This document shows positions 1 to 59,633 of a DNA stretch of 59,633 bases, in pieces. Position 1 is the stretch's first letter; every line of letters starts with the position of its first letter. The notes beneath the pieces are model-generated. The model searched no databases. It was not told where the DNA came from and was given only the letters and a program-made list of their open reading frames with translations. The translations under genes were made by a program, and so were the position numbers. Location of the stretch: IMG/VR virus record IMGVR_UViG_3300025324_000002, positions 1-59,633 of that record; one strand, given 5' to 3'. This stretch comes from a virus.

Positions 1-99
1 ATGCAATGTGGTGACCTAATTATCTAAGGTGCGGGCGTTAACAGTGTTGACCGTAAATAAAACGATGATCGAGTTAATAGCGATGGAATCGGTCGCCGT
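1..99. repeat. 99-bp terminal direct repeat, copy 1 (circular-closure overlap or short DTR)
   Basis: Both ends compared base by base; atgcaatgtggtgacc...aatcggtcgccgt is identical to 59535..59633. Confidence 0.95.
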
Positions 100-283
100 A
101 GAGATGCCAGCGCGGGCGCCGGTGAGGCTGTTCCATTACTATCTGGACAAGCTCGGCGTCAACCGGGTGGCAGTGTTCAAGACCGTCAAGTATGCCGGCA
201 TTAGGTATGACCGGGTAGTCGCAGCTCGACGGCTGTTTGACAAAGACGTTGCGCGCGGAAACGGCTATATGTACGACGTATGA
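29..283 (+). CDS. hypothetical protein (packaging-module position)
   Basis: 84-aa ORF with a GTG start inside the terminal repeat (alternative ATG at 65); co-oriented, upstream of TerL. Confidence 0.4.
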   Translation: MRALTVLTVNKTMIELIAMESVAVEMPARAPVRLFHYYLDKLGVNRVAVFKTVKYAGIRYDRVVAARRLFDKDVARGNGYMYDV

Positions 284-339
284 AGCTATTGACCTACCTC
301 TTCAAAGTAGCTACAGATAGCCACCAGGAGGGCAAGGCG

Positions 340-630
340 ATGATTAAAACGATTCTGGCGGTATCCCTAGCTGTATTCCTGGCTGGCTGTACGGTGGTTA
401 TGGTTCACCCAAAAACAGGGGAAAGGGTTGTTTGCAAGAGCGGGCGAGGCCATCCTTTGATTTTGTATATTCAGGCTTCCGACTGCGCTAATCAGTACGA
501 GGCGTTGGGCTTTGTTCGAGCCGGGAATCTGACGCCTCAGCAAGCGGCCATGGTTTCAAAGCCAACAGCGCAGAGAGTCGAGCAGGATATTACGATCAGG
601 CAGGAAAGGGTTAAGTCACCTAGCCCATAA
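340..630 (+). CDS. putative lipoprotein
   Basis: AGGAGG 8 nt before the ATG at 340; N-terminus MIKTILAVSLAVFLAGC is a signal peptide plus lipobox; its stop overlaps the TerL start. Confidence 0.6.
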   Translation: MIKTILAVSLAVFLAGCTVVMVHPKTGERVVCKSGRGHPLILYIQASDCANQYEALGFVRAGNLTPQQAAMVSKPTAQRVEQDITIRQERVKSPSP

Positions 631-2084
631 TGCTCGCCGCTGAACCGCAAGAAACCATCATTCGATATTGGCCCGGTCCCACGGCGAGGCTGGCACATCA
701 AGGCAGACTCAGGGTCCGTTACGCCTGGGGTCCCATCCGTACCGGCAAGTCGGTCTGGCTTTGTTGGCGGTTCTATTATTGTGCTGTCAGGGCTGCCAAG
801 CTTGGCATCGGGCTCAAGGGTGTTATTCTCCGTGATACATATCGGAATCTCAAAGACACCACACTGGACACCTGGGACACCTGGTTTGCCGCGTTGTGCG
901 AGACTACGGAGTCCACGCCACGCACGGTTAAGCTTCACCTGCCGGACACGGACATTACCTCGGAGCTTCAATTCCGGCATGGGCAGACAGCCGCCGAGGC
1001 ATCGAACTTTCTCAGCCGTGGGGTTGGCTGGATCGGTCTGGAAGAGATAGCGCCAGCCTTTACCCCTTCCGGCATCATGTCACCGGGTATCGCCGAGGAA
1101 GTATTCAACATGGCGCTCACTCGGTTGGAGCAGGCCGGCATCGACGACCCAGAACTGTGCATGACATCCAACCCGCCACCGATACCGCACTGGGCATCGA
1201 AGCGATTGATTGACGTTGCGCCCGACAAGCTCAAGGAGCAGAATTGGGCGCATTACTGGTTCCCGCCCGAGGAGAACCAAGCTAATATCCGGCCCGGCTT
1301 CTACGAAGAGCTGCTGAAAATTCTTCCTGAAGACATGGCGAAGCGTTTCATCAAGGGCGAGCGCGTTGCGATGTATCCAGGTCTTCCTGTATTTCAGAAA
1401 GACTTTAGCGAGAGAATGCACGTCGTTGATGGTCTCAAGCCTATCCACGGGCTCCCGTTGATTCTGTGTGTTGACAGTTCGGGCTGGACACCTGCAGCGC
1501 TATTCACTCAGGTCGATCACAAGGGGCGATGGCTCTGGCTTCGGGAGCTTCAGGGCGGCTATGTCGACGGCAAGCTGGCTGAGCAGGTAGGCCCGGTGAG
1601 ATTTGCCGACGAGTGCAAGACGATCGCGAAGGAGCATTTTCCGGGGTTCATGTTTAAGACTGGTTGGGGTGATCCGTTCGCGCTAACCGCCAAGGCGTCG
1701 ACGGGGCCGAACAAGAGCGATGAAAAGTCATGGCAGGATATTTTCAAGGCGCAGGGGTTCAATCTTCTGCCGGGAATCCCGTCGATTACAGACCGCATTG
1801 AAGGTGTCAGGGAGCGGCTGGTTAAAATTGTCGAAGGTGTGCCAGGTATCCAAATCAACAAGCAGGGTTGCCCGTTATCAATCGAGGCGCTGTCGGGTGG
1901 ATACCGTTGGGGCATGGATCAAACGGCGAATAGGATAACCGGAGCAGAGCCGATAAAGGATTCCTTCAGTCACACCATGGACGCCGCAGGCCACGCAGCA
2001 AGGAAGATTTTTCCGCTTGTGGTTCAGTGGCAAGACAAGAACAAGCCGGCGCCGCGGATACCGCCAAGCGCGATGGCGAGTTAA
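630..2084 (+). CDS. terL: terminase large subunit
   Basis: 484 aa; P-loop GPIRTGKS, Walker-B-like GWIGLEE, C-terminal nuclease-type acidic motifs (LCVDSSG, HTMDAAGH). Confidence 0.9.
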   Translation: MLAAEPQETIIRYWPGPTARLAHQGRLRVRYAWGPIRTGKSVWLCWRFYYCAVRAAKLGIGLKGVILRDTYRNLKDTTLDTWDTWFAALCETTESTPRTVKLHLPDTDITSELQFRHGQTAAEASNFLSRGVGWIGLEEIAPAFTPSGIMSPGIAEEVFNMALTRLEQAGIDDPELCMTSNPPPIPHWASKRLIDVAPDKLKEQNWAHYWFPPEENQANIRPGFYEELLKILPEDMAKRFIKGERVAMYPGLPVFQKDFSERMHVVDGLKPIHGLPLILCVDSSGWTPAALFTQVDHKGRWLWLRELQGGYVDGKLAEQVGPVRFADECKTIAKEHFPGFMFKTGWGDPFALTAKASTGPNKSDEKSWQDIFKAQGFNLLPGIPSITDRIEGVRERLVKIVEGVPGIQINKQGCPLSIEALSGGYRWGMDQTANRITGAEPIKDSFSHTMDAAGHAARKIFPLVVQWQDKNKPAPRIPPSAMAS

Positions 2085-2086
2085 AA

Positions 2087-2392
2087 ATGACACCGTCCGA
2101 GTTTCTTAAAATTAAGGTTGCAATGGAACAGGTCATTACAGACGCACGTAAGAAAATATACGATTCGCGCGTGCTGACGGAAGGTACTCCGCCTCCCCGA
2201 AACCGCAGACCTGCCACGCCGAGAGATATAATTATTGGCTCTATAATCTGGCATGAGCGTGATCGGGATTACGGTGGGGACTTTTGGAATATAGTGGAGG
2301 AAGTGTTACGACCAGGTGACGCATTCAAGGCTTACAATGCCGATGACGGCTGCCGATATGGGTTAGATGGTGCGTACATCGATATTGACTAA
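2087..2392 (+). CDS. hypothetical protein
   Basis: ATG 2 nt after the TerL stop; 101 aa. Confidence 0.5.
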   Translation: MTPSEFLKIKVAMEQVITDARKKIYDSRVLTEGTPPPRNRRPATPRDIIIGSIIWHERDRDYGGDFWNIVEEVLRPGDAFKAYNADDGCRYGLDGAYIDID

Positions 2393-2421
2393 CCCCTAAA
2401 AGTGGAACAAGGTAGAGCAAA

Positions 2422-2751
2422 ATGAACTACCCCCAAGCAGTCGGAGGTTCAATGGATGAAGATAAACTCTGTCTCAACGGCGATCGCGCCAAGCCCTTTA
2501 TGAAAAAGCGCATTGGCGATAGGTGTCCGATTACTCTTGATGCCGTGCTTATTGGCATCGGTATGAGGCCCGATTATTCAGGACCGGAGCCGAAGAAGGG
2601 CAAGCGACCGGAGAAACCTTACGTTGAGTTTGTTCTTCGCTCGGTTAACGGAAAATCGGATAAGGCAGACGGCGACGAGCCCGATTACAAAAACATGAGC
2701 AGCGACGACTTCGAAAAGGACGTTGCGAAAAAGAAAGGCTACCATGGCTAG
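2422..2751 (+). CDS. hypothetical protein
   Basis: 109-aa ORF, co-oriented, Lys/Asp-rich. Confidence 0.45.
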   Translation: MNYPQAVGGSMDEDKLCLNGDRAKPFMKKRIGDRCPITLDAVLIGIGMRPDYSGPEPKKGKRPEKPYVEFVLRSVNGKSDKADGDEPDYKNMSSDDFEKDVAKKKGYHG

Positions 2752-3010
2752 AAAAACCGAATCGTCCGAAGAATCGGAACCGACGGCGCTACCCGGCGAG
2801 ATCAATCATTCCCTCGGGGTTCCCGTCTCGCTGTTCGCCTTTCAGGTTCCCGATTCCGACCTGCCAGTTTTCATGTTTGAGGTTGACGTGAACGGGAAAA
2901 CCTATCGGAGCGACCCCATAGCGGGGCCTGCCGATCTAAATGAAGCTCGGGCGGCACTACTGAGCGCGGCTAAGGCTGTCATTGCGGGATCGGTCAATAC
3001 CGGTGGCTAA
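2744..3010 (+). CDS. hypothetical protein
   Basis: ATG overlaps the upstream stop (ATGGCTAG); 88 aa. Confidence 0.45.
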   Translation: MARKTESSEESEPTALPGEINHSLGVPVSLFAFQVPDSDLPVFMFEVDVNGKTYRSDPIAGPADLNEARAALLSAAKAVIAGSVNTGG

Positions 3011-3332
3011 CAAGCCCATTCCCGACGAGACCGTTATGGTGTTAAAGCAGCGTGTTGAGTTAATCGCTCAACACAGTACTGCCGAAGAAAATGCGGCGAT
3101 GGCCGATTATCTGGTTCGCAAAGAAGGTGCCGATCCGTCTATCTTGGATCGCGAATTTCAAGATACCTGGACTTACGGCTGGAAGGTCAGGCTGGGTAAG
3201 GATCAGTATGGCGACTTTGTTACCATGACAGACCCTGAGTTTGAATATGCTAGGGGCATTTTGCTCGAACAGGCAAAAATTGTTATAGATCGAATTCAAC
3301 GCGGTCTTGTTAATGATAAAGCCGATGTCTAA
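3003..3332 (+). CDS. hypothetical protein
   Basis: GTG overlaps the upstream stop; alternative ATG at 3036. Confidence 0.45.
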   Translation: MANKPIPDETVMVLKQRVELIAQHSTAEENAAMADYLVRKEGADPSILDREFQDTWTYGWKVRLGKDQYGDFVTMTDPEFEYARGILLEQAKIVIDRIQRGLVNDKADV

Positions 3333-3702
3333 ACCCACTCCGATCCGTCGCGCTCGCAGTGTCGTCACGCCCAAGCGCGATCCTAACATGGATACCATCG
3401 CGCAGACGATTGATACCATGGAGGGGAAAAACAATCCGCTCAAGCGTGATCTCCCCGCCATGGATCAGGGGCAAGCCATGCAATCACTGATTCTCGTCAC
3501 TTCCAAAGAGCCGTGCTATCTCTGTCATGGAGTTCCGCACGCGGTAAAGATATATCGGGTGCCCAACGGTCTCAATATCCTCGGCCAACGGCTAATTCTT
3601 TACACGCTCTGTTTCGACTGCATTGCGGATGTCACGAGCAAGGGGAAAGTGGAATACAAATTGGTCAAGCATCTCCAGACCGAAAATGGAATGGCGAATT
3701 GA
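3325..3702 (+). CDS. hypothetical Cys-pair protein
   Basis: ATG overlaps the upstream stop; CYLC...CFDC motifs. Confidence 0.5.
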   Translation: MSKPTPIRRARSVVTPKRDPNMDTIAQTIDTMEGKNNPLKRDLPAMDQGQAMQSLILVTSKEPCYLCHGVPHAVKIYRVPNGLNILGQRLILYTLCFDCIADVTSKGKVEYKLVKHLQTENGMAN

Positions 3703-3860
3703 TGCCTAAAGACATGAAAGGCGTCATGAAAGAGTACAAAGCCGGCACTCTTCACAGCGGCAAGGGCGGCAAGGTAGTTAAAAAGCGCAGTCAGGCCCTA
3801 GCCATCGGTATGAGCTACCAGCGCAAGGGTAAGAAGAAACGACACTTGGAAGATTATTAA
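3702..3860 (+). CDS. small basic protein, DUF6496-like
   Basis: 52 aa; KEYKAGTLHSGKGGKVVKKRSQALAIGMS resembles the family as I remember it; 1-nt overlap with the upstream stop. Confidence 0.5.
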   Translation: MPKDMKGVMKEYKAGTLHSGKGGKVVKKRSQALAIGMSYQRKGKKKRHLEDY

Positions 3861-4078
3861 TGCGTCTTAAAACCCTCATAGAATTGCGTCGTCATATCCG
3901 GGCCATCGATATTGTCCTGAAGGATGAGATTGACCATGAGAAGGTCGATAGTAAGCTAAATATCCCTTCTCCTGGCGTTGGTTCCATGAGAGAATGGTGC
4001 GGGCATCCGACTTGCGATCCGTTGATACCATGCCGGCATGCGGAAAGGTATCAAGAGTTGGCGAGGGCGGCAAAATGA
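3860..4078 (+). CDS. hypothetical protein
   Basis: 72 aa; coupled to both neighbours. Confidence 0.45.
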   Translation: MRLKTLIELRRHIRAIDIVLKDEIDHEKVDSKLNIPSPGVGSMREWCGHPTCDPLIPCRHAERYQELARAAK

Positions 4079-4557
4079 GTAAGAAGGAAATACTTGATCA
4101 AGCCGTGAAACTTGCGACCGAGGGCTGGGCCATGCCAAGTCTAGAAGGAATCTCTACTAAGCCATCGCCCGAACATTGGACGAATTGCGGACAAGACAGG
4201 CTAGCTTGGACGATAATAAATCGAATTCTCGAACCCGGTGAATCTAGTATTGGTTTGGCAAGTCCATTGCCAGATATCAGCTATGATGTGCGATCCGAGG
4301 CAATACCCGCCTCTGCATGGATAGAAGTTCCGGCGCATCGCATCCTGGTCGTGTCCTATGCTTTTTTTCAGACCGACTTTGACAAGATCGGTCACAACGG
4401 CGAGGTTCTTTCCCAATGCCAAGAAGGCGGAATAGCCTTTCTCGTACGCAAAAAAGACGGTCGTAGATTTAGGGCAGCCAAGTTTGTTCCCCGGTGGGAA
4501 TGTGAAGAAATTGCCAAGAGTGAAGTCGTGGCGCCGGTGTGCCTAGAGGAAATTTAA
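4075..4557 (+). CDS. hypothetical protein
   Basis: ATGA overlap with the upstream stop; 160 aa. Confidence 0.5.
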   Translation: MSKKEILDQAVKLATEGWAMPSLEGISTKPSPEHWTNCGQDRLAWTIINRILEPGESSIGLASPLPDISYDVRSEAIPASAWIEVPAHRILVVSYAFFQTDFDKIGHNGEVLSQCQEGGIAFLVRKKDGRRFRAAKFVPRWECEEIAKSEVVAPVCLEEI

Positions 4558-4748
4558 TGGACACACGATTTATTGAAATGCGCCGAATAGATACTGCCGT
4601 TGCCGTGTGCCGACATATCTGGAAACAGCTCCCCGACAATTCCAACTGGCCGCGTGATGAGCATTTTCGATGCTCTATTTGCGGGCTAACTGAGGTTGTC
4701 TCGGGTCATTCTACTATCAAGGAGTCGTATGTTGGCGCTAACCTCTAG
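4557..4748 (+). CDS. hypothetical Cys-containing protein
   Basis: TAATG overlap; CRH...CSIC. Confidence 0.45.
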   Translation: MDTRFIEMRRIDTAVAVCRHIWKQLPDNSNWPRDEHFRCSICGLTEVVSGHSTIKESYVGANL

Positions 4749-5187
4749 GCAGGCAACGGTTATCAAGTATCGAGCCAATGGGCTTATTTATCGTGAAATT
4801 GCTACGCGCCTTGGAATATCGGTCAAAAGAGTCGGGCAACTCAACCGAATCGCGCGTGACAAAATTGAGAGAATGGAAAGTGGAACAATTTTGAGCCATC
4901 CAGTGTTTTGCATTCCAGATATAGGCATGCGATTACAGAATTGCATCGCCAATCTGGGTAATATCGAGCGCGGATCGTGGCAAGCGTATGAGGTAAGTGA
5001 AACAATAAAGCGTATTAGTTTGGAAGATGCTAGAGACGCTATTGGTTGCGGAATAAAAACTATCGCCGCGCTTAGAGTCTTGAAAAAGTCGTATGGAATA
5101 AAAATTGATTCAGCCAGTACGCTCACACGCGAACTTGCCGAATCGATGGCAGAACATGCGATTATTAAGCAAATGGAAGAAATTTAA
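4729..5187 (+). CDS. transcription regulator: sigma-70 region-4/LuxR-type HTH plus possible RpoA-CTD-like helix-hairpin-helix
   Basis: AAGGAG 4 nt before the ATG; LTSRQATVIKYRANGLIYREIATRLGISVKRVGQLNRIARDKI; downstream RLQNCIANLG...IGCGIKTIAALRVLKKSYG. Confidence 0.6.
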   Translation: MLALTSRQATVIKYRANGLIYREIATRLGISVKRVGQLNRIARDKIERMESGTILSHPVFCIPDIGMRLQNCIANLGNIERGSWQAYEVSETIKRISLEDARDAIGCGIKTIAALRVLKKSYGIKIDSASTLTRELAESMAEHAIIKQMEEI

Positions 5188-5390
5188 TGGATGCAAGCCT
5201 GGCGAGAGTTTGGATAGGCCCGTCGTTTAGGGGTGAAGGCATCGGTAGGCTGTCCGCTAAGTATCGCTACAGGGAAGCGCGGAGCAAGGAGCGATATTTA
5301 AAACGCGATGATGCCATAAAGGTGTCATGTATGCCGCTTCCCGGTATAATTGGCAGGTATTGTCATATTAAATTTATAGAATCGAGGTAG
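5187..5390 (+). CDS. hypothetical protein
   Basis: 67-aa ORF, TAATG overlap; weak. Confidence 0.3.
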   Translation: MDASLARVWIGPSFRGEGIGRLSAKYRYREARSKERYLKRDDAIKVSCMPLPGIIGRYCHIKFIESR

Positions 5391-5427
5391 TCTCCCCCTA
5401 AAAAGGGTCCACATCTAACATGAAGTA

Positions 5428-7326
5428 GTGCCTCTCAACATCGATCCTCGCGAGTTAGTATCTCTCCAGAAGGGCCGTCCCGCCTTCCGCGGTCGCGGTG
5501 CCCGTGAAAAAAATGAGAAGTTGGAATCTCAGGGCTCCGAAGTCGTCGATCAGATAACGAAAATCCGCGACTGCACGCAATCCAACTACAAGACTACGAC
5601 CCTCTGGCGCGATGCCGGCGTAGAGTCCTACAACTTCATTGAAAATAAACAGTGGGACGAAAAAGACCTTGAATACTTAAAAAAGCAAGGCCGTCCCGCG
5701 ATGACCTTCAACAAAATTCTGCCTCAAGTCCGTTTACTCAGCGGCATGGAGCGCCAGAACCGGGAAGAACTCCGCGTATTCCCGCGCGAGGGCTCCGACA
5801 CTCAAGATGCCGACGTAATGACAGGGCTGGTCAAATACTGTCTTGATGAAAACCTTGCTCCTTGGCAGCTTACCCGCAAGTCGAACGATGTTTATATCTG
5901 TGGCCGAGGTTGGATTAAAACCGACATCAGCTACGATGAGAACATCAACGGTGACTGTACCATCCAACGTCTAAACCCATTTCGGATATTTTGGGATACG
6001 ATGTCAGATGATTGGTCCGGGGCTGACATGCGATGGGTACAAGACTCCCCGTGGATGACCGAGGATGAAGCGAAAGAGCTTTGGCCCGAGTTTGCCGACA
6101 TTATAAAAATAGGCGATTGGCTTTCCGGTAGCACTCCGTTTTTAGTGTCCGGAGTACAGACGGGCGATAAAAACTGGGAGGATAAACTTTTTCTCGATGT
6201 CGAGACTAAACGGGTCCGGTGCCTCGAACATTGGTACAAGATTCGCCAACCTATCCTTTTGGCCGTGAATGCGTCTACCGGCGATATTAGGAACGCCGAG
6301 GATGAAAGTTTCGTAAAAGAATTGGAGGGGTTGAGCGGCCAACAGAGGGGTGCTTTTCGGTTCGTTCGCCAGAACAAGACCATTATTCGCGTTGCCACCG
6401 TGATGAACTGGATAATCGTCCAGGACAAGCCCAGCCCCTTCAAGCATAACAATTTGCCGATCATTCCTTACATCGGTTTACAGTTTATGGGAGAGCCGAA
6501 CGGGTTAGTAGAGTATCTCAAAGATCCTCAAAGGCTCGGTAATAAGTCCATTTCTCAAACCCTGAATCATCTTAACCGATCGGCGAATAGCGGCTGGTTG
6601 AATAAAAGCGGAACGGGAGCGAATCATCAACAGTTGGAACAATTCGGGTCTGCTGCTGGCGTTGTAATTGAATATGAGGAAGTAATGCCGGACAGGATTG
6701 AACCGGCTAGGTTGGATTCCGGTCACATGACACTAGCTCAGGCCAGTGATGGGCTGATTCGGGAAATCTCCCTTTTGAATTCTGAGCTGTCGGGGCTGGG
6801 CACGCAAAAAACCGTATCAGGCAGAGCAATAGAGGCTAGACAGCGCGGCGGCATGACCGGCAACGAAGACTTTTTCGACAACATGCTTTTGGGCGACAAG
6901 ATCCTCGGTTATCAACTTATCTCTAACATCCAACAGACCTACACCCAGGCGAGAATTATCCGCATCCTCGGCGCGCAGAGCGTGAGAAATTCCGATGAGT
7001 TGGGCGCGAAGATGTACATGGAGCTGAAAAACGATACTGATAAACTCTTTCAAGTCGTGGATCGTTGCTTAAAGGCAGAATATGATTATGTGGTTGATCG
7101 CTCGCCGCAGTCCGTGACGATCCGACTGGCTCAGTTTGAAACATTGTTAAAAGCGGCGAAGGATTTTCCAGGGTCTATCCCCCCGGATGTGATCGTGGAC
7201 ATGTCGGACTATCCCGAGAATGCGAAATCGCGAATCAAGCAACATCTACAGAAAATTCAGCAAATGGAAGACATGGCGAAACAGGTCGGTATGGGTAGCG
7301 GGGTTGCTTTACCGCCGGTTCAATAG
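5428..7326 (+). CDS. portal protein
   Basis: 632 aa; size and position before scaffold and capsid; RLNPFRIFWDTMS...DMRWV segment typical of podovirus portals. Confidence 0.8.
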   Translation: MPLNIDPRELVSLQKGRPAFRGRGAREKNEKLESQGSEVVDQITKIRDCTQSNYKTTTLWRDAGVESYNFIENKQWDEKDLEYLKKQGRPAMTFNKILPQVRLLSGMERQNREELRVFPREGSDTQDADVMTGLVKYCLDENLAPWQLTRKSNDVYICGRGWIKTDISYDENINGDCTIQRLNPFRIFWDTMSDDWSGADMRWVQDSPWMTEDEAKELWPEFADIIKIGDWLSGSTPFLVSGVQTGDKNWEDKLFLDVETKRVRCLEHWYKIRQPILLAVNASTGDIRNAEDESFVKELEGLSGQQRGAFRFVRQNKTIIRVATVMNWIIVQDKPSPFKHNNLPIIPYIGLQFMGEPNGLVEYLKDPQRLGNKSISQTLNHLNRSANSGWLNKSGTGANHQQLEQFGSAAGVVIEYEEVMPDRIEPARLDSGHMTLAQASDGLIREISLLNSELSGLGTQKTVSGRAIEARQRGGMTGNEDFFDNMLLGDKILGYQLISNIQQTYTQARIIRILGAQSVRNSDELGAKMYMELKNDTDKLFQVVDRCLKAEYDYVVDRSPQSVTIRLAQFETLLKAAKDFPGSIPPDVIVDMSDYPENAKSRIKQHLQKIQQMEDMAKQVGMGSGVALPPVQ

Positions 7327-7341
7327 TACAAGGAGATCAAT

Positions 7342-7560
7342 ATGATAACTCCGATTCGTTGGTTTCTAACATATAGACGGGAGCGTAGACTTCGCAATCT
7401 TAAGGTCAGCATTGCGGGACTAAACAGGCTTCGCCAACAAGTGAACGCGCTAGCTGAATATCACGGCGGCACATCAATCCGCGATTGTGACATTCTGAGA
7501 AATACAGCCAAGCAACTCGGAGAGGCCGAAGAGTTGCTGAAATTGGAATTGGGAAACTAA
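7342..7560 (+). CDS. hypothetical protein
   Basis: 72 aa; AAGGAG upstream. Confidence 0.45.
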   Translation: MITPIRWFLTYRRERRLRNLKVSIAGLNRLRQQVNALAEYHGGTSIRDCDILRNTAKQLGEAEELLKLELGN

Positions 7561-7562
7561 CA

Positions 7563-7850
7563 ATGAGCGATGCGGTGTTGAACACGGATAAACAAATTTG
7601 GCGTAAACCTCCGGGTGATTATTACCAGCCGAGTATCCATGTCACACAAGGCAACGGGGTCGGAATTAATGTCGGCGGTCACGTCATAGTTGCGCCTGTA
7701 GAAGACTGGCATCAGGCCGGGGAAACCTTTTTCTGCGTAGATCCTAGGTTACCATGGTGGCGCTGGAAACTCGCGATGTGGCTTCTTGCCAGGCGGCCAG
7801 TAAAAAATAAAGAGATTCGTGAGAGGGGGCAATATGCTCAGATTTATTAA
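7563..7850 (+). CDS. conserved phage protein, paralog of 36033..36410
   Basis: NTDKQIW...PSIHVTQGNGVGINVGGHVIVAPVEDWH aligns with the early-region copy. Confidence 0.55.
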   Translation: MSDAVLNTDKQIWRKPPGDYYQPSIHVTQGNGVGINVGGHVIVAPVEDWHQAGETFFCVDPRLPWWRWKLAMWLLARRPVKNKEIRERGQYAQIY

Positions 7851-8772
7851 TGGCGAATTGGTTTTCATAGAACCGCTCTTGAGCGCTCAAGCCGACGAGG
7901 GCAACGACGATCAGGGCGGCGGTGGCACCGATGCTGGGGCCGATGATGCCGGGGACCAGGGCGCAGCAGACGACAAGGGCGATGAAGGCGGAGGCGACGT
8001 TGGCAAGACAGACAATACCGGGAAAGATGCTGGAAGCCAAGCTAAACCGGATTGGCGCGTCGAGAAGTACGGGGAGGACTACGAGAACAGCGTAGCATAC
8101 TGGAAAGATACCTCCAGCTATTGGCGCGGCGAGACGGACAAGGAAAAAAAGAAACGCCAAGGTAAGGCACCTCTCGAAGACTTCAAGGCCGCCGATACCA
8201 CGGTAAAACCTGCCGGGACTAACGGCAAAGAAACTATGAAGGCTGGTACCGAAGGCGAGCCGGAATTTAAAACCGTTCAAGACCTGCTTGAACACGTCAA
8301 GAAAAATCAGGAGCAATTCTTTGAATCGAAATTTACCGAACGTTTAACCGAGCGCGAACGGGAGAATAACTTTCGTAGCGCCATGCAGAGAGCGAGAAAA
8401 GAACAAACGGGAGACCCGGAAAACGGGATTCCGTCCTTTGCGGAACTGGAGCAAGACGTTCTGATTCCGTTGGTAGAGAGTAACCCGAAAGTGCTGACGC
8501 TACTCAAGGAATTGGGCGGCGACCCGGCGGAAAACGCTTATACGCTCGCAATCGTGGTCAAGAGCCGCAATATGGACGGCTTGAAGGCCATGTTCGAGCG
8601 CAGGGGTCGTGAGCAGTTCGCCAAGAAACTTGATGATGTCAGTAAAGAGGCCGTGCGCGTCAAAGGGGGTCGAACCGGCCCGACGACTACGAAGATCGGC
8701 CCGGATGATATTTGGAAAATGTCGTCCGAGGAATTCGAAAAGCACGTAGCCAAGGAAACGGGTAGAGCCTAG
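7834..8772 (+). CDS. scaffolding protein (putative)
   Basis: Between portal and capsid; very acidic Gly/Asp-rich N-terminus, charged helical remainder. Confidence 0.6.
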   Translation: MLRFINGELVFIEPLLSAQADEGNDDQGGGGTDAGADDAGDQGAADDKGDEGGGDVGKTDNTGKDAGSQAKPDWRVEKYGEDYENSVAYWKDTSSYWRGETDKEKKKRQGKAPLEDFKAADTTVKPAGTNGKETMKAGTEGEPEFKTVQDLLEHVKKNQEQFFESKFTERLTERERENNFRSAMQRARKEQTGDPENGIPSFAELEQDVLIPLVESNPKVLTLLKELGGDPAENAYTLAIVVKSRNMDGLKAMFERRGREQFAKKLDDVSKEAVRVKGGRTGPTTTKIGPDDIWKMSSEEFEKHVAKETGRA

Positions 8773-8951
8773 TCGAAAGACTTTTATCTTTGGCTCGCGG
8801 TGGCTTGCCTACCGCTTCCCTTAGATAGAACCCAGATACGGTTGTCTCGGCAACCTACTCTGGGAACTAAAATCTAATTCCGAAAAACCAGCCCGCCTCT
8901 TTTGAGGTTTCCTGGAAATGTTTCCCGTGAAACACGAAAGGAAATCTCGTC

Positions 8952-9959
8952 ATGCCGACTTCATTATATGCGACGATGGAAGCCACCGATCAGGCATTTT
9001 ATGATCGGAAACTTCTCGAACGTGCCTTGCCGGAATTGGTTCACACCCATTTCGGTCAGGACAGACCACTTAAAGACAAAAGCACAAAATCAATCATCTT
9101 CCGGCGCTGGGAATCGCTGAGTCCGAACACGGTCGCGCTCATTGAAAGTATCACCCCGCTCGGAACTTCCCTGTCAAAGACCGACATCACGGCAACCGTG
9201 GCCCAATATGGCGACTATGTTACCGTATCGGACATTCTCACCTGGACTTCTCGCGATGAGGTTCTGAACGAAGCCGCTGATGTTTTGGGTGAACAGGAAG
9301 GTCAATCCCTCGACCAGGTCTGCCGCGACATCATAGTCGCTGGGACTTCGGTGTTTTGCGCCACGGACGATTCAGGTGCAACCGGTACGACTCGGACCGA
9401 CGTTGATGGACTCATCAACGCAGTGGCGATGAACAAGGTTCTACGGTTTCTGCAGAACGGTAATACCAAGCCATTCACCAAGCTCATCAAGCCGGGAACC
9501 GGAATCGGGACTCAGGGCATTCTGCCTGCGTTCTGGTCAATCGTTGCCCCAAATACGTTCTACTCACTCCGCGCCGTGTCGGGATTCGTATCGGTGAAGG
9601 ATTACCCGGCGCAGCAGGAAGTCATGCCGTCCGAAGTCGGGTCGTATCGCGAGGCTCGGTTTGTGATGACGACTTTCGCAAAGGTGTTCATCGACGCTGG
9701 GGCCAACGTGGCCTCTGGTCATCAGAGCACGGGCACCGTCAAGGAAGATGTCTTCGCTACCCTGTTCATGGGGATGAACGCCTACGGTAAGGTGCCACTG
9801 ACTGCGCACGCAACCGAGATGATCACCAAGCCGCTCGGGAGCGCGGGCACTGCCGACCCTTTGAACCAGCGTTCGACCGTAGGCTGGAAGGCAGCGCAGA
9901 CGTTCAAACTATTGAACAACGCTTTCATCAGCAGGCTTGAACACGGAGTGTTAGCGTAA
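8952..9959 (+). CDS. major capsid protein, N4-gp56 family (HK97 fold)
   Basis: 335 aa; FYDRKLLERALPELVHTHFGQ...IIFRRWESL...VAQYGDYVTVSD...LGEQEGQSLDQVCRDI matches the family pattern as I remember it. Confidence 0.85.
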   Translation: MPTSLYATMEATDQAFYDRKLLERALPELVHTHFGQDRPLKDKSTKSIIFRRWESLSPNTVALIESITPLGTSLSKTDITATVAQYGDYVTVSDILTWTSRDEVLNEAADVLGEQEGQSLDQVCRDIIVAGTSVFCATDDSGATGTTRTDVDGLINAVAMNKVLRFLQNGNTKPFTKLIKPGTGIGTQGILPAFWSIVAPNTFYSLRAVSGFVSVKDYPAQQEVMPSEVGSYREARFVMTTFAKVFIDAGANVASGHQSTGTVKEDVFATLFMGMNAYGKVPLTAHATEMITKPLGSAGTADPLNQRSTVGWKAAQTFKLLNNAFISRLEHGVLA

Positions 9960-10034
9960 ATCTAGTGGCTTCGCTTGCTTTTGTTACGCGCCGATCATGG
10001 CAGGAAATTAAAAAACCAGTTGGAGGGTTTTAAA

Positions 10035-10463
10035 ATGAGACAGTATATTTATTTGTTAGTTTTAACCGCTGTCAGCATTATCGTTGATTCGTATCTCAAT
10101 CAATGGCTGGGCTCGGCTGGCGTAGTTCTGGCCGTTACAGGTACGGGCGTGTCTCAACTTGCAGAGTGGGACGTTAAAGGCGGTCTTATGCAGTGGTGGA
10201 CAGGGACCGTTGACCCAGGTTCGATTGCTGCGGCCGCCCAGGAAATTGAGACCTTTACGATTCCAGGGGCAACGGCAGGTGATCCGGTATGGGCGTCCTT
10301 AGAAGCGCCCGTAGCGAACTTGAATATTCAGGGAGCTAAAGTGACCGGTACCGACGTGGTTTCGGTTTATCTTGGATGCAATTACGGAGTGACAACAGCC
10401 GTGGATTCGACAGCCGTGGTTGTGCAGATGATGGTGCTAAAGCGGGCCATCGCCAGCAGCTAA
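10035..10463 (+). CDS. putative capsid-associated or decoration protein with hydrophobic N-terminus
   Basis: GGAGGG RBS; 142 aa; directly after the MCP. Confidence 0.45.
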   Translation: MRQYIYLLVLTAVSIIVDSYLNQWLGSAGVVLAVTGTGVSQLAEWDVKGGLMQWWTGTVDPGSIAAAAQEIETFTIPGATAGDPVWASLEAPVANLNIQGAKVTGTDVVSVYLGCNYGVTTAVDSTAVVVQMMVLKRAIASS

Positions 10464-10464
10464 G

Positions 10465-11058
10465 ATGAAACTGGGTATCGGCATCCCGTATCGCAGCAGC
10501 ATCAAAGTAGTAACGATGATGAGCTTGATTGTCGCGGTGCAGCGGCTCGGCGAAGGCGCGGAGATTTTTTTCTGCGCCAAGCCGGGCGCGTTAGTACACT
10601 GGAACCGTGAAGAGATTTTTGAAATTGCACGGCTGGCGGGATGCACGCACCTTTTGTTTCTCGATACTGACATGAAATTCCCGGCTGTCACGTTTCAAAA
10701 GCTGCTCGACTTGGATAGGGATATTGTCGGCGTGCTTTCATTCAAGCGCGCCTTGCCGCTCATACCTACGGTTCATGTATCAGATGAACAGGCTCCTAAC
10801 GGCTGGCGAAATGCGGCAATAGAGGAAATTCCATCCAGACCGTTCAACGAAATCAGCGGGCGGTCTATCGCGGTCGGAACTGGGATCATGCTTATAAATA
10901 TGGCGCGGGCCGAGCGCGTGGCGCAACCGAGATTCAAAGCAGAGTGGCAGGGACTTGGCGAAGACGTTTATTTTTGCGCTCAAGCCATTGCCGCGGGGTT
11001 AGGGGTTTGGTGTGACCCGACCATACCAATTAAACACATAGGAGACTTTGACTACTAA
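10465..11058 (+). CDS. GT-A fold glycosyltransferase (family-2-like)
   Basis: LFLDTDMKFP (DxD at 10663..10671), GTGIMLI, GEDVYFC, KHIG motifs. Confidence 0.7.
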   Translation: MKLGIGIPYRSSIKVVTMMSLIVAVQRLGEGAEIFFCAKPGALVHWNREEIFEIARLAGCTHLLFLDTDMKFPAVTFQKLLDLDRDIVGVLSFKRALPLIPTVHVSDEQAPNGWRNAAIEEIPSRPFNEISGRSIAVGTGIMLINMARAERVAQPRFKAEWQGLGEDVYFCAQAIAAGLGVWCDPTIPIKHIGDFDY

Positions 11059-11127
11059 TGACCCAAATAATTAACCCAGCTTCGGGGCTGTGAAATACCA
11101 GCCCCTCGCTATAACAAAGGAGTCTAT

Positions 11128-11610
11128 ATGCCACGGAGAGGAAGGCCGAGAAAAGATATCGGCATTGAAGACATCGAAGGGGAGAGATTTCGGGCACAGC
11201 AGAGTTTTGTCAGTGAAAGGGAAAAACAACTGAACGAAACTCACTACTGGATTACCTTTCATCGTATGGGCGAGCAGGATCAAGTTCGGGACGTATTTAT
11301 CGGCGCCGCGGGAGTGAGCTATAACATCCGCAAGGGTGAACGCGTGCCGTTGCCCGAGTCCGCGATCAACGCGCTGAAGCTCGCCGTTCGCCAAGGGCTT
11401 GACCACGGTCATCCCATCGATATCAACGGGAAAAAGTATCTCAGGAAGATCCAAGAATCGGAGTACTCCTACACTATTGACGGGCAATGCAGCCCCGAGG
11501 AAGCGGCGGAGTGGAAGGCCGGTGTGAAGCGAGCGGCGGATAAAGATTCCGATATTGTGCAGATCGGCGGACCACCGGATGCCGATCTTGTGGAAGTCGG
11601 CGTGGCATGA
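11128..11610 (+). CDS. hypothetical virion-module protein (AT-hook-like RRGRPRK N-terminus)
   Basis: 160 aa; AAGGAG RBS. Confidence 0.5.
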   Translation: MPRRGRPRKDIGIEDIEGERFRAQQSFVSEREKQLNETHYWITFHRMGEQDQVRDVFIGAAGVSYNIRKGERVPLPESAINALKLAVRQGLDHGHPIDINGKKYLRKIQESEYSYTIDGQCSPEEAAEWKAGVKRAADKDSDIVQIGGPPDADLVEVGVA

Positions 11611-12080
11611 AATTACGCGGCTTAATGGTCATGGTTCTGTGCTTTCTCTTCGTGCGTAGCGGCGATGCGGCGATGCTGTTTATCGATCTCGGGACCGATA
11701 TTGTTTTCTGCGATGGCACTATGCACGAAAAGTCATGGATTAATAATACCGGCGCGTCCCTATCGTTGATTCGAGCCATACCCCGTGCCGGATTGGATTT
11801 AGGATCAACGCAGGATTTCTACCATATCATCTATCTGACCCCAGGTCCTGCCGAACAGGCCATCCCTGTAGCCATGCAGGAAGGTGACGCGAGCTATAGG
11901 CGCGGCCATGATGGCGCTTATAACAAGCTATGGGATTGGCATGAGGGGGATATTGTAGTCCCGCTAGGCTGGCGAATTTTTACCCGCTATGGCTGTGCGG
12001 CCTTTCTTGACAATCCAGATTTTAATATAACGGCACCCCAGACCCGAACAGCATTCAGGGCGTATCTTTGGTTTAAATAA
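11607..12080 (+). CDS. hypothetical protein with N-terminal signal-peptide-like segment
   Basis: ATGA overlap; MKLRGLMVMVLCFLFVRSGDAA. Confidence 0.5.
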   Translation: MKLRGLMVMVLCFLFVRSGDAAMLFIDLGTDIVFCDGTMHEKSWINNTGASLSLIRAIPRAGLDLGSTQDFYHIIYLTPGPAEQAIPVAMQEGDASYRRGHDGAYNKLWDWHEGDIVVPLGWRIFTRYGCAAFLDNPDFNITAPQTRTAFRAYLWFK

Positions 12081-12728
12081 ATGATCAAAGACGAAGTCAT
12101 CGATAGAGTTGTCGAGCTGGTATCTGATAAGTCCGGTGAGATGCGGCTACTCGTGTCTCATTGGGTAGATATCGTCTTGGCTGATATCGCATCGCGCGGG
12201 CTGCTTCATTCCCTCAAGAGGGGGGAGAATGCCTATACCCTAGTGCTCGGGCAACGTGACTACACACTGCTCTCGACTACCGATCATATTACACAGGTAT
12301 TCGTGCTGGCATGGGGATCGGAGGGCAGGCTGACGAAGAAAAGCGACGACGAGTTTTTAAAGCTCGTATTAGACGAGGGTACGACTCAGGGCCGTCCTAA
12401 ATATTACAATGTGTTTAGCAATCTTATTAGGTTTCATCCCGTACCGGACTTGGCTAGCGCCCCGGTTAGTCCAAGCGTAAGTGAGAAAGTAACGACATGG
12501 GGATATAGAGACATAGCCAGTATTGCCGATACAGCCGACATCCCTGAACTCAAGCTCAAGCACATTCCGACTCTGATCTACGGTGCCTATTCGTTCGGTG
12601 CAAAATTCGACTCGATACTCGATGCCGCCGATGCAACCATGAAGTACGAGCGCGGAGTCAACAGAATCATAGGCGATTCCAATAGAGACCTCGATAGACC
12701 GTCGCAGGTGCCGTATCAGGATTTGTAA
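12081..12728 (+). CDS. putative head-tail adaptor
   Basis: 215 aa; position and general adaptor-like pattern only. Confidence 0.4.
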   Translation: MIKDEVIDRVVELVSDKSGEMRLLVSHWVDIVLADIASRGLLHSLKRGENAYTLVLGQRDYTLLSTTDHITQVFVLAWGSEGRLTKKSDDEFLKLVLDEGTTQGRPKYYNVFSNLIRFHPVPDLASAPVSPSVSEKVTTWGYRDIASIADTADIPELKLKHIPTLIYGAYSFGAKFDSILDAADATMKYERGVNRIIGDSNRDLDRPSQVPYQDL

Positions 12729-12731
12729 ACA

Positions 12732-14252
12732 GTGGGAATTCTAGCTCCTGATTATACGATAACCTCTTTCGCCGGAGGTGTTAATACCCGTGACCATCCC
12801 GTGGGGGAGGGTTTAGGCAGGGCCGATTTAGTGACCTGCGTGAATATGATGCCGCTCGGTAGCTCGCTTCAAGGCAGGGGCGGGCAGACAGAGTTATTCG
12901 GAACGCAAATCGACGCCAACCCTATTCGTAGTCTCTACAGGTTCTATAAAAATTCTGGAACACGAATCACGGTCGCCACTTCGGGAACCAAGGTTTACAC
13001 TGTAACCGGGTCCGGTGCTACAGAAATTGATGCCGCCTACACTGCGGACAAGAAATTCTCGATTGTGAATTGGTCCGTCAAGGATAAGATCTACTGGATC
13101 AACAATTTTGAAGTACTGAAAAGCTATGATGGCACCACGGTTGCCTCAGTCGGCGGCAGCCCTCCGATCGGATCACAGGTCGAGCTCCACGACGATCGAT
13201 TATGGATACTCCAAAACAACCTCGTTTACTTCTCAGACCTGAACGTTGACAATGTTTGGCCGGCGGCCAATGCTCTCAATCTTGCGGATAAGTTTGGCGG
13301 CACAGGGCAGTTTCTGAAATCGTTTGGCCGTGGACTTCTGATAGCCGGCAAGGATTCCGGCATATATCGCTTTGAGGGTTCGCCGAAACTTGGCGGGAGG
13401 CTCACCAGATACAGCGATGTCAAGTGCGTGGCGCCATGGAGCGCCGCTATCGTCCCGTCGCAAAAGGGGACGCCCGACAGCTTGATCTTTCTTGCTCAGG
13501 ACGGAGTTTACGCTACGGACGGATTTAACTGTGGTCATATTTCGGAAAAGATCGATCCGTTATTTACCGGCTTTTTTCGTACCGCAGTTGGAAAATACTA
13601 TCCTAAAAAGCGACAGTACTTTCTTGCCTTTTCAACTACGGGCGCGGCCAATGATCAATTTTGGGTTGCTACCTATCTCGATACTCCAAACGGTTCTTAT
13701 ATTTCATGGAGTCCGTACACCGGATTTAACGCCGATTCCTTTTCGGTATGGGACGGACCACAAGACAGCGGAGAAATCTACTATGGTCGGTCGGACGCTG
13801 GCAAGATTCGCCAGGCAGATATCGGGGTTCAGGATGTCGGGGTTGATTATAAGTGCAGCTTTCAGACCCGATGGGAAAATTTTGGAACCCTGACGCGCGC
13901 GAAGCAGGCCCGTTGGTTGTTTCCTGTGTTTGAGGCGACCCAGCCTGTCAATTACCAAATCGGCTATACCTTCGGTCGAAGTGTAGTCACTGGGGCTCTG
14001 GATGACCGAGGGCAAAGCGGAATTGCATGGGGACCGGGAACGGTGACATGGGGACCGGGAACGGTGACATGGCTGCTTGGCGGTCCTTTAGAAAATGAAG
14101 TGTCCTCAGTTTTGAACTTTAACTGGGGAAGGTATCTATCTTTTTACTTTGAAAATACCGGAGAAGGCAGTGGCTTTAAGTTTCATCAATTGGGGGCACA
14201 GTTAAAAATTAAAGATAGCCATCTCCGTCAGCCTTTTGCTATTGCTTCTTAG
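12732..14252 (+). CDS. putative tail tube/nozzle (beta-propeller-like) protein
   Basis: 506 aa with repetitive beta-strand blades; contains the WGPGTVT tandem repeat. Confidence 0.5.
   Translation: MGILAPDYTITSFAGGVNTRDHPVGEGLGRADLVTCVNMMPLGSSLQGRGGQTELFGTQIDANPIRSLYRFYKNSGTRITVATSGTKVYTVTGSGATEIDAAYTADKKFSIVNWSVKDKIYWINNFEVLKSYDGTTVASVGGSPPIGSQVELHDDRLWILQNNLVYFSDLNVDNVWPAANALNLADKFGGTGQFLKSFGRGLLIAGKDSGIYRFEGSPKLGGRLTRYSDVKCVAPWSAAIVPSQKGTPDSLIFLAQDGVYATDGFNCGHISEKIDPLFTGFFRTAVGKYYPKKRQYFLAFSTTGAANDQFWVATYLDTPNGSYISWSPYTGFNADSFSVWDGPQDSGEIYYGRSDAGKIRQADIGVQDVGVDYKCSFQTRWENFGTLTRAKQARWLFPVFEATQPVNYQIGYTFGRSVVTGALDDRGQSGIAWGPGTVTWGPGTVTWLLGGPLENEVSSVLNFNWGRYLSFYFENTGEGSGFKFHQLGAQLKIKDSHLRQPFAIAS
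14026..14072 (+). repeat. 21-bp perfect tandem repeat x2.2 inside the tail gene
   Basis: catggggaccgggaacggtga repeated head to tail; encodes AWGPGTVTWGPGTVTW. Confidence 0.9.
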
Positions 14253-14263
14253 GAGTTGAATCA

Positions 14264-15067
14264 ATGGGCGTAATTGTAAAACCGAATACTTTTACAGGTG
14301 AGGCTGCGCCTCAACTCCCATGGCTCGATGCTGATATCGATACCATCTACTCCGAATTCAACGGCAATATCGACAATGCGAACGTCAAAGCCAATGCCTT
14401 AATTGCCGAATCCAAAATCGCGAACCTCGTTACCGATCTCGCCGCTAGATTGTTATTGTCGGGAGGCGAACTAACCGGCCTATTGCATATATTTACCGCC
14501 GCCGCAACTATTTACTTAGAAGACTCCGGTGGAAAAGAATTTGCTATCGGATCGGGCGGCAATAGCATTATAATTTCCGAAAACACCGGAACGCATGCCG
14601 CGCCGGTTTATACAGAGCGTTACACATTGCCGAGCGGCGCTGGCGGACCGGCGACAGGGAACGATCTAACCACTAAAACCTATGTTGATGGGTTACACGC
14701 CTGGCTAGTTAATGGCGCGGCGCCCGCTACTCCGGCGGCGAATACTCTTTACCGTGACTTGATTGTAAAGGGGTGGTTGGAAACCAGTGGCGCTGGAGCT
14801 TGGACCATCGATGCTGATGTTAACGTGGCCTCCATTACCGACAATGGCGTTGGCAACTTTACGATCAACTGGGCTACGGCGTTTGCGACTGCAAATTATG
14901 CGGTGGTTGGATCGGGCGGATCTCTGTCCGGCGATCCTCTATACCTCCGCGAAGATCCGGCAACCCCAAAGACTGCCAGTGCAGTGACGTTAATAGTTAC
15001 GGGCACATCGGGCGTTCCGGGAGACCCCGACGTAGGAGTAAGTGTGATGGCGATAGGGGCACAATAA
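14264..15067 (+). CDS. tail fibre protein
   Basis: N-terminus PNTFT...LDADIDTIYSEFNGNIDNANV...SKI is a common fibre N-terminal pattern. Confidence 0.6.
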   Translation: MGVIVKPNTFTGEAAPQLPWLDADIDTIYSEFNGNIDNANVKANALIAESKIANLVTDLAARLLLSGGELTGLLHIFTAAATIYLEDSGGKEFAIGSGGNSIIISENTGTHAAPVYTERYTLPSGAGGPATGNDLTTKTYVDGLHAWLVNGAAPATPAANTLYRDLIVKGWLETSGAGAWTIDADVNVASITDNGVGNFTINWATAFATANYAVVGSGGSLSGDPLYLREDPATPKTASAVTLIVTGTSGVPGDPDVGVSVMAIGAQ

Positions 15068-15068
15068 A

Positions 15069-15413
15069 ATGAAAGTCCGAGTGTACCAAGAACCATCCGG
15101 CAATCTGAGAATAGTTCGGATCAATCCGCGCCTTCGAGAAGTAGACGAAAGCGACGATGATTGCTTTATCAGGATTGCAGGGATGGCAGAAGCTGGCGAT
15201 TCGTCGCTGCAAGGGTTATCCTTCGTGGACGTGGATGAGGCCGAAATCCCCACTGATCGCGCTGAGCGCTATAAATGGCGCATACAGGCCGGAAAGTGCG
15301 TTGTCGATAAGACCATTCCAGATAAGTTTGATCCTAGAGAAGACTTGAAACAACGGATCAATGCCGCCACGACTATTGCTCAATTGAAGGTGTTGATGAG
15401 GGAATTAGTCTAG
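15069..15413 (+). CDS. hypothetical protein
   Basis: 114 aa, tightly packed. Confidence 0.5.
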   Translation: MKVRVYQEPSGNLRIVRINPRLREVDESDDDCFIRIAGMAEAGDSSLQGLSFVDVDEAEIPTDRAERYKWRIQAGKCVVDKTIPDKFDPREDLKQRINAATTIAQLKVLMRELV

Positions 15414-15694
15414 TGCCTAGACGTGTCCAAAGTGGAGGTGAGTTCGAAGAGCAATTCAGGGAGATAATTGATACCGCCCTGGATAAAACTATTTATGCCG
15501 AAGTCACAACGCACGCGACACCGGATACCGAGTTTTCTATCGAGCATGGCATGGGTGTCATCCCAACGGGTTATATCCCGATCAAGCAAGACAAGGCGGC
15601 TTCTATATACGATGGTACAACGGCAAACACTACCAGCCTGCTTTACCTTCGCTGCAATGTGGCGTCCGTAGCAGCTAGAATACTGATATTTTAA
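15413..15694 (+). CDS. hypothetical virion-module protein
   Basis: 93 aa; start overlaps the upstream stop. Confidence 0.5.
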   Translation: MPRRVQSGGEFEEQFREIIDTALDKTIYAEVTTHATPDTEFSIEHGMGVIPTGYIPIKQDKAASIYDGTTANTTSLLYLRCNVASVAARILIF

Positions 15695-16134
15695 TGCAAC
15701 GCATCGGATCATACCTCGACGACAAACAGGGCGAACTGCTCCTGACCGCCTACAGACTTGCCCGAAAGTCGTTTCCGAATGCCACCTCGGATGAACTTCT
15801 TGACCTGTTGGAACTTTGCCGAAAAAACAACGGGCTTTTTATTGATCGGGATTTAGAAATTGTTATGGGCGTATTTTGGTACTATCCGGGGAGTCGAATT
15901 GCGGGCAAGAAGATGGTCGATATTGTCAAAGAGTATGACTTGGACACTTTGAAGTTGTTGGATCTGCGTGAAGGCAGCGTTCTCCATATTGTGGGATACG
16001 TCGGACCCAAGGGTGCATTCCCAATGGTTAGGAAGATGATTCACGATCTTAACCCGCGTGCTGTATCGACGCATCGTGAAAAGCCGGAAGGGCGATACTT
16101 CGCTCTTAGAAAGAACACGAGTCACCATGTTTAG
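15694..16134 (+). CDS. hypothetical protein
   Basis: 146 aa; TAATG overlap. Confidence 0.5.
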   Translation: MQRIGSYLDDKQGELLLTAYRLARKSFPNATSDELLDLLELCRKNNGLFIDRDLEIVMGVFWYYPGSRIAGKKMVDIVKEYDLDTLKLLDLREGSVLHIVGYVGPKGAFPMVRKMIHDLNPRAVSTHREKPEGRYFALRKNTSHHV

Positions 16135-16816
16135 ATTTGATATTCGGTCGTTGTTTGACTGCGAAGACTCCTTTTATATTCCTGGAATTTGCTGCATTAG
16201 CATGGGCAAAAGTAAAACAAAGAGCCAATCGTCAAGCGGGACGCGATGGAATTCCGAATTCATGAACGAACTGGAGAAAAACGCTCCGCCCATTCGATAT
16301 TCCAATGAGCAAGATGGCGTCACGGTTGAAGGTGGCGAAGAAGGAGTGCCCCAACAATTCAACCTTGGATTGCCTAAATTCCGCGGCCTCGAAGACTTGG
16401 ATTTTGATAAGCTGGAGAAAGGGCTTTACACCAGACAGATTCAAAATACCGATCCCCAATATAAGCAGGCCAGAGCAACGCGCCGGGAGGAACTATCGCA
16501 GTCCGGCCTGTTGGATTCTCCGGTACAGTACAGCGAGGGTGGCGCAATCGATCAGCTAGACAAGGCGTATCTTGCTGAGACGCAAAAGGCCGCGCAAGAC
16601 GCATCGAACAAAACTATCGAGTTGAAGGCTCAGGAGCTAGCCCGCAAAACTGGCTTTGATATCGATATGGTGAAACTGTTCCAGACCATCATGATGCAAT
16701 ATGCCGATGTAGCCTTAAGAGCTGGTCAATTTGGTCAGCAAAGCAGCGTGGGCAGCGGTAGTCAAAGGGGATTTATTACATTCGGTCCCAGTAGCAGCGG
16801 CAGCACCGCCGAATGA
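16127..16816 (+). CDS. putative internal virion protein
   Basis: ATG overlaps the upstream stop by 8 nt (alternative ATG at 16202); Gln/Ser-rich. Confidence 0.45.
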   Translation: MFRFDIRSLFDCEDSFYIPGICCISMGKSKTKSQSSSGTRWNSEFMNELEKNAPPIRYSNEQDGVTVEGGEEGVPQQFNLGLPKFRGLEDLDFDKLEKGLYTRQIQNTDPQYKQARATRREELSQSGLLDSPVQYSEGGAIDQLDKAYLAETQKAAQDASNKTIELKAQELARKTGFDIDMVKLFQTIMMQYADVALRAGQFGQQSSVGSGSQRGFITFGPSSSGSTAE

Positions 16817-16832
16817 AGATAGTTAGGGAGAG

Positions 16833-18047
16833 ATGGGCATGGCTGAAATTCGACTTCCCTTTGGTCTTAATGATGTAGTCAGAGCCGGCAGACGGTTAGG
16901 CGGAATCAGTCCAGAGGATTATGTCAGGTCGCAGGAATTTAGAGATTTGATGACTTCTGGCTTTAAGCAACAAATCGCCGGTGAGGAACCTACCGATTTA
17001 ATGAAGATCGAGGGAGAATTGATGCGTAGGGGGTGGGGGCCTAAGACATCACAAGCTTATGTTAGTGGTGTTACCGATCGTTTAAAAACTGCGCACACCT
17101 ATCGCACTGTTGCCGAAGTCAATAAAGAAAATGCTCCACGGACCCAATTTGCTGAACCCGAAACGTTGCAACTTAATCCTATCCAACAGCCCGCCTCGCC
17201 GATCAACCGCCAAACCTTCGGGCTTGGCGCATCCGGCCTGGAGCAATCTGCTAAAGATCTGGCGCCATCGTTCGGGCCGATAACCGGGAGTACGCCGCGT
17301 CGGAATCTCCGCCAAGACCAGGCAATGAATATCATGCCGGAAGAGGCATGGAAAAATCCGTATCAAGTCGGCTCGTTCATGGAGGTGCCACAGAGACAAG
17401 CGCACCTAGAAGCCCAAAGAGAGAATCAGGCAGCACAGGCGCAACGTAATATCGAACAGGCGGGTAGGGATAAAACACTCAGGCGGTTAGAAGAACTAAA
17501 GGAAGAAACAATCAGGGGGTTGAGTAGCGAGCCGGGGCCAGCAGGCGAGCCTAGCCAACGGGCAATAGCCTTGTCTCCTACGGGACTGGTGCAATATCTA
17601 CCACAGAGAGAAAAGACGGAAGACCCGCTGTTGGAAGAGAGGCGAAAACTTTTAGAATCGCAAACGGCAGAGAGTGGCGCGCGGGCCGGTTATTATCGTG
17701 GGCGCGAAGGCAATAGAGGCAACGCAAGCACATTAACACCAGCAGCTATTGCCACCCGTCTAAACGGAATTGGCCGCGCGCTCCAAGATCCATTGTTGGA
17801 GGATGAGGACAGAGAGGAACTTATTGCCGAAGCAAAGGCACTGCGTCAGGAATTGTTGGGCCGGACTCGGGGTGGCGCCGCCACATCGCAGCCGGGCGGT
17901 CCCAGGCCCGCAATGAATGCGCTTCCCGATCCTAAAAAGAATAAGGGGCGGATTGTCCGTGATACCCAAACAAATGACCGCTTTCAGTCGGACGGAAAAA
18001 GCTGGGTGAAGTTAAGTGCCGGCGCGCCGGCTGGTAGGGAATACTGA
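16833..18047 (+). CDS. putative internal virion protein (Gln/Glu/Arg-rich)
   Basis: 404 aa; its stop overlaps the start of the 1746-aa gene. Confidence 0.5.
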   Translation: MGMAEIRLPFGLNDVVRAGRRLGGISPEDYVRSQEFRDLMTSGFKQQIAGEEPTDLMKIEGELMRRGWGPKTSQAYVSGVTDRLKTAHTYRTVAEVNKENAPRTQFAEPETLQLNPIQQPASPINRQTFGLGASGLEQSAKDLAPSFGPITGSTPRRNLRQDQAMNIMPEEAWKNPYQVGSFMEVPQRQAHLEAQRENQAAQAQRNIEQAGRDKTLRRLEELKEETIRGLSSEPGPAGEPSQRAIALSPTGLVQYLPQREKTEDPLLEERRKLLESQTAESGARAGYYRGREGNRGNASTLTPAAIATRLNGIGRALQDPLLEDEDREELIAEAKALRQELLGRTRGGAATSQPGGPRPAMNALPDPKKNKGRIVRDTQTNDRFQSDGKSWVKLSAGAPAGREY

Positions 18048-21000
18048 TGGCGTTTGTTTTCGAAGATGAATTACCGAGTCAAGCTCAATCCCGCTACGTC
18101 TTCGAGCCCGAAGAACCCAAGCGAGGTGTCCTCGATCGCCTTGCCACGTCCGTAAAATCCGATCTTTCCCGAGCAGGCCGAAATATCAGCCGCGCAGTCC
18201 CGGCGGTCATCGAGGGTGGCCGTAATCTTGCAGTGACGTCTATATCTGCGCCTCCCATTGAAGATCAAATAGGGCAGGCCGACTTTTCGCCAATAGTTAG
18301 GGGAATAAAAGCAATCCCTGGGGCAGCTCTGGATATCGTCAAGCATGGCGTAGCAGCACTCCGTAAGGCGCCGCAATTTTTAAGCGAGGTGCCGGCGGAT
18401 GAGCCGAGACTCTCTAACGCGACACGTATAGCGCGCCGGCTTTATGAAACGCCAGGAGAGCTATTACGCGGCTTTGGGGAAACGGCTAGCGCGGGGCTTA
18501 CACGGGAGTTTGGCATTACTCCGCCACCCAAGACCGAAGGCGCTGAAGCGTTACGTACTCTAGGCGGGTTTGCATCGTTTCCGGCTATTCTGAAACGTAT
18601 TCCCGGTGGCGCACCGGGAAAAGTAGCTGCTGGTGCAGCTATGGGCGCCGCTGTGCCCGTTGTAAGGGGAGAAGGAGAACAGGCCCTAGAGGGAGCAGTC
18701 ACCGGCGCGGGCTTAATGGCAGGCTTCGAGTTGGCCGGTGCCGCATTCCGGCGTTACAAGGGTCGCAATCCTGTTAGTCGTGCAGAGGTTGTTCAGACGA
18801 TGCGAGAGGAGCCGGCTTTTATTGAAGTTCTCAAAGAGGAACGCGCACGGCGGACCACCGGAGAAGAGCCCGCCTTTATTGAAACGCTCAAGGAGGATTT
18901 ACAGGCAACGGCAGAGAAATCCCCAGAGAAACCGCGATTTGTGTTTGAGGAACCGAAGGTTGAGTCCCAAGTCGCAGTGAAGTCCGTTGAGCAACAGCAA
19001 GCGCAAGCGGCATCCCAAAAGGCTCGCCCTAAAATGGACGACTCCGAAGTCGCCGTCTCCACCTTCATTGCTCGTCAAGGCGGCCTAACTATCCCGAAAG
19101 AATTGAAGGAGGAATTCGGCGGCTGGAGTAGGCTGAACAAAAAGGGCGGGCTTGCTCCCGATGAAATGGCCGTTGAGGCTCATAACGCTGGCCTTATACC
19201 GGAGCCCACAACCAACGCACTCCTAGAAGGATTAAAAAGCGGCAAGAAATCATCGCGTATAAGCGAGGGCGGACTTGTCAGGCAAGAAGTGGAAGCGGCG
19301 GCTGAGAGCAAGATCAGAGATCTTACGGAGACACCATCGGATCTTGAATATAAAGGCAAGACGTATCACAACGCAACTCGTGAAGGTAATAACGTTAGAT
19401 TGCGGGATGATACCGATGTTGTGCTCAAGAAGGCTGAGCAGATATTGAGCGTTGAGGAAAAGGTCGCTCCTGTAATTCAGCAAACCGAAGCGGGCGCGCA
19501 AACCATCATTCCCGGCGCCGAGACCCGCACGGTTCCAAGCGGGCCGCTCAGGCCGAGACGGGCACAGACAGAGACGCCAATGGATCTTGAGCAGTTCGGA
19601 ATACGCGCGAAGGAGCCGGGACTCTTCGGCCAACAAAAGAAGCCGGTTCCCGTTCCCCGCGAACGGCTCTCCCCAGACGAGATAGCCGCGCAGGATGAAA
19701 TGAGAGGGATGCTCGGCGGTCGTCGCTCAGCAAAGCCCCCCGACGAAGCGCCGTTTGATATTCCGCCCGCAGGCGCCGAGATGGAACCGGGCTCCTACGG
19801 CTTCCCTGAATTTCGCAAAACCCCGAAAGACGTTCCGCAGTCGGTCACACCCATGGAGCGCAACTACCAACCGCCGACACGGAAAGGGCCGCTGCCGATT
19901 GTTCGCCGTGGCGATATTATCCGCGACATGCAGGATGCTTTCCAAGTCCCGATTCGAACCGGACATGGAAACTTCGCGCAGATGAAAGCGGCGGGCTTTT
20001 TCAAGGTCAAAGAGGAAGTCATCCGGTTAAAGCAGGCCAACGACATGGAAGCGGTCGCCCACGAGGTTGGGCACTTCATCTCGAAAAAGATTTTGAACTA
20101 TGAGTACAGCAAGGGGAAGGGTAGACGCCAGCCATTCCACGGCGAGCTCGAACAGATGGGTAAAGACCTATACGGCAGTCGCAAGCCTCATGGTGGATAT
20201 GCCGAGGAGGGCATTGCCGAGTTTATCCGATACTACGTCGTCGATCCAGCCAAGGCGCAGACAAAGGCGCCAAAGTTTTTCAAGTTCTTTGAGGAAGCAA
20301 TTGGACCGAAGCACCCCGATGTCATAGACACCCTGCACGCGGCGCGCGATAACTGGCGCCGCTACCAAGAGCAGCCCGCCGTTGCCCGCGTGCTTTCTCA
20401 AATATCGATTGGTGAGAAGGATACCAGACCAATCACGCTCGACGGACTTTATAAGCATGCCATCGACGATATTTACCCGATCAAGGTATTTACCGAGCGA
20501 ATGAGCCAGGGTAAGGCGCCGCTCGATGCTTCGGATAACCCCTACGTGTTAGCGCGCCTGTTTCGCGGCTGGATCGGGAAAGCCGACCTGTTTTTAAAAG
20601 ACGGTCCAATTGATTTCGACACATTACGGCCAGTCGGGGGCGCAACCTCGCTTAACAAGATTCTGGCACCGTTCTCCAAAAACCTAGACGATCTTCGGGC
20701 GTATCTGGTGGCTCGCCGGGCGGCAGAGCTCATGACCCGCGGGAAAGAGACAGGACTTGCGGCAAAAGATGTCCAGGCGACCCTTGAAGCCTACAATGGT
20801 CGGCCGGAATTTGTGAAGGCTGCCGAGATGCTTCAGTCCTACAATAATGCGCTTCTCGATTACCTCCAAAAATCGGGTGTCCTTAGCGCCGAATCGGTGG
20901 CGCGAATCAAGGAGTTGAATCAGGACTATGTTCCTTTTTATCGGTTGATCGAGGGTGAACGCACCGGCGGTGGTGCGGCTGGGACACAACGGTTTGCCAA

Positions 21001-23287
21001 TCTCGGAAGCCCCATAAAGAGACTTAAGGGGTCGGCCAGAGAAATCATTGATCCGCTGGAGTCGATAGTCAAAAACACCTACGCCATGATCAATGTCGCA
21101 GAGCGTAATCAGGTTGGCCGCGCTCTGGTGCGCCTTGCCGAGAACGGCGAGGGCATGGGTAAGTTCATTGAAAAGGTTCCTCGGGACAAAATTCCTGTCA
21201 CGCTAAAGGACATCGAACTACAGAACGTGCTCCGGCGCTACGGCAGGATCAAAGAGACCGAATCCTTTCAGACTTCCAAACAGGAACTCACGCGCGAGAT
21301 CGGCGCCAGTGGTGAAACCCCAGCGAGCGGCGGGCGCGCGCAGCAGCTCGTCGAAGCTAAGGTTATGGAAGCTCTTAGAGCGCGCGGGTTCGCAGATGGC
21401 GAGTCGAAGCAATATATCGCCAGGCTAAAGAGCGCCAAATCAGAGGCCGCCGTTAATAGCATCATTGAAAAGATCGTTACTGAGAAAACTATTCGGACAG
21501 TCACCAAAGAACTCGAACTCGATCTTCCACCTGAATTGGTTGCGGCCTTTCGCCCCGACCCCAAGGTTCCCGGCATGGACAACATCCTGTCGGTAAGAAC
21601 AAATGGAAAGCCCGAGCTTTACCAAGCCCATCCCGACCTCTATAACGCAATGCTCAATCTGGATCAGGGTTCGCAGAACATTCTCATCAAACTCTTGAGC
21701 CTGCCGGCAAGAGCATTGCGCCTAGGGGCAACCACGCTATCGCCGGAATTTGCAGTGAGAAATCCGCTTCGCGATCAATGGACCGCCGCGATGTATTCAA
21801 AATATGGCGGAATCAATATACCCGGAGGCGATCTTATCCGCGGGCTTTTCCACGTCATTAAGCGCGACGCTCTTTATCAAGCCTGGAAGGCTGGCGGCGG
21901 CGTTGGTTCTAGCCTTGTGTCCCTTGACCGGCGAAACCTTCAAAAGACGCTCAATGATGTAATTAGAAGTGGTCAGGCCAAAGGGATCGCTTCGACCATC
22001 GTCCGCCATCCCATTGAGTCACTTCGTATGTTTTCCGAGCTGGGCGAGTCAGTGACCCGCGTGGGAGAATTTGCAAAGGTCATTCAGAAGGAGGGCGGGT
22101 TTTCAAAGGAAAATATCCTACGCGCCGGCTTTGAATCACGCGAGATCACGCTTGACTTTGCGCGCATGGGCTCGGCAATGAAGGTGAGCGGCGCCAATCA
22201 GATTGTTGCCTTTTTAAACGCCAACATTCAGGCGCAAGATAAGATGATCCGCGCTTTTAGGGAACGACCCGCGCTCATGACGGCGCGCGGTGTTGCGACC
22301 ATTACTGTTCCGTCGCTGCTTCTGTATATGGCGAATAAAGACGATCCGCGCTACCAGGAGCTTCCCCGCTGGCAGAAAGACCTGTTCTGGATCATCCCGA
22401 GCGGCACCATGACGACTGCGACATGGGGAAAGATGACCCCAGAGGAAAAAACCAGCTTCAACCGCGAGCACACGATCTGGCGAATTCCCAAGCCTTTCGA
22501 ACTTGGAGTTTTGTTCGGCACGCTTCCCGAGCGTGTTTGGGATTGGATAGAGAAAAATGACCCGCAAGCCATGGCCGATTTTGCCAAGAGCGCCTTTGGC
22601 TCGTTCCCCAATCCCATCCCAACAGCTACAGTTCCTCTCATTGAAAACATGGCGAACTGGTCGATATTCCGCGAACGACCGATAGTTTCGCGCGGTAAGG
22701 AATTTGTAACGCCGTCTGAACAGTACGGACCATATACCTCTGAGACGGCCAAGAAAGCCGGAAAACTCCTTGATTACTCACCTGCCAAGATTGAAAATCT
22801 AATTCAAGGGTACACGGGAGGCACGGGCCGTAGCGTCCTTTCGATGACAGACTTACTGGCGGGATTCGGAAAAAAATCTGAGCCGCCCGAAAAGACGCTC
22901 GCGGACGTGCCAGTGCTACGGGCTTTCGTGGCGCGCTCACCCGCTGCGTCATCTCAATCGATCGAAAGGTTTTTTAAAAGGCTCCAGGAAGCCGAGACAA
23001 TCCGCAACACTTTTCTCTCCTTGAAGAAAGAGCGACGTATTGACGAACTGAGGGGCTACGCTACGGAGCATAAGGAAGACTTGAAGGAATATCCAAAACT
23101 TCGCGCCGTGGCTAATCTACTCGCTAAAGTAAGAAAAAAGGCTGGTGCCGTTAGAGAAAACGACGATATCACACCGGCTGAGAAGAGAGACAATCTGGAT
23201 GCCTTGAACTTCCGCATGATAGACATTGCGCGCAGGGGCTTAAACAGGGAAAATCAGCAGGTGCTTCAAGACCTCGGACTGCAATAA
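18047..23287 (+). CDS. giant virion/ejection protein with gluzincin-type metallopeptidase motif (polyvalent-protein-like)
   Basis: Uninterrupted 1746-aa ORF; HEVGH at 20060..20074 plus EEGIAE at 20204..20221; internal EEPAFIE(V/T)LKE duplication. Confidence 0.8.
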   Translation: MAFVFEDELPSQAQSRYVFEPEEPKRGVLDRLATSVKSDLSRAGRNISRAVPAVIEGGRNLAVTSISAPPIEDQIGQADFSPIVRGIKAIPGAALDIVKHGVAALRKAPQFLSEVPADEPRLSNATRIARRLYETPGELLRGFGETASAGLTREFGITPPPKTEGAEALRTLGGFASFPAILKRIPGGAPGKVAAGAAMGAAVPVVRGEGEQALEGAVTGAGLMAGFELAGAAFRRYKGRNPVSRAEVVQTMREEPAFIEVLKEERARRTTGEEPAFIETLKEDLQATAEKSPEKPRFVFEEPKVESQVAVKSVEQQQAQAASQKARPKMDDSEVAVSTFIARQGGLTIPKELKEEFGGWSRLNKKGGLAPDEMAVEAHNAGLIPEPTTNALLEGLKSGKKSSRISEGGLVRQEVEAAAESKIRDLTETPSDLEYKGKTYHNATREGNNVRLRDDTDVVLKKAEQILSVEEKVAPVIQQTEAGAQTIIPGAETRTVPSGPLRPRRAQTETPMDLEQFGIRAKEPGLFGQQKKPVPVPRERLSPDEIAAQDEMRGMLGGRRSAKPPDEAPFDIPPAGAEMEPGSYGFPEFRKTPKDVPQSVTPMERNYQPPTRKGPLPIVRRGDIIRDMQDAFQVPIRTGHGNFAQMKAAGFFKVKEEVIRLKQANDMEAVAHEVGHFISKKILNYEYSKGKGRRQPFHGELEQMGKDLYGSRKPHGGYAEEGIAEFIRYYVVDPAKAQTKAPKFFKFFEEAIGPKHPDVIDTLHAARDNWRRYQEQPAVARVLSQISIGEKDTRPITLDGLYKHAIDDIYPIKVFTERMSQGKAPLDASDNPYVLARLFRGWIGKADLFLKDGPIDFDTLRPVGGATSLNKILAPFSKNLDDLRAYLVARRAAELMTRGKETGLAAKDVQATLEAYNGRPEFVKAAEMLQSYNNALLDYLQKSGVLSAESVARIKELNQDYVPFYRLIEGERTGGGAAGTQRFANLGSPIKRLKGSAREIIDPLESIVKNTYAMINVAERNQVGRALVRLAENGEGMGKFIEKVPRDKIPVTLKDIELQNVLRRYGRIKETESFQTSKQELTREIGASGETPASGGRAQQLVEAKVMEALRARGFADGESKQYIARLKSAKSEAAVNSIIEKIVTEKTIRTVTKELELDLPPELVAAFRPDPKVPGMDNILSVRTNGKPELYQAHPDLYNAMLNLDQGSQNILIKLLSLPARALRLGATTLSPEFAVRNPLRDQWTAAMYSKYGGINIPGGDLIRGLFHVIKRDALYQAWKAGGGVGSSLVSLDRRNLQKTLNDVIRSGQAKGIASTIVRHPIESLRMFSELGESVTRVGEFAKVIQKEGGFSKENILRAGFESREITLDFARMGSAMKVSGANQIVAFLNANIQAQDKMIRAFRERPALMTARGVATITVPSLLLYMANKDDPRYQELPRWQKDLFWIIPSGTMTTATWGKMTPEEKTSFNREHTIWRIPKPFELGVLFGTLPERVWDWIEKNDPQAMADFAKSAFGSFPNPIPTATVPLIENMANWSIFRERPIVSRGKEFVTPSEQYGPYTSETAKKAGKLLDYSPAKIENLIQGYTGGTGRSVLSMTDLLAGFGKKSEPPEKTLADVPVLRAFVARSPAASSQSIERFFKRLQEAETIRNTFLSLKKERRIDELRGYATEHKEDLKEYPKLRAVANLLAKVRKKAGAVRENDDITPAEKRDNLDALNFRMIDIARRGLNRENQQVLQDLGLQ

Positions 23288-23323
23288 GGAGATTGTCATA
23301 AACTAAACCAAAAGACTCCAAGT

Positions 23324-23350
23324 AACTCCGGCTCTGATCAAGCCGGGGTT
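23324..23350 (+). terminator. stem-loop after the giant gene
   Basis: aactccggct/agccggggtt, 10-bp stem with one G-U pair and a 7-nt loop. Confidence 0.4.
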
Positions 23351-23364
23351 ATCCGAATTTAGGG

Positions 23365-23410
23365 AAGAAAGGGCTGTCCTGTGTACACAGCGGGGCGGCC
23401 CTTTCTTTTT
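23365..23410 (+). terminator. rho-independent terminator
   Basis: Perfect 10-bp arms aagaaagggc/gccctttctt enclosing the palindrome ctgtgtacacag, followed by a T-run. Confidence 0.6.
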
Positions 23411-23431
23411 GGAGCCAGCGGACTACAAACC

Positions 23432-23797
23432 ATGCCAACGAATCCAAGAAAATGTGTTTTGACGATTCTTGACGGTCAATCGACATCGGAGACAGTCGAT
23501 TTGAGAATTTATAGCTGGCCGGTAATCGTGGCGGCGTTTCTGACAACCCCGGCTACCCTCACCGAAACCATCAACATAGAGACTGCGCCGGATGAACTAT
23601 TCGCGGCGGGTGAGACCGGCTTATTGACCTCCGGGGGTACGGTTATCGACATCACAGTAGCAAGTAGAACCACTCCGCTGTTTCCGCTCATAACGGGGTG
23701 TCTCAGATTAAAGGCTACGGCGAACCTTGCCAGCGGCAATAGAGTCTTTCAATGGCAGTCTCAACCGGCGCTCGGTAGGGGTATTTTTCTAACATAG
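23432..23797 (+). CDS. hypothetical protein
   Basis: 121 aa from the ATG after the terminator. Confidence 0.45.
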   Translation: MPTNPRKCVLTILDGQSTSETVDLRIYSWPVIVAAFLTTPATLTETINIETAPDELFAAGETGLLTSGGTVIDITVASRTTPLFPLITGCLRLKATANLASGNRVFQWQSQPALGRGIFLT

Positions 23798-23807
23798 GGG
23801 AAATGAA

Positions 23808-24356
23808 ATGAAACGATTACTAACATTGTTTTTGTTATTTGCATGGCTCTTGCCTGCGCCGGTTCAAGCCGCAGCAGGCCATTTTACCGTAGCCAGTTGT
23901 AGCGATGCTTCTACGCCATCAACTCAGGATACCTGCTTTCAGCTTCAGGACCGCAAATGGTACGTTTTCGACGGCACAAACTGGATCGATTGCCCCAACG
24001 GCGCCTGCGCGCTGGCCACCAAGTCCTTTTGCGATCCTCAATACACTACGAGCGTCGGGATAACCCATGCGGACGCCACCGACGGCCTGATAGTTGCTGG
24101 AGTAGCAGGCAAAAAGATCACCCCCTGCGGCGGCTACATAATCGCCGCTGGCGCAGTGAGCGCAAAATTCATTCGTTCATCGGGCGGGACCTGCGCAGGG
24201 ACGGACGCCAATTTCACTGAGGCTGTGCCGCTCACTGCTCAGGTTGGCCATCTCATTCCGGCTGGTGGCAAGACGGCCCTCGGCGACTCATTCTGCATTA
24301 ACTTGAGCGCCGCTATAGCTGTGACAGGAGAGTTTATCTACAGGCAAGAGCCATGA
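23808..24356 (+). CDS. secreted Cys-rich protein (Sec signal peptide)
   Basis: MKRLLTLFLLFAWLLPAPVQA/AAG; nine Cys in the mature part. Confidence 0.6.
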   Translation: MKRLLTLFLLFAWLLPAPVQAAAGHFTVASCSDASTPSTQDTCFQLQDRKWYVFDGTNWIDCPNGACALATKSFCDPQYTTSVGITHADATDGLIVAGVAGKKITPCGGYIIAAGAVSAKFIRSSGGTCAGTDANFTEAVPLTAQVGHLIPAGGKTALGDSFCINLSAAIAVTGEFIYRQEP

Positions 24357-26887
24357 AACGCCTTCTACTCTCAATTTTGTTCATCCTTTCGCTCGCCTTC
24401 CACGCCGAGGCCGTGGACATCTTCGTTGACAAGGACAATGCTTGTCCCGGTGACGGAACGACCGGCGATCCTTACTGCACTATTCAAGCGTGTGCAGATG
24501 TAGCCGTCGCTGGTGACTCGTGTTTGATTCGAGATGCCGCGAGCGCCTATGACGAAACTGTGTCGCCTGTTAATAGTGGCACCGCAAGTCTCCCGATCAC
24601 GTTCGAGCCTGACGCGGGGCACAACCCGTCGATTTCACGAGTCGCCGCAGGGTCATCGAGCGGGGCGTTTGATATTACCAACAAGAATTATATCCACATC
24701 CTAAATTTTAATTTCGTCGGCACTGGTCTCGCTACGCCTAAAGTAGCGATCCGCATCCGCTCAACATCATCCACTACTCCAACCACGGGGCACTTGGTTA
24801 GTGGCAACACGATCACGGGATGGGGCGACGGAGACAGCGACGACGACACCGCTGAAGCCGCCATGATCGAGCTTCGCGGGATTTGGCCGAATGGCGCAAT
24901 CACGAATAGCACGGTCACGCTAAACACCATCGCCAGTTCGCGCACCAGAGGTATTCGCGTGGTGGCGGGTAGTAATATCAGTGGAACCCCTGACAGTGAA
25001 ATCAAAATTACTAAAAACACAATAACCGGCATGAAGTGTGGTCGGCTTACCTTTTCCGGCGGCCGCCAAGTATACGGTATCTTCGTGGACAGCGAGGGCA
25101 ATGCTCCTATTGTCTCTGAAAACATCATCAAGGATTTTCAAGACCCGGCAGACTGTGACATAACCGGCGCTTCATCTACACAAGTACTGACGAATGGGTT
25201 CAAGTGTGATGCCGGACCGGCGAACGGCGTACTTGAGAAGAATCATATCTCTAACTTGCTTGCTGCTCCTAGTGGACAAGGGGCAACCACTGGAGCATTT
25301 TTAGAAAGCCGCTGCAACGATTGGGTGGTCAAGAATAATAAAGTCAATGGTATAGGCTTCATCGGTCTGCAAAATGGCAGCTCTGGCTTGCAGGCCAATA
25401 GAACGAGCTGGGTTAATAACACGGTTGTAAACGTTGGATCGGCGGGCAGCCCCGCCGTGGCTATGCTTCTATCGGATGGTCAAGGCGTCAAGATCCAAAA
25501 TAACTTTCTTTGTATTGAAGACGCAGAGGCGTCGATTCTTGTTAAAGATGATGCCGTCACAGACGGTGGTCACACGATCAATAATAATGTTTACTGTGAC
25601 GAAGCAAGTAATACTAAAGTCGGCAAGTGGAACCACACTGGCAGTCAAGGAAGCGGGACCCCGCTCGATCTTGCGGCATGGAGAACTGCTTGCAACTGCG
25701 ATGGTAATTCCTTCGCCGCAACTCCACCATTTACTAGTGCATCGGATTTAACTTTAACGGCTAGTACCTATGACAATGCTGGAGTGCCGGCTTCCGGTGT
25801 AGGCTGCAATGCTTCAAATTGTGCGATAGGAGCCTACGAACCTCCGATTGTTCCCTCCGGCAACTGCGTCGTAGGCATCGTCTCGGCGCTTCAGTTGATC
25901 TGTACACCGGAGAACAACCGCTATCCCGGCCTGCTTGCCACTGATTTTACAGATGGTTGGTCTGTCAAAAAGGACGATGTAGATAATCCAGTTACGTCCG
26001 TTACACAGAGCGGTGGCGTTCTCACCATCAACTTGACCAACGCCTTCACCGCTGGGACTAGCTGCAAAGTCACCTACAACGCGGCTACGGGCTCACTTAC
26101 CGACGACGCACCATCGGCCTTTGTTAACAAGCAGAAGATGTTGTCGTTTACCGATACTACCTGCTCTGTTCAAGTTGGCACAGGCGGAACCGCTTCTTTT
26201 GTCGCGGCAGGGACGGCGGGAACTTCGAGCACAAACACCAGTCCTGCACCAGGAATGCCAGCGGGGGTTACAGATGGTGATGCCATCTATGCAGCGCTCG
26301 CAGGGCGAGATACAAACTTTACGGCGGCAATCAGCGCGGGCTGGACAGCGGTGGTTACTCCAACCCAAGACACTGGACGGATGCTGGGTTTGTGGCGATG
26401 TTTCTATCCAACCTGTAGCGCGGCCCCTTCGTGGACCATTGGCTCTAATAGCGGTGAGATCGTGGCCCAGCTTGCAGCCTTTCGCGGCATAAATCAGACG
26501 ACGCCCGAGGGTGAAGTCACCACACCGTCACTCAACGTCAGCGGCAACGACATCGGCCCAATCACTGGCCTCGATCTCGCGGCGGATAACATTGTGGTCG
26601 TCGTCGGGATGAAGCGCCGAGCCTGGACTTCCGTCACGGCGCTTGTTGGTTTTACTGAGATAGGCGAGCCGGACCACGATGCTGGTGTCGGCACAGTCGG
26701 CTTGGTTTGGGACTATCTAATCGACAGCGGTTCAGGCCAGACGATTGCCAGTCAAACCTTCGACGTGGTTGGCGGAACTGATGACACCGGGAAAGGGTTC
26801 ATGGTCGAACTCAACGTTGAAACTACTCCACCGGCTGTATCCCGTCCCGACGGCGCGAGCGGCTTGTTAACGGGATGCTGCAAATAG
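24353..26887 (+). CDS. right-handed parallel beta-helix protein (depolymerase/tailspike-like) with N-terminal signal peptide
   Basis: MKRLLLSILFILSLAFHAEA/VD; at least 9 PbH1-like turns (VSGNTITG, VTLNTIAS, ITKNTITG, VSENIIKD, LEKNHISN, VKNNKVNG, VNNTVVNV, IQNNFLC, INNNVYC). Confidence 0.8.
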   Translation: MKRLLLSILFILSLAFHAEAVDIFVDKDNACPGDGTTGDPYCTIQACADVAVAGDSCLIRDAASAYDETVSPVNSGTASLPITFEPDAGHNPSISRVAAGSSSGAFDITNKNYIHILNFNFVGTGLATPKVAIRIRSTSSTTPTTGHLVSGNTITGWGDGDSDDDTAEAAMIELRGIWPNGAITNSTVTLNTIASSRTRGIRVVAGSNISGTPDSEIKITKNTITGMKCGRLTFSGGRQVYGIFVDSEGNAPIVSENIIKDFQDPADCDITGASSTQVLTNGFKCDAGPANGVLEKNHISNLLAAPSGQGATTGAFLESRCNDWVVKNNKVNGIGFIGLQNGSSGLQANRTSWVNNTVVNVGSAGSPAVAMLLSDGQGVKIQNNFLCIEDAEASILVKDDAVTDGGHTINNNVYCDEASNTKVGKWNHTGSQGSGTPLDLAAWRTACNCDGNSFAATPPFTSASDLTLTASTYDNAGVPASGVGCNASNCAIGAYEPPIVPSGNCVVGIVSALQLICTPENNRYPGLLATDFTDGWSVKKDDVDNPVTSVTQSGGVLTINLTNAFTAGTSCKVTYNAATGSLTDDAPSAFVNKQKMLSFTDTTCSVQVGTGGTASFVAAGTAGTSSTNTSPAPGMPAGVTDGDAIYAALAGRDTNFTAAISAGWTAVVTPTQDTGRMLGLWRCFYPTCSAAPSWTIGSNSGEIVAQLAAFRGINQTTPEGEVTTPSLNVSGNDIGPITGLDLAADNIVVVVGMKRRAWTSVTALVGFTEIGEPDHDAGVGTVGLVWDYLIDSGSGQTIASQTFDVVGGTDDTGKGFMVELNVETTPPAVSRPDGASGLLTGCCK

Positions 26888-26921
26888 GGAGCAGGGAAGT
26901 AGGAATAGAAAGGGAGAATTT

Positions 26922-27524
26922 ATGGCCTGGCATCTTTATCTAGTTCCGGTGATAGGTACGGGGTTCCCAATTGGCGACCCTCCGGTGAGAGACCCGCGCC
27001 GTCCTAAATACGTGGCCGATCTTGGCGTTCTGTGGGCCGCAATGGATTACGGTTTCCAGCCCGTTATGTTGGTGGCGGCGGATGTAGACGATCTCACAGA
27101 TACGTCCCTACAGGTCAACGCGGATGTGACAAAAGTCCCGGACGCCTTAGATAATCAAATTGGTGCGGTGGCTATATCAATCGTTCAAAACGCATTGGAG
27201 ATACGCCATCTCCCGGCTGGATGGGTGACGACGGATATTACGTATCGTGTTTTACTCCGTACACTCGCAGGCTTTTTTGCTTTCGTCCAACGTTATGCCA
27301 CCGTAGCGAACACCACGGCTTTAGTTTTTGGTGGCGCGGTTGATCTCAATACTCGCGTCAATCAGCTTCCGGTGGCAGTGCGGCAAAATTTACAAGCTAC
27401 TGCAACTAGTTTGGGGCTGGACGCGACGGGAATAAGCGGCTCGACAACGCTCCGGGTAGTGTTGAAAAATATAGCCGATCAATGGGGGCAAAGATCATTT
27501 CAGATCGGAGAAATCACGGTCTAA
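26922..27524 (+). CDS. conserved phage protein, fibre-module
   Basis: 200 aa; MAWHLYLVPVIGTG...DPRRPKYV pattern seen near phage fibre genes. Confidence 0.5.
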   Translation: MAWHLYLVPVIGTGFPIGDPPVRDPRRPKYVADLGVLWAAMDYGFQPVMLVAADVDDLTDTSLQVNADVTKVPDALDNQIGAVAISIVQNALEIRHLPAGWVTTDITYRVLLRTLAGFFAFVQRYATVANTTALVFGGAVDLNTRVNQLPVAVRQNLQATATSLGLDATGISGSTTLRVVLKNIADQWGQRSFQIGEITV

Positions 27525-28124
27525 ATGTCTACGATCACCGAAAGTTTTAATAAGGCGAACAATGGCCTTGGGCCTGATCTGGCGTGGACCGTTTATTTTG
27601 GGACAGCAGCCAATGTTGGTGTCACGAACAATCAAGCCAATGCTCAAGGAACGGGAGAAACTGAATCACGCGCAGATAGCGATTTAGCCAGTGACGATCA
27701 CTATGTCCAAGCGGTCGTTGGAGCGGATTACGCTGTTGGTTTTGTAGGTGTTTTGTGCCGAAAAGACAGTACTGCGACAAGAACACTCTATCGTTGGTCC
27801 AAGTTCGTACCCGGATCTGGTGCGTGGGAACTGGCAAAATTCGTAGGTGGCTCAGAGACGATTTTAAGCTCGGCTTACTCTAGTACATTAGCAGCGGGTC
27901 AGAGCTTTAAAATGGATGCAAACGGATCAACGATCAGAGGGTTCCACTTAGGCACGCAGCGAGTAAGCGTTACGGATGCTGCGATTACCGGCAACCTGCG
28001 TTGTGGAATCCACTTGGGAGATAGCACAGCAGCCTACATCGATTCGTTCGAGGCTGGCGATTTGGCTGGCGGGGGCGGGGCGCCTGCAATCGGATCGTTA
28101 GGCTTACTGGGGGTGGGGTTATAA
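27525..28124 (+). CDS. jelly-roll (LamG-like) fibre-associated protein
   Basis: 199 aa; ESFNKANN..LGPDLAW...; C-terminus ends in the GSLGLLGVG junction motif. Confidence 0.5.
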   Translation: MSTITESFNKANNGLGPDLAWTVYFGTAANVGVTNNQANAQGTGETESRADSDLASDDHYVQAVVGADYAVGFVGVLCRKDSTATRTLYRWSKFVPGSGAWELAKFVGGSETILSSAYSSTLAAGQSFKMDANGSTIRGFHLGTQRVSVTDAAITGNLRCGIHLGDSTAAYIDSFEAGDLAGGGGAPAIGSLGLLGVGL

Positions 28125-28561
28125 TGGCGTCACTAGGATGGCTTTTGAATCAAGATTTTGCTGGTTCGGCATCAGGCGCTGCTCCAGTCGGTCCGGCAGT
28201 AGGCTCTTTATTACTTCTCGGCGTTGGCCGCATGTGGTGGCTGCCGATGGTTTGGCCTTGGATCACGGGCGCGAGTTATGGAGGCGAGATGGATTTAGCG
28301 ATTGAAATAATTACTTACTTGTCGGCAATCGGCGCTGGAGCGTTGGGGTTTCACGGCTTCAATCGATATCAAGACTACCAAAAGCGTAAACACGCGCCAC
28401 CGCCTAAGCCTTTTGTTGATGACAAGGTAAGGCCGCACATCATCGGTTCAGTAACTGGCATAAACCGCATTTGCCCATCGTGTGACAAGAAAAAATCGCC
28501 GCTTCGCATTCTCTCGGATAGAACGCGCGCCTGCGATGCGTGCTTGGAGGGAGTGAAATAA
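28124..28561 (+). CDS. membrane-segment plus C-terminal zinc-ribbon protein
   Basis: N-terminus repeats the GSLLLLGVG motif; hydrophobic stretches; CPSC...CDAC. Confidence 0.5.
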   Translation: MASLGWLLNQDFAGSASGAAPVGPAVGSLLLLGVGRMWWLPMVWPWITGASYGGEMDLAIEIITYLSAIGAGALGFHGFNRYQDYQKRKHAPPPKPFVDDKVRPHIIGSVTGINRICPSCDKKKSPLRILSDRTRACDACLEGVK

Positions 28562-28562
28562 C

Positions 28563-30140
28563 ATGGCTGACGACGTAGTACTCAATGCTGGAAGTGGTGG
28601 CGCCACCCTAGCGACCGACGAAATCGCGGGGCCGCGTCATGTGCAGTTTGTCAAGTTAATGAACGGCACGGCGGACGCCGCCGATGTGATAGCCGGCGAG
28701 GCGACCAACGGCCTCGACGTTGATGTGACTCGTTTGCCTGCTGATCTTGTCGTCACCGATACGCTCACCGCCGACGAAGATACCGTTGCGCTGAATATCG
28801 CGCGCGGCGAAGGGGCCGTAGGGGTACAAATTCTTGGCACATGGTCCGCCAGTCTAGTTTTTGAGGCTACCCTTGACGATACCAACTGGTTTGCTATCTC
28901 GGCGCACGACGGCAGCAATCGAGTAGCCGGAACAACTAGCAATGGAAACTTTCTTATCGGCGCTGGCGGTTACTCTCAGGTCCGGGTACGGGCCGACACC
29001 TATGCCAGCGGCACGGCGACGGTTACGATTATTGCCAGCCGTGGGACTCAAGTTGTTTGCCTTGTCCTACCTCTTCCAACCGGCGCAAACGCAATAGGAA
29101 AACTCGCTGCAAACTCGGGTGTGGACATCGGCGATGTTGACGTGCTTACTCTGCCGGCGATCACCGGAACCGTCACGGCGAACGCGGGAACTGACCTCAA
29201 CACTTCGGCGCTGGCTACCTCCGCCAAGCAGGACACCCTACTTACCGAGCTTCAATTAAAAGCCGATCTTACAGAGACTCAGCCAGTGTCCGCCGCTTCA
29301 CTTCCCTTGCCGACTGGGGCGGCGACAGAAACGAGCGTAGCCGCGGCTGTTACGTCCCTGGCGATACTCGATGACTGGGATGAGACCGACAGGGCCAAAG
29401 TTAACATCATCGTCGGTCAAGCGGGAATTACTGCGGGAGCGGGAGCCGTAGCCGCCAACACGCCGCGCGTAACCCTCGCCTCCGATGATCCGGCAGTTGT
29501 AGCCCTACAAATTATCGACAACATTGTTTCCGGTAGCGAAGCGCAAGTCGATGTTATTACCTCGGCACTTCCGACAGGTGCGGCCACACTTGCGGAGCAG
29601 CAATCTCAAACCACCGCACTGCAAATCATGGATGACTGGGACAACGGTGCCAGCGACGGCCTGAGTGCATCCGGCGACGTTGCCCATGATGGTGTCGACG
29701 CTGGAGAGCCGGTAAAAATTGGCGGCAAGGCGAATCTCGACGAGCCGACGGCGGTAGGCGAGAATGATCGCGTTAACGCCTGGTTCGACCTGCACGGGCG
29801 CCAAGTGGTGCTGTTAGGGCATGGCGACCCTGAGCCGCCAGTAACGGCCAACGGCACAGCAGCGGGTTTGAGTGTTATCGCGGCACCCGGCGCGAGCTTG
29901 AGTCTCTACATCTGTAAAGGCAGCGTCATCAATGGGGCAGCCGCGAAGCAACTTATTAGCCTGAGAGACGGCGCGGCTGGTACGATTCGTTGGACTATTG
30001 ACGCTGCCGCCAACGGGGGCGGGTCAAAATTTGATTTTGGTGTGCGTGGCTGGAAACTCACAGCGAATACCGCTCTGGTAGCCGATATTGCGGCGGCTAC
30101 TGGGTACGTGAATGTAGAAGAATACTACATCGCGCCCTAG
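28563..30140 (+). CDS. tail fibre / receptor-binding-like protein
   Basis: 525 aa; three LP(L)PTGA(A/N) repeats; Gly/Ala/Thr-rich. Confidence 0.55.
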   Translation: MADDVVLNAGSGGATLATDEIAGPRHVQFVKLMNGTADAADVIAGEATNGLDVDVTRLPADLVVTDTLTADEDTVALNIARGEGAVGVQILGTWSASLVFEATLDDTNWFAISAHDGSNRVAGTTSNGNFLIGAGGYSQVRVRADTYASGTATVTIIASRGTQVVCLVLPLPTGANAIGKLAANSGVDIGDVDVLTLPAITGTVTANAGTDLNTSALATSAKQDTLLTELQLKADLTETQPVSAASLPLPTGAATETSVAAAVTSLAILDDWDETDRAKVNIIVGQAGITAGAGAVAANTPRVTLASDDPAVVALQIIDNIVSGSEAQVDVITSALPTGAATLAEQQSQTTALQIMDDWDNGASDGLSASGDVAHDGVDAGEPVKIGGKANLDEPTAVGENDRVNAWFDLHGRQVVLLGHGDPEPPVTANGTAAGLSVIAAPGASLSLYICKGSVINGAAAKQLISLRDGAAGTIRWTIDAAANGGGSKFDFGVRGWKLTANTALVADIAAATGYVNVEEYYIAP

Positions 30141-30304
30141 AGGTGACTTATTCTTGGCTGGATCGCAAATTTAGATTTTGCGGGCTCGGGGGCGGATGCA
30201 CCGGCTTCTACCGCCTCCCGCAAGCTTATCACCGTGAACACGATTGACAAAATTGACGTGGTTTTAGGAGAACTGATTCTCTGGCTGATTCTTAAGGTAC
30301 ACCT

Positions 30305-30718
30305 ATGACTCCAGAACAACTTATCACAGCGGCGTTGATCGTAGTCTTCGGTGCGCTCGTGACGTTGCTCGTTAAGGCGCTGAGAAACGAGGCGATGCAA
30401 CGGTTTAACACCCTAGACAGGGATATAGCCCTTTTAAGAGACGATTGTAAAAGCGATAACGCGGATCTTAAAGACCAAATTTTAAAGGTTCGCGACCGAC
30501 TCCACGATCTTGAAGGCGCGCCAACCAAAAAGCAGGTCATTGCCATGCTTGAGGAAATGGACATCGACTTTGGTAGGCGGACCCAGGTGCAAGCCGCTAG
30601 TGCTATTTTGGTGGCCGCTGAAACAGCAGAGAAGAGGTTAAAACAAGCGGCGCTAGAGGCGGCAGAATTGATAAGGCAAAAGACAGAAGAGTTGCCCAAT
30701 GTTGGAAAACGACCATGA
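30305..30718 (+). CDS. type-II membrane coiled-coil protein (i-spanin-like)
   Basis: N-terminal TMD LITAALIVVFGALVTLLV, then a charged helical region. Confidence 0.45.
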   Translation: MTPEQLITAALIVVFGALVTLLVKALRNEAMQRFNTLDRDIALLRDDCKSDNADLKDQILKVRDRLHDLEGAPTKKQVIAMLEEMDIDFGRRTQVQAASAILVAAETAEKRLKQAALEAAELIRQKTEELPNVGKRP

Positions 30719-30885
30719 CTGACGCGCAACTTGAAAAATTAAAAGTCCTCCAGGACGGCATTGTGCGCGAAGTGGACGGCTGGGACCGGCTACGGCAACA
30801 GATGATTTATTCGTATCTGCGCGCGATCGGGATTCAGATAGAGAATATTCATCACAACATCGACAAAGAGGCGGAAAAGCTGTGA
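30715..30885 (+). CDS. hypothetical small protein
   Basis: 56 aa, below the ORF-track cutoff; ATGA overlap upstream and GTGA overlap downstream. Confidence 0.4.
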   Translation: MTDAQLEKLKVLQDGIVREVDGWDRLRQQMIYSYLRAIGIQIENIHHNIDKEAEKL

Positions 30886-31064
30886 GACTCGCCGCTTTAT
30901 GTCTTTTGCTTGCCGGATGCACTCAGGCGGGGCCGGTGAAACTTGATTTTGTGTGTAGGAGTAGGCCGCAAGGAAGCATGATCGTCACGGAGTGCGCAGA
31001 TCCGGCGACGTGGGATGAGTGGATTGAAAAACACAAACGATCTAGTGCAGACATGGAGATGTGA
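30882..31064 (+). CDS. small lipoprotein (o-spanin-like)
   Basis: MRLAALCLLLAGC lipobox; 60 aa. Confidence 0.5.
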   Translation: MRLAALCLLLAGCTQAGPVKLDFVCRSRPQGSMIVTECADPATWDEWIEKHKRSSADMEM

Positions 31065-31068
31065 TTTT

Positions 31069-31254
31069 ATGAATCTCGACATTTTGAAACTCGCTGGCTA
31101 TAAGACGTATCTCATTGTTGCGGTGGGTGTGCTCGTCTACGGCGCGGAGGCGATGGGTATTTTGGAGAAGGGCACAGCCGATAAGCTCGAAGGCTTGCTT
31201 ACGATCCTCGGCGTTGGCACGCTCCGGGCAGGCGTTTCCAAGGCTACAAAGTGA
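31069..31254 (+). CDS. small membrane protein (holin-like)
   Basis: 61 aa; GYKTYLIVAVGVLVYG TMD and a second amphipathic segment. Confidence 0.45.
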   Translation: MNLDILKLAGYKTYLIVAVGVLVYGAEAMGILEKGTADKLEGLLTILGVGTLRAGVSKATK

Positions 31255-31379
31255 AAGCCTGCCTTATCACACTCGGTATCCTCGTTCTTGTAGGCATTGG
31301 AATTTACTTTGCCGCCGTGGTCTACTGCGTTCAAAACTTCACGCTGTGGTCGCGCGCGGCGTGTTGGGGGTTACAATGA
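31251..31379 (+). CDS. micro membrane protein
   Basis: 42 aa; GTGA overlap; single TMD. Confidence 0.3.
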   Translation: MKACLITLGILVLVGIGIYFAAVVYCVQNFTLWSRAACWGLQ

Positions 31380-31489
31380 TTGAACTATTAAAGCTTGTAT
31401 TTTTGCCGAGCCTTGGACTTACCTTGCTGTGCCTTCTTGCGCTTTGGCTACTTTGGCGTAATCCCAAGACTCGGCATCTCGTGAAGTGA
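31376..31489 (+). CDS. micro membrane protein
   Basis: 37 aa; ATGA overlap; single TMD. Confidence 0.3.
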   Translation: MIELLKLVFLPSLGLTLLCLLALWLLWRNPKTRHLVK

Positions 31490-31503
31490 AGGATTGGAGC
31501 TCT

Positions 31504-31830
31504 ATGAAACACATCATCGTTCTCGCGCTGTGCCTGCTCGTGAGCGGGTGCGCCTTCTTCCAAGAAAAAGTATTACTTGATTTGCGTCAAGCGGAAGCCA
31601 TCGCTCGGAAGTACAAAGACCCGGTGGGCGAGAAATGCTGGGTCTACATTGAAGCCGAGGTCAACTCGGCTGGCATTCTCGACGAGGATATAAAGGGTGT
31701 GGCATCGATAGTAGAAGTGGCGAGAATTGTCCGTCTCTACGGGCCGCAAAGGCGCAAGGAGATCGTAGCGGCTTGTGGCGAAGTGGTAATGGATATCATG
31801 ATCGAGTTGGCGAAAAGGGCGAGACGGTGA
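31504..31830 (+). CDS. lipoprotein
   Basis: MKHIIVLALCLLVSGC lipobox. Confidence 0.55.
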   Translation: MKHIIVLALCLLVSGCAFFQEKVLLDLRQAEAIARKYKDPVGEKCWVYIEAEVNSAGILDEDIKGVASIVEVARIVRLYGPQRRKEIVAACGEVVMDIMIELAKRARR

Positions 31831-32090
31831 GTAGAGCATTACGACGCCATCATGCGATTCGCTGCATGAACCGGCGGTTGAAAGAAGACCGCAATCAGCA
31901 TCGCGTGTTAGACGAACGCTCTCGCAATTGGGGATGGAGCGTTTGTTCATGTTGGACCGATCCTAAAGCCATGGCGCGATTTAAAGAACAGCCGCAGATC
32001 TGTAGCGGTGTTTGTTGTGGAAACCAACGACAATATGCAGGCCCTACGCTTCAAGAACGGCGCGCGCCTGTGGTTGGGGAATATCTGTAA
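31827..32090 (+). CDS. hypothetical Cys-rich protein
   Basis: GTGA overlap; CSCW...CSGVCCGN. Confidence 0.4.
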   Translation: MSRALRRHHAIRCMNRRLKEDRNQHRVLDERSRNWGWSVCSCWTDPKAMARFKEQPQICSGVCCGNQRQYAGPTLQERRAPVVGEYL

Positions 32091-32105
32091 GGCGGGGAAG
32101 GCGCC

Positions 32106-32288
32106 GTGATAGAACCCATTCTCAAATGCGATCATATACTTTCTGGTGTTAGCGAGACAACAGATGGAAGATTTTGGGGAACCTGTATCAAGTGCGGTAA
32201 GGGGCAGTGGTGTGATATCAAGTGGCCGCTGACAGGCTATGACGATAGCGGAACAGGGCCCCCTCTTACGATTTGGAAGCCATCATGA
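32106..32288 (+). CDS. hypothetical small Cys protein
   Basis: 60 aa; CIKCGKGQWC. Confidence 0.4.
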   Translation: MIEPILKCDHILSGVSETTDGRFWGTCIKCGKGQWCDIKWPLTGYDDSGTGPPLTIWKPS

Positions 32289-32764
32289 TTGAGCCTATTG
32301 ACCTTTTGACGCTAGTCATCCGCCCTGTGCTGATGGATCTCGGGCTTCACACTACTAAGGCCGAGCTGCTTATCCTGGGCACGGCCTGCGCCGAGTCGGA
32401 CTGCGGGCGATACTTGAAGCAGCGCGGTGACGGGCCGGCACTGGGCATTTTTCAGATGGAGCGGGCGACTCATGATGATTTGTATGAGAACTTCCTCTCA
32501 TTTAGACCGCTCTTGCGCGATAGGGCGTGGCAATACGTTACGGATGGCCGCCAAAATGCAGAAGAGATGATCGGCAATCTTTATTACGCCACAGCGATGT
32601 GCCGCATTCACTATCTCCGCGATCCTGAGCCTATTCCTGACACGCTGCCGGGACAGGCCGCTTACTGGAAGCGCGTTTACAATACCGAGGCGGGCAAGGG
32701 CACCGTGGAAAAGTATATCGCCAAGTGGAATCAATTCCTCGGTCAAGGCGGGATGATGCCGTAG
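32285..32764 (+). CDS. endolysin, SLT/lytic-transglycosylase-like
   Basis: CAESDCGRYLKQ...GPALGIFQME resembles the ES...G(L/I)xQ catalytic pattern; alternative TTG start at 32273. Confidence 0.6.
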   Translation: MIEPIDLLTLVIRPVLMDLGLHTTKAELLILGTACAESDCGRYLKQRGDGPALGIFQMERATHDDLYENFLSFRPLLRDRAWQYVTDGRQNAEEMIGNLYYATAMCRIHYLRDPEPIPDTLPGQAAYWKRVYNTEAGKGTVEKYIAKWNQFLGQGGMMP

Positions 32765-33072
32765 TGGGCCTCATCAAACTCAAAGCAAAGCACAAAGTAG
32801 CGGTCGTTCCCAGAACTCGCTGCAAAGGGCCGAAGTGCCATGATGAGATATTGTTCCCGTTGGAGGGCTTATCCCAGGCTACGGCGTTCACCTGTAGCCT
32901 CCCACTTGGGCACAGGGGGCGCTGTGAATTCGAATCAACCCATCGACAGCCCGACGGCACGATTAGGCGGTATCATATTGATTGGAGCGCGCCGCTGACT
33001 CAGGCTCCACGACAACACAAAACAGAATGGTTCTACTGGAGGGGACAAGATGAAAAAAAATACCAAGATTAG
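32764..33072 (+). CDS. hypothetical protein
   Basis: GTG overlaps the upstream stop; 102 aa. Confidence 0.4.
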   Translation: MGLIKLKAKHKVAVVPRTRCKGPKCHDEILFPLEGLSQATAFTCSLPLGHRGRCEFESTHRQPDGTIRRYHIDWSAPLTQAPRQHKTEWFYWRGQDEKKYQD

Positions 33073-33409
33073 AATCTGGGGCGCGCTATGGGTGCTCCTA
33101 CTGTCAGCGGGGCCGGCGCTGGCCGTCGATGCAGATTTGTCGTGGACAGACAACGCGACGAATGAAGACGGTTTTCGTGTCCAGCGAAAACTCAACGGGA
33201 CGGCGCTTTCGACAATCGAAATCGTTGGGGCGAACATCGTAACGTTCAAAGACCAATCGCTTGTTCAGGACAAGTTTGTCAACAATGTCTACTGCTTTGC
33301 TGTCAGTGCATTCAACACGGGAGGTGACAGCAGTTTGTCTAACGAGGGGTGTAAGACGGTGGCGCGCGCGGCGCCGGACGGTGCCCCGAATAACTTGACT
33401 GTTAAATGA
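33050..33409 (+). CDS. secreted fibronectin-type-III-like protein
   Basis: Signal peptide ...LLLSAGPALA/VD; DLSWTDNATNEDGFRVQRK is Fn3-like. Confidence 0.6.
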   Translation: MKKNTKIRIWGALWVLLLSAGPALAVDADLSWTDNATNEDGFRVQRKLNGTALSTIEIVGANIVTFKDQSLVQDKFVNNVYCFAVSAFNTGGDSSLSNEGCKTVARAAPDGAPNNLTVK

Positions 33410-33429
33410 GATGCACCATGCGTGATTGA

Positions 33430-33448
33430 AATCTCCGGTGCGGAGATT
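33430..33448 (+). other. 8-bp stem-loop after the last late gene
   Basis: aatctccg gtg cggagatt. Confidence 0.4.
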
Positions 33449-33524
33449 ACGGTTGTCAGGTTTTTGAAGGAATAAGGAGGGCCGCTATGTAAAAATCACG
33501 GTTGCTTGTTTCGTTGACAGCTAG

Positions 33525-33566
33525 CACAAGGGCCGGCGCTGGATCGCCGGCCCTTTGTGTTTGTGG
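33525..33566 (+). terminator. hairpin H1 with interrupted U-tract
   Basis: cacaagggccggcg / cgccggccctttgtg (14-bp stem with one bulge), then tttgtgg. Confidence 0.55.
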
Positions 33567-33595
33567 TTGACGGCAAAGCGAAAATGTGGGATAAA
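33567..33595 (+). promoter_or_regulatory. sigma70-like promoter P1
   Basis: TTGACG-17 nt-GATAAA immediately after H1. Confidence 0.4.
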
Positions 33596-33601
33596 GGAAA
33601 T

Positions 33602-33668
33602 CCTTGCAAAGGGGTCAGGTTTTCCAGCACTCAGGCCCGGTTGAGAAATCTTCCGGGCCTTTGTGTTT
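33602..33668 (+). ncRNA. candidate small RNA 1 (P1 to H2)
   Basis: About 67 nt between the predicted +1 and the H2 U-tract; no credible ORF. Confidence 0.35.
33633..33668 (+). terminator. hairpin H2 with U-tract
   Basis: aggcccgg-TTGAGAAATCTT-ccgggcct, then ttgtgttt. Confidence 0.55.
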
Positions 33669-33695
33669 GACACCAAAAGGGAAATGTGAGATAAG
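33667..33695 (+). promoter_or_regulatory. sigma70-like promoter P2
   Basis: TTGACA-17 nt-GATAAG, exactly 100 bp after P1. Confidence 0.4.
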
Positions 33696-33701
33696 GAAAA
33701 C

Positions 33702-33811
33702 ACGGTGAAGGAACACACAAAGGGACCTGCGGACCCCCATTTATCTGAATAGCTACGCAGGGCGATGTCAGGTAAGGCCGGGTTGAGAAATCTTCCCGGC
33801 CTTTGTGTTTT
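33702..33811 (+). ncRNA. candidate small RNA 2 (P2 to H3)
   Basis: About 110 nt ending at H3; no credible ORF. Confidence 0.35.
33774..33811 (+). terminator. hairpin H3 with U-tract
   Basis: aaggccggg-TTGAGAAATCTT-cccggcctt, then tgtgtttt; same loop as H2, with a compensatory stem change. Confidence 0.55.
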
Positions 33812-33916
33812 AAAGGAGCTCGAATCGCTTGCGTAGCCACCGCCACGCCCGCTTGATGCGGCGCCAATAGAACCCGCACAGCACGCGCGCGGCGAAGAGG
33901 TTGGCGGAGCGGTTGT

Positions 33917-34249
33917 TCACGATTCCTTCTCTATCCAATTCGCTCCGCCTTGTATACCAGGGTACTCCAGCGCGCCGGCAAGCCGTGACAGCCGACGTCG
34001 TAGCGCTGTCGGACCTTCCTGCCAGTTGCCACTTTTTAGACCCTCTTGCCAAAATTCGCATTCCCACTTTATCACTTCGCGGAGTCGCCGGATTCTGTCA
34101 AGTGCGAGATCCAGGTCGTATTTAAGATGGGCGTTCTCTTGCTGCGTTGATTGGAGCAGTTCTTCCCTCGTTGGCAACCGGCGCACCTTCGGGACCCGGA
34201 TTTGCTCACCGAAAGACTTCATGGGGATGATTGGCTTTTCGTGGGGCAT
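33917..34249 (-). CDS. hypothetical coiled-coil protein
   Basis: 110 aa, downstream of and co-oriented with the XRE gene. Confidence 0.5.
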   Translation of the reverse strand: MPHEKPIIPMKSFGEQIRVPKVRRLPTREELLQSTQQENAHLKYDLDLALDRIRRLREVIKWECEFWQEGLKSGNWQEGPTALRRRLSRLAGALEYPGIQGGANWIEKES

Positions 34250-34393
34250 GGTTGTCTAGCAATGGCCGGGCCGTGACGGATAATTGACAATAACTGACTT
34301 AGATGTCGCGCTAACTCCCTGAAATTCCAGGGATTACGTTTTCCAAGGTCTGATATGATATATTCTGAATGATATTAAGTACTTAGATACACT

Positions 34394-34413
34394 AACTATA
34401 GTAAACTATAGTA
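34394..34413. repeat. tandem AACTATAGTA x2 (each contains the palindrome ACTATAGT)
   Basis: Read directly in the AT-rich spacer between the two minus-strand genes. Confidence 0.8.
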
Positions 34414-34431
34414 TTGTTTTCTTACTATTTC

Positions 34432-34791
34432 TTACGCTGTCTTGATAACGCCTTTAGTCCTCGAACTATGTCTACTTGCGTCCCCTTTGTCCTGGATTTT
34501 CGCGTTTTGTTCCCGCCCAAAATCACTCTGAGCTTTGCTCTGCGCAGTGCCGCGCGAATCTGTTTTAGGTTCATGCGGCGCGTGGCGTTGCAAGTCGCGT
34601 TCCGTGAGCAGGTCACATTCAGCCATCAGAGGAAGCAGGCGGAGAAACGCCGCGAACTGTTTCTCTAAATTACTGCCGGCGTTTTCCATTCCCTGAATCA
34701 TTTGCTGATTCGTGTTCAATTGCTGCGCTAATTGGGCCTGGGTCCAGTTTTTTTCTTGCCTAATTTTCCTAATTGTTTCGCGCAATTGCAT
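34432..34791 (-). CDS. XRE-family HTH regulator (repressor-like, no peptidase domain)
   Basis: IRKIRQEKNWTQAQLAQQLNTNQQMIQGMENAGSN; divergent from the early operon. Confidence 0.7.
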   Translation of the reverse strand: MQLRETIRKIRQEKNWTQAQLAQQLNTNQQMIQGMENAGSNLEKQFAAFLRLLPLMAECDLLTERDLQRHAPHEPKTDSRGTAQSKAQSDFGREQNAKIQDKGDASRHSSRTKGVIKTA

Positions 34792-34819
34792 TTTTCTTTC
34801 CTTTTAGCCTAAATAATCC

Positions 34820-34848
34820 TTGACAGGATTTCCTGTTTCCTGTATAGA
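34820..34848 (+). promoter_or_regulatory. early rightward promoter
   Basis: TTGACA (34820..34825)-17 nt-TATAGA (34843..34848). Confidence 0.55.
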
Positions 34849-34849
34849 C

Positions 34850-34865
34850 TGTTGCATATGCAACA
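34850..34865. promoter_or_regulatory. operator: perfect 16-bp palindrome TGTTGCATATGCAACA
   Basis: Immediately after the -10 box and covering the ATG at 34858. Confidence 0.55.
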
Positions 34866-35103
34866 CAACACACTTTCATCACTATCGCGAGCCGAAGTCA
34901 AGGCCGAGATGAAGACCCGCAAGGGCTTCACTTTCGCCACTTACGCGCGGCTCATAAAGCGGCATCGCTCAACGGTTACTCGTTTGGCTGATGGTGAAAT
35001 CGGCGGCGAACGTCGTGAGCGATTCTTGGCGTTCTTCGGATTCACGCCAGAAGACATTCCGTATCGCGGTTCGAAGGTTTACAGCGGAAGGCGGGCGGCT
35101 TAG
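34858..35103 (+). CDS. Cro-like small DNA-binding protein
   Basis: First early gene; FTFATYARLIKRHRSTVTRLADGE is HTH-like; alternative TTG at 34852; near-leaderless. Confidence 0.5.
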   Translation: MQHNTLSSLSRAEVKAEMKTRKGFTFATYARLIKRHRSTVTRLADGEIGGERRERFLAFFGFTPEDIPYRGSKVYSGRRAA

Positions 35104-35505
35104 ATGAAGCGCAGCGACCCGGAATATTCTCGGGACTATTACCGCCGCAACAAAATGTGGATCGCTGGCTACAAAGCCGCACGCCAAAAATACGACATCG
35201 ATTATCGACTCAAGGGAATTCTCCGCACCATCGTTCAGCGCTGCGATGATCCGCGTCACGCTACTTTTAAATATTACGGCGCAAGGGGCGTGAAGTGCTT
35301 TCTCACTCTTGATGTACTCAGGTTTATGTGGAATCGCGACGGGGCGGCGAAAATGAAAAAGCCAAGCATCGACCGCGATGATGCTAGCGGCGATTACGTA
35401 TTCTCGAATTGTTGTTTCCGCGAACTGTACGACAATCAGAAGCGCGGCTGGTCGAACAAGCCCGCCCGCACCGCCGCGATCCGCACCGGCATGGAGGCTC
35501 GGTAG
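35104..35505 (+). CDS. conserved phage DNA-binding/endonuclease-like protein (YYGARG family), paralog of 48082..48558
   Basis: FKYYGARGVKCF...IDRDDASGDYVFSNC parallels YPRYGGRGITVC...NGNYESQNCRW. Confidence 0.45.
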   Translation: MKRSDPEYSRDYYRRNKMWIAGYKAARQKYDIDYRLKGILRTIVQRCDDPRHATFKYYGARGVKCFLTLDVLRFMWNRDGAAKMKKPSIDRDDASGDYVFSNCCFRELYDNQKRGWSNKPARTAAIRTGMEAR

Positions 35506-35721
35506 ATGAAATTCAAACTGTCTTGCTTGGAGACCAATTCGCGCCATACGAAATTCAATGTTTTTGATCGCCGGGGCGCAAACTGCGGAACTATCGTTAT
35601 TCTGACTGACGATGTTGTCGAGTTCGTCTCTAAAAACTGGAATGGCGATGTTTGGTGGAATGGACATCTTCCGAGGGGTCTGGAAGTTCGGCCTATAGAC
35701 CGGAGCCGAGGTAGCCTATGA
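35506..35721 (+). CDS. hypothetical protein
   Basis: 71 aa; starts right after the upstream stop. Confidence 0.45.
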   Translation: MKFKLSCLETNSRHTKFNVFDRRGANCGTIVILTDDVVEFVSKNWNGDVWWNGHLPRGLEVRPIDRSRGSL

Positions 35722-36032
35722 GCACGCACACGAAGGGGTTGAAAATTAGCAAGGCGAACTTGGACCCGCGGTGGTGGACGATTCGCGGTTCTAAGGGTGA
35801 GGCCATCGCCTACGCTGCGCATTGGCTGGATTCTGATCCACTCGATGAGCTGGCGGCGACTCTTCAACTGCTCGTAGATCGTTACAACTCCCATGACTCC
35901 CTTGTCGAGGCGTTTGAACGCATTGCGAAGGATACGATTCTGGATAAGCAGAGTATCGAATACTACAAGCGATTGCATCTCATACATAAGGATTGGGCCC
36001 GCGCCGCCCTTGTCTTGGCGAAAGGAAAGTAG
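35718..36032 (+). CDS. hypothetical protein
   Basis: ATGA overlap; 104 aa. Confidence 0.5.
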   Translation: MSTHTKGLKISKANLDPRWWTIRGSKGEAIAYAAHWLDSDPLDELAATLQLLVDRYNSHDSLVEAFERIAKDTILDKQSIEYYKRLHLIHKDWARAALVLAKGK

Positions 36033-36410
36033 ATGAGCATGCACACAGAGACGGACGCCGCAGAAAATACAGACAAGAAGATTTGGCAGGAAAACCCTGA
36101 CGATGCCTATTCGCCCACTATCCATGTCACACAACACGGCGGCATCGGAATCAACGTTGGCGGATATGTGATGGTTAAACCCGTGCGTGAATGGCATCGC
36201 GTCGGCCTTGCCCACGACTCCCTCGTCGCCGCGCTGGGCGCCGCAAGACGACTAGGCAATGTAGGGTATCTACAGGGCGAAGCGGACATTCAAGGGCGCG
36301 AGAAATGCGGGGACCGCATGTTTTGTAAGCGTGAAGAGATAGAAGCGCAGATAGACGCCGCCCTGGAGCTGGCGAAAGGCGATAAAGCGGCAGGCAAGGA
36401 GAGGTTATGA
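36033..36410 (+). CDS. conserved phage protein, paralog of 7563..7850
   Basis: NTDKKIW...PTIHVTQHGGIGINVGGYVMVKPVREWH. Confidence 0.55.
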   Translation: MSMHTETDAAENTDKKIWQENPDDAYSPTIHVTQHGGIGINVGGYVMVKPVREWHRVGLAHDSLVAALGAARRLGNVGYLQGEADIQGREKCGDRMFCKREEIEAQIDAALELAKGDKAAGKERL

Positions 36411-36601
36411 GATCTAAGCACAACCGCGTAACCGAGCAGATTGAGATGGTCGAAACTCATAATCTGGCGATCTGTCTGCGCCGGTTACGAGACGGTGAAT
36501 ACAGCGACCGATGGCGACGGGCTCTTTATCATGCTTTGACGATGACGGGAACCTCACGCGGCGTCGTCGAAAAAATCAGGATCGCGCTGGAGTTGCCATG
36601 A
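36407..36601 (+). CDS. hypothetical protein
   Basis: ATGA overlap; 64 aa. Confidence 0.45.
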   Translation: MRSKHNRVTEQIEMVETHNLAICLRRLRDGEYSDRWRRALYHALTMTGTSRGVVEKIRIALELP

Positions 36602-36798
36602 TCACCCCCGATATCCGCTGGACAAAACTCCTACTCGCCGCTCTGTTAAATCCATTTACGCTGGGCGTAGATACTCATCGCCGCCGTGCCGGCTTGAAGG
36701 GCAATAGGTGGAAACGCCGCGACTACCGCGAACACCGGGCGGTGAGGCAGGCAATGGCCCGCGAGAGTAGGCGGCGAAATCGAAGTAATTGGAGGTAG
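36598..36798 (+). CDS. hypothetical Arg-rich protein
   Basis: ATGA overlap; 66 aa. Confidence 0.4.
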   Translation: MITPDIRWTKLLLAALLNPFTLGVDTHRRRAGLKGNRWKRRDYREHRAVRQAMARESRRRNRSNWR

Positions 36799-36800
36799 CC

Positions 36801-36965
36801 ATGATCGACGATCAATTCACCGACGTTCCCGTGTGCATCTCATTGACCGACTTCAATCGGCTACCCGACATGCTGTTTCGCGTCATGAGTACGTTTTATC
36901 TGATGGCGGACTGCGGGATGATTTTAGAGGCGTGGGCAGACGAGTGCTATTGGAGGGTTCAATGA
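36801..36965 (+). CDS. hypothetical small protein
   Basis: 54 aa, below the track cutoff; GGAGG 5 nt upstream. Confidence 0.4.
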   Translation: MIDDQFTDVPVCISLTDFNRLPDMLFRVMSTFYLMADCGMILEAWADECYWRVQ

Positions 36966-37225
36966 GCGAACAGAAAAAGATTGATGACGGCGGGCCTACT
37001 TATCCACAAGGTCGGCAAATGGACGAAACTCAGTTGCTTTATCATTCCGGCGAAACCCGGCGCCAGAAGTTGGCGCGAAGTGCGATGCAGGCGTTTTTAA
37101 TTAGAGCCGACACGGCAGATATAGCTCAGCTTGACAAACTCCATGAAATACTACCCTTCGCGAGCTATAAAATCGCCGATTTCATGCTCGCCTACGAGCG
37201 CGCCGAGGGGGGAAAGAAGCTATGA
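36962..37225 (+). CDS. hypothetical protein
   Basis: ATGA overlap; 87 aa. Confidence 0.45.
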   Translation: MSEQKKIDDGGPTYPQGRQMDETQLLYHSGETRRQKLARSAMQAFLIRADTADIAQLDKLHEILPFASYKIADFMLAYERAEGGKKL

Positions 37226-37545
37226 CATTCGACGATGCAGTTAGGCTCGCGAGCAAGGGGCCATGGGAAAAGGGTCAATTTTATCAGAGTGCGCTAAGAG
37301 GAACCTTGGCTGAATGTGAGATCACGCCATCAGGAGAGGTGGGGATAATCGCTCACGTTTATCGTCCCAATAAAAGCCGAGAAATGGGCGAAGCCAACGC
37401 CATCCTGATGTCCCGCGCGTATTTGATGCGAGACGTACGGGATCAGTTGATTCGCGTACATACTCTGTTCGATCAATGGCAAGGCTTTGGTAAATATACT
37501 GAGGAACTTCGTATCCTTATCGCCCGCATCGAGGAGGGAAGTTAA
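37222..37545 (+). CDS. hypothetical protein
   Basis: ATGA overlap; 107 aa. Confidence 0.5.
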   Translation: MTFDDAVRLASKGPWEKGQFYQSALRGTLAECEITPSGEVGIIAHVYRPNKSREMGEANAILMSRAYLMRDVRDQLIRVHTLFDQWQGFGKYTEELRILIARIEEGS

Positions 37546-37637
37546 ATGAAACGCCTCCTTCGCATCTTTCGCCGTCGCCGAATTGTGGACCTAAGCGAAT
37601 ATCAGAGATTACTTGCGTTAACGATTACGAGGATAAA

Positions 37638-37781
37638 ATGAAACAACATATCGACGGTTACCCGCCACGGCGCCGCGTCGATTGGCTCTTCCTCGGCTTC
37701 TGGGTTGGCTACTTCGCGCTCCTGTATTACTTGGTCTGCCTGCCGGCGCTCAGGTGGGCGCATAGGATGGGGCTACTATAA
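37638..37781 (+). CDS. micro membrane protein
   Basis: 47 aa; WLFLGFWVGYFALLYYLVCL TMD; TAATG overlap with the next gene. Confidence 0.3.
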   Translation: MKQHIDGYPPRRRVDWLFLGFWVGYFALLYYLVCLPALRWAHRMGLL

Positions 37782-38035
37782 TGGCGACACCGAAACATAA
37801 GTGTACGCCTTATTGTGAGCCGGACGACGGAACCCATTGTCTTCCATTCATGGGCATACCTGATTTAACTTTGGATAAACTTCTTATGCACTATCCAACA
37901 GTCGTGAAACTGCAACGGGAAGACGATGTGACGCCAAGCGTCGTTGATAGAGTAGTAGACGCCACGGCAATTAATAGAGGCCCTGAACATACCGTTGGCT
38001 ACCTCGCGTGGCTGCGTGAGAAGGAGTCAACGTGA
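37781..38035 (+). CDS. hypothetical protein
   Basis: 84 aa. Confidence 0.45.
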   Translation: MATPKHKCTPYCEPDDGTHCLPFMGIPDLTLDKLLMHYPTVVKLQREDDVTPSVVDRVVDATAINRGPEHTVGYLAWLREKEST

Positions 38036-38181
38036 ACCTCACCAAAGCTTTACGGGCTCACATCGTCGAGCATTTCAAAGCGGGTACAGCGATTGCCACA
38101 CTCGCGCATATCTATGGCAGAACCAGCCTACAAATCGAGGCGGTAATTAGAGACGCACTGCGCGAAAAGGACGGCGTATGA
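38032..38181 (+). CDS. hypothetical small HTH-like protein
   Basis: 49 aa; AAGGAG upstream; GTGA and ATGA overlaps. Confidence 0.4.
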   Translation: MNLTKALRAHIVEHFKAGTAIATLAHIYGRTSLQIEAVIRDALREKDGV

Positions 38182-38192
38182 AAATCACGTTT
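38178..38192 (+). repeat. 15-bp direct repeat, copy 1 (ATGAAAATCACGTTT)
   Basis: 14/15 identical to 38397..38411. Confidence 0.85.
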
Positions 38193-38414
38193 CCGCGACA
38201 AAAAAGGGAGATCATTGGCGATGGCTACGGCGCCCTATACGTTGTTATTGCGAGTTTTAATAACGACGAATGGGGCTTTGCGGATTTTTGGGATGTTCCC
38301 TATACAGCGCCAACCTATCGTGCTGCCGTGCAATACAAACGCATCATTGTGGCAAAGGCGAAAGGCTACCACTGGAAAGCAAAGAGTTTTGCAGTAATGA
38401 AAATAACGTTTTGA
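38178..38414 (+). CDS. hypothetical protein (cassette bracketed by direct repeats)
   Basis: 78 aa; begins and ends with MKITF. Confidence 0.45.
   Translation: MKITFPRQKREIIGDGYGALYVVIASFNNDEWGFADFWDVPYTAPTYRAAVQYKRIIVAKAKGYHWKAKSFAVMKITF
38397..38411 (+). repeat. 15-bp direct repeat, copy 2 (ATGAAAATAACGTTT)
   Basis: Forms the last 5 codons of the same gene. Confidence 0.85.
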
Positions 38415-38423
38415 AGGCGCAGG

Positions 38424-38681
38424 ATGAAACCGGACCCGCATAATTGCCGGCATGAATACGAGCAGGAACTTAATGAAATGGCTGACTTCAAAAACAAAGT
38501 GGAGATAGAAGGCGTGTTTGTGAAAGCCGAGACAGCTAAGGCTTTACTTTGTGTCATCGATGGCAAGGAACACTGGATACCACAAAGTCAGATCGATGAT
38601 GATTCGGAGGTCTGGCAAAAGGATGATGAGGGAACCCTGATTATTTCAGAGTGGATTGCGACCGAGAAGGGGCTGATATGA
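38424..38681 (+). CDS. conserved phage protein
   Basis: 85 aa; VKAETAKALLCVIDGKEHWIPQSQI pattern is common in phages. Confidence 0.45.
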   Translation: MKPDPHNCRHEYEQELNEMADFKNKVEIEGVFVKAETAKALLCVIDGKEHWIPQSQIDDDSEVWQKDDEGTLIISEWIATEKGLI

Positions 38682-38691
38682 GGCCCCTGAC

Positions 38692-38753
38692 GTAGCGGCT
38701 CGAACAGGCTGAAACGGTTCGCGTCTGATAGCGCCCAACCGGCGAGCCGCTAC
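38692..38753 (+). other. long-range inverted repeat (11-bp arms)
   Basis: gtagcggctcg ... cgagccgctac with a 40-nt spacer, intergenic. Confidence 0.6.
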
Positions 38754-38764
38754 ATGAGGGACTA

Positions 38765-39205
38765 ATGATTTGGGAGCGCGTAACAAAGTTTGACCGTAGA
38801 GCCTGCGCCCTAGCTGATCGCCATTATTCGCGGCGCAAGATTGGCGCTCCGCAATTCATGCCGCCGGGAGAAACGATTGTGTTGTTATCTCATGATGCTA
38901 GAGCGGTTTGGGGTTGGTGGCGGCCACATCCTAGCAGTGGGCTCAAGGCCATGAACGGTCTTGATGGTTGGACCTGCACCATATTTAGGAATGAAAGTTC
39001 AACTCTATCAAGTCTCATGGTTATAGCCGCCGAAGAGTTTTTGTTGAGTTTGCGCGTGACGATAGGGCCGGATGGCTTGTTGACCTACGTTTGGGATTCG
39101 AAGGTTCAGAGCTCTAACCCTGGCTATTGTTTTAAAATTGCAGGCTGGCAGGCGGTAGGGCGATCAAAAGATAATAAGAAAACCTTACTTCAAAAGAAAA
39201 TGTGA
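38765..39205 (+). CDS. conserved phage protein (possible acetyltransferase-like fold)
   Basis: 146 aa; ADRHYSRRK...CTIFRNE...NPGYCFKIAGW; function uncertain. Confidence 0.4.
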   Translation: MIWERVTKFDRRACALADRHYSRRKIGAPQFMPPGETIVLLSHDARAVWGWWRPHPSSGLKAMNGLDGWTCTIFRNESSTLSSLMVIAAEEFLLSLRVTIGPDGLLTYVWDSKVQSSNPGYCFKIAGWQAVGRSKDNKKTLLQKKM

Positions 39206-39212
39206 GATTCCC

Positions 39213-39428
39213 ATGCGCTATTACGGCAAATCCTCCGAGAACCCTGCCGGCACACCTGAGGACATCCGCCACTGCATTTCGAAAGTGGCGGACGGCAGCG
39301 CCCAATGCTCGCGTTATAGGATCGCCGCGTTGAGGAGTGGCTTAGTTCTTGAAAATAGTAACCTCTGCCACCAGCATCGGGCGATGCTGAGGAAGGGGAA
39401 GAAACTGGATATTCCTTTTGATGAGTAG
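39213..39428 (+). CDS. hypothetical protein
   Basis: 71 aa. Confidence 0.4.
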   Translation: MRYYGKSSENPAGTPEDIRHCISKVADGSAQCSRYRIAALRSGLVLENSNLCHQHRAMLRKGKKLDIPFDE

Positions 39429-39438
39429 GAGGCAAGTT

Positions 39439-39909
39439 ATGGCGACAGAAACATACCAGACAGCTTATGAAAGAGGCATGACGGAAATAGAGTTTTTAAC
39501 CGAGAAGCTGGAGAAATGGAAACCCGCTCTAGATGTCATTGAGGAATTGAGGCTTGCTTTCCCTGATTTGCAAATCCATACAAGTTGCGGACTTCAGCAC
39601 GGCCAAGTCCAGGGTGCGCTGATACATTTGAACGATCTAATAGATATGGCCCAAGCGTTGCCGGTTGCAAAATGGCTCACGCAGCGCGGTTTCCACACCA
39701 AGGGATTTGAAGACTACCCGGAGCTCCGACGACGGACCTACGACTACGGCGATATCAAACTCATGTGCTTTTTGAAGTATGATGAGGGCGCAAAGTGTCA
39801 ATGGGTGAAAGTGGGTGTTAAGGAAGAGCCAGTTTATAAATTGATGTGCGAAGATAAGCCCTTTGATGCTGCCCCCGACGAGGCGGTCAGCGTGGAGGTT
39901 AAACCTTAA
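39439..39909 (+). CDS. hypothetical protein
   Basis: AGGAGG 8 nt before the ATG; 156 aa. Confidence 0.5.
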   Translation: MATETYQTAYERGMTEIEFLTEKLEKWKPALDVIEELRLAFPDLQIHTSCGLQHGQVQGALIHLNDLIDMAQALPVAKWLTQRGFHTKGFEDYPELRRRTYDYGDIKLMCFLKYDEGAKCQWVKVGVKEEPVYKLMCEDKPFDAAPDEAVSVEVKP

Positions 39910-39931
39910 ACGTGCGCAACAAGGAGATCAT

Positions 39932-40981
39932 ATGGAAGCAACGCAAACAGATGAAACTACTAACACTCATGACAGCGAAGGGCCGACGTTTCTTGAGGAA
40001 GGGCCGAACCTTCCAAGAATTTTGACGCCTAACTTCGTTGAGGAATTCGAGAAGGGCATTGCGGTCTACAAGCGGTGGGTTGCCGCATGTTATCGACTCA
40101 CCCGGGAATCGCACTGGATAAATCACGGCACGGCGAACGCGCCGAAGTTTTCGCTGCAAGGGCCTGGCGCCGAAGCGCTCATGAATCCTCTCGGCATAAG
40201 CTTCGAGGCGCCCAACACGCGCAAGGAGCCGTTGGAACAGAGCGGATATGCTTACTGGGTTGAGGGGTACATGGAGTCCCGCACGCTTCGGCGCCGGGGA
40301 TACTACCTCGGATATTGCGATAGCCGCGATCCGTTTTTTAATGCGCGATCGGGCTGGAAGCCGGAAACTGGTCACGGCGATATCCGCAAGGCCGCAACGA
40401 CCAACTGGATAGTCAACGCGGTGACTCGCCTGGCTGGGCTCCGGGATCCGGACCCTAAGCTTCTTGCTGATGCGGGGCTGGATATGTCCCGCATTCAGAC
40501 AATCGACTACCGCGGCGGCAAGACGCCCGAGGAATCCACGGGGGCAATCAGCGAGCCGCAACGCAAGCGCCTGTGGGCAATAGCTAAGAGCGCTGGTATC
40601 TCCGAGGACGCCCTGCGCCCGTATCTCAAGGACTTCTTCAAAGTCGATAGCATGAAGGAGATCAGGCGCGGCGACTATGAGGCGATCTGCAAGCAGGTTG
40701 AGACCGGCAAGCTGCCCGCGGTCGATGGCACACCGCAGAATTCGGACTCACCCGTCGAATCGAAACCCGATAAACTCAAGGCCGCGATGGATTGGGTTGC
40801 TGCTGCCCCGGACGCCGACATTCTTTCGCCCGTCGAGTATCGCCGATGGAATGACGAGTTGCATGTTAAAACTGGCAGCCAGGCAGATTCGATCGCATTC
40901 CTTAAAGCGCATGAAGCGCGGAAACAAAACATCCTGGAATCGTTGAAGCGCGATTCCGGAAAGCCAGGGGAAGAGGAATAG
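39932..40981 (+). CDS. putative single-strand annealing / recombination protein
   Basis: AAGGAG RBS; 349 aa; the call rests mainly on adjacency to the Cas4-like exonuclease. Confidence 0.35.
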   Translation: MEATQTDETTNTHDSEGPTFLEEGPNLPRILTPNFVEEFEKGIAVYKRWVAACYRLTRESHWINHGTANAPKFSLQGPGAEALMNPLGISFEAPNTRKEPLEQSGYAYWVEGYMESRTLRRRGYYLGYCDSRDPFFNARSGWKPETGHGDIRKAATTNWIVNAVTRLAGLRDPDPKLLADAGLDMSRIQTIDYRGGKTPEESTGAISEPQRKRLWAIAKSAGISEDALRPYLKDFFKVDSMKEIRRGDYEAICKQVETGKLPAVDGTPQNSDSPVESKPDKLKAAMDWVAAAPDADILSPVEYRRWNDELHVKTGSQADSIAFLKAHEARKQNILESLKRDSGKPGEEE

Positions 40982-40982
40982 C

Positions 40983-42020
40983 ATGGAAGCAGAGGAAAAA
41001 ATCACAGTCGAGGCGCTGTGCGCCGAAATCATGGAGAAGCGCGCCGAACGTTACGCCAGGAAGACGGCGCCCTATGCTAAATCGCAACCCACGTCTTCCG
41101 ACCTTGGAGACTGTCTACGCGAAACTGTTCTCGGTATTACGAACTGGCGAGATAAGCCGAATTTCTCAGTCGAGTTGGTGCAACGGTTTAATCGTGGAGG
41201 CAAGATTGAAGACTTGGCAATCGCCGAGCTTCAGGAGTTAGGCTACCGCGTGCGTGTAGATCGCCGTCCGTTCGAGATGAAAGACAAAAAGGGGCGCGTG
41301 GTGCTTCGCGGCATCATTGACGGGTTTGTTGAGGTCGGGCACCGGCAAATATTTCCGATGGAGTGCAAGAGTCTCAACCCCAACATTTGGGGAAGGATAG
41401 ACAGCCAAGAGGACTTTGATAATTACGCTTTTTTCCGAAAATACCCTCGACAACTCCAGTCGTATCTGCTTGCCGAAAATCTGTATCACGGCTTTTGGTT
41501 GCTTGATGACTGCCTCGGGCATTGGAAGCTGATTCCTTGCCACCTTGACCTTCACCGCGCCGAGAAACTTCTGAGCCACGCCGAGCAGGCCGTTGAACAT
41601 ATCGCCAACGGCACCTTGCCGCCATTCCACTACGATCCTTCTTACTGCCTCAAGTGCTGGGCTTTCAAAAGAGTCTGCACGCCTGATTTTTTCACCGGCG
41701 AAGGCATGAAGCAGGTCAACGACCCGGAATTTGAGGAAAAGCTCGCGCGTCGGGCTGCGCTAGACTTAGCGGCGACTGAATATGACCATCTTGACAAGGA
41801 AATAAAGGAAACGCTCAAGGCCGCTATGAAGCCGATGGATAATTGGATCATTGGTGATTGGCTTGTCTCGGCAACTGAAAAGGAGCGCCGGATGAAGGCG
41901 CAGCCGGCGAAAGAAGCGCACACAAGCAAATACATGGCCTTCGATGTTTCTCGAATCGACGAGGAAGAGGCGATCAAGAAGTCAGACGCCGACTACGAGG
42001 CGCTTGCCGGGAAGGCCTAG
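40983..42020 (+). CDS. PD-(D/E)xK exonuclease, Cas4/RecB-like with a 4-Cys cluster
   Basis: GIIDGFVE...PMECKS (D...ExK); Cys in LGDCLRE plus CLKCWAFKRVC. Confidence 0.7.
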   Translation: MEAEEKITVEALCAEIMEKRAERYARKTAPYAKSQPTSSDLGDCLRETVLGITNWRDKPNFSVELVQRFNRGGKIEDLAIAELQELGYRVRVDRRPFEMKDKKGRVVLRGIIDGFVEVGHRQIFPMECKSLNPNIWGRIDSQEDFDNYAFFRKYPRQLQSYLLAENLYHGFWLLDDCLGHWKLIPCHLDLHRAEKLLSHAEQAVEHIANGTLPPFHYDPSYCLKCWAFKRVCTPDFFTGEGMKQVNDPEFEEKLARRAALDLAATEYDHLDKEIKETLKAAMKPMDNWIIGDWLVSATEKERRMKAQPAKEAHTSKYMAFDVSRIDEEEAIKKSDADYEALAGKA

Positions 42021-42022
42021 CC

Positions 42023-42199
42023 ATGAGTCTAGTCATAGTTCCAAATAGCTTACGCGATGCTATCAATGAGAAAATAGACACCGCTTTACTAGAATGCCCG
42101 GAAGCAGCACCCGACCGCGACTATTTTTATTCAGTCTTACTCAACTATTTTGATGAGCATGGACACATACCGGAATTCCGGTTGCAGAAGAAGGTTTAG
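42023..42199 (+). CDS. hypothetical small protein
   Basis: 58 aa, below the track cutoff. Confidence 0.4.
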   Translation: MSLVIVPNSLRDAINEKIDTALLECPEAAPDRDYFYSVLLNYFDEHGHIPEFRLQKKV

Positions 42200-42250
42200 C
42201 CATGGACTCAATCAACGCCAAGGTAAGGGCGAAGGAAAGGAGTGACACAA

Positions 42251-42523
42251 ATGGAACATTGGGGCATGCCGGGAATCGGCGGTAACCTTGGAAAATGCGC
42301 CGTGTGCGGCGACACTTTCCTTACTGAAATTTTGTTTGGCGAAACCGTCAGTCAAGTAGTGGTAGAAGGAATTTCGCAACAACTCAGTATTCATACCGCC
42401 CGGTGTAAGCCGAAGTTGCAAGAAGTGATGAATGCTGGCGGCGATTGGAAGTTGCTTCCAGAGGGGCCACTACGGGAGGCGTTCGCGCGTGCGGCGGAAA
42501 AACTGGGCGAGGGACATACCTAG
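42251..42523 (+). CDS. hypothetical protein (CAVC motif)
   Basis: AAGGAAAGGAG upstream; 90 aa. Confidence 0.45.
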   Translation: MEHWGMPGIGGNLGKCAVCGDTFLTEILFGETVSQVVVEGISQQLSIHTARCKPKLQEVMNAGGDWKLLPEGPLREAFARAAEKLGEGHT

Positions 42524-42526
42524 CCA

Positions 42527-42850
42527 ATGATCACAATAAATAAAAACTGGCAGGGAATCGGCAGGATCCCGCAAACAACGATGAAGCAGTTCATAGAGGC
42601 AGTGCATACAGCCGAGGGACTGCAAACGATTGGCGAATTCGTAAACAAGGGAGGCGCAATGAAGCAAGAAAAACTGATTAGACGTAGCCCGCAGGAAATA
42701 GCAGAACTCAGGCAGACGCAATCGGCGAAGCTGTCAGAGTACATCAAGATCGAGGCCGAGAAGACGGCGGCGGACTCCGACTACAACGAGCGGCTAAATG
42801 ATCTGTGGGATGAAATCAAAGGCATTCAGACGCGGATCAACGAGGGGTAG
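42527..42850 (+). CDS. hypothetical protein
   Basis: 107 aa. Confidence 0.5.
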   Translation: MITINKNWQGIGRIPQTTMKQFIEAVHTAEGLQTIGEFVNKGGAMKQEKLIRRSPQEIAELRQTQSAKLSEYIKIEAEKTAADSDYNERLNDLWDEIKGIQTRINEG

Positions 42851-42852
42851 CA

Positions 42853-43728
42853 ATGTCGTATCTTCATATTGCGAATCTTTATCGGCCTGAAGCCCAACGG
42901 ATTCTTGAATTTAAGCAAGTATTCGTCATGGAAAAAATACACGGCACCTCGGCGCATGTGGCTTGGAAGGATAATGCTCTACGGTTTTTCTCCGGTGGAT
43001 CGAAGCATGAAACGTTCGTTGCTCTGTTCGCGGAGGAACAACTGCAGGCCGCATTTAGCGAGATGGCAAATCCCGATGTGACTGTCTACGGCGAAGCCTA
43101 TGGCGGCAAAATTCAGGGAATGAGCAAAGTTTATGGACCCAAGATTAGATTCGTAGCCTTCGAAGTCAAGATAGGCGGTTCTTGGCTTTCTGTCCCACAG
43201 GCTTGCGATATTGCCGTGAATAGGCTCGGTTTGGACTTTGTTTGCTACGATCTGAGCGCAACCGATATTGAATCGCTGAACGAGCACCGAGATGCAAACT
43301 CGGCTCAGGCCATGAAAAACGGCATGGGCGAGCATCCACGCGAAGGTATAGTAATCCGTCCGCCATTTGAGGTCATCCTAAACAACGGCGAAAGACTAAT
43401 TGCTAAATACAAAACCGAAGCATTTCAAGAACGGACACGCGAGCCCAAGATAGGCGAAGATTTGAAAACTCTCACCGATGCCGAGGCGGCAGCGGATGAG
43501 TGGGTCACAAATAACCGGATGGAGCATGTACTAGATTCGTTGTGTTCCGAATCTGTGGATGTTCAGGATATTACCGCCACGGGTGCAGTGATTAAGCGAA
43601 TGTATCAAGACATAGAGCGTGAGGGCGCGGGAGAACTTGAGTTTTCAAAAATGCTTTCGCGGGCTATCGGACAAAAAACGGCCAAAATGTTTAAGCAGAG
43701 ATTGCAGACGCGGATTAATGAGGGGTAG
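42853..43728 (+). CDS. RNA ligase (Rnl2 / PF09414-like nucleotidyltransferase)
   Basis: Motif I EKIHGTS (Lys at 42934..42936), GEAYGGKIQG, FVAFEV, REGIVIRP, AKYK. Confidence 0.7.
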   Translation: MSYLHIANLYRPEAQRILEFKQVFVMEKIHGTSAHVAWKDNALRFFSGGSKHETFVALFAEEQLQAAFSEMANPDVTVYGEAYGGKIQGMSKVYGPKIRFVAFEVKIGGSWLSVPQACDIAVNRLGLDFVCYDLSATDIESLNEHRDANSAQAMKNGMGEHPREGIVIRPPFEVILNNGERLIAKYKTEAFQERTREPKIGEDLKTLTDAEAAADEWVTNNRMEHVLDSLCSESVDVQDITATGAVIKRMYQDIEREGAGELEFSKMLSRAIGQKTAKMFKQRLQTRINEG

Positions 43729-43731
43729 GGG

Positions 43732-44946
43732 ATGACGCCATCTAACGCCTGGATGGGCTGCTACGAGATGGGCTGGCAAGGGCTAATTGTGCCAGAGGCA
43801 TTCGCTCATCCTGCCAAGGTCTCCCGCGGACTGATCCGCCGCATCTACAAGCACGCCTTTGACGAGGGCTGGCTGAAACACGGCGATTCGGTGGTTGATC
43901 CATTCGGCGGCATCGCCGGCACAGCCTTAGACGCCATGTGGAACCGCTGTCACTGGATAGGTGTGGAGTTGGAACCCCGCTTTGTGGCGCTAGCCGAGCA
44001 GAACATCGCTCTTTGGCAACGCAAGTTCGGGAGCAATGCGGGCTGGGGCCGAGGGATAATCATTCAGGGGGACTCCCGGCAGTTGGTGAGCGTGATAGCG
44101 GGCGCGGATTTGATTTGTTCTTCGCCGCCGTTCCATGACTCGATGAGCAACAAACCAAGTGCGCAGATTCTAGCTGGTAGCGGCGGGCGCATGGGTGAAA
44201 GTTGCAAATCTAACGATATCTACGGCACCACCGAAGGCCAGCTAGGCCGCATGAAAGAAGGCACCCCGCCGAGCGTGGAGATGATTGTCGGGAGCCCGCC
44301 GTTTACCGACAGCATGAACACGCAAGACGTTAAATTTTGGCACAAACACATAACCGATATCGGGCGTGATCCCGATACACCAGGGGCGAGAAGTTTGATT
44401 GGCGATTACGGCTCCACTCCCGGCCAGCTCGGCGCCATGCCCGAGGGCAAGTTTGACGCGGTGATTAGCTCGCCGCCGTTCGAGCAAAGCAATCTCACGG
44501 TTGACAAAAATTTTATGGCCCAGGTTGAGCGAGACAAACGTAATGGGTCCCGTCTGCAGCCAGGACTCGGCACGTACGGAAAAGAGGCTGGCAACATCGG
44601 CAACCAATCCGGCTCCACTTTCTGGACCGCCGCCCGCGAGATTGTCGCCCAATGCCACGCGATATTGCGACCGGGCGGTCACTCGATTTGGGTTTGTAAG
44701 GATTTCGTTAGAAAGGGCCAGCGCGTGCCCTTCAGCGACCAATGGCAGGCGCTATGTGAGGCGGAGGGCTTTCGGCTGGTCTGCCGCCATCGCGCAATGC
44801 TCGTGGCGCATCACGGGGAGCATGGTCAGTTATTCGGTGGGAGCGAACAACTCAAAACCGAGCGAAAGAGTTTTTTTCGCAGGCTTGCCGAGAAAAAAGG
44901 TAGCCCTGCGATAGACTGGGAAGACGTGCTCTGCTTGGAGCGATGA
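43732..44946 (+). CDS. DNA N4-C/N6-A methyltransferase with triplicated SPPF motif IV
   Basis: AHPAK...VVDPFGGIAGT (motifs X and I), then SPPF at 44122, 44293 and 44470; LRPGG after the third. Confidence 0.8.
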   Translation: MTPSNAWMGCYEMGWQGLIVPEAFAHPAKVSRGLIRRIYKHAFDEGWLKHGDSVVDPFGGIAGTALDAMWNRCHWIGVELEPRFVALAEQNIALWQRKFGSNAGWGRGIIIQGDSRQLVSVIAGADLICSSPPFHDSMSNKPSAQILAGSGGRMGESCKSNDIYGTTEGQLGRMKEGTPPSVEMIVGSPPFTDSMNTQDVKFWHKHITDIGRDPDTPGARSLIGDYGSTPGQLGAMPEGKFDAVISSPPFEQSNLTVDKNFMAQVERDKRNGSRLQPGLGTYGKEAGNIGNQSGSTFWTAAREIVAQCHAILRPGGHSIWVCKDFVRKGQRVPFSDQWQALCEAEGFRLVCRHRAMLVAHHGEHGQLFGGSEQLKTERKSFFRRLAEKKGSPAIDWEDVLCLER

Positions 44947-44985
44947 CGTTAGGAAGTCCTGAAATTCTGATGTTGGCAAAACTCT

Positions 44986-45180
44986 ATGATGTTATCTAGT
45001 CCGCTGTGTGTTCTTTGCGGCCATACCCACGTGTATAGCGGCGTCAGATACGACGACTGTCCGTACTGCGCGTGTGAAATCTACTCGCCCAAAAATCAAA
45101 CTGTGAAAAGTGGCATAAATTATTGGAGTAATAGACAGCGAGCCGTGGTTCGCCGAAGGGAAAGGGCACGGCATGGTTGA
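44986..45180 (+). CDS. small zinc-ribbon protein
   Basis: CVLC...CPYC. Confidence 0.4.
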   Translation: MMLSSPLCVLCGHTHVYSGVRYDDCPYCACEIYSPKNQTVKSGINYWSNRQRAVVRRRERARHG

Positions 45181-45235
45181 GTTGGCAATGCCTACCGCTA
45201 AGTATTATAACCCTCCCACAAAGGAGGGCGACGAC

Positions 45236-45388
45236 ATGGCAAAAAAGAAAGACCCTGGGGCGGTAAGGCTTGGCCGCAAAGGCGGGCTGGCAAGGGCGAA
45301 GAAGTTGAGCAAGGAAGAGTTGCACCGGCAGGCTGTGTTTGCTGGTAAGCAAGGCGGGCGACCGAGAAAGAAAAAACCAGTTGACTAA
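45236..45388 (+). CDS. small basic protein
   Basis: AAGGAGGG RBS; KKDPGAVRLGRKGGLARAKKLSKEE. Confidence 0.4.
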   Translation: MAKKKDPGAVRLGRKGGLARAKKLSKEELHRQAVFAGKQGGRPRKKKPVD

Positions 45389-45410
45389 AGCGTAGCGCTA
45401 CGGTATTGTT

Positions 45411-45746
45411 ATGCAGCAATCCAAGCCGGGCATAAAGCTGAATCCGCTAATAGCCTCCAAGACAACGCCGATATTTGAGGCGGACCCGAAGCGATACCAG
45501 CGAATTTGCCGCTGGGTTTGGACGCAGCAAAAACGGGGCTGGCCGGACGAAGCGATAGCGGAGGCGCTCAGTCTGGCCGGCACGAACATTCACAGGGCCG
45601 ATAGCTGGTGGAAATATCTGACGGCATTGTTACCGAAAGGGAAAGGGCGCGCGGCGGAAATTGAATCAACTCGCCATAAATCGGAAGTGGGAGAGATCGC
45701 GGGCGAGTTTGTTGAGTTTCTAAAGCAAAAGAGAGGGGCAAAATGA
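45411..45746 (+). CDS. hypothetical protein
   Basis: 111 aa; ATGA overlap with the initiator gene. Confidence 0.45.
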   Translation: MQQSKPGIKLNPLIASKTTPIFEADPKRYQRICRWVWTQQKRGWPDEAIAEALSLAGTNIHRADSWWKYLTALLPKGKGRAAEIESTRHKSEVGEIAGEFVEFLKQKRGAK

Positions 45747-46264
45747 AAGAACGGATTAACCCATATAACATGTTCGTCGGCTCATTTATTCCGAACTGGC
45801 TATTAGAGCAGCCTGAACTAAGCTCGAACGCGAAACTTGTCTATGGCCGGCTTTGCCAGTTTGCCGGGAAAGATGGGCGGGCATTCCCGACTATCGAGAC
45901 TCTTAGCGTGAAGACGGGCCTTTCTAAGAGTACAGCCGAAAGAGCCCTGGCTGAACTTAAAGACGCCAAGCTTATTGACGTTGAAAGACACGGGTTGAAT
46001 CAGCCTAATAGCTATTTTTTTTTACGCCATAAGTGGATGGATGGGAAACCGGATACGTCACCGGTGACGTATCAAGATACTTCAACGTTGACGGATCAGG
46101 ATACGTCACCGGTGACGTACATAAGAGAATCAGAAGAAGAGAATCAGTTAAGAGATCCCGCAAGGCGGGCGCCTTCGGCGGGTTCTTTAAAGAAATCAGG
46201 ATCGGGAATGACACCGGAAGCGGCCAAGGCGCACCTTAAACAACTGCGCGAAGGACTGAATTGA
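45743..46264 (+). CDS. replication initiator, winged-HTH (lambda O / DnaD-like)
   Basis: LSSNAKLVYGRLCQFAGKDGRAFPTIETLSVKTGLSKSTAERALAELKDAKLI; carries internal iterons. Confidence 0.65.
   Translation: MKERINPYNMFVGSFIPNWLLEQPELSSNAKLVYGRLCQFAGKDGRAFPTIETLSVKTGLSKSTAERALAELKDAKLIDVERHGLNQPNSYFFLRHKWMDGKPDTSPVTYQDTSTLTDQDTSPVTYIRESEEENQLRDPARRAPSAGSLKKSGSGMTPEAAKAHLKQLREGLN
46051..46119. repeat. putative origin iterons inside the initiator gene
   Basis: GGATACGTCACCGGTGACGTA at 46051..46071 and 46099..46119; GATAC+TTCAACGTTGA between them; GATAC phased every 24 bp. Confidence 0.55.
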
Positions 46265-46373
46265 CTATCCTCGGGGGTGCTGTAGGTAGAACGGGTGTGT
46301 CTAAAATCAGGAGAATCGTCACCACGATGCCGGAAGCAAGTCCCTTATTGTTCAGAGGTAGGAAGGAAAGACT

Positions 46374-46874
46374 ATGAGCAAACATGCAAGGTCATTAGTT
46401 CCCAGGGCAAACAGCTCAGTGGTTATTGCTCGCCTTCTGCATTCCGAGGGTTGGACCGAGCACGTGGCTGCGACGTGCCGTAGTTATTGGCGCAGGGTCG
46501 TTGCAAATCAATCGGATAAGGCGCAGCGGCGTATCGAACATATCGAGCAAGCGTTTAGGGAGACTGTCACAGCGAGCATGACAGCAACGCAAAAGCAAAT
46601 CTTGGGAAAGTTTATCTCATTACGTGAAAAGGCCGCCTTTGACACTGGGTTTATAGTTGGGTTTATGACTTCTCTTTATCCTGAAGAACTGCCGAGCGCC
46701 GCAGTTAAAATAGCCGAAAAGAACGGATATTTGAAAGGGTTAAAGAAGACTTGGTATTTGTCGCAGGACCTTAGATTAACACCCTTGCAGATTTCAACGA
46801 AGATTAGGGATGCCATTGACGAAGCGGAACATGAGCAAGAAGTAAGCCAACCTCCGGCGCATACGGGAAATTAG
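46374..46874 (+). CDS. hypothetical protein (replication-module position)
   Basis: 166 aa after the initiator. Confidence 0.5.
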   Translation: MSKHARSLVPRANSSVVIARLLHSEGWTEHVAATCRSYWRRVVANQSDKAQRRIEHIEQAFRETVTASMTATQKQILGKFISLREKAAFDTGFIVGFMTSLYPEELPSAAVKIAEKNGYLKGLKKTWYLSQDLRLTPLQISTKIRDAIDEAEHEQEVSQPPAHTGN

Positions 46875-46898
46875 CGAAGGGATAGGGAAGGGGGTCAT

Positions 46899-47186
46899 AT
46901 GACAGAGGATGAGTCATGGGATGAGCTTCGCGCTTTGGTCGATAAGCAGCAAGCGGAGATAGATGACTTGAAACCAGCAGCGGCTAAGTGGTGGCAGGTC
47001 TATCAGGATCAATGTGAAGGGGCGTATGTGGAAGCAACGATAGTTAAAGAACTAAAGAAAGATATTCAGAGGTTAAAGGATTCACAAGAGTTAGCGTTAA
47101 AATTTCTACTTGATACCAGACATTCATGGAATGGCCCGATTCATCGTGCGGCAAAAGAGTTGGGTTATGAAGGGATAGGGAAGTAA
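46899..47186 (+). CDS. hypothetical protein
   Basis: 95 aa. Confidence 0.45.
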   Translation: MTEDESWDELRALVDKQQAEIDDLKPAAAKWWQVYQDQCEGAYVEATIVKELKKDIQRLKDSQELALKFLLDTRHSWNGPIHRAAKELGYEGIGK

Positions 47187-47199
47187 TGCCCACAGGTCG
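47184..47199 (+). repeat. 16-bp direct repeat, copy 1 (TAATGCCCACAGGTCG)
   Basis: Identical to 47425..47440. Confidence 0.9.
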
Positions 47200-47214
47200 A
47201 TCAGAGGAGGAAGC

Positions 47215-47427
47215 GTGACACGAGAACAAATAGAAAAAGCGGCAGCCGAATTTTTCATTGATTATGAGGAAGATATTGTAACAAGCTGCCCGCTAGAGGA
47301 CTTCGCCATCCAGCAAGTCAACGCGGCGCTGGAAGAGGCGGCGAAGGTTTGTCAAGACGATAGGATCTCTGCTTGGGGACAAGGGAAAAAATTTAGGCGA
47401 GCCATCCGTGCTCTCAAGGTATCCTAA
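47215..47427 (+). CDS. hypothetical protein, paralog of 52033..52227 (cassette between the 16-bp repeats)
   Basis: MTREQIEKAA...QQVNAALEEAAK versus MTREQIREAA...QHVNAALEEAAN. Confidence 0.45.
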   Translation: MTREQIEKAAAEFFIDYEEDIVTSCPLEDFAIQQVNAALEEAAKVCQDDRISAWGQGKKFRRAIRALKVS

Positions 47428-47440
47428 TGCCCACAGGTCG
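47425..47440 (+). repeat. 16-bp direct repeat, copy 2
   Basis: Contains the functional start of 47427..47660. Confidence 0.9.
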
Positions 47441-47660
47441 CCCCAAAACCGACCGCAGCCGACCGGTAATCAAACATTCGCGCCTGGGCGACCCGTTCTC
47501 GATCGCGAATCGGCGCCGGACTAGGAGCGCGATGGCAACCGGTAGAGATCTTTTGGCGCGTACGGTCACGTGCGGGGCTTGCACGGCGACGTTTCGAGAT
47601 GAGTATTGGCGGGACGATCATCAGCGGCGATTTCATGGACCTAGATTTGGAGAGAATTAG
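47427..47660 (+). CDS. C2H2-type zinc-finger-like protein
   Basis: CGACTATFRDEYWRDDHQRRFH. Confidence 0.45.
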   Translation: MPTGRPKTDRSRPVIKHSRLGDPFSIANRRRTRSAMATGRDLLARTVTCGACTATFRDEYWRDDHQRRFHGPRFGEN

Positions 47661-47675
47661 GGAAAGGAACAATTT

Positions 47676-48002
47676 ATGGAAACTGAAAAATTTGACCAGT
47701 GGGCGATCATCGAGATATTTGGTCATACGCAGATAGCCGGCAAGGTTACAGAGGCGGCTATCGGCGGCTGCTCTTTCATCCGTGTCGATGTGCCAGAGTG
47801 CAACGGCAAACCGGCGTTCACTAAATACTACGGCCAGGGAGCGATCTATTCCATGACGCCGTGCAGTGAAGAGATCGCGCGCGCGGCAGTCGAAAGTATC
47901 AGACCAGCGCCGATCAACGTGTATATGCCCCAGTTACGCGCCCTGCCTGCCAATGTGGACGGCAGCCCCGACGAGGATATGCCCGACGAGGACCGATATT
48001 AA
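47676..48002 (+). CDS. conserved phage protein
   Basis: WAIIEIFGHTQIAGKVTE...FIRVDVP...YYGQGAIYSMTP pattern recurs in phages. Confidence 0.5.
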   Translation: METEKFDQWAIIEIFGHTQIAGKVTEAAIGGCSFIRVDVPECNGKPAFTKYYGQGAIYSMTPCSEEIARAAVESIRPAPINVYMPQLRALPANVDGSPDEDMPDEDRY

Positions 48003-48081
48003 TACTGTATCTTGGTTTGGAGAGGAGGCGAGGACGTGAGCGGCAGAATTAAACATCTCTATCCGCCGAATTGGTGAATTT

Positions 48082-48558
48082 ATGAAAAAACATGGTCACA
48101 GGGGTTCTAATTACACATCTCCAACGTGGTTTTCTTGGCGAGCCATGAATGAAAGATGCCACACGCCCGGTACAGCGGATTATCCTCGTTATGGTGGACG
48201 CGGAATTACGGTGTGCGAACGCTGGCGGCAATCCTTTGGGAATTTCCTTACCGACATGGGCGAACGTCCAGAAGGCACAACGTTGGAGCGTGAAGAAGTA
48301 AACGGGAATTATGAATCGCAAAACTGCCGATGGGCGACAAGCATGGAGCAGGGTGCCAACAAACGGAGCAACGTATATTTAACATTCAACGATAAAACAC
48401 AGCACATAAGAGCATGGGCTAGGGAACTAGGGATTGATCGAACAACTATTTCGTGGCGTTTAAGACACGGGCAAACCACGGAAGAAGCTCTTACTGGGCC
48501 TATTAAATCAAGAGCGGAACGAGGGATTTTAGGATTGAAGGCTAGAGGGCTACTTTAA
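48082..48558 (+). CDS. conserved phage DNA-binding/endonuclease-like protein (YGGRGI family)
   Basis: YPRYGGRGITVCERWRQSFGNFLTDMGERPEG...NGNYESQNCRWAT plus a C-terminal HTH-like region. Confidence 0.5.
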   Translation: MKKHGHRGSNYTSPTWFSWRAMNERCHTPGTADYPRYGGRGITVCERWRQSFGNFLTDMGERPEGTTLEREEVNGNYESQNCRWATSMEQGANKRSNVYLTFNDKTQHIRAWARELGIDRTTISWRLRHGQTTEEALTGPIKSRAERGILGLKARGLL

Positions 48559-48905
48559 TGCCAATGGATAGAAAGCTATATCCTCCTGACTGGGAAGAAA
48601 TTTCCCGTCATATTCGGTTTGATATCGCAAAGGGTCGTTGCCAGTGCGAGGGCGAATGCGGACTGCATCGTACCACGCCCGGCCCGCGCCGCTGTATCGA
48701 GAAGAACGGCCATGAAGCAAAATGGGCGAGGGGTAAGATTGTCCTGACCACGGCGCATCTTTGCGAATGCGATCCGCTGTGCGGGAACGAGGCGCACTTA
48801 AAAGCTATGTGCCAACGTTGCCACCTTCGAGTAGATCAGGACCTGCACGCGAAGAATTCCAAGGCGACACGGCGCAGCAGGATGGCCGTGGGGGAGTTGT
48901 TTTAA
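48558..48905 (+). CDS. HNH endonuclease
   Basis: CQCEGEC...TAHLCECDPLCGNEAHLKAMCQRCHLRVD. Confidence 0.6.
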   Translation: MPMDRKLYPPDWEEISRHIRFDIAKGRCQCEGECGLHRTTPGPRRCIEKNGHEAKWARGKIVLTTAHLCECDPLCGNEAHLKAMCQRCHLRVDQDLHAKNSKATRRSRMAVGELF

Positions 48906-49402
48906 TGATTTTCATCGGCATAGACCCTGGGCAAACCGGAGCGGTGGCCTGGATACAGTCCGGAGAAATAGTCGGCAATTTTGGCGTTATAGATGCGCCG
49001 ATTTTGACCGTAGAAAAAAACAAAAGCATACGGCACGAAATGGACCGCGTAGGTATGGCTAGAATCGTCGAGGATATTAAAAGCTTGGTGGCTCCGATGA
49101 GTCGGATTGTTGCCGCCGTGGAGCGCGTGCACAGCATGCCCGAGCAAGGCGTGGCTTCATCGTTCAGTTTTGGCATGGGCTATGGAATTTGGCTTGGTAT
49201 CCTTGCGGCTTTCGAAATTCCCGTGGACCTCGTTCACCCTACGCGCTGGAAAAAGGTCATGATGGATGGCATGGGGAAAGAGAAACAGGCGTCCATGGTG
49301 CGGGCGAAGGAACTATTTCCGACTGCCGAGTTGTCCCTAAAAAAGCATCATGGGCGAGCCGATGCGCTTTTGATCGCAGAATACAGGCGCCGATTAGGAT
49401 GA
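48905..49402 (+). CDS. RuvC-like Holliday junction resolvase
   Basis: TAATG-coupled start; MIFIGIDPGQTGAVAW ... HGRADALLIAEY. Confidence 0.8.
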   Translation: MIFIGIDPGQTGAVAWIQSGEIVGNFGVIDAPILTVEKNKSIRHEMDRVGMARIVEDIKSLVAPMSRIVAAVERVHSMPEQGVASSFSFGMGYGIWLGILAAFEIPVDLVHPTRWKKVMMDGMGKEKQASMVRAKELFPTAELSLKKHHGRADALLIAEYRRRLG

Positions 49403-49413
49403 GCGATAACAGT

Positions 49414-49489
49414 TTCCGCCCCGTGGTTGCCCGGGAAGGTAACGACCCGGCTGGTTTAGATCGCCAGTTTTCACGGCCACGGGGCGGAA
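49414..49489 (+). other. 13-bp-arm inverted repeat after the resolvase gene
   Basis: ttccgccccgtgg (49414..49426) / ccacggggcggaa (49477..49489). Confidence 0.7.
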
Positions 49490-49491
49490 TT
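49475..49491 (+). repeat. 17-mer GGCCACGGGGCGGAATT, copy 1
   Basis: Ends 31 nt before the ATG at 49523. Confidence 0.85.
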
Positions 49492-49522
49492 AAAAACAGA
49501 GGCGCAGTGACAAGGAGGCATA

Positions 49523-49699
49523 ATGAGGTATCCTAAAGAACTATTTATTTACGTTGTTGATAAACTGAATGACGGGACTCCATGTTTTGGGGCAGTGCCG
49601 GATATTAACGAGATTTCTGAAGATCAGGCCGGCGAGAAAATTGCCATTTACACCTTGAATCGGCAAATGACTTTTAAGGTCAAACGGGAATTGACTTAA
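49523..49699 (+). CDS. hypothetical small protein
   Basis: 58 aa, below the track cutoff; AAGGAGG RBS. Confidence 0.4.
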   Translation: MRYPKELFIYVVDKLNDGTPCFGAVPDINEISEDQAGEKIAIYTLNRQMTFKVKRELT

Positions 49700-49734
49700 C
49701 AGTGTTGCCGCGAGGTAACTGCGATGAGACCAGG

Positions 49735-49751
49735 GGCCACGGGGCGGAATT
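49735..49751 (+). repeat. 17-mer GGCCACGGGGCGGAATT, copy 2
   Basis: Ends 29 nt before the ATG at 49781. Confidence 0.85.
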
Positions 49752-49780
49752 CAATAGAGCGTTTTTAAACAGGAGGGAAT

Positions 49781-50035
49781 ATGGATTTTAAATTTAATCT
49801 TGGCGATAAAGTCAAGCATAACTTGACAGACTACCAGGGTACGATCATTGGCCGAACACAGTGGCTGAGCAACTGTAACACCTACTCGGTCAAGGCGCGC
49901 GAGTTGAAGGATGGGAAGCCTATCGAATCACAAGCATTTGACGAACCCGAATTGACACTCGTTCAGCCCGAGACTCACCCCGCGCACAGGGAAACTGGTG
50001 GGCCAACCGAAGCGGTGCGAAGAACCAACCGATGA
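49781..50035 (+). CDS. conserved phage protein
   Basis: 84 aa; AGGAGGG RBS. Confidence 0.5.
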   Translation: MDFKFNLGDKVKHNLTDYQGTIIGRTQWLSNCNTYSVKARELKDGKPIESQAFDEPELTLVQPETHPAHRETGGPTEAVRRTNR

Positions 50036-50277
50036 GCATGATCGAGACAATCAAACAGGCACTGGCGAGATTAGAGGTCAAAGGCGATTTAGACGAGATG
50101 CATGCTGCCGATATCCATATCCAGTGCAATGCGGTCGAATGGCTCACAGCGCTGGTGGAGTTTTGGGACGCATATAACGGTCATCAAAACTTGGCAATGA
50201 ATAGAGATGAGTTTGTTGTGTCGTATAACCGTCTTCAAGCCGCCCGCAAGAGGCTGGAGGGAGCCAATGGAAGATAA
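50032..50277 (+). CDS. hypothetical protein
   Basis: ATGA overlap. Confidence 0.45.
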   Translation: MSMIETIKQALARLEVKGDLDEMHAADIHIQCNAVEWLTALVEFWDAYNGHQNLAMNRDEFVVSYNRLQAARKRLEGANGR

Positions 50278-50349
50278 AGAGGTCGGGAAACTATGGAACC
50301 TGGCGCAACACTAAGACCGTGACCCCGCCGTGGAAAATTGGGAGGGAAA

Positions 50350-50538
50350 ATGACGGAAGATGAAACGCGAGCGTATAATCGTGCGTTACGCGACGTGCTC
50401 CGTGTGATTATTGGGCAATATTGTAACGGTCATTGTGATCATGAAGTAACGCCGGATCATAAACTCTCGTGTCCAGAGGGGATACGGCGGGCGGTTTTGA
50501 AACTTCAGAAGATGGAGGAGCCGCCCGAAAGAGGCTAG
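50350..50538 (+). CDS. hypothetical protein
   Basis: GGGAGGG RBS; 62 aa. Confidence 0.45.
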   Translation: MTEDETRAYNRALRDVLRVIIGQYCNGHCDHEVTPDHKLSCPEGIRRAVLKLQKMEEPPERG

Positions 50539-50542
50539 AATC

Positions 50543-50698
50543 ATGACCAAAGACGAACGTAAGACACTTGAGAAAATAGACCGATCCTTGCTATCCGCCT
50601 GGCGCGAGTTTGCTTCGGATAACGAATGGGAAAGCGCGATGGAACATTTGCGGTGGGCACGGTCAAAACTGGCTGTGATGCTGAAAGGAAAGCCATGA
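50543..50698 (+). CDS. hypothetical small protein
   Basis: 51 aa, below the cutoff; ATGA overlap downstream. Confidence 0.4.
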   Translation: MTKDERKTLEKIDRSLLSAWREFASDNEWESAMEHLRWARSKLAVMLKGKP

Positions 50699-51009
50699 GC
50701 ACAAGAACTTCGCCGGGAACGTGGCGAGCGTCTGAGGATACGGCGATTGAAGCCGAGTTTGAGGGCAAGCCAGCTCAAATCTTTTCGGCTGCACGAACTA
50801 CGTGGGGGCAGCCAGACGGCGGTAAAAACAAACGGTTTCGTGCAACACGAGCCGCCGATATGGCCTTTGTCGAAATCGCCGACCACCACTTCGACGCCAT
50901 GGAGAAGGCGCTGCGGGAGCTGTGTGAAACGAGCCTTGATACCGAAATTGTCATGGATCATGCCCGCGCTATCCTGCGCGCGATAGATGAGGAAAGGGCA
51001 AAGCCATGA
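50695..51009 (+). CDS. hypothetical protein
   Basis: 104 aa. Confidence 0.45.
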   Translation: MSTRTSPGTWRASEDTAIEAEFEGKPAQIFSAARTTWGQPDGGKNKRFRATRAADMAFVEIADHHFDAMEKALRELCETSLDTEIVMDHARAILRAIDEERAKP

Positions 51010-51158
51010 GCAGTAAAATCCTTCCGCCCTTACGCGCATGTTTGAATTGCCGTGTGTTTGTTAACTGGGGCTGGCTCTGTTGGGACTGCGTCAGAGCGAT
51101 GTTGGTATCAGCAGCCATGGCCAGTGGCGCGATGCTTGCCGCTTGGCTGTGGGGGTAG
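51006..51158 (+). CDS. small Cys plus TMD protein
   Basis: 50 aa; CLNC...CWDC, then a hydrophobic tail. Confidence 0.35.
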   Translation: MSSKILPPLRACLNCRVFVNWGWLCWDCVRAMLVSAAMASGAMLAAWLWG

Positions 51159-51166
51159 GAGACGCT

Positions 51167-51340
51167 ATGACTAAACACACCTGGAAAGTGCATGCCATCG
51201 CTCAGTGTAACGATTGCGGCAAGGAATTTGCGAATTACAAAAACGCTCAAGGATTGGCCGCACAACACGCCAAGGTCTACAAGCATACAGTGAGGGGCGA
51301 AGTTGCCCTAGCGTTTGAGTATGACGGAAAGAAATCATGA
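51167..51340 (+). CDS. small zinc-finger-like protein
   Basis: 57 aa; CNDCGKEF...H...H. Confidence 0.45.
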   Translation: MTKHTWKVHAIAQCNDCGKEFANYKNAQGLAAQHAKVYKHTVRGEVALAFEYDGKKS

Positions 51341-51678
51341 CTACCGACCCCGAGATCACCGACGAGCAGCGCAGGGCGTGGCGATGGATCATGCGGACGA
51401 AAAATCCTGATGTTGTTTGCACGAAACTTGATTATTTCCGTGTCGCCGATGCCTTGCTTATCCAAACGGCGCGGGTGCTGAGGGCGGAGTTTGAGCGGGA
51501 TCATTCTACGACTTTGATGCGCGTAAAAGATGACCATCCGAAATTAGGTGAGCATTGTAAAAAGTGTGGATTCGTTGACGTGCCCAACGTGCCAGAAGAT
51601 CATAGAACACTTGACCCCCGCCACTCCTACGATTGGGCGCAGTGGCTGGAGTTAGCGAATGAGGAGTTGAGCCGATGA
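51337..51678 (+). CDS. hypothetical protein
   Basis: ATGA overlap; 113 aa. Confidence 0.5.
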   Translation: MTTDPEITDEQRRAWRWIMRTKNPDVVCTKLDYFRVADALLIQTARVLRAEFERDHSTTLMRVKDDHPKLGEHCKKCGFVDVPNVPEDHRTLDPRHSYDWAQWLELANEELSR

Positions 51679-51857
51679 AAGAACCCAAAATATTACATGA
51701 AATTAGAAAACGGGTTAAAGAATTTCGGGTTCTCATAATTGTCAGAGTCACTAGAAAATGCGGGCATGAAACCGATTATCCCATGAAAACAAAGTTGAGC
51801 GCATTGCGGCGAATGGCTAAAACCGCATGCGCGGAATGTAGAGAGGCGAACCCATGA
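51675..51857 (+). CDS. small Cys protein
   Basis: ATGA overlap; C...CAEC. Confidence 0.45.
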   Translation: MKEPKILHEIRKRVKEFRVLIIVRVTRKCGHETDYPMKTKLSALRRMAKTACAECREANP

Positions 51858-52036
51858 CCGCGCAAGAAATCATAGAGCGAATCATGTCTCACCATTGGGA
51901 TATACAGGCGTGTCGATGTTGGATTTGCGTCAACGGGCGCGAGCTGGGGTTTAGACCTCGGCCGGAATATTTGCCGCATAACAGCAAAATCAAAGTAGCC
52001 AAGGTTCCGATGATTGAATGGGAGAAAAAGCCATGA
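51854..52036 (+). CDS. small Cys protein
   Basis: ATGA overlap; CRCWIC. Confidence 0.45.
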   Translation: MTAQEIIERIMSHHWDIQACRCWICVNGRELGFRPRPEYLPHNSKIKVAKVPMIEWEKKP

Positions 52037-52227
52037 CGCGAGAACAGATCCGTGAGGCTGCGTATAGTTTAATCAACAATCTTGAGCGGGGGGCGAATGC
52101 TCATGATTTAATTGTTTTTACTATTCAGCATGTCAATGCGGCACTCGAAGAGGCGGCAAATAGCATGCGCGGTACAAATTCGTTTTCACACAGCGAGCAT
52201 ATCCGGTCCCTAAAGGTGAAACCATGA
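52033..52227 (+). CDS. hypothetical protein, paralog of 47215..47427
   Basis: ATGA overlap; shared N-terminus and VNAALEEAA core. Confidence 0.45.
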   Translation: MTREQIREAAYSLINNLERGANAHDLIVFTIQHVNAALEEAANSMRGTNSFSHSEHIRSLKVKP

Positions 52228-52850
52228 CACCACAAGAACAAGAAGCCGCAGAAATGCTCAAGCAGATCGGCTATGATCCCGGTTGGAATTCGTCTCTGTT
52301 TAGAGAGGTCGCTGTCAAGCTCAAGGAGCGCGACGAGCGAATTGCTAATTTAGAGCAGTCCCGGAAAGTCTTGGTAGAGAAACGCGATGTCGAGATCGCC
52401 GATCTGCGCGCCAAGTTAGCCGCGGCCGAGAAGGAAGTAAAGAGGTTAAAGGCAGGTTACGAGTTAGGCCCGGTTGATTCGTGCCCCTGTCCCGGCTGTG
52501 TTCACGAACAAGGGGTGTTTATCCGGTATTGCGCTTTGCATGAGCGGATCGCCGAGGCCGAGAAGCGGGCTGATTGGTGCAATAAATTGTATGACGGGCG
52601 GGAACAATATTTAGTTAATCTAAGAGTGGAGATTTCTGAGCTAAGAGACAAGCTCGTCGCGGCAGAGGCTCACATCGAGCAGGCGTTCAGTTTGGCCGAC
52701 GAAAAGGTGAGAGCCGCCGAGAAGCGGGCCGAGGCGCGGTATGTGGAGGGGATGGAGGCGATGTATAAAATCGCGTCCGATCCTGGATATGTCGTCGAAG
52801 CGACCGTATTGGGTGACATGCGCGCCGAGATCGACAAGGCGCCTGGCTGA
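52224..52850 (+). CDS. coiled-coil protein with CPCPGC motif
   Basis: 208 aa; ATGA overlap. Confidence 0.5.
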   Translation: MTPQEQEAAEMLKQIGYDPGWNSSLFREVAVKLKERDERIANLEQSRKVLVEKRDVEIADLRAKLAAAEKEVKRLKAGYELGPVDSCPCPGCVHEQGVFIRYCALHERIAEAEKRADWCNKLYDGREQYLVNLRVEISELRDKLVAAEAHIEQAFSLADEKVRAAEKRAEARYVEGMEAMYKIASDPGYVVEATVLGDMRAEIDKAPG

Positions 52851-52879
52851 TGCATCCGCGCTGCTAAAAGGAGATTATT

Positions 52880-53107
52880 ATGGCTGAACGGGAGCATAAA
52901 ACAGACGGAACTCCGTGCTGGTGCAATCTGATCAGAGTTAGCTACAAGACTGAATATGACCTTGCTATAGCATTGGCAAATCATGTTCTGGAAAAGGCTC
53001 ATCTTGATCCCGATTCGGACTTGTCCACGCTGGCCCGTCAATTTCTGCGATTGGTTGAACGGTGCCAAGCGCCGGAGCCCAAGGCTAAGGAGCCGAATTA
53101 TCCATGA
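52880..53107 (+). CDS. hypothetical protein
   Basis: 75 aa; AAGGAG RBS. Confidence 0.45.
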   Translation: MAEREHKTDGTPCWCNLIRVSYKTEYDLAIALANHVLEKAHLDPDSDLSTLARQFLRLVERCQAPEPKAKEPNYP

Positions 53108-53346
53108 GCGACTTAGATAATTTTATCGACCGTGATAAATGTCCTCGATGTAAGTGTTGTGAGGCAGATTTTTATAAATGTGAGAATTGTGTTGAAGGAT
53201 ACGTAGGGCATGATTGCGGTGATGATACCTGTTGCTGTCTTGACCCAGAAGATAATGTAATTTGCGATGCTTGCTATGGCAAAGGGTTTTGGTTGATTTG
53301 CCGGGGGAAAGATTGCAAAGGGCAATGTGGAAAAGGGAAGTCATGA
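53104..53346 (+). CDS. Cys-rich protein with DnaJ-type CxxCxGxG element
   Basis: 17 Cys in 80 aa; CDACYGKG. Confidence 0.5.
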   Translation: MSDLDNFIDRDKCPRCKCCEADFYKCENCVEGYVGHDCGDDTCCCLDPEDNVICDACYGKGFWLICRGKDCKGQCGKGKS

Positions 53347-53609
53347 GCACCGGAATGGTAATTTGTAGCAAGTGCTTGAGGGAAGTGCATCAAGATCTCG
53401 TTGACCATACTTGGTATCATTGCGAGGATGCAACGCCACGGTGCGACGGCGCCGATTCTGTTTATCCACTCATGGGGCACGTTAAGGGCTATTGGTGCGG
53501 GAGAGATGGGAATCCCGGTGGTCCCAGCTATTGCGAATATTGCGGAGCACTTGTACCGGACGGCGGTTCTTTTTGTGATCCATATTGTACGGACTTGGGG
53601 CAAAGATGA
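53343..53609 (+). CDS. Cys-rich protein
   Basis: ATGA overlap; CSKC...CEYC...C..C. Confidence 0.45.
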   Translation: MSTGMVICSKCLREVHQDLVDHTWYHCEDATPRCDGADSVYPLMGHVKGYWCGRDGNPGGPSYCEYCGALVPDGGSFCDPYCTDLGQR

Positions 53610-53833
53610 GCGCCCCGTATCCGGTAAACATGCCGGGAGAAAACATGAGCGGCTTCGATGTTTGTGTAAAACGAAAAGGTATTCTCTATTGGTGTTTCCT
53701 TTCAGTCACCGGCATTAAATGCGGCGCTTGCAAACGTGGGAGAATTAGAACGCCATGGCTAGGATATATCTGCAAGGTTTGTGGGGCTGAAGTGATTCAC
53801 AATAGGGAATCAATCAAAGGTTGCGCACGTTAA
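53606..53833 (+). CDS. Cys-rich protein
   Basis: ATGA overlap; CGAC...CKVC. Confidence 0.45.
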   Translation: MSAPYPVNMPGENMSGFDVCVKRKGILYWCFLSVTGIKCGACKRGRIRTPWLGYICKVCGAEVIHNRESIKGCAR

Positions 53834-54069
53834 TCTTTGGGAGTATCGGAGTCCAAAAGGAAATACGATGTTTGCTCGGTAGCAGCGAGGAGATCGTTGA
53901 TTTGCTGCAAGACCTTTTCGGGATAGTTCGGCTGCACGATATTAGGCATGAGATTATCGGCAACCACCTTGCCAAGGATGGGAATTACCAATTTAAGAGC
54001 GTTGCGCATCGCTTCGTTTCGTGTTTCTAACTTATAAATTTGCTCATCTATGGCGGTTGCTAGTTTCAT
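53830..54069 (-). CDS. hypothetical protein (last gene of the leftward operon)
   Basis: AAGGAGAATGACCATG initiation region, identical to that at 56676; its stop shares TTAA with the convergent gene. Confidence 0.5.
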   Translation of the reverse strand: MKLATAIDEQIYKLETRNEAMRNALKLVIPILGKVVADNLMPNIVQPNYPEKVLQQINDLLAATEQTSYFLLDSDTPKD

Positions 54070-54112
54070 GGTCATTCTCCTTTAACTCACGCTCCACTTA
54101 TAGTTAAAATAG

Positions 54113-54274
54113 TCACTGTCGTTGGGGTGCCATTTTATCCTCAGTACAGGCTTTGCACCACACTGCTATCGGCGACTGTTTTCGTTGACACCTGCCGTTA
54201 TGTCCCACCGCGCACTGCGGGTTTACGCAGACACAGCGTAGCAGGCCATATTTGTTTTTATTTTTGCGATTCAT
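54113..54274 (-). CDS. small zinc-ribbon protein
   Basis: 53 aa; AAGGAG RBS; CVC..C...C...CKAC. Confidence 0.45.
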   Translation of the reverse strand: MNRKNKNKYGLLRCVCVNPQCAVGHNGRCQRKQSPIAVWCKACTEDKMAPQRQ

Positions 54275-54276
54275 GA

Positions 54277-54729
54277 TTAGGACTCCTTGGCTTGTGCGAT
54301 CGCGGCGCGGGCCTGTCCTTGTGCGCAATCACAAGGTATTACGTGGCAATATTTATCATGCACGGGCATAGGTGACAGAAGCCGTTTCAGCGCCTCCAGC
54401 ATCGCCGCGTTGTCGCGGGCGAGCTTGGCATTGTCGGCCTTAAGGCTTATATTCTCGGCAGTAAGTACGTCTAGTTTTGCCATCGCCATCCCCGGCGAAA
54501 TCTCCCAGGCATGCATCTCCAATTCTGCTGTTAGTCGTTCGTTGTCGCGGGCGAGCTTGGCGTGGGAGTTGAATCGGTTTACGATATCATCAGCCGTCCA
54601 GTCACTGCTAATATTACATGCTACGGTTATCTCTCTTGCGTTGGTCACGTCATGCCAGTGGAGATCGATTCGAGATCCGTTTTGAACTTTAAAAATAGGA
54701 CCATCTATATAGGTGTGTTTCGTTGTCAT
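54277..54729 (-). CDS. hypothetical coiled-coil protein
   Basis: 150 aa from MTTKHTY; GGGAGGAGAGG RBS; the C-terminus lies in the 35-bp repeat. Confidence 0.5.
   Translation of the reverse strand: MTTKHTYIDGPIFKVQNGSRIDLHWHDVTNAREITVACNISSDWTADDIVNRFNSHAKLARDNERLTAELEMHAWEISPGMAMAKLDVLTAENISLKADNAKLARDNAAMLEALKRLLSPMPVHDKYCHVIPCDCAQGQARAAIAQAKES
54298..54332 (-). repeat. 35-bp junction repeat, copy 1
   Basis: GATCGYGGCGCGGGCCTGTCCTTGTGCGCAATCAC; 34/35 identical to 54755..54789. Confidence 0.9.
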
Positions 54730-54754
54730 GTCATTCCTCTCCTCCCGCTTGTTT

Positions 54755-54789
54755 GATCGTGGCGCGGGCCTGTCCTTGTGCGCAATCAC
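54755..54789 (-). repeat. 35-bp junction repeat, copy 2 (relic C-terminal coding)
   Basis: Lies between the stop at 54803 and the start at 54729. Confidence 0.9.
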
Positions 54790-54802
54790 TGTGTCCTCCG
54801 TT

Positions 54803-54952
54803 TCAATCCGTCAAATCCTCGTCATCCTCGCCGTCCCCGTCATCATCGTCCGGCTCGAGCCGCTCGAGCCGATACAGCCGCGCTTGCTCGGCGGCAATCT
54901 CGGCCTCGGTGTACAGGCCGTATTTGCCGTTTATGGTGTAGGGGCGTGTCAT
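54803..54952 (-). CDS. small acidic protein
   Basis: 49 aa, below the cutoff; GGAGAAACGATAATG RBS; DDDDGDGEDDED tail. Confidence 0.4.
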   Translation of the reverse strand: MTRPYTINGKYGLYTEAEIAAEQARLYRLERLEPDDDDGDGEDDEDLTD

Positions 54953-55062
54953 TATCGTTTCTCCTTTTCAGTTTGGTTAGTGCTCGCCTTGACGGAGCGA
55001 GCCCGAGGCTGGCGTGCCACCGTTCGCCACGGCCCGGAGTGGGCCGGAGAGAATTAAGCCGG

Positions 55063-55473
55063 TTACGAAACGCTCCATTTGTAATTAAAATAATCGCTCT
55101 GCAGGTCGCTCCGGTCGTCGTGGTTAGGAAATGCACGGAGCAGAACGGTTTCTAACTTTTTCGCTGCACTCCAATGGGTTTGATTGCGAATCTTGGCCGG
55201 CACGTTGTCGGGCATATCGGCAAAGGATTGCCCGCGGTAGTCAACGCCGTTGTAGAAATATTCGGAATCATGGCCCATATAGCCGGGGATTTTGACATCC
55301 ACAGCCTGCGCCATGCTGTAGTTAGGCGCCGTCACGCTGACACCCTTGATGCCGAGCCTCTTGAATAGCTCGCGGCAGAGCTTGGCTTGCTCCTTGCGCC
55401 GGATAGAGCGGTCGGTTGACATGACAGGAACCTTGTCCAGGTTCACGCTAAAAATTTGAGTTAGAGTTTCCAT
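55063..55473 (-). CDS. conserved phage protein
   Basis: 136 aa from METLTQ; GGGAGGATAACATG. Confidence 0.5.
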   Translation of the reverse strand: METLTQIFSVNLDKVPVMSTDRSIRRKEQAKLCRELFKRLGIKGVSVTAPNYSMAQAVDVKIPGYMGHDSEYFYNGVDYRGQSFADMPDNVPAKIRNQTHWSAAKKLETVLLRAFPNHDDRSDLQSDYFNYKWSVS

Positions 55474-55516
55474 GTTATCCTCCCGCCCGGCAGCCACGCC
55501 GGGCTTTGTTTTGGGT

Positions 55517-56044
55517 TTAGTCTATTACCGTGTCATAGTTGGATCTCAACCCGCTTTCAGGGCTAAAGGTCATACTCAGGACAAATCCCTGTTCGATGAA
55601 TTTCAACGCCTGCTCATAGGTTGGTTTTGGGCTGATATCCCTGTAGCCGTGTTGATATGCAAAATCGCCATTTTCCGACAGATAGCGAGCAAGCTCTTGT
55701 TTTGTTGCAAACGGCGGGCTGACTGGTGTTCCCTCAGTTACGGTTTCATAGATCTGAAACCATGTTGGTTCGACGGCGAAATTTGGTCGATAAGATTCCC
55801 TATCGGGCGGGTTGCCATCCTGTTCCCAGTAGTATTTACACGTAGCCGGGTTTTCGCCCATTTGGTCCTCATGTTCACCTTTAGCCCACCGGATGCAGCT
55901 GTCAACCCACTGATTCGCGACTGTTTCATAGTCCCGGTCGTGCATCGGAATATATTCGCCGACCAAATTTGATTGTGGAGCATTATCCTTCGCATAGCAT
56001 GGATGTTTCCAGTTGGGTGGCACCATTCTTATTTCCCGTCCCAT
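55517..56044 (-). CDS. conserved phage protein
   Basis: 175 aa; MVPPNWKHP...YETVTEGTPVSP pattern recurs in phages. Confidence 0.55.
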   Translation of the reverse strand: MGREIRMVPPNWKHPCYAKDNAPQSNLVGEYIPMHDRDYETVANQWVDSCIRWAKGEHEDQMGENPATCKYYWEQDGNPPDRESYRPNFAVEPTWFQIYETVTEGTPVSPPFATKQELARYLSENGDFAYQHGYRDISPKPTYEQALKFIEQGFVLSMTFSPESGLRSNYDTVID

Positions 56045-56155
56045 TGTTTTTTTCCTTTCCTACGCACCTGCCACGGCGCGCTCGTTTTGGCCCGTCGTGG
56101 GGCGATATCGTTAGCCGGACATGGAGTTGAATTTTTTATCTAACCGTTTTCCTTC

Positions 56156-56183
56156 CCTCCATGTTCTGCGCCAGTCCGTTCAC
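56156..56183 (-). repeat. junction motif B, copy 1
   Basis: Minus-sense GTGAACGGACTGGCGCAGAACATGGAGG; the ATG here opens only an 8-codon ORF. Confidence 0.85.
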
Positions 56184-56192
56184 ATCCGCCTG

Positions 56193-56450
56193 CTATGACC
56201 CATAGCGCGCTATTCGCGCTTCTGTTCTCTCTCGCCGCAATTGCGTTTTAATTTCATCAGGAGTTAATCCGCGCTGTCTTATGCGGTCTAGTGCCGCTTT
56301 GAATTCGCTCGCCGTTGGTTGCCACTGAGGGTGGCAGCTAGTCTGGATCATTTTTCTTTCTAAACACGTCCGGCATTTTGGTACTTCCGTCTCTATGGCT
56401 TTTAACGCATGATATTCATGCGCTTCTTGGTTAAAAGATTGATATGACAT
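56193..56450 (-). CDS. hypothetical protein
   Basis: 85 aa; preceded by motif A. Confidence 0.5.
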   Translation of the reverse strand: MSYQSFNQEAHEYHALKAIETEVPKCRTCLERKMIQTSCHPQWQPTASEFKAALDRIRQRGLTPDEIKTQLRRERTEARIARYGS

Positions 56451-56457
56451 TTTAATT

Positions 56458-56484
56458 CCCTCCAGGTTGCAGAGTTAGGGGTTA
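56458..56484 (-). repeat. junction motif A, copy 1
   Basis: Minus-sense TAACCCCTAACTCTGCAACCTGGAGGG. Confidence 0.85.
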
Positions 56485-56676
56485 CATCAATCGGCGCCAT
56501 TCTTCGCCAGCCTTGAGAAACTCGTCATGACCTGCGATCTTTGCTCCTTCTGGCTGGTAGCGTTTATCGCCGGCCTGCTTGCCAAAGGCTGCTTTTAGAT
56601 TTGCAGACCATGCGTGATCAGCGGCTAAAAATCGCTGGTACGCCTCGGTCACTAGCTCCTTTTTAGTTTTCTCCAT
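56482..56676 (-). CDS. hypothetical protein
   Basis: 64 aa from MEKTKKEL; AAGGAGAATGACCATG. Confidence 0.5.
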   Translation of the reverse strand: MEKTKKELVTEAYQRFLAADHAWSANLKAAFGKQAGDKRYQPEGAKIAGHDEFLKAGEEWRRLM

Positions 56677-56696
56677 GGTCATTCTCCTTGTCTTAG

Positions 56697-56714
56697 TTCC
56701 CTCACGTCCGGGGC
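56697..56714 (-). repeat. junction motif C, copy 1
   Basis: Minus-sense GCCCCGGACGTGAGGGAA; encodes the C-terminus ..PRT* of 56702..56848. Confidence 0.85.
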
Positions 56715-56848
56715 TCTGACGGGCATTTAGGGCATGTACATTTATCGCAATGCCAGGTTGAGCCATGCTCGATGATCGGGTCTCCGCGTACTAGATAAGT
56801 CCGGCACACGGGACAATTTTCGTTACTCGTCAGTCTTAAAGGTGTCAT
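56702..56848 (-). CDS. micro zinc-ribbon protein
   Basis: 48 aa, below the cutoff; CPVC...CDKCTCPKC. Confidence 0.45.
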   Translation of the reverse strand: MTPLRLTSNENCPVCRTYLVRGDPIIEHGSTWHCDKCTCPKCPSEPRT

Positions 56849-56864
56849 GGTTTTTCCTGCTCAT

Positions 56865-56882
56865 TTCCCTCACGTCCGGGGC
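56865..56882 (-). repeat. junction motif C, copy 2 (non-coding here)
   Basis: Identical 18-mer, upstream of the start at 56848. Confidence 0.85.
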
Positions 56883-56908
56883 CTGCTGCCAGGCCCGAGG
56901 GTCGGGGA

Positions 56909-57079
56909 CTAGATGGGCCTTACCGCGGCGTCGGCAGCTTCCCCAGTCCAGCGATTACCTGAACTGTGAGCACCAGCCTCGACGCAGCGCTCTAATTCTC
57001 TTTTGTGCGCGTTACAGGCGTTGCCGTGTTTTGCTGTTGTCCACTTTGCCTCGTTGTCGCACCAGTTGCATGTTTTCAT
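56909..57079 (-). CDS. micro zinc-ribbon protein
   Basis: 56 aa; CNWC...C..H; CTGGAGGAACGACCATG RBS. Confidence 0.45.
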   Translation of the reverse strand: MKTCNWCDNEAKWTTAKHGNACNAHKRELERCVEAGAHSSGNRWTGEAADAAVRPI

Positions 57080-57086
57080 GGTCGTT

Positions 57087-57112
57087 CCTCCAGGGTTCGG
57101 AGTTAGGGGTTA
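57087..57112 (-). repeat. junction motif A, copy 2
   Basis: Minus-sense TAACCCCTAACTCCGAACCCTGGAGG. Confidence 0.85.
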
Positions 57113-57259
57113 GGTCGCTTTTAGGGCAGTCTTAGCTTTTAGCATTTGCCGCCAAATAATTTCAGGGACCTTTGTCCCGCCGAGATCTTCGACCACGCCG
57201 ACAAATTCGATCAATACGCGTCTGAGCTTTTCTATTTCTATCGTGAGCTCGTTTTCCAT
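57110..57259 (-). CDS. micro helical protein
   Basis: 49 aa; TAGGAGTATAAAATG; its stop lies in motif A. Confidence 0.4.
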   Translation of the reverse strand: MENELTIEIEKLRRVLIEFVGVVEDLGGTKVPEIIWRQMLKAKTALKAT

Positions 57260-57268
57260 TTTATACTC

Positions 57269-57409
57269 CTATTTTTTTGACTGCTGTTTGCATTCTTTAC
57301 ACTTGATTGTAATTGTAACTAGATCGGGGGTTACGGATACAACACTATGATCTGTTATCGCGCCGTCGCATTTCTCAGAGTGGCAACGGCAGTAAAAATG
57401 GTCAAACAT
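57269..57409 (-). CDS. micro zinc-ribbon protein
   Basis: 46 aa from MFDHFYCRCH...CKEC; the start lies in motif B. Confidence 0.45.
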   Translation of the reverse strand: MFDHFYCRCHSEKCDGAITDHSVVSVTPDLVTITIKCKECKQQSKK

Positions 57410-57413
57410 TTGT

Positions 57414-57441
57414 CCTCCAGGTTTTGCGCCAGTCCGTTCAC
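57414..57441 (-). repeat. junction motif B, copy 2
   Basis: Minus-sense GTGAACGGACTGGCGCAAAACCTGGAGG. Confidence 0.85.
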
Positions 57442-57473
57442 GTCTGCCCCCAGCCGGGGGCAGGGTCAGGGGA

Positions 57474-57641
57474 CTAGGCTTTTCGCTTGCCGCCGGCCAC
57501 GGTGGCGAACTCATATCCGCTAGGCCGGGCAGGCGGAGTTATGATCTCTACCGCTGGGTCCAGGCAAACCCAGTGCCGATCAGATAGCGGCACTGGGGGA
57601 TTGTCGTTGTTTGCCTGTTTGCAAACTGGACATATTTTCAT
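57474..57641 (-). CDS. micro zinc-ribbon-like protein
   Basis: 55 aa; MKICPVCKQ...; AAGGAGGATGACAATG. Confidence 0.45.
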   Translation of the reverse strand: MKICPVCKQANNDNPPVPLSDRHWVCLDPAVEIITPPARPSGYEFATVAGGKRKA

Positions 57642-57647
57642 TGTCAT

Positions 57648-57674
57648 CCTCCTTGGTTGCGGAGTTAGGGGTTA
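57648..57674 (-). repeat. junction motif A, copy 3
   Basis: Minus-sense TAACCCCTAACTCCGCAACCAAGGAGG. Confidence 0.85.
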
Positions 57675-57806
57675 ATTCGCTCGCCCGTCTTTCTTTGCTG
57701 ATTTTAAACAGGCAGCGCAAACAGGTTCCGGCGTACCGCCGTGAAAAACGAAATTTTCTCCGTTACAGTTTTTGCCGCATTCTGAACACTGTTCGTATTT
57801 TTTCAT
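57672..57806 (-). CDS. micro zinc-ribbon protein
   Basis: 44 aa; CSEC...CAAC; AAGGAGGATAACATG. Confidence 0.45.
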   Translation of the reverse strand: MKKYEQCSECGKNCNGENFVFHGGTPEPVCAACLKSAKKDGRAN

Positions 57807-57811
57807 GTTAT

Positions 57812-57832
57812 CCTCCTTGGTTGCTGAGTTAA
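57812..57832 (-). repeat. junction motif A, partial copy 4
   Basis: Minus-sense TTAACTCAGCAACCAAGGAGG. Confidence 0.7.
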
Positions 57833-57861
57833 TCTTTAGCTAATTCAATACTCAAAAAAAA

Positions 57862-58038
57862 CTACGCTGCGTGTTCGGTCAAAACTTTATCAACTGCGAG
57901 CTGTACCACGAGGGGGATTTCTTTGTTGCCACGCTCGTAATTGCTCAGTGTGACCGGGTGCACTTCTATAAGCTTTCCGAGCTGCGCTTGTGTGAGCCCG
58001 GCTTGCTCGCGTCTGGTTTTCAACTCGATTGCGTTCAT
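57862..58038 (-). CDS. XRE-family HTH regulator
   Basis: 58 aa; LKTRREQAGLTQAQLGKLIEVHPVTLSNYERG; ATGA overlap with the upstream gene. Confidence 0.7.
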   Translation of the reverse strand: MNAIELKTRREQAGLTQAQLGKLIEVHPVTLSNYERGNKEIPLVVQLAVDKVLTEHAA

Positions 58039-58232
58039 GCGTGGCAATCCCTTGCGCAGTCTTGGCACACGTTAAACGTGCCGTAAGCTGTTTTGACGAC
58101 TTGGATATATGCAGGTGTGAACTGTCGGCCATATTGATGACCTGGATTGCCGTTTGGTGTGCGCTTAGCTGATTCCATGTGTGCGATGTGCTCGCACTGG
58201 CATTGCGGAGAATCTATTTTTTTTGCGTTCAT
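58035..58232 (-). CDS. small Cys/His-rich protein (first gene of the leftward operon)
   Basis: 65 aa; CQCEH...CQDCARDCH. Confidence 0.5.
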   Translation of the reverse strand: MNAKKIDSPQCQCEHIAHMESAKRTPNGNPGHQYGRQFTPAYIQVVKTAYGTFNVCQDCARDCHA

Positions 58233-58284
58233 AATTTTCTTGACCCTCTACCCTATTAAGGTGAGAAAATCGTGCCAAGCAATC

Positions 58285-58299
58285 GTCAACCAAGTTGAC
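58285..58299. promoter_or_regulatory. dyad GTCAAC-CAA-GTTGAC upstream of the leftward operon (candidate operator)
   Basis: Perfect 6-3-6 palindrome; minus-sense TTGACT-18 nt-CACTAT just upstream. Confidence 0.4.
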
Positions 58300-58406
58300 A
58301 TAGTGAGTGAATTCATGCAGTTGAGTCAAAAACTATTTTAGCGTGAGGCTAAAAATACATATTTAGTCGTATGCTAAATTGGGCGCCTGGTGTGCATATA
58401 GTTTAC

Positions 58407-58423
58407 GTGCCGATATTTCGGCA
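58407..58423. repeat. GTGCCGATATTTCGGCA dyad, copy 1
   Basis: Identical 17-mer at 58436..58452. Confidence 0.9.
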
Positions 58424-58424
58424 G

Positions 58425-58461
58425 GGGGTCCACAGGTGCCGATATTTCGGCACTTGACCCC
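58425..58461. repeat. nested hairpin: GGGGGTC...GACCCCC enclosing dyad copy 2
   Basis: 7-bp outer arms around GTGCCGATATTTCGGCAC. Confidence 0.8.
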
Positions 58462-58808
58462 CGAGGGTAAGTAGCGCAAAAATAAGCCGATCGGACGGTC
58501 AAAGCCGATTCCGCTTGACAGATTCTGCCGAGTCTGTTTTAAGATGTTTCTACCGTCCTGAAATGCTACTCTCAAAGCCCAATTAAGATTGACGGCTTCA
58601 ACCTTGACGATAGTTTGATAGCGTAGCGGCTGTCTATGTGTGGCGCCTACCATCGCTAGTGTCTCATCGGCTTATCATCACTACCGCTTGACATCGGACA
58701 AAATTGGGAGTAAGGACAGAATTGTGCTAAGTCCAGGGTGTCGATTCCTCCTTCGCGGTAATGGCCGGTATCTCAGCAATGAGGTGCCGGCCTTGCTGTT
58801 TAAAGACC

Positions 58809-58994
58809 ATGAGTATCACGGCAATCAACTATCATGATCGTATCCTACCCGGCTCCAAGTGTCCGGTGTGCGGCACGATCGTATTTCCGCCGCGGCGGGT
58901 TGCTCACTGTATTAGGCGTCATCGACTCAAAATGCTGGCGCTACGAGCTTACATCGCACCGGTTAAAGCGTGGCTGGAAAGGGCTAGGCTGTAG
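58809..58994 (+). CDS. small zinc-finger protein (candidate late activator)
   Basis: 61 aa; CPVC...HCIRRH; just upstream of the packaging operon. Confidence 0.4.
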   Translation: MSITAINYHDRILPGSKCPVCGTIVFPPRRVAHCIRRHRLKMLALRAYIAPVKAWLERARL

Positions 58995-59010
58995 TTGCGA
59001 AATATCGCAA
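58995..59010. repeat. dyad TTGCGAAATATCGCAA (same CGATATTTCG core, inverted)
   Basis: Its reverse complement shares the 10-nt core with the 58407 and 58436 copies. Confidence 0.7.
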
Positions 59011-59024
59011 CATTGCATTTTGCA
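59010..59024. repeat. ACATTGCATTTTGCA, copy 1 (TTGCA-N3-TGCA dyad)
   Basis: Identical 15-mer at 59045..59059. Confidence 0.9.
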
Positions 59025-59042
59025 CGATAGTTAATGTATTAA
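59013..59042 (+). promoter_or_regulatory. candidate packaging/late operon promoter
   Basis: TTGCAT-18 nt-TATTAA; the two dyads overlap the -35 box and the +1 position. Confidence 0.4.
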
Positions 59043-59044
59043 GT

Positions 59045-59059
59045 ACATTGCATTTTGCA
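59045..59059. repeat. ACATTGCATTTTGCA, copy 2
   Basis: 35 bp after copy 1. Confidence 0.9.
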
Positions 59060-59084
59060 ATAATGGTTCAACGGAGATCAACCG

Positions 59085-59378
59085 ATGCCGAAGCTGCTAT
59101 TTGAAAAGGGAAACAAACTGGGAAAGGGTGGAAAGAGGGAAGGTGCCGGAGATAAGCCCAAAGCAGTTAAGCTTGCAATGGAGCAATATAAGCTCGCGCT
59201 GGAAAAAGCGATCACCGACAATCAGGCTAAATTAGCCAAAGCATACGCGCTATTTGCGGAGACCGATGCTGCGACAGCGAGGGATTTAGCAGCTAAGGTA
59301 TTACCCGCCGCCAAGCAGGAAATTGAGCTCTCCGGTAAGCTTAAGGTCGTCAAAGTAGATGCGTTCGATCCGGAGTAA
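59085..59378 (+). CDS. putative terminase small subunit (DUF5681-like N-terminus)
   Basis: 97 aa; FEKGNKLGKGGKREGAGDKPK; first gene of the block that continues across the junction to TerL. Confidence 0.4.
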   Translation: MPKLLFEKGNKLGKGGKREGAGDKPKAVKLAMEQYKLALEKAITDNQAKLAKAYALFAETDAATARDLAAKVLPAAKQEIELSGKLKVVKVDAFDPE

Positions 59379-59534
59379 TGGCACAATTAAAATGCCGTTC
59401 GGCGTAATCAAACTGACTTATCCACAGTCAACACGGTTCACATTCTGTTTGTTATCAGATAGTTAATGCAAGGTATGATAATAAACATTATGTAAATGTT
59501 TAATGATTCTGCTAGGTTACAGTGCCTAAAGCCT

Positions 59535-59633
59535 ATGCAATGTGGTGACCTAATTATCTAAGGTGCGGGCGTTAACAGTGTTGACCGTAAATAAAACGAT
59601 GATCGAGTTAATAGCGATGGAATCGGTCGCCGT
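59535..59633. repeat. 99-bp terminal direct repeat, copy 2
   Basis: Identical to 1..99. Confidence 0.95.

What the first reader, a model, noticed from the sequence alone, without database searches (positions are those of the whole stretch)
33525..33811. 100-bp-periodic hairpin + promoter units: candidate tandem phage sRNA genes
Three + strand GC hairpins lie between the last late gene and the repressor-like gene, and each is followed by TTTGTGTTT-type U-tracts. H1 and H2 are each followed at once by a sigma70-like promoter: TTGACG-17-GATAAA at 33567 and TTGACA-17-GATAAG at 33667, exactly 100 bp apart. This predicts transcripts of about 67 and 110 nt that end at H2 and H3. H2 and H3 share an identical 12-nt loop (TTGAGAAATCTT) and U-tract. 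Their stems differ by one compensatory pair (GGCCCGG/CCGGGCC versus GGCCGGG/CCCGGCC), which suggests selection on RNA structure rather than on coding. The minus-strand ORFs the track places here (33521..33718, 33631..33879) run through these palindromes and have no RBS. Alternatives are a stacked terminator array insulating the late operon, or put/nut-like RNA elements acting on RNA polymerase.
Basis: seen in the sequence. Interest (0 to 1): 0.8.

Follow-up and report, generated by a model that had tools for sequence, protein, structure and literature searches.

The report
Terminator cluster with two promoter–terminator cassettes
At the point where this phage's late genes meet its oppositely oriented repressor genes there are three strong transcription stop signals, two of them preceded by promoter-like boxes that could make two short non-coding RNAs; this is a plausible but unproven small-RNA locus of an ordinary kind.

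Summary
H1 (33528-33555), H2 (33633-33660) and H3 (33775-33802) are + strand GC hairpins with TTTGTGTTT tails. They are three of only four strong intrinsic terminators in the 59.6-kb window. Two promoter-like boxes, TTGACG-17-(TGg)GATAAA and TTGACA-17-(TGa)GATAAG, lie exactly 100 bp apart and would give RNAs of about 67 and 110 nt.

- **For promoters:** the only other match to this box pattern in the window is the putative early promoter (TTGACA-17-TATAGA). One related phage (L152) keeps a single cassette: the TGTGAGATAAG box and an H2-like hairpin are conserved, but the RNA body is not.
- **Against a special RNA:**
  - There is no Rfam hit.
  - Covariation is a single pair among three related copies, which is not significant.
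  - No target in the phage stands out over shuffled controls.
  - The 12-nt loop recurs in unrelated phage terminators, but so does a control loop, so it is a generic GAAA-capped terminator tip.

**Verdict:** this is the late-operon stop zone with two ORF-less promoter-terminator cassettes made by local duplication. They are candidate small RNAs of unknown target. It is a new member of a known kind and of modest interest.

The parts
33528..33566 (+). H1: strong intrinsic terminator. 11-bp GC-rich stem, 6-nt loop, tail TGTGTTTGTGG. First stop after the last late gene, which ends at 33409. The upstream CACAA can pair with the tail, so it may act in both directions.
   Evidence: (-28.6 kcal/mol, z -4.97).
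33567..33595 (+). P1: promoter-like box TTGACG-17-(TGg)GATAAA. The predicted start is about 33600-33603.
   Evidence: (D1). Not listed by the generic scan, because the last base of the -10 hexamer is not T.
33595..33604 (.). AGGAAATCCT, a near-palindromic 10-mer at the predicted P1 start. Its only other copy in the window lies inverted in the spacer of the putative early promoter (34825-34834). It may be a shared operator.
   Evidence: I2: 21 nt, 81% complementary; shuffle P about 0.02. Suggestive only.
33600..33669 (+). Predicted transcript 1, about 67 nt: a 30-nt 5' body plus H2.
   Evidence: Inferred from the positions of P1 and H2. Fold. No expression data.
33633..33669 (+). H2: intrinsic terminator. 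8-bp stem, 12-nt 'loop' that folds as a UU/UU internal loop, then GA/UC pairs, then a GAAA tetraloop. Tail TTGTGTTTG overlaps the -35 box of P2.
   Evidence: D2, D3; -23.4 kcal/mol, z -5.93.
33667..33695 (+). P2: promoter-like box TTGACA-17-(TGa)GATAAG. The predicted start is about 33700-33703. TGTGAGATAAG is identical in the L152 cassette.
33700..33811 (+). Predicted transcript 2, about 110 nt: a 72-nt body plus H3. AACACACAAAGG (33712-33723) can pair with the terminator tail. A 15-codon GTG ORF (33705-33752) is present but is not conserved in L152.
   Evidence: I3; -41.3 kcal/mol, z -2.88; I5, I6.
33774..33811 (+). H3: intrinsic terminator and a duplicate of H2 (34 of 36 identical; the two differences form one C-G to G-C swap). 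No promoter box follows it.
   Evidence: D2; -20.6 kcal/mol, z -4.59.
33874..33892 (-). Weak terminator-like hairpin on the minus strand, just after the stop of the convergent 110-aa gene (33917-34249). It marks the other side of the convergence zone.
34820..34848 (+). Putative early promoter TTGACA-17-TATAGA, between the HTH repressor-like gene and the cro-like gene. Used as the in-genome comparison for P1 and P2.

Best explanation
The segment is the transcription stop zone at the end of the + strand late (structural and lysis) operon. Here that operon converges on the minus-strand 110-aa gene and the HTH repressor-like gene. Three strong intrinsic terminators, H1 to H3, stop + strand RNA polymerase before it can run antisense into those genes.

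Two ORF-less promoter-to-terminator cassettes are built into the zone: P1 to H2 (about 67 nt) and P2 to H3 (about 110 nt). They arose by local duplication of a 'terminator tail plus promoter' block and of the H2/H3 hairpin. They most likely make two short, stable non-coding RNAs. P1 may be under the phage's own repressor or Cro, through an operator-like AGGAAATCCT at its start site.

- **Shown:** the hairpins, tails, boxes and duplications; that such terminators are rare elsewhere in the genome; that one relative keeps the box and the hairpin; that there is no coding evidence.
- **Inferred:** that the boxes fire, that discrete RNAs accumulate, and that they do anything beyond being made. No target is identified. 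The only conserved RNA part is the terminator hairpin.
For: - **Terminators.**: these are 3 of the 4 strong sites in 59.6 kb. All are on the + strand, directly after the last late gene.
- **Promoter boxes.** Perfect or near-perfect -35 hexamer, 17-bp spacer and TGn extended -10. Their 33-nt shared consensus, derived from the two boxes themselves, matches nowhere else in the window and 0 of 100 shuffles.
- **Box pattern in the genome.** TTGACN-N17-KAWANR, a pattern I wrote after seeing these sites, matches only P1, P2 and the putative early promoter at 34820 (5 of 100 shuffles reach 3 matches).
- **Related phages.** Their putative early promoters have the same form: TTGACA-17-TAAACA and TTGACT-17-TAAAAG.
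- **Relative L152** (neighbouring protein 68% identical). It has one cassette in the same place, with TTGCAA-18-TGTGAGATAAG and an H2-type hairpin and tail, while the roughly 70-nt body is unalignable.
- **No coding evidence.** No gene was called here on the source contig. The minus-strand ORFs have no family match. Small + strand ORFs are not conserved (reading).
- **Possible operator.**
Against: - Both -10 hexamers (GATAAA, GATAAG) lack the T at the last position, which is normally critical for sigma-70. The generic scan did not list them.
- The host is unknown, so its promoter rules are unknown.
- There is only one informative relative. Two others (L153, L154) lack the cassette, and L329 has other genes at this place.
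- The RNA bodies are not conserved, which is unusual for a base-pairing regulator.
- No Rfam family matches.
- No complementarity within the phage exceeds that of shuffled controls.
- Covariation is a single pair and is not significant.
- The shared operator 10-mer was found after the fact, with P about 0.02.
- There are no expression data.
Confidence: 0.5

Rival explanations
1. This is a pure terminator stack. H1 to H3 are three redundant intrinsic terminators that insulate the convergent repressor module from strong, possibly antiterminated, late transcription. The promoter-like boxes are inactive and were carried along when the terminator tail was duplicated.
For: - The terminators are strong and cluster at a convergence point.
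- The -10 hexamers lack the final T, and the generic scan ignores them.
- The RNA bodies are unconserved and have no target or family.
- Relatives L153 and L154 do without the cassette; L154 has a different terminator hairpin at this place.
Against: - The 11-nt box TGTGAGATAAG and a -35-like hexamer survive in L152 while the flanking non-coding sequence has diverged. My own estimate is that an exact 11-mer shared by two random 100-nt stretches has odds of about 0.002.
- The box form equals that of the putative early promoters of three related phages.
Confidence: 0.33
2. These are decayed or miniature 'morons': remnants of promoter-gene-terminator inserts whose ORFs were lost, or units that still encode a micropeptide. 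An example is the 15-codon GTG ORF at 33705-33752, which has an AAGGA about 7 nt upstream.
For: - The promoter-body-terminator layout is the moron layout (PMC3594210).
- Orphan ribosome-binding sites lie in the region: AGGAGG-N6-ATG-TAA at 33474-33491 and AGGAGG in the L152 body.
- The bodies differ completely between the copies.
Against: - No small ORF is conserved among U1, U2 and L152 (reading).
- The only ORF in unit 1 runs through terminator H2.
- The 15-aa peptide matches no known family; this could not be tested meaningfully at that length.
Confidence: 0.08
3. These are RNA elements that act on RNA polymerase, either nut/boxB-like or put-like antitermination signals, or a protein-binding hairpin with a special conserved loop.
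For: - The tip GA-GAAA-UC has a GNRA tetraloop, which loosely resembles boxB.
- The 12-nt loop recurs with different stems in unrelated phage contigs.
Against: - A control loop of the same composition (TTAGGAAACTTT) recurs in terminator stems at a similar rate: 3 independent families against 6, in 120 hits each.
- Mini-stems capped by a tetraloop are common terminator tips in 2.8 Mb of fetched phage DNA.
- No boxA-like sequence lies within 1.5 kb.
- No + strand gene lies downstream to be antiterminated; the next genes are convergent.
- No Rfam match.
Confidence: 0.04
4. The feature acts at the DNA level. The repeated boxes and palindromes would be binding sites for the repressor, Cro or another DNA-binding protein (extra operators), or a recombination hot spot, rather than transcription signals.
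For: - AGGAAATCCT is shared with the early promoter region.
- The history of local duplications includes a TTTGTG doubling in the H1 tail and a possible decayed hairpin copy at 33424-33441.
Against: - The 10-mer is present only at P1, not at P2 or in L152.
- The hairpins have the oriented T-rich tails of terminators, which a DNA site would not need.
- The statistical support for the operator is weak.
Confidence: 0.05

Closest known systems
Rho-independent (intrinsic) terminators, including tandem and bidirectional terminators at convergent gene junctions
   Same: GC-rich stem, T-rich tail, correct orientation directly after the last gene of an operon, and a location where two transcription units converge. 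The CACAA upstream of H1 pairs with the tail, as in bidirectional terminators.
   Different: There are three within 290 bp, and two of them have promoter-like boxes fused to the preceding terminator tail. Termination itself was not measured.
Phage 'morons': independent promoter-gene-terminator units inserted between phage genes (PMC3594210)
   Same: A self-contained promoter plus terminator unit at the edge of the late region. It is variable between related phages and was apparently gained or lost as a block.
   Different: There is no conserved ORF between promoter and terminator. The payload, if any, would be RNA.
Short phage transcripts that run from a constitutive promoter to an intrinsic terminator: lambda oop RNA, lambda 6S (PR'-tR') RNA, P22 sar RNA (from general knowledge)
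   Same: RNAs of about 70-190 nt defined only by a promoter and a nearby terminator, encoded near the regulatory region of a temperate-type phage.
   Different: oop and sar are antisense to a specific gene, and 6S is the leader of the late operon. Here no gene lies opposite or downstream in the same orientation. There is no sequence or Rfam similarity.
Prophage-encoded trans-acting small RNAs with paralogous copies, such as DicF, IpeX, and PasD1/PasD2 (bioRxiv 10.64898/2026.05.13.724894)
   Same: ORF-less genes on phage DNA that end in a terminator hairpin, are sometimes duplicated, and vary between related elements.
   Different: Those RNAs have conserved seed regions and known targets. Here only the terminator and the promoter box are conserved, and no target is detectable in the phage. 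The host is unknown.

Membership tests
Intrinsic (Rho-independent) terminator | Stable GC-rich hairpin | tested here: met
   -20.6 to -28.6 kcal/mol, z-scores -4.6 to -5.9, 8-11 perfect pairs.
Intrinsic (Rho-independent) terminator | T/U-rich tract immediately 3' of the stem, on the transcribed strand of the upstream operon | tested here: met
   Tails TTTGTGTTT(G/T) on the + strand after the + strand late genes. The tract is interrupted by G.
Intrinsic (Rho-independent) terminator | Transcripts actually end there | not testable with these tools
   Needs Term-seq or in vitro transcription.
Bacterial or phage small-RNA gene | Own promoter | tested here: inconclusive
   The -35 hexamer is TTGACA or TTGACG, the spacer is 17 bp and TGn precedes the -10. 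The -10 is GATAAR, without the final T. The form is the same as the putative early promoters of this phage and two relatives. No activity data.
Bacterial or phage small-RNA gene | Terminator at the 3' end and no coding capacity | tested here: met
   No ORF is conserved between the units.
Bacterial or phage small-RNA gene | Conserved single-stranded seed or body among relatives | tested here: not met
   The bodies of U1, U2 and the L152 unit do not align. Only three copies are available.
Bacterial or phage small-RNA gene | Complementarity to a target mRNA | tested here: not met
   RNAduplex of both bodies against the whole window, both strands: the best energies lie within the range of 12 shuffles each. 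Host targets are not testable because the host is unknown.
Bacterial or phage small-RNA gene | Structure supported by covariation | tested here: inconclusive
   One compensatory pair in 10 pairs and 3 sequences; 178 of 500 shuffles reach it.
Any Rfam 15 family (including phage sRNAs and antisense RNAs) | Score at or above the family's gathering threshold | tested here: not met
   There are 0 hits at gathering threshold in the whole window. At E up to 10, only weak terminator-shaped hits to unrelated families appear.
Lambda-type nut site (boxA + boxB) or HK022 put | boxA-like sequence next to a short GNRA-like hairpin, placed between a promoter and downstream genes to be antiterminated | tested here: not met
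   No boxA-like match within 1.5 kb. The apical stem is only 2 bp, flanked by U-U mismatches. No co-oriented genes lie downstream.
Moron (promoter-gene-terminator insert) | An ORF between the promoter and the terminator | tested here: not met
   No conserved ORF. The only candidates are a 15-codon ORF in U2 and an ORF in U1 that runs through H2.
Special conserved-loop hairpin family across phages | The loop sequence recurs in hairpins more often than comparable loops do | tested here: not met
   TTGAGAAATCTT: 6 independent hairpin families in 120 hits. Control TTAGGAAACTTT: 3 in 120. Similar tetraloop-capped tips are common.

The most novel reading that the evidence does not exclude
The two cassettes are real small-RNA genes tied into the lysis-lysogeny circuit. 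P1 would be switched by the phage repressor or Cro through the AGGAAATCCT operator it shares with the early promoter. The RNAs would act on host transcripts or on read-through antisense RNA from the convergent repressor operon. That would make an RNA arm of the immunity region in a phage lineage with no cultured relatives, read by a host polymerase that accepts -10 boxes lacking the usual final T.
Probability: 0.15. Interest if true: 0.55.

Novelty: new member of a known kind. Interest (0 to 1): 0.3.

Why it matters
If the cassettes are active, this little-known metagenomic phage carries two duplicated, ORF-less transcription units next to its repressor. That would be another case of phages using small RNAs near their immunity region, and a clean example of how such genes arise by duplicating a terminator-plus-promoter block.

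If they are not active, the locus is simply a triple terminator that protects the repressor genes from late transcription, which is ordinary.

There is also a practical lesson. A loop shared among unrelated phage terminators looked like a new RNA family until a control loop behaved the same way.

Tried and rejected
1. **Known families and close phage DNA.** Rfam at gathering threshold on the whole window and at E up to 10 on 33450-33900 gave nothing relevant. There are no tRNA or tmRNA genes. blastn against GenBank phages and E. coli genomes gave no match.

2. **A cross-phage family with a conserved loop.** The 16-mer GGTTGAGAAATCTTCC and the 12-nt loop lie inside perfect stems with different sequences in several IMG/VR contigs. 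This looked exciting. I rejected it after a control loop of the same composition behaved the same way, and after an unbiased survey showed that such tips are common.

3. **Searches for relatives.**
   - The loop plus this phage's tail, TTGAGAAATCTY-N6-9-TTTGTGTT, gave 54 unrelated hits in JGI metagenomes and none in IMG/VR.
   - The 110-aa neighbour gave nothing in IMG/VR or GTDB genomes. It has only four homologue clusters among 5.8 billion proteins.
   - The FN3-like neighbour gave distant or non-syntenic loci.
   - Identical copies (L030, L031) carry no information.

4. **Targets in the phage.** RNAduplex was no better than shuffles. An earlier run timed out.

5. **Host identification.** The major capsid protein reaches at most 45% identity, to unrelated MAGs, so it is uninformative.

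6. **Function of the adjacent 110-aa protein.** No Pfam, PHROG, PADLOC or PDB match.

7. **Other readings.** A CRISPR-like array or a type III toxin-antitoxin repeat was considered and dropped: there are only two copies, the spacing is wrong and the orientation is convergent.

8. **Literature.** A search for the loop sequence returned only unrelated primer sequences.

Full report
**What is there.**
Reading 33200-34300 confirms the finding's anatomy. The last + strand late gene is a 119-aa FN3-like ORF at 33050-33409. After it comes a 507-bp stretch with no called gene. Then come the convergent minus-strand 110-aa ORF (33917-34249) and an HTH repressor-like gene (34432-34791; Pfam HTH_3). Within the gap lie three hairpins:
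- H1, 33528-33555.
- H2, 33633-33660.
- H3, 33774-33803.

Each is followed by a TTTGTGTTT-type tail on the + strand. As RNA they fold at -28.6, -23.4 and -20.6 kcal/mol, with z-scores of -5.0, -5.9 and -4.6. I scanned the whole window on both strands for 7 perfect pairs, at least 5 GC, and at least 6 T in the next 10 bases. Only four sites qualify: H1, H2, H3 and one at 55485-55504. The cluster is not a chance feature.

**Promoter-like boxes.**
The two boxes are TTGACG-17-GATAAA (33567-33595) and TTGACA-17-GATAAG (33667-33695). They are exactly 100 bp apart and belong to a 41-nt direct repeat that is 78% identical. Each has TGn just before the second hexamer, which is the extended -10 form. 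The 33-nt degenerate consensus of the two boxes, derived from them, matches nowhere else in the window and 0 of 100 shuffles.

Both second hexamers lack the final T, so the generic sigma-70 scan does not list them. Only the boxes are 100 bp apart. The hairpins are spaced 106 and 142 bp, so '100-bp periodic' overstates the regularity.

**Are the boxes plausible promoters?**
The divergent region between the repressor-like and cro-like genes carries TTGACA-17-TATAGA at 34820. It also lacks the final T. After seeing these sites I wrote the pattern TTGACN-N17-KAWANR. It matches only three places in 59.6 kb: P1, P2 and this putative early promoter (5 of 100 shuffles reach three matches).

In two related phages found through the 110-aa neighbour, the equivalent divergent regions read TTGACA-17-TAAACA (L152) and TTGACT-17-TAAAAG (L153). 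So P1 and P2 look like this phage group's own early promoters. This supports promoter activity but does not show it. The host is unknown.

**Comparative evidence.**
The window is an ENA metagenome contig. A second sample holds an identical copy, which carries no information.

Only one diverged relative keeps the element. In L152 the neighbouring protein is 68% identical. There, a single cassette fills the space between the FN3-like gene's stop and the 110-aa gene. It reads TTGCAA-18-TGTGAGATAAG, then about 70 nt that do not align, then gcactcAGGCCCGGTTGAGAAATCTCCCGGGCCTTTGTGTTTC. The box is identical to P2's, and the hairpin is of the H2 type with one loop change. By my own estimate, an exact 11-mer shared by two random 100-nt stretches has odds of about 0.002. 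The box and the hairpin therefore appear constrained, while the RNA body does not.

Other relatives lack the cassette:
- L153 has no such hairpin.
- L154 has a different terminator hairpin at this place.
- L329 has more genes there.

The cassette is therefore an exchangeable module.

**History of the region.**
Two things are duplicated within the window, and the two duplications are out of register with each other:
- The block 'terminator tail plus promoter' (33547-33600 versus 33653-33700), with an extra TTTGTG in the first copy.
- The hairpin H2/H3 (34 of 36 identical).

This points to repeated local duplication. The two H2/H3 differences form one C-G to G-C swap. Counted formally over H2, H3 and the L152 hairpin, that is one compensatory pair in ten, reached by 178 of 500 shuffles. 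It is compatible with selection for any working hairpin, or with a templated correction inside a palindrome. It is not evidence for a special RNA.

**The loop.**
The 12-nt 'loop' folds as two U-U mismatches, then two pairs (GA/UC), then a GAAA tetraloop. Exact searches showed the same loop inside perfect stems of quite different sequence, followed by T tracts, in unrelated IMG/VR phage contigs of varied GC content. Most of these sit after genes such as capsid or ssb. That suggested a widespread conserved-loop family.

The control refutes this. A loop of the same composition with the two pairs swapped (TTAGGAAACTTT) lies in stems of at least 7 bp plus a T tract in 3 independent families per 120 hits, against 6 per 120 for the real loop. 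An unbiased survey of 2.8 Mb of fetched phage DNA also shows many terminator tips built as a mismatch, a mini-stem and a tetraloop. The loop is a generic terminator tip. Its identity in H2 and H3 reflects recent duplication.

**What the RNAs would be.**
The predicted starts are near 33600 and 33700, and the ends are near 33667 and 33810. The evidence on their nature is as follows:
- No Rfam family matches.
- No small ORF is conserved. The 15-codon ORF at 33705-33752 is absent from L152, and the ORF in unit 1 runs through H2.
- The minus-strand ORFs have no family match.
- The best duplexes of both bodies against the whole window lie within the range of shuffled controls.

**A possible operator.**
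One lead ties P1 to regulation. AGGAAATCCT, a near-palindrome, lies at the predicted P1 start. It occurs only once more in the window, inverted, inside the spacer of the early promoter. This was found after the fact, with a shuffle P of about 0.02, and it is absent from P2 and L152. It is a hint only.

**Mechanism and rivals.**
- **Best reading (0.5).** This is a late-operon stop zone that shields the convergent repressor module. It holds two ORF-less promoter-terminator cassettes that make short non-coding RNAs of unknown target.
- **Main rival (0.33).** The same terminators with silent boxes.
- **Minor rivals.**
  - Decayed morons or a micropeptide (0.08).
  - A DNA-level operator or recombination site (0.05).
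  - nut/put-like elements (0.04). This is disfavoured because no boxA lies nearby, no co-oriented genes lie downstream, and the loop is generic.

**Comparison and novelty.**
In form this matches intrinsic terminators (membership features met, apart from measured termination). It works like a moron without a gene, or like short promoter-to-terminator phage RNAs such as oop, sar and 6S, and like prophage sRNAs that occur as paralogues (PMC3594210; bioRxiv 10.64898/2026.05.13.724894). It is not a member of any curated RNA family. It fails the sRNA criteria of a conserved body and a detectable target.

I rate it a new member of a known kind, with an interest of 0.3. The most novel reading still open is repressor-controlled small RNAs as an RNA arm of the immunity region. 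I give that a probability of about 0.15.

Noticed in passing
window 33474-33491: A strong ribosome-binding site followed by a start codon and an immediate stop (AGGAGG-gccgct-ATG-TAA) in the non-coding gap upstream of H1. It is either a 'start-stop' mini-ORF or the remnant of a lost gene. The body of the L152 cassette also holds an orphan AGGAGG.
   Followed up: no
window 33424-33448: TTGAAATCTCCGGTG resembles the H2 loop plus its 3' arm (TTGAGAAATCTTCCGGG), and it lies inside a small 7-bp hairpin (33428-33448). It may be a decayed fourth copy of the hairpin (family D8).
   Followed up: partly
window 33595-33604 and 34825-34834: The near-palindromic 10-mer AGGAAATCCT occurs exactly twice in the window: at the predicted P1 start, and inverted in the spacer of the putative early promoter. 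It may be a shared operator (shuffle P about 0.02).
   Followed up: partly
window 34820-34860; L152 150-210; L153 1700-1745: The putative early promoters of three related phages all read TTGAC(A/T)-17-TA(T/A)A.. and lack the usual final T of the -10 box. In the window the cro-like ATG (34858) lies only about 9 nt after the -10, which suggests a leaderless mRNA. This may reflect an unusual host promoter rule; the host is unknown.
   Followed up: partly
window 55485-55504: The only other strong intrinsic terminator in the window is also on the + strand (GCCCGGCAGCCACGCCGGGC, tail TTTGTTTTGG). It lies between minus-strand genes, just upstream of a minus-strand ribosome-binding site, so it would block + strand transcription from entering that block.
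   Followed up: no
window 42853-43728 and 43732-44946: An RNA ligase (Pfam PF09414, E 1.7e-12) lies directly next to a DNA methyltransferase (N6_N4_Mtase). Phage RNA ligases are known for repairing tRNA cut by host defence nucleases. No integrase was seen among the larger ORFs tested.
   Followed up: no
L027 about 12900-13000 (minus strand); L141 about 10800-10900 (minus strand); L088 2140-2260: In unrelated IMG/VR contigs, hairpins with the same 12-nt loop lie 45-60 nt downstream of promoter-like boxes. L027 has a Bacteroidetes-type TAtaTTTG box and L141 has TTGCAC-17-TTTAAT, so these may be further small promoter-terminator cassettes. In L088 the hairpin lies just upstream of a sequence that looks like a tRNA gene (by eye; no tRNA scan was run on L088).
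   Followed up: no
fetched phage loci L001-L344 (2.8 Mb): Terminator tips built as a short mismatch, a 2-bp mini-stem and a GNRA or UUCG tetraloop (apparent loops of 10-14 nt) are frequent among strong terminator-like hairpins. Any 'conserved loop' claim about terminators should take this into account.
   Followed up: partly
window 33610-33626 and 34329-34345: A 17-nt direct repeat (82% identical) links the body of predicted transcript 1 to the region upstream of the 110-aa gene. Transcript 1 could therefore pair with that minus-strand leader (15 of 17 pairs, counted by hand). The repeat finder warns that short two-copy families like this are often chance matches (family D4), and the duplex did not appear among the top hits of the target scan, whose best energies did not exceed shuffles.
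   Followed up: partly

Follow-up and report, generated by a model that had tools for sequence, protein, structure and literature searches.

Tandem motif IV cassettes in a putative amino-methyltransferase family of uncultured phages

Temperate Bacillus phages encode multispecific C5 methyltransferases, among them M.SPRI, M.Phi3TI, M.Rho11sI and M.H2I, known from the work of Trautner, Noyer-Weidner and Walter. These are orphan enzymes in which a single SAM-binding and catalytic core carries tandem short variable modules, each module presumably serving one target. Modules can be acquired, dropped and rearranged, and the enzymes presumably protect the phage against several restriction systems. 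Dmt of phage P1, a fused double methyltransferase, is an example of a chain with more than one motif IV. N4-cytosine enzymes typically have motif IV in its SPP[F/Y] form.

In amino-methyltransferases motif IV is defined as (D/N/S)-P-P-(Y/F/W) (PMC7544214). Motifs I and IV lie at the C-terminal ends of β1 and β4, the adjacent strands between which the class I sheet has its topological switch-point (PMC7544214). The β class has the motif order IV, target-recognition domain (TRD), I and the α class has the order I, TRD, IV (PMC7544214).

The DNA analysed here (the window, 59,633 nucleotides, the whole of IMG/VR record IMGVR_UViG_3300025324_000002) is a tailed-phage genome. One of its genes encodes a putative amino-methyltransferase in which motif IV occurs three times in succession. 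A literature search found no description of a repeated or duplicated motif IV or of multispecific amino-methyltransferases. We propose, with a probability of roughly 45%, that the protein is a multispecific amino-methyltransferase with an array of exchangeable catalytic-plus-recognition cassettes.

One open reading frame, three motif IV modules

An earlier note on this DNA had described ORF 43732-44946 as a methyltransferase gene with its SPPF motif in triplicate. The translation bears this out, with SPPF starting at residues 131, 188 and 247 (Table 1). The upstream strings AHPAK and VVDPFGGIAGT are both present in it, as are all the quoted flanks: ICSSPPFHDSM..YGTTEGQLGRMKEG, IVGSPPFTDSM..YGSTPGQLGAMPEG and VISSPPFEQS..YGKEAGNIGNQS..LRPGG. 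The tandem modules that the note had placed around the motifs are likewise real. Each is 56-59 residues long and consists of a hydrophobic strand, SPPF, a variable loop and the sequence YGxxxGQ/N(L/I)G.

Table 1 Features of ORF 43732-44946 and its product
Feature	Residues	Nucleotides	Strand	Remarks
Complete ORF	404 aa + stop	43732..44946	+	From the ORF list; putative orphan phage amino-methyltransferase with three motif IV cassettes
Core, N-terminal half	1-124	43732..44103	+	Predicted strands β1-β3
HPAK element	26-29	43807-43818	+	N-terminal half
Motif I, VVDPFGGIAGT	54-64	43891-43923	+	N-terminal half
Acidic motif II residue	E79			In GVELE; N-terminal half
QGDSR	112-116	44065-44079	+	N-terminal half
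Cassette 1	125-180	44104..44271	+	Strand ADLICS
SPPF, cassette 1	131-134	44122-44133		
Loop, cassette 1				29 aa, type 'T12'
YGTTEGQLG	164-172	44221-44247		Follows loop of cassette 1
Cassette 2	181-239	44272..44448	+	Strand VEMIVG
SPPF, cassette 2	188-191	44293-44304		
Loop, cassette 2				34 aa, variable
YGSTPGQLG	226-234	44407-44433		Follows loop of cassette 2
Cassette 3	240-295	44449..44616	+	Strand FDAVIS
SPPF, cassette 3	247-250	44470-44481		
SPPF with following Glu	247-251	44470-44484		Cassette 3
Loop, cassette 3				31 aa, variable
YGKEAGNIG	282-290	44575-44601		Continues into helix αD
Core, C-terminal half	296-404	44617..44943	+	αD, β5, β6/β7, tail
Helix αD	297-311			Includes C308
LRPGG and β5	312-322			C-terminal half
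Conserved C-terminal tail				KSFFRRLAEKKGSP..DWEDV

Pairwise BLASTP gave an identity of about 31% between modules (E = 2e-7 for 1 against 2 and 2e-5 for 2 against 3). At the DNA level, repeats within the ORF cover only the motif codons: 12 nt are repeated exactly at two SPPF sites, and 43 nt recur with 72% identity at two YG..GQLG sites. Since the DNA repeats are limited in this way, the triplication is an old duplication, and the same repeat analysis ruled out both a recent tandem duplication and an assembly artefact. The chance expectation for three S-P-P-aromatic tetrapeptides in 404 residues, estimated from residue frequencies, is about 0.005. The N-terminus of the protein lines up with those of its homologues in the alignment, and an identical protein is present on two contigs.

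At least 95 IMG/VR viral contigs carry homologues, and homologues are also found in phage replication or recombination modules. In the window, the gene for an Rnl2-like RNA ligase ends 4 nt upstream of the ORF. The RNA ligase or any other gene as a conserved partner was considered and rejected, the most frequent neighbouring family being present at 10 of 76 viral loci. With no conserved neighbour, the gene would therefore have no cognate nuclease.

Methyltransferase signatures and predicted structure

The window protein matches PF01555 (N6_N4_Mtase) at 38.9 bits, against a gathering cut-off of 26.7, in two stretches. Positions 160-220 of the 221 in the profile, its C-terminal motif X/I part, match residues 24-89; the second stretch is motif IV, and the two follow each other in reverse of the profile order. 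Nineteen PADLOC methyltransferase models also match (16 type II MTase, two orphan MTase and mad2), the type II models with their C-terminal parts at residues 25-97, and the DPFGGIAGT segment aligns to motif I both of these models and of PF01555. Weak Pfam matches to MTS and UPF0020 were recorded as well. No model in NCBIfam, PHROGs or Pfam covers the whole protein, no C5-methyltransferase family matches (the motifs present are of the amino-methyltransferase type), and phmmer with the C-terminal 169 residues found nothing among PDB sequences. A profile of the last cassette with αD aligns with the rotifer N4-cytosine methyltransferase 8s9m (whole-sequence E = 0.005) and, at an E of 1.5 that is below significance, with TTHA0409 (2zie). 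In that profile alignment the SPPY..Y.DTPGQLG..αD..PGG segment of both enzymes is single and has a short loop.

Together with the predicted class I fold, the PF01555 score and the many type II models support the amino-methyltransferase assignment of the earlier note. The gene is best read from these matches as a probable orphan phage DNA amino-methyltransferase with N4-methylcytosine or N6-methyladenine as its product; for the family as a whole we infer activity, substrate and methylated base. By sequence (PF01555) the enzyme is related to the β class, with its motifs circularly permuted to X-I-II-III-IV-(V-VIII). Motif I lies at residues 56-64 and every SPPF is downstream of it, so the β-class arrangement of motif IV ahead of motif I with a TRD in between is absent. 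The I-then-IV order is present, yet the C-terminal tail is conserved and hence unlike a variable C-terminal TRD. Assignment to class α would require the last SPPF to be catalytic and cassettes 1 and 2 to serve as the TRD; AlphaFold2 docks the first copy.

AlphaFold2 was run on two proteins, the window protein and a two-module homologue. The models have a seven-stranded class I methyltransferase fold in which both core halves, confidently modelled, show the expected order of strands and helices, and Foldseek returned matches to class I methyltransferases. In the window protein the N-terminal half, whose strands are modelled at 53-56, 74-79 and 108-112, has a pLDDT above 90; the C-terminal half is mostly above 90. 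Strand 125-130 of cassette 1 is modelled as β4 with SPPF directly after it, at the C-terminal end where motif IV belongs. The earlier note had taken the third SPPF as the canonical one, preceded by two extra modules, whereas AlphaFold2 docks the first copy in both family members. It had also asked whether one or several SPPF loops face the SAM pocket: the first is at β4, and the remaining cassettes, with a pLDDT below 50 in both models, are nowhere placed at the SAM site. That the first cassette alone fills the β4 position counts against the multispecific reading. In single-module members of the family the sole module adjoins both core halves without a break.

Conservation, exchange and co-variation of the cassettes

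With the C-terminal core (residues 296-404) as query, an exhaustive search retrieved 1,376 representative clusters at an E threshold of 1e-3; tightening it to 1e-10 left 1,123. All of the more than 1,100 core clusters come from metagenomes, viral contigs and MAGs. In tblastn against 50,697 GenBank phage records there was no match at 1e-5, and at E ≤ 1 the same set gave only marginal partial matches to generic methyltransferases. The family is large, undescribed and from uncultured phages.

Module number varies widely. In the set of 177 full-length members, nine proteins have one module, 26 have two, 68 three, 46 four, 18 five, four six, four seven and one eight, three or four being the commonest count. 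The earlier note had considered that homologues might commonly carry the same triplication with a known structural role; in part this holds, as homologues carry from one to eight copies, but the copies are not known to have such a role. S-P-P is invariant in all three copies across 35 aligned three-module homologues, SPP[FYW] is missing from about five of about 330 internal modules (some 98% intact), and the strand pattern [A/F]-D-[A/L]-V-V-S is common to first, middle and last modules. These three features argue that every copy is under selection, and the retention in internal copies makes the earlier suggestion of decoys unlikely. In motif I (DPFGGIAGT), D56, F58 and G60 are invariant across 35 homologues. 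The C-terminal tail (KSFFRRLAEKKGSP) is among the most conserved regions of the family and variability is confined to the cassette loops. The last cassette differs from the rest in the residue that follows SPPx, which is Glu in 75% of last cassettes and Ala at other positions of the array. The difference persists among cassettes that share a loop type and counts against the multispecific reading; this Glu is a family-wide signature of the last position.

Loops were clustered on their variable part only, as single-linkage of whole modules merged all of them through the shared YG..GQLG tail. The 592 loops form about 260-320 types, and 42 of the 45 types with at least three members are found at more than one array position (first, middle or last). 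A loop type was duplicated within one protein in one of 120 proteins, against 8.9 ± 2.5 expected (P = 0.0004, not fully corrected for phylogeny), and such duplicates are likewise scarce in the set of 177 proteins, whichever of three clustering thresholds is used. The loop type of cassette 1 is in first position in homologues P0002, P0007 and P0008 and in third position in P0049, the identity of the window cassette being 83% to cassette 1 of P0002 and 62% to cassette 3 of P0049. Between the window protein and P0039, identity is 51% in cassette 2 but only 45% in the N-terminal cores; the third cassettes of the window protein and P0041 are 64% identical. Conversely, P0009 and P0010 share 62-83% of core residues with the window protein but only 28-38% in the cassettes. 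On these comparisons the cassettes behave like exchangeable functional units and are shuffled between proteins. Two null results count against the multispecific reading: the basic composition of a DNA-binding loop was not found (the loops, with abundant Gly, Ser, Asn and Thr, have a mean net charge of about 0), and no loop type could be linked to a known recognition sequence. A single 59-residue cassette used as query against a large protein index returned no match.

The strand of each module co-varies with position 11 of αD (C308 in the window protein). The strand residue concerned, at position -3, is I128, I185 and V244 in the three cassettes of the window protein. Where this position is Cys, a small residue at strand position -3 is found in 0/98 first, 0/137 middle and 2/98 last modules; where it is not Cys, the figures are 22/53, 73/99 and 28/53. 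The association persists inside single loop types and, on a neighbour-joining tree of other parts of the core, recurs over at least 22 state changes; neither the co-variation figures nor those on duplicate avoidance are fully corrected for phylogeny. Position 12 of αD (His versus Tyr/Phe) was tested as the driver and rejected; position 11 (Cys versus non-Cys) drives the association. The co-variation could also have arisen if recombination swaps loops only and the strands evolve with their host gene.

Proposed mechanism, alternatives and known systems

From the observed architecture, copy-number variation, copy conservation, shuffling, strand-core co-variation and phage context, we propose the following model. 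The array of three cassettes lies between a SAM-binding N-terminal half (β1-β3) and a C-terminal half (αD, β5-β7). Each cassette (β4-like strand, SPPF, variable loop of 29-34 residues and YGxxxGQ/N(L/I)G) would be interchangeable with the others and a self-contained catalytic-plus-recognition unit whose variable loop sets the target. One polypeptide could then methylate several sequences, and the phage genome would be guarded against several restriction systems. The most likely physical route would be strand capture: a β4 slot between β1 of the N-terminal half and β5 of the C-terminal half could be filled by the strand of any cassette, those left outside the slot looping out. In its full form, in which one chain folds into n alternative enzymes as β4, motif IV and loop are picked from among the cassettes when the halves join, we hold this account to be unlikely. 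The earlier note had offered decoy or structural repeats, altered specificity, or more than one active configuration. The last two fit the family evidence best, because the copies are conserved, the cassettes shuffled, the loops non-duplicated and the strands co-variant with the core; the decoy option does not.

The AlphaFold2 models and the position-specific Glu of the last cassette, which implies that place in the array matters, are what would be expected of an enzyme with a single active site. In such an enzyme the first cassette would be catalytic and the later ones an accessory insert between motif IV and αD, acting as a composite recognition element or DNA clamp, maybe holding unstacked bases in non-catalytic SPPF pockets; there would be one specificity, perhaps long or degenerate. 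The insert would occupy the site of the DNA-contacting active-site loop of β-class enzymes, and the stretch that follows motif IV adjoins the active site in related enzymes with one module (alignment; PMC7544214). We consider this doubtful, as it leaves three observations unexplained: the exact retention of S-P-P-aromatic in about 98% of internal copies, the β4-like strand pattern in every copy, and the co-variation of middle and last strands with the core residue that the first strand tracks. Loop types that are independent of position and non-duplicated also suit independent units more than a composite reader. That every strand tracks the core would fit docking in trans just as well. Spare β4-SPPF cassettes would then fill the β4 position of neighbouring subunits in a strand-swapped oligomer, a dimer or a chain, different cassettes being active in each subunit. 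Dimerisation has been proposed as a requirement of β-class amino-methyltransferases (PMC7544214), and swapping would cover hydrophobic strands that are otherwise unpaired and exposed. Single-module members, presumably functional with no spare strand, speak against the oligomer, which we regard as decidedly improbable.

A substrate other than DNA would change the meaning of the array. It could be RNA, with an exocyclic amine of tRNA or rRNA methylated to give m2G, m6A or m4C, or else protein, at glutamine or lysine. The cassettes would fit the enzyme to several such substrates, and it might act in concert with the upstream RNA ligase. The top Foldseek PDB matches (Trm11, Trm14, RlmCD, TGS1, RsmD-like proteins and the archaeal m4(2)C synthase 8vyd) point this way, but their TM-scores are low and reflect the generic Rossmann-like core only. 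The same direction is suggested by the weak MTS and UPF0020 matches, by the ligase gene 4 nt upstream, by the G-Q/N motif in every cassette and by the fact that (D/N/S)PPY enzymes include protein glutamine methyltransferases (PMC7544214). Against it, the DNA methylase family PF01555 is the sole one above its curated threshold, 16 of the 19 matching PADLOC models are type II MTases, the best alignment of the profile is to a DNA N4-cytosine methyltransferase, and the RNA ligase is not a conserved neighbour, no family exceeding 10 of 76 viral loci. On balance a non-DNA substrate seems improbable. That the copies are degenerating duplicates, functionless decoys or an assembly artefact is scarcely credible. 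The low AlphaFold2 confidence in the cassette region is all that would suggest it; every copy is conserved over hundreds of proteins and the same protein occurs on two contigs. Assembly error is further excluded because the copies are about 31% identical with almost no repeat in the DNA.

If each cassette sets a specificity, the family would be a compact and unrecognised phage route past several restriction-modification systems in one small gene, and the first multispecific design among amino-methyltransferases. The repeated catalytic motif and core strand are a structural puzzle, with several candidates for one position in the Rossmann-like sheet, and the family might offer a natural example of alternative strand capture. 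Were the alternative-fold reading true, one phage gene would give rise to a mixture of isoenzymes that differ in DNA specificity, and new specificities would follow from the insertion or swapping of a cassette of about 57 residues. The hundreds of loop types, if specificity lies in the cassette, would be a library tying short peptide loops to DNA motifs, of use in engineering methyltransferase specificity and in interpreting metagenomic methylomes.

The window family can be set against three groups of known enzymes. The β-class PF01555 enzymes compared (TTHA0409 of Thermus thermophilus, 2zie/2zig; bdelloid rotifer N4CMT, 8s9m; M.PvuII; CcrM) have in common with the window protein HPxxK, DPFxGxG, a hydrophobic strand followed by [S/D]PP[Y/F], Y..TPGQLG, αD and LxPGG. 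They differ in that the window family has motif I ahead of motif IV, is without a separate target-recognition domain, has a loop of 25-45 residues after motif IV (about 5-10 in ordinary β-class enzymes) and repeats the strand-motif IV-loop segment, which is single in the β class. With RsmC, which has two tandem methyltransferase domains, the window family shares the presence of more than one motif IV per polypeptide. RsmC and P1 Dmt, however, duplicate the entire Rossmann-like domain including motif I, whereas the window family repeats β4-motif IV-loop only and has motif I, β1-β3 and β5-β7 just once. The Bacillus phage C5 methyltransferases have no sequence relationship to the window family, for which we infer multispecificity as well as a DNA substrate and alternative strand capture. 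They have C5 chemistry, marked by PC and ENV motifs, with a single catalytic PC motif, and repeat recognition domains only; the window family has putative exocyclic-amine chemistry and repeats a central β-strand with motif IV, up to eight times. Both groups are phage-encoded (the window family on at least 95 viral contigs), lack a cognate restriction enzyme and place tandem distinct variable modules in one core, here one to eight cassettes. On its best reading, the window family would be to amino-methyltransferases what these multispecific enzymes are to C5 methyltransferases.

Three motif IV modules in one amino-methyltransferase

The earlier note described a DNA methyltransferase gene whose SPPF motif occurs three times, and this holds: the 404-aa open reading frame, whose start is backed by alignment with the N-termini of homologues, has SPPF at aa 131, 188 and 247 of its translation, each inside a similar module. 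The modules are 56-59 aa long and share one plan: a hydrophobic strand (ADLICS, VEMIVG and FDAVIS in modules 1, 2 and 3), SPPF, a variable loop of 29-34 aa and a closing element (YGTTEGQLG, YGSTPGQLG and YGKEAGNIG). The loops have no similarity to one another. The modules are about 31% identical at the protein level and DNA-level repetition among them is limited to the motif codons; thus the repeats are old, and an assembly artefact as their source is ruled out. The 12-nt sequence TCGCCGCCGTTC, which encodes SPPF, forms an exact direct repeat, in frame, with its copies 348 nt apart. Recombination at this repeat would remove cassettes cleanly, a plausible route to changed copy number.

The match of the protein to Pfam PF01555 (N6_N4_Mtase) exceeds the gathering threshold; aa 24-89 align to the profile's C-terminal part, which holds motifs X and I, and the C-terminal ends of PADLOC type II methyltransferase models align to aa 25-97. 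Motif I lies ahead of motif IV. The motif order of beta-class amino-methyltransferases is IV-TRD-I (PMC7544214). By sequence the family sits in the PF01555 lineage yet lacks the beta-class motif order, and the window protein is a relative of this class that is circularly permuted with respect to IV-TRD-I. When the last module together with alphaD is used as a profile, it aligns with the rotifer N4-cytosine methyltransferase 8s9m (E=0.005); its alignment with TTHA0409 (2zie) is not significant (E=1.5). Both proteins possess a single SPPY-short loop-Y.DTPGQLG-alphaD-PGG segment. The repeated module is thus the strand-motif IV-active-site-loop segment usual in this methyltransferase lineage, with a much longer loop.

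A family with variable, shuffled arrays

The full-length window protein matches 2,234 homologues, and an exhaustive search with its C-terminal half recovers 1,376 representative clusters (50% identity), of which 1,123 reach E<=1e-10. All matched members are environmental in origin; they occur on at least 95 IMG/VR viral contigs (10-140 kb) and on MAG contigs assigned to Planctomycetota, Nitrospirota, Desulfobacterota, Chloroflexota and others. Metagenome contigs with family members also encode phage replication, recombination and terminase genes. No member was found in 50,697 GenBank phage records, and no model among the curated families searched covers the whole protein. The phage family to which the window gene gives access is large and uncharacterised, and its array of catalytic cassettes varies.

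Module number was counted over 177 full-length members: 9 have one module, 26 two, 68 three, 46 four, 18 five, 4 six, 4 seven and 1 eight. The triplication in the window is thus one state of a variable-length array. Clean single-module members, P0201 (295 aa) among them, represent the basic enzyme; their module is contiguous with both core halves. Four members (P0008, P0013, P0029 and P0082) reach 650-700 aa; P0082 and P0029 contain eight SPP[FY] motifs each, P0029 also bears two motifs on the N-terminal side of the core, and in P0013 the N-terminus is extended by about 250 aa. Big insertions outside the array are seen in P0137, P0200, P0166, P0183 and P0213. In some insertion-bearing members a Cys-rich (CPxC) segment separates motif II from the GDS motif, and others have low-complexity inserts of several hundred residues. 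P0172 lacks the first strand-SPPx and its remaining motif is SPPH.

The catalytic tetrapeptide is conserved throughout the array. SPP[FYW] is missing in only about 5 of about 330 internal modules (junction HMM, 120 proteins), S-P-P is invariant in all three motifs of 35 three-module proteins, and the preceding strand pattern [A/F]-D-[A/L]-V-V-S is common to first, middle and last modules. The 592 variable loops fall into some 260-320 types, and of the 45 types represented by three or more loops, 42 are found at more than one array position. Identity between the window protein and its relatives is a mosaic. Module 1 is 83% identical to module 1 of P0002 and 62% to module 3 of P0049, module 2 is 51% identical to module 2 of P0039, and module 3 is 64% identical to module 3 of P0041; compared with P0009 and P0010, the modules are 28-38% identical and the cores 62-83%.

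A loop type is almost never repeated within a protein: 1 of 120 proteins has such a repeat, where shuffling would give 8.9+-2.5 (P=0.0004). In a larger set, three clustering thresholds gave 3, 1 and 0 repeats against 8.7, 7.9 and 5.1 expected. A second cassette of the same type seems to offer no advantage, as would be expected if every cassette supplies a different activity.

Occupancy of the active site

Class I methyltransferases usually have the strand order 3-2-1-4-5-7-6, in which beta5 flanks beta4 on the side away from beta1. The neighbouring strands beta1 and beta4 flank the topological switch-point of the sheet, and motifs I and IV are located at their C-terminal ends (PMC7544214). In this family the N-terminal half of the core stops just before beta4 and the C-terminal half starts with alphaD, so the array of candidate beta4-motif IV-loop units is the linker that joins the halves.

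Given an alignment of 35 three-module homologues (A1), AlphaFold2 predicts two confident halves for the window protein, aa 1-136 (beta1-beta4) and aa 296-404 (alphaD, LRPGG-beta5, beta6/7 and the conserved tail), with pLDDT <50 over aa 137-293 between them; Foldseek matches are to generic class I methyltransferases only. The strand of module 1 (aa 125-130) is modelled as beta4, with the first SPPF at its C-terminal end. For P0111, a homologue with two modules and short loops (alignment A3), strand 122-127 is docked and residues 133-225 are of low confidence. The earlier reading of the third SPPF as canonical is unsupported, since the first strand is docked in both runs.

The residue three before SPPx (I128, I185 and V244 in window modules 1, 2 and 3) co-varies, in all module classes, with alphaD positions 11 (C308) and 14 (I311) and with beta5 position 2 (I319). 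When alphaD position 11 is Cys, a small residue at -3 is found in 0/98 first, 0/137 middle and 2/98 last strands; when it is Thr or Val, in 22/53, 73/99 and 28/53, statistics that are not fully corrected for phylogeny. The association persists inside single loop types, and a neighbour-joining tree of other core regions shows at least 22 changes between the Cys and non-Cys states. This pattern indicates that later strands also fit the core and, taken at face value, that all strands are adapted to one core site; alternatively, recombination may swap loops only, the strands evolving with their host gene. Array position is not entirely neutral, since last modules are marked even within one loop type. 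About 75% of last modules have Glu directly behind SPPx, where first and middle modules have Ala; loop type 1 has Glu in 9/9 last modules versus Ala in 10/12 others. The window protein obeys the rule (SPPF-H, SPPF-T, SPPF-E).

We favour a model in which any single cassette could be captured between beta1 and beta5; cassettes upstream of it would be looped out beneath the sheet and those downstream above it. The captured cassette would place its own loop beside the active site, and the enzyme would be multispecific, its specificity determined by the loops. Such alternative strand capture would be new in kind, and we put its probability at about 0.2. The main rival, that cassette 1 alone is catalytic and the others form an accessory DNA-reading array, agrees with the AlphaFold2 models but leaves unexplained why the other copies retain the catalytic tetrapeptide and co-adapted strands. 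Cassettes might possibly also dock in trans within oligomers. We infer that DNA is the substrate. The PF01555 and type II methyltransferase matches and the 8s9m profile alignment make RNA or protein less likely, as does the lack of a conserved RNA-related neighbour in homologous loci.

Genomic setting and relation to known systems

Judged by the flanking exonuclease and replication initiator genes, the methyltransferase belongs to a tailed phage's early replication/recombination module. The RNA ligase gene ends 4 nt before the methyltransferase start, a pairing not conserved in homologous loci. The 1,746-aa product encoded in the structural region may be a virion-delivered polyvalent protein, and the skew shift towards the right suggests that a block transcribed leftward lies at the genome's right end.

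Coordinates of the methyltransferase gene, its sequence elements and other features of the window
Feature	Position	Strand	Remarks
Portal	5428-7326		
Major head protein	8952-9959		
1,746-aa ORF	18047-23287	+	LPD38 'large polyvalent protein-associated' domain at aa 1433-1624; aa 1229-1448 weakly match a PHROG family annotated DNA methyltransferase
Cas4-like/RecE-like exonuclease	40983-42020	+	flanks methyltransferase region
Rnl2-like RNA ligase	42853-43728	+	PHROG 548, E=5e-30; weak TIGR02307 match
Methyltransferase	43732-44946	+	404 aa
12-nt direct repeat, copy 1	44122-44133		
12-nt direct repeat, copy 2	44470-44481		
Codon of E251	44482-44484		Glu of last module
DnaD/O-like replication initiator	45743-46264	+	flanks methyltransferase region
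Skew shift	54001-58000		AT skew strongly negative (-0.22 to -0.28); GC skew falls to ~0

A full-text search of the literature found no description of a repeated motif IV, and in the proteins with two motif IV copies known to us, such as RsmC, the whole domain is duplicated. The multispecific C5 methyltransferases of Bacillus phages (SPR, phi3T, rho11s and H2) combine several tandem target-recognising domains with one catalytic core and would be the closest functional parallel. The present family stands outside that group: its chemistry and motifs are of the amino-methyltransferase type, and its repeat unit, unlike theirs, takes in motif IV and a strand of the core.

Follow-up and report, generated by a model that had tools for sequence, protein, structure and literature searches.

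Organisation of the leftward block

The window, that is, the whole stretch of 59,633 nucleotides that was analysed, can be assigned on its sequence to a novel environmental podovirus-like phage whose portal is of the P22 type and whose genome is circular, at about 59.5 kb. A block of 16 closely spaced minus-strand genes (53830-58232; Table 1) separates the rightward early region from the late operon and is transcribed in the opposite direction to the remainder of the genome. The original prediction had listed 16 genes on this strand, all of which were recovered as ORFs in place; its count of eight below 60 amino acids becomes nine, and holds only if the XRE protein is taken from a longer GTG ORF. 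Neighbouring genes are separated by -4 to 148 nt, and no terminator-like site was found on the minus strand of the block, which is supported as a genuine, closely packed same-strand unit. The long gaps, between g10 and g11 (148 nt) and between g12 and g13 (110 nt), could leave room for internal promoters. The stop codon of g16 overlaps that of a convergent plus-strand gene (TTAA). Three further small Cys-rich genes lie on the plus strand at 53104-53833, and 54 of the approximately 105 predicted genes of the phage encode at most 100 amino acids, so that small Cys-rich genes are not peculiar to the operon.

Table 1. Genes, repeats and palindromes of the block and its control region (positions in the window; SD, Shine-Dalgarno sequence)
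Feature	Position	Strand	Length (aa)	Remarks
g1	58035-58232	-	65	widespread uncharacterised phage family
g2	57862-58038	-	58	Cro/C1-type (XRE) HTH, DNA-binding domain only
g3	57672-57806	-	44	orphan; C7xxC10...C30xxC33, classical two-knuckle zinc-ribbon pattern; called in public assemblies
g4	57474-57641	-	55	orphan; C4xxC7...H23xxC26
g5	57269-57409	-	46	orphan; C7xC9H10...C14...C37xxC40
g6	57110-57259	-	49	orphan; no Cys; sequence helical-looking
g7	56909-57079	-	56	orphan; C4xxC7...C22xxH25...C32
g8	56702-56848	-	48	orphan; six Cys; weak SD
g9	56482-56676	-	64	orphan; no Cys
g10	56193-56450	-	85	orphan; C26xxC29...C39H40
g11	55517-56044	-	175	large uncharacterised phage family
g12	55063-55473	-	136	uncharacterised phage family, 118 matches
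g13	54803-54952	-	49	orphan; acidic C-terminal tail DDDDGDGEDDED
g14	54277-54729	-	150	orphan; coiled-coil-like; C-terminal CH...CxC
g15	54113-54274	-	53	orphan; six Cys
g16	53830-54069	-	79	orphan; last gene of block
A-type junction	57639-57674, 57077-57112, 56448-56484; partial 57804-57838	-		TAA-CCCCTAACTCyGCAACC-SD-ATG; 82% mean identity
B-type junction	57407-57476, 56846-56911, 56674-56725, 56130-56195	-		hairpin + GAyGTGArsGGA...
g12-like gene 3'-end remnant	54082-54114	-		DYFNYKWSVS-stop; between g15 and g16
g14-like gene 3'-end remnant	54747-54807	-		..DCAQGQARATIKQ..; upstream of g14; 82% over 61 nt
18-bp palindromes (7-4-7)	58407-58424, 58436-58453			GTGCCGA-nnnn-TCGGCAC; 0 matches in 100 shuffles
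Related palindrome	58994-59011			GTTGCGA-AATA-TCGCAAC; adjoins two 15-nt direct repeats (59010, 59045), ahead of terS-like gene

The small open reading frames as genes

In each of the 16 genes the annotated frame has the best codon usage of all six. A strong ribosome-binding site had been claimed for every gene: in 13 of the 16, 5-7 nt matching AAGGAGG do lie 4-9 nt ahead of the start, while g1, g2 and g8 reach 4-nt matches only, and just one of 74 other ATG codons in the block has a match of at least 5 nt. In place of a strong SD, g2 is coupled to g1, the expected overlap of the g1 stop with the g2 start (ATGA) being present. The genes are otherwise tightly packed without overlaps, and most have been annotated by independent gene callers in public assemblies. 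The opposite reading, that several micro-ORFs, g8, g5 and g15 above all, are spurious and that the region is partly non-coding spacer or decayed cassettes among g1, g2, g11 and g12, could appeal to the near-zero or negative codon scores of g1, g5, g8, g10 and g15, to the number of orphans, to the decay visible as gene remnants and an orphan SD, and to g8, the least secure gene of the 16, whose SD is weak and whose final six codons fall within a B-type junction repeat. Set against the frame statistics, the packing, the independent gene calls and the presence of correctly spaced strong SDs at nearly all genes and almost no other ATG, this reading is extremely improbable.

Apart from g1, g2, g11 and g12, the genes (12 of 16) are orphans for which no homologue was found, so that the case for their function, and even for their translation, is one of ribosome-binding sites and codon statistics only. 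No diverged relative of these 12 turned up in any collection searched; the proposed check of reading-frame conservation by dN/dS could be run for g11 and g12 only, and both passed it, while the conservation of g1 was judged from its family alignment.

Protein families and Cys/His-rich products

The small products had been described as mutually unrelated, and 120 pairwise comparisons indeed gave none with significant similarity. The XRE domain of g2 was the only match obtained when all 16 were compared with Pfam and PHROGs, and likewise when the ten other than g3-g8 were compared with NCBIfam and PADLOC. Paired Cys/His motifs, claimed for at least seven genes, were seen in all seven that had been named and in g10 as well, and from their sequences these eight products look like small Zn-binding modules; the Cys content is 3.7% in the operon versus 0.9% in those proteins of this phage that exceed 200 amino acids.

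The family of g1 comprises 206 representative clusters (E<=1e-3) and is recognised by the motif CxCEHxxH...TPNGNPGHxYG...CxDCxxDC with eight conserved Cys/His positions, of which C11, C13, H18, H32, C56 and C59 are invariant in the family alignment. It is present in phage contigs, with hardly any members in 185,579 cellular genomes. Its genes often adjoin DNA-metabolism genes, such as a large ATPase-like ORF (locus L032) and a methylase-like ORF (L036), both of them putative labels read off motifs in the translations. The g11 family (495 matches) is under purifying selection, with pN far below pS; one homologue, in L029, lies directly 3' of an XRE gene. Purifying selection on g12 is strong (pN 0.127 vs pS 0.745), and its family shares the conserved C-terminal motif AFPNHDDRSDxQSDYFDYxWS. 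In L056 a g12 homologue belongs to an array of small genes that diverges from structural genes and runs into replication-type genes, an arrangement that, on sequence, resembles an early region. Structure models, made for g1 and g11 only, were confident (pLDDT 92.4 and 94.6 respectively); the former matched no PDB fold and the latter no known fold.

Control region and regulator

A divergent control region of 850 bp (58233-59084) is common to the block and to a rightward terS-like gene (59085). The perfect 6-3-6 dyad announced at 58285 is present (GTCAAC-TTG-GTTGAC, 58285-58299) and precedes the g1 start by 53 bp, but is near chance expectation for 850 bp. The two 18-bp palindromes, 29 bp apart and 175-220 bp upstream of g1, are stronger as candidate operators, as is the related palindrome at 58994-59011; the first two appear to be the best candidates for the XRE protein. 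The sequence upstream of g1 yielded no convincing sigma-70 promoter, promoter-like sites there being no commoner than in shuffled sequences.

The XRE assignment of g2 was borne out, with scores above the Pfam gathering thresholds (HTH_31, 3.3e-10; HTH_3, 6.2e-10); the protein has no oligomerisation or sensor domain. Among solved proteins it is closest to HipB antitoxins, P22 C2 and C.BclI (weak matches, E 0.006-0.03), no Aca protein occurs among its PDB sequence matches, and the PADLOC 'control protein' models match it weakly. A second XRE protein of 119 amino acids is encoded at 34432-34791 of the same genome, and g2 is therefore not the sole candidate switch protein of the phage.

Such a regulator might belong to a lysogeny-type or moron region, in which it would act as an immunity or Cro-like switch and the genes would be expressed from a prophage or plasmid-prophage (for superinfection exclusion or host fitness), or else g1 and g2 might form a toxin-antitoxin-like addiction pair. 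The kinship with HipB and P22 C2 is consistent with this, as are the ATGA overlap, found in many toxin-antitoxin pairs, the second, longer XRE, which suggests repressor-type control, and the position of the block, moron genes of lambdoid phages often occupying this interval between early region and late operon. It is nevertheless very unlikely: a Pfam scan of 20 other ORFs of the phage (110-525 aa) revealed no domain of an integrase, recombinase or partition protein, toxin models gave no match, g2 lacks the accessory domains named above, and the g1 family, almost absent from cellular genomes, is followed by an XRE gene at none of 16 other viral loci.

Junction repeats and accessory status

Two elements recur at the gene junctions, each in four copies: A ('stop codon + SD') and B, a hairpin (-32.7 kcal/mol, z -3.1). 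The A element is absent from the remainder of the window and from IMG/VR, and the B copy at 56130-56195 retains an SD with no gene after it. Two gene-end remnants are also present, and record past recombination. The g12-like remnant is identical at 25 of 33 nt and encodes an identical peptide through different codons; g14, near which the other remnant lies, contains a perfect 22-nt repeat. Because neither repeat was found in other viral contigs, the argument for cassette exchange between phages comes from these two remnants only.

In three relatives with TerL 62-80% identical, none of the 16 proteins has a homologue in the DNA upstream of TerL (10, 4.7 and 2.2 kb), and that DNA carries no leftward operon. 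Where homologues of g1, g11 and g12 occur elsewhere, their neighbours are quite different small genes. These sequence comparisons support the view that the block is accessory and lineage-specific.

Comparison with known systems

The block resembles acr-aca operons in that a small HTH regulator shares an operon with small, mutually unrelated proteins, the promoter region holds palindromes, and the locus varies and is accessory. Inverted repeats are the binding sites of Aca proteins, which are HTH repressors (PMC6765145, PMC8633003). However, acr genes normally lie upstream of aca, the HTH gene following one to three of them (PMC8633003), whereas here it is gene 2 of 16, near the 5' end and not downstream of effectors, in an operon far longer than is typical, and there is no sequence match to a solved Aca or resemblance to a known Acr. 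The original prediction had drawn the analogy from the regulator and the string of tiny proteins. As an anti-defence locus the block would encode small proteins that inhibit CRISPR-Cas, restriction or signalling systems, with the XRE protein repressing a strong early promoter in the manner of an Aca. The layout, in which an HTH regulator goes with tiny proteins of no mutual kinship and the block is lineage-specific with rapid turnover, fits this, as do the palindromes. In the searches no model or structure related to defence or anti-defence was matched, the lone Acr in the fold search (7du0) appearing at E = 8.2, and the occurrence of g1, g11 and g12 in many different phages points to functions of general use to phages and away from inhibition of the defences of one host. 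The anti-defence link is an analogy, possible but doubtful.

That small zinc-finger proteins can target host machinery directly, RNA polymerase included, has a phage and plasmid precedent in TraR and lambda Orf73 (PMC9239242), which the products of about 45-85 amino acids with paired Cys motifs recall. The block products, the g2 XRE aside, match neither the DksA/TraR zinc finger nor any other Pfam model, and g1 differs from them in its Cys spacing and in its predicted architecture. On this precedent the small Zn-binding proteins might serve the phage's own programme, as regulators of transcription, translation or packaging or as DNA/RNA-binding factors that time the switch to the terS-terL-portal late operon, the XRE protein coordinating both divergent promoters. 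The shared control region would accord with such a role, as would the palindrome beside the terS-like gene, related to those on the g1 side, and the DNA-metabolism neighbours of g1 homologues. It is unlikely, though, in that the relatives run the same late genes without the block and that no product matches a DksA/TraR, Ogr or other regulator model.

Controller (C) proteins of restriction-modification systems and Cro-type regulators offer another parallel, namely a minimal XRE HTH near the 5' end of a presumably regulated operon, with C.BclI and P22 C2 among the weakly matching relatives of g2; but the block contains no restriction or methylase gene, and its HTH gene is preceded by, and coupled to, that of the Zn-type protein g1. 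The hyperplastic regions of T4-type phages, with their PeSL regulatory cassettes (Arbiol et al. 2010, PMC2839356; PMC4122927), are similar in having non-essential orphan arrays split by repeated short intergenic cassettes, some of them stem-loops, with signs of insertion, deletion and replacement at the junctions. Here, by contrast, the repeats take the form of 'stop codon + SD' modules and U-less hairpins rather than of promoter-plus-terminator units and were found in no other viral contig; the phage is unrelated to T4, and its exchanges are presumed from a single genome. Lytic phages also carry early-gene modules, of which the host-takeover module of Bacillus phage SPO1 is an example. The block shares with these its clustered small genes, strong ribosome-binding sites and want of structural or replication homology, but it has a dedicated XRE gene inside the operon, runs counter to the other genes of the phage in its transcription and has no known homology to any SPO1 gene.

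Proposed working of the operon

With a probability of roughly 0.5, the block is a self-contained accessory operon under XRE control, specific to its lineage, which encodes small binding proteins and was built through the turnover of cassettes. All 16 genes would be transcribed leftward from the control region, presumably from a single promoter, with g1 and g2 translationally coupled. The g2 protein would probably bind a palindrome upstream of g1 and, by the logic of Cro, C proteins or Aca, may limit or time the expression of its own operon. Each of the 14 downstream genes has an SD of its own. The products (44-175 aa downstream), eight of them with the look of Zn modules and putatively zinc-binding, would most likely bind proteins or nucleic acids of the host (or phage) and in this way act stoichiometrically, as host-modulation factors in a broad sense whose host targets and expression timing are presumptive. 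The array would have been assembled, and would still be remodelled, through recombination at the repeated 'stop codon + SD' junctions, and its genes would therefore behave as exchangeable cassettes. The block as a whole looks like an ordinary, fast-changing accessory region.

Genome setting of the leftward block

The best-supported reading of the leftward block (53830-58232, − strand), to which we give a probability of about one half, is that it is an accessory operon of small binding proteins, many of them probably stabilised by zinc, under the control of an XRE regulator. The phage that carries it has a complete, circularly assembled genome of about 59.5 kb: the identity of the terminal 99 nt (1-99 and 59535-59633) shows that the window is a circularly closed assembly. 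The portal is of P22 type, the top match of the large terminase (TerL) among GenBank phages is 26% identical, and the block itself gave no megablast match to those phages. Nearly every gene is transcribed rightward, the block being the only long leftward one. Packaging and structural genes begin with a terS-like gene (59085) and continue rightward through the junction as far as about 33.6 kb, where two GC-rich hairpins with T-runs (94% identical, 142 nt apart) probably mark the end of this late operon. Of a short pair of leftward genes (33.9-34.8 kb), one encodes another XRE-type HTH protein of 119 aa (HTH_3, E = 5e-7), which faces rightward genes from about 35104 and may be a CI/Cro-like switch. 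The rightward block at 35.1-53.8 kb contains many small genes, an RNA ligase, a DNA methylase and an HTH_36 protein. The ligase (PF09414, E = 1.7e-12) adjoins the methylase (N6_N4_Mtase), and in a related contig (L011) what seems to be the corresponding ORF is larger, at 558 aa. Three iterons of 21-24 nt, two perfect and one at 76%, lie within the HTH_36 gene (45743-46264) and look like a lambda-O-type replication origin inside an initiator gene. Neither Rfam families nor tRNA genes were detected anywhere in the window.

At 53830 the leftward block meets the end of this rightward block head-on, and on its other side an 850-bp non-coding region separates it from the divergent terS-like gene. 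At the convergent end the stop codons of the last gene on either side overlap in the palindrome TTAA; neither side has a terminator-like site, so the two transcripts would overlap there. Exact-protein look-ups placed the same phage in several metagenomes, and it occurs in at least seven samples (Logan, ENA, JGI), 98.9-100% identical over aligned stretches; SRR3989293, ERZ27254865 and JGI 3300002121 are among the source metagenomes. The look-ups turned up no diverged strain. The few mismatches cluster at contig ends, and for that reason did not enter a selection test.

Coordinates of the features discussed in and around the leftward block
Feature	Position	Strand	Size or copies	Setting
Large terminase	630-2084			
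GC-rich hairpin + T-run (AGGCCCGGTTGAGAAATCTTCCGGGCCTTTGTGTTT)	33633-33668, 33775-33810		two copies	
Second XRE-type HTH	34432-34791	−		
RNA ligase and DNA methylase	42853-44946			
Iterons (GGATACGTCACCGGTGACGTA)	46051-46119		three	within HTH_36 gene
Cys-rich ORFs	53104-53833	+	three	abut the block
Overlapping stops	53830-53833			g16 and last rightward ORF
g16	54069-53830	−		last gene of the block
g14	54729-54277	−		
g12	55473-55063	−		
g11	56044-55517	−		
B copy after g10	56130-56195			
g3	57806-57672	−		
g1	58232-58035	−		first gene of the block
6-3-6 dyad	58285-58299			upstream of g1
Candidate operator palindromes	58407-58424, 58436-58453		18 bp each	upstream of g1
96-aa ORF	58363-58653	−		
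60-aa ORF	58812-58994	+		control region
Related palindrome	58994-59011		18 bp	beside rightward promoter region, just upstream of terS-like gene 59085
Direct repeats (ACATTGCATTTTGCA)	59010-59024, 59045-59059		two perfect 15-nt copies	just upstream of terS-like gene 59085

Sixteen genes in a probable operon

All 16 minus-strand genes of the original prediction could be placed (g1-g16 in order of transcription). Scored with a codon-usage model built from 15 of the phage's own large genes, the annotated frame came top of six in every case, and most of the ORFs had been called independently by public gene callers in other assemblies of this phage. The strong ribosome-binding site predicted for each gene was found at 13 starts, as a 5-7 nt match to AAGGAGG lying 4-9 nt upstream, but g1, g2 and g8 are exceptions; among the other ATGs in the block only one of 74 has such a match. 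Intergenic gaps range from −4 to 148 nt, no terminator-like site was detected on the minus strand of the block, and the start of g2 sits within the stop of g1, in the ATGA coupling originally described. Set beside these results, the possibility that the block is partly non-coding is very remote.

Public gene callers also report a 96-aa ORF in the control region, with a weakly positive codon score; it was set aside as a seventeenth gene because it has no Shine-Dalgarno (SD) sequence and contains both 18-bp palindromes. A second doubtful ORF in this region encodes 60 aa with a CxxC motif, and its longer 77-aa version (58761-58994) gave a sub-threshold rubredoxin-like zinc-ribbon match (zf-ChsH2, E = 1.2e-4). 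A public scaffold (ENA ERZ28563660 scaffold_93833), considered as a variant operon with a 140-aa HTH protein, was rejected as encoding a false fusion: in its positions 1-471 unrelated GC-rich 5' DNA is joined to the middle of the XRE gene, the scaffold has runs of N, and it is probably a chimeric assembly.

The regulator g2 and its control region

The assignment of g2 (58 aa) as an XRE regulator is secure. It is a clear Cro/C1-type HTH protein, with Pfam scores above gathering for both PF01381 (HTH_3, 39.4 bits against a cut-off of 23) and PF13560 (HTH_31, 40.6 against 27), and it also matches 16 PHROG regulator families. Control of the operon by g2 would fit this family membership, its position and the nearby palindromes. 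The 6-3-6 dyad put forward in the original prediction is present, but the two 18-bp palindromes upstream of g1 are statistically much stronger.

The layout had been likened to that of acr-aca loci, and a specific anti-defence locus, argued by this analogy, is doubtful, though the likeliest of the alternatives. An HTH regulator does lie on the same strand and in the same operon as the putative effector genes, coupled to g1 by ATGA. Aca regulators bind inverted repeats in their own promoters and repress them; the palindromes that precede g1 would be candidates for such sites. The gene order departs from the canonical one, however, in which the acr gene or genes stand upstream of aca in a short operon (PMC8633003): here the XRE gene is second of 16, with 14 genes downstream. 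In a phmmer search of all PDB chains, which are reported to include Aca1 and Aca2 structures (PMC8633003, PMC8434428), the nearest relatives of g2 were HipB, P22 C2 and C.BclI, all with weak E-values, and no Aca was matched at E<=1. Nor did the family searches, or the fold searches with g1 and g11, show any product to resemble a known inhibitor; the fold searches gave nothing significant, the best Acr being 7du0 (E = 8.2).

The related palindrome and the 15-nt direct repeats near the terS-like gene probably serve the rightward operon as operator or promoter elements. A regulatory role within the phage itself, directed at this adjacent late operon, seems unlikely. A role in lysogeny, as a moron or as a toxin-antitoxin system is improbable. 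The other phage ORFs scanned showed neither an integrase nor a partition domain, and a type II toxin-antitoxin pair (HigBA- or HipBA-like) or an MqsA-like Zn+HTH regulator is not supported: a g2-like XRE gene lies near the g1 homologue in none of 16 viral loci, g1 matches no toxin model, and the MqsA model matches the HTH part only (28 bits against a cut-off of 61.8).

Unnamed families, orphans and Cys/His motifs

Apart from g2, no product of the block matches Pfam or PHROGs, and none of the ten run against NCBIfam and PADLOC (g1, g2 and g9-g16) gave a match other than g2. As the original prediction had it, the products show no replication or structural signature. Three of them, g1, g11 and g12, are members of large, unnamed families. 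A search with g1 gave 206 representative clusters (E<=1e-3; identity up to 64%), and the family has the signature CxCEHxxH...TPNGNPGHxYG...YGTFxVCxDCxxDC. Of its eight conserved C/H residues six are invariant and the other two almost so, and these could furnish ligands enough for two metal sites. Its AlphaFold2 model is confident (pLDDT 92.4), and Foldseek comparison with solved structures returned nothing similar and no zinc-ribbon match. In IMG/VR the family is present in 16 contigs, with small genes that are often rich in Cys as its neighbours; an XRE gene never follows the g1 homologue there. In a limited scan the family was almost absent from 185,579 cellular genomes. Long members, checked for domain fusions, carry no Pfam domain, and tblastn against GenBank phages gave no match. 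The coupling of a conserved, putatively Zn-type protein to an XRE regulator is peculiar to this phage when set against the 16 viral loci.

For g11 there are 495 homologues, none of them named; its model (pLDDT 94.6) matched nothing in the PDB or a viral structure library, and tblastn against GenBank phages gave one weak match, in the Burkholderia jumbo phage FLC9. For g1 and g11, two of the three families, the confident models thus match no known fold. The third, g12, has 118 homologues and a strongly conserved C-terminal motif. The conservation check suggested in the original prediction, run on g11 and g12 against their nearest homologues, bore out their reading frames: non-synonymous differences per site are far below synonymous ones (0.23 against 0.76 for g11; 0.127 against 0.745 for g12). 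For the 12 genes other than these three and g2, no relative was detected in the loci examined. Paralogy among the micro-proteins was rejected by a shuffling test, which gave no significant mutual similarity; their protein sequences therefore lend no support to an origin by tandem duplication and later divergence.

A zinc ribbon consists of two CxxC-type knuckles, typically 15-30 residues apart, with four ligands in all. The paired Cys/His motifs of the seven genes first named are as described, and g10 carries one too. The pattern of g3 (C7xxC10...C30xxC33) is that of a full candidate zinc ribbon, while g4, g5, g7, g8, g10 and g15 would fit with His or irregular spacing. Cysteine makes up 3.7% of the block's residues (45/1212) against 0.9% in phage proteins of more than 200 aa. 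The phage has many other small and Cys-rich genes outside the block, and the three plus-strand ORFs that abut it, one of 80 aa with 15 Cys, make such genes a trait of the whole phage and not of the leftward operon only.

Accessory status of the block

TerL searches of IMG/VR and JGI metagenomes provided three relatives (TerL 80, 79 and 62% identical). In the 10, 4.7 and 2.2 kb examined upstream of their TerL genes there is no homologue of any of the 16 proteins, and in two of them (L011 and L050) the ORFs listed there are rightward genes occupying the block's place. In other phages the g11 and g12 homologues sit within small-gene arrays that differ from this one. One g11 homologue directly follows an XRE gene. 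In an unrelated 41.8-kb phage contig with a T7-type head-tail connector (ENA ERZ27247828 k141_1319359), a long small-gene array (7498-16341) has a g12 homologue close to its head, diverges from the structural genes and runs into replication-type genes; this array also has a 60-aa XRE followed by a pentapeptide-repeat protein. Given the absence in relatives and these differing neighbours, the block is lineage-specific and accessory, with its few conserved genes behaving as independent cassettes. The contexts of the g11 and g12 homologues also suggest expression early in infection, and the dispensability of the block in relatives, together with the lack of a structural or replication signature in its products, suggests a host-directed role.

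Repeated junctions and gene remnants

The junctions in the block are more alike than the genes they separate. A 36-nt A element (TAA-CCCCTAACTCyGCAACC-SD-ATG; mean identity 82%) precedes g4, g7 and g10, and in partial form g3. Behind g4, g7, g8 and g10 stands a B element (core GAyGTGArsGGA), and the end of g8 falls inside a B copy. Two of the four B copies form hairpins, one of −32.7 kcal/mol (z −3.1) and the other with z −1.4, neither with a U-tract, and no promoter-like site was found on the minus strand in A or B junctions. The B copy after g10 keeps a GGAGG SD with only an 8-codon mini-ORF behind it; a cassette seems to have been lost here, leaving the 148-nt gap ahead of g11 as its scar. 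Between g15 and g16, a 33-nt remnant specifies, with different codons, the ten C-terminal residues and the stop of a g12-like protein, and must stem from a diverged homologue; the 3' end of a g14-like gene is likewise copied upstream of g14. These two gene-end remnants and the orphan SD are evidence of past rearrangement. The repeats were found neither elsewhere in the genome nor in IMG/VR contigs, where A patterns had no match and eight matches to a B-core 17-mer, about the number expected by chance, all lie in unrelated coding sequences. No sister genome with alternative cassette content was found, and the gene order expected from the remnant, in which a g16 homologue would come straight after a g12 homologue, did not appear in the contexts examined.

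The principle of these junctions is like that of the PeSL cassettes in T4-type phages, in that repeated junction copies flank orphan genes, here with gene-end remnants. PeSL cassettes, however, hold a sigma-70-like early promoter and a stem-loop that ends transcription, and recombination between their copies creates indels or replacements (PMC2839356); the junctions here lack the promoter and seem to lack the terminator. It is tempting to suggest that the A and B junctions are sites at which tiny Zn-binding effector genes are swapped among co-infecting phages, with the g1 family (confidently modelled, with two putative metal sites and a fold without known match) as the conserved partner of the XRE switch. 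This is a distinctly speculative proposal; if true, the block would be a micro-gene cassette array serving diversification in the manner of PeSL cassettes or integrons, in a phage lineage that has no relation to T4.

Significance

Phage genomes often have small orphan genes arrayed beside an HTH regulator of their own, and as it stands the block leaves knowledge of phage accessory regions unchanged. Three things lift it clear of the routine: the three large unannotated families, the coupling of a conserved, putatively Zn-type protein to an XRE regulator, and the repeated junctions with remnants, the last a readable record of how the array was assembled. Probably regulated separately, and with no relatives found for 12 of its 16 genes, it is a clean, well-delimited example of phage dark matter. 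The g1, g11 and g12 families are good targets for structural and functional work, and should a product turn out to block a host process or a defence, that result would reach hundreds of other phages through the conserved families.
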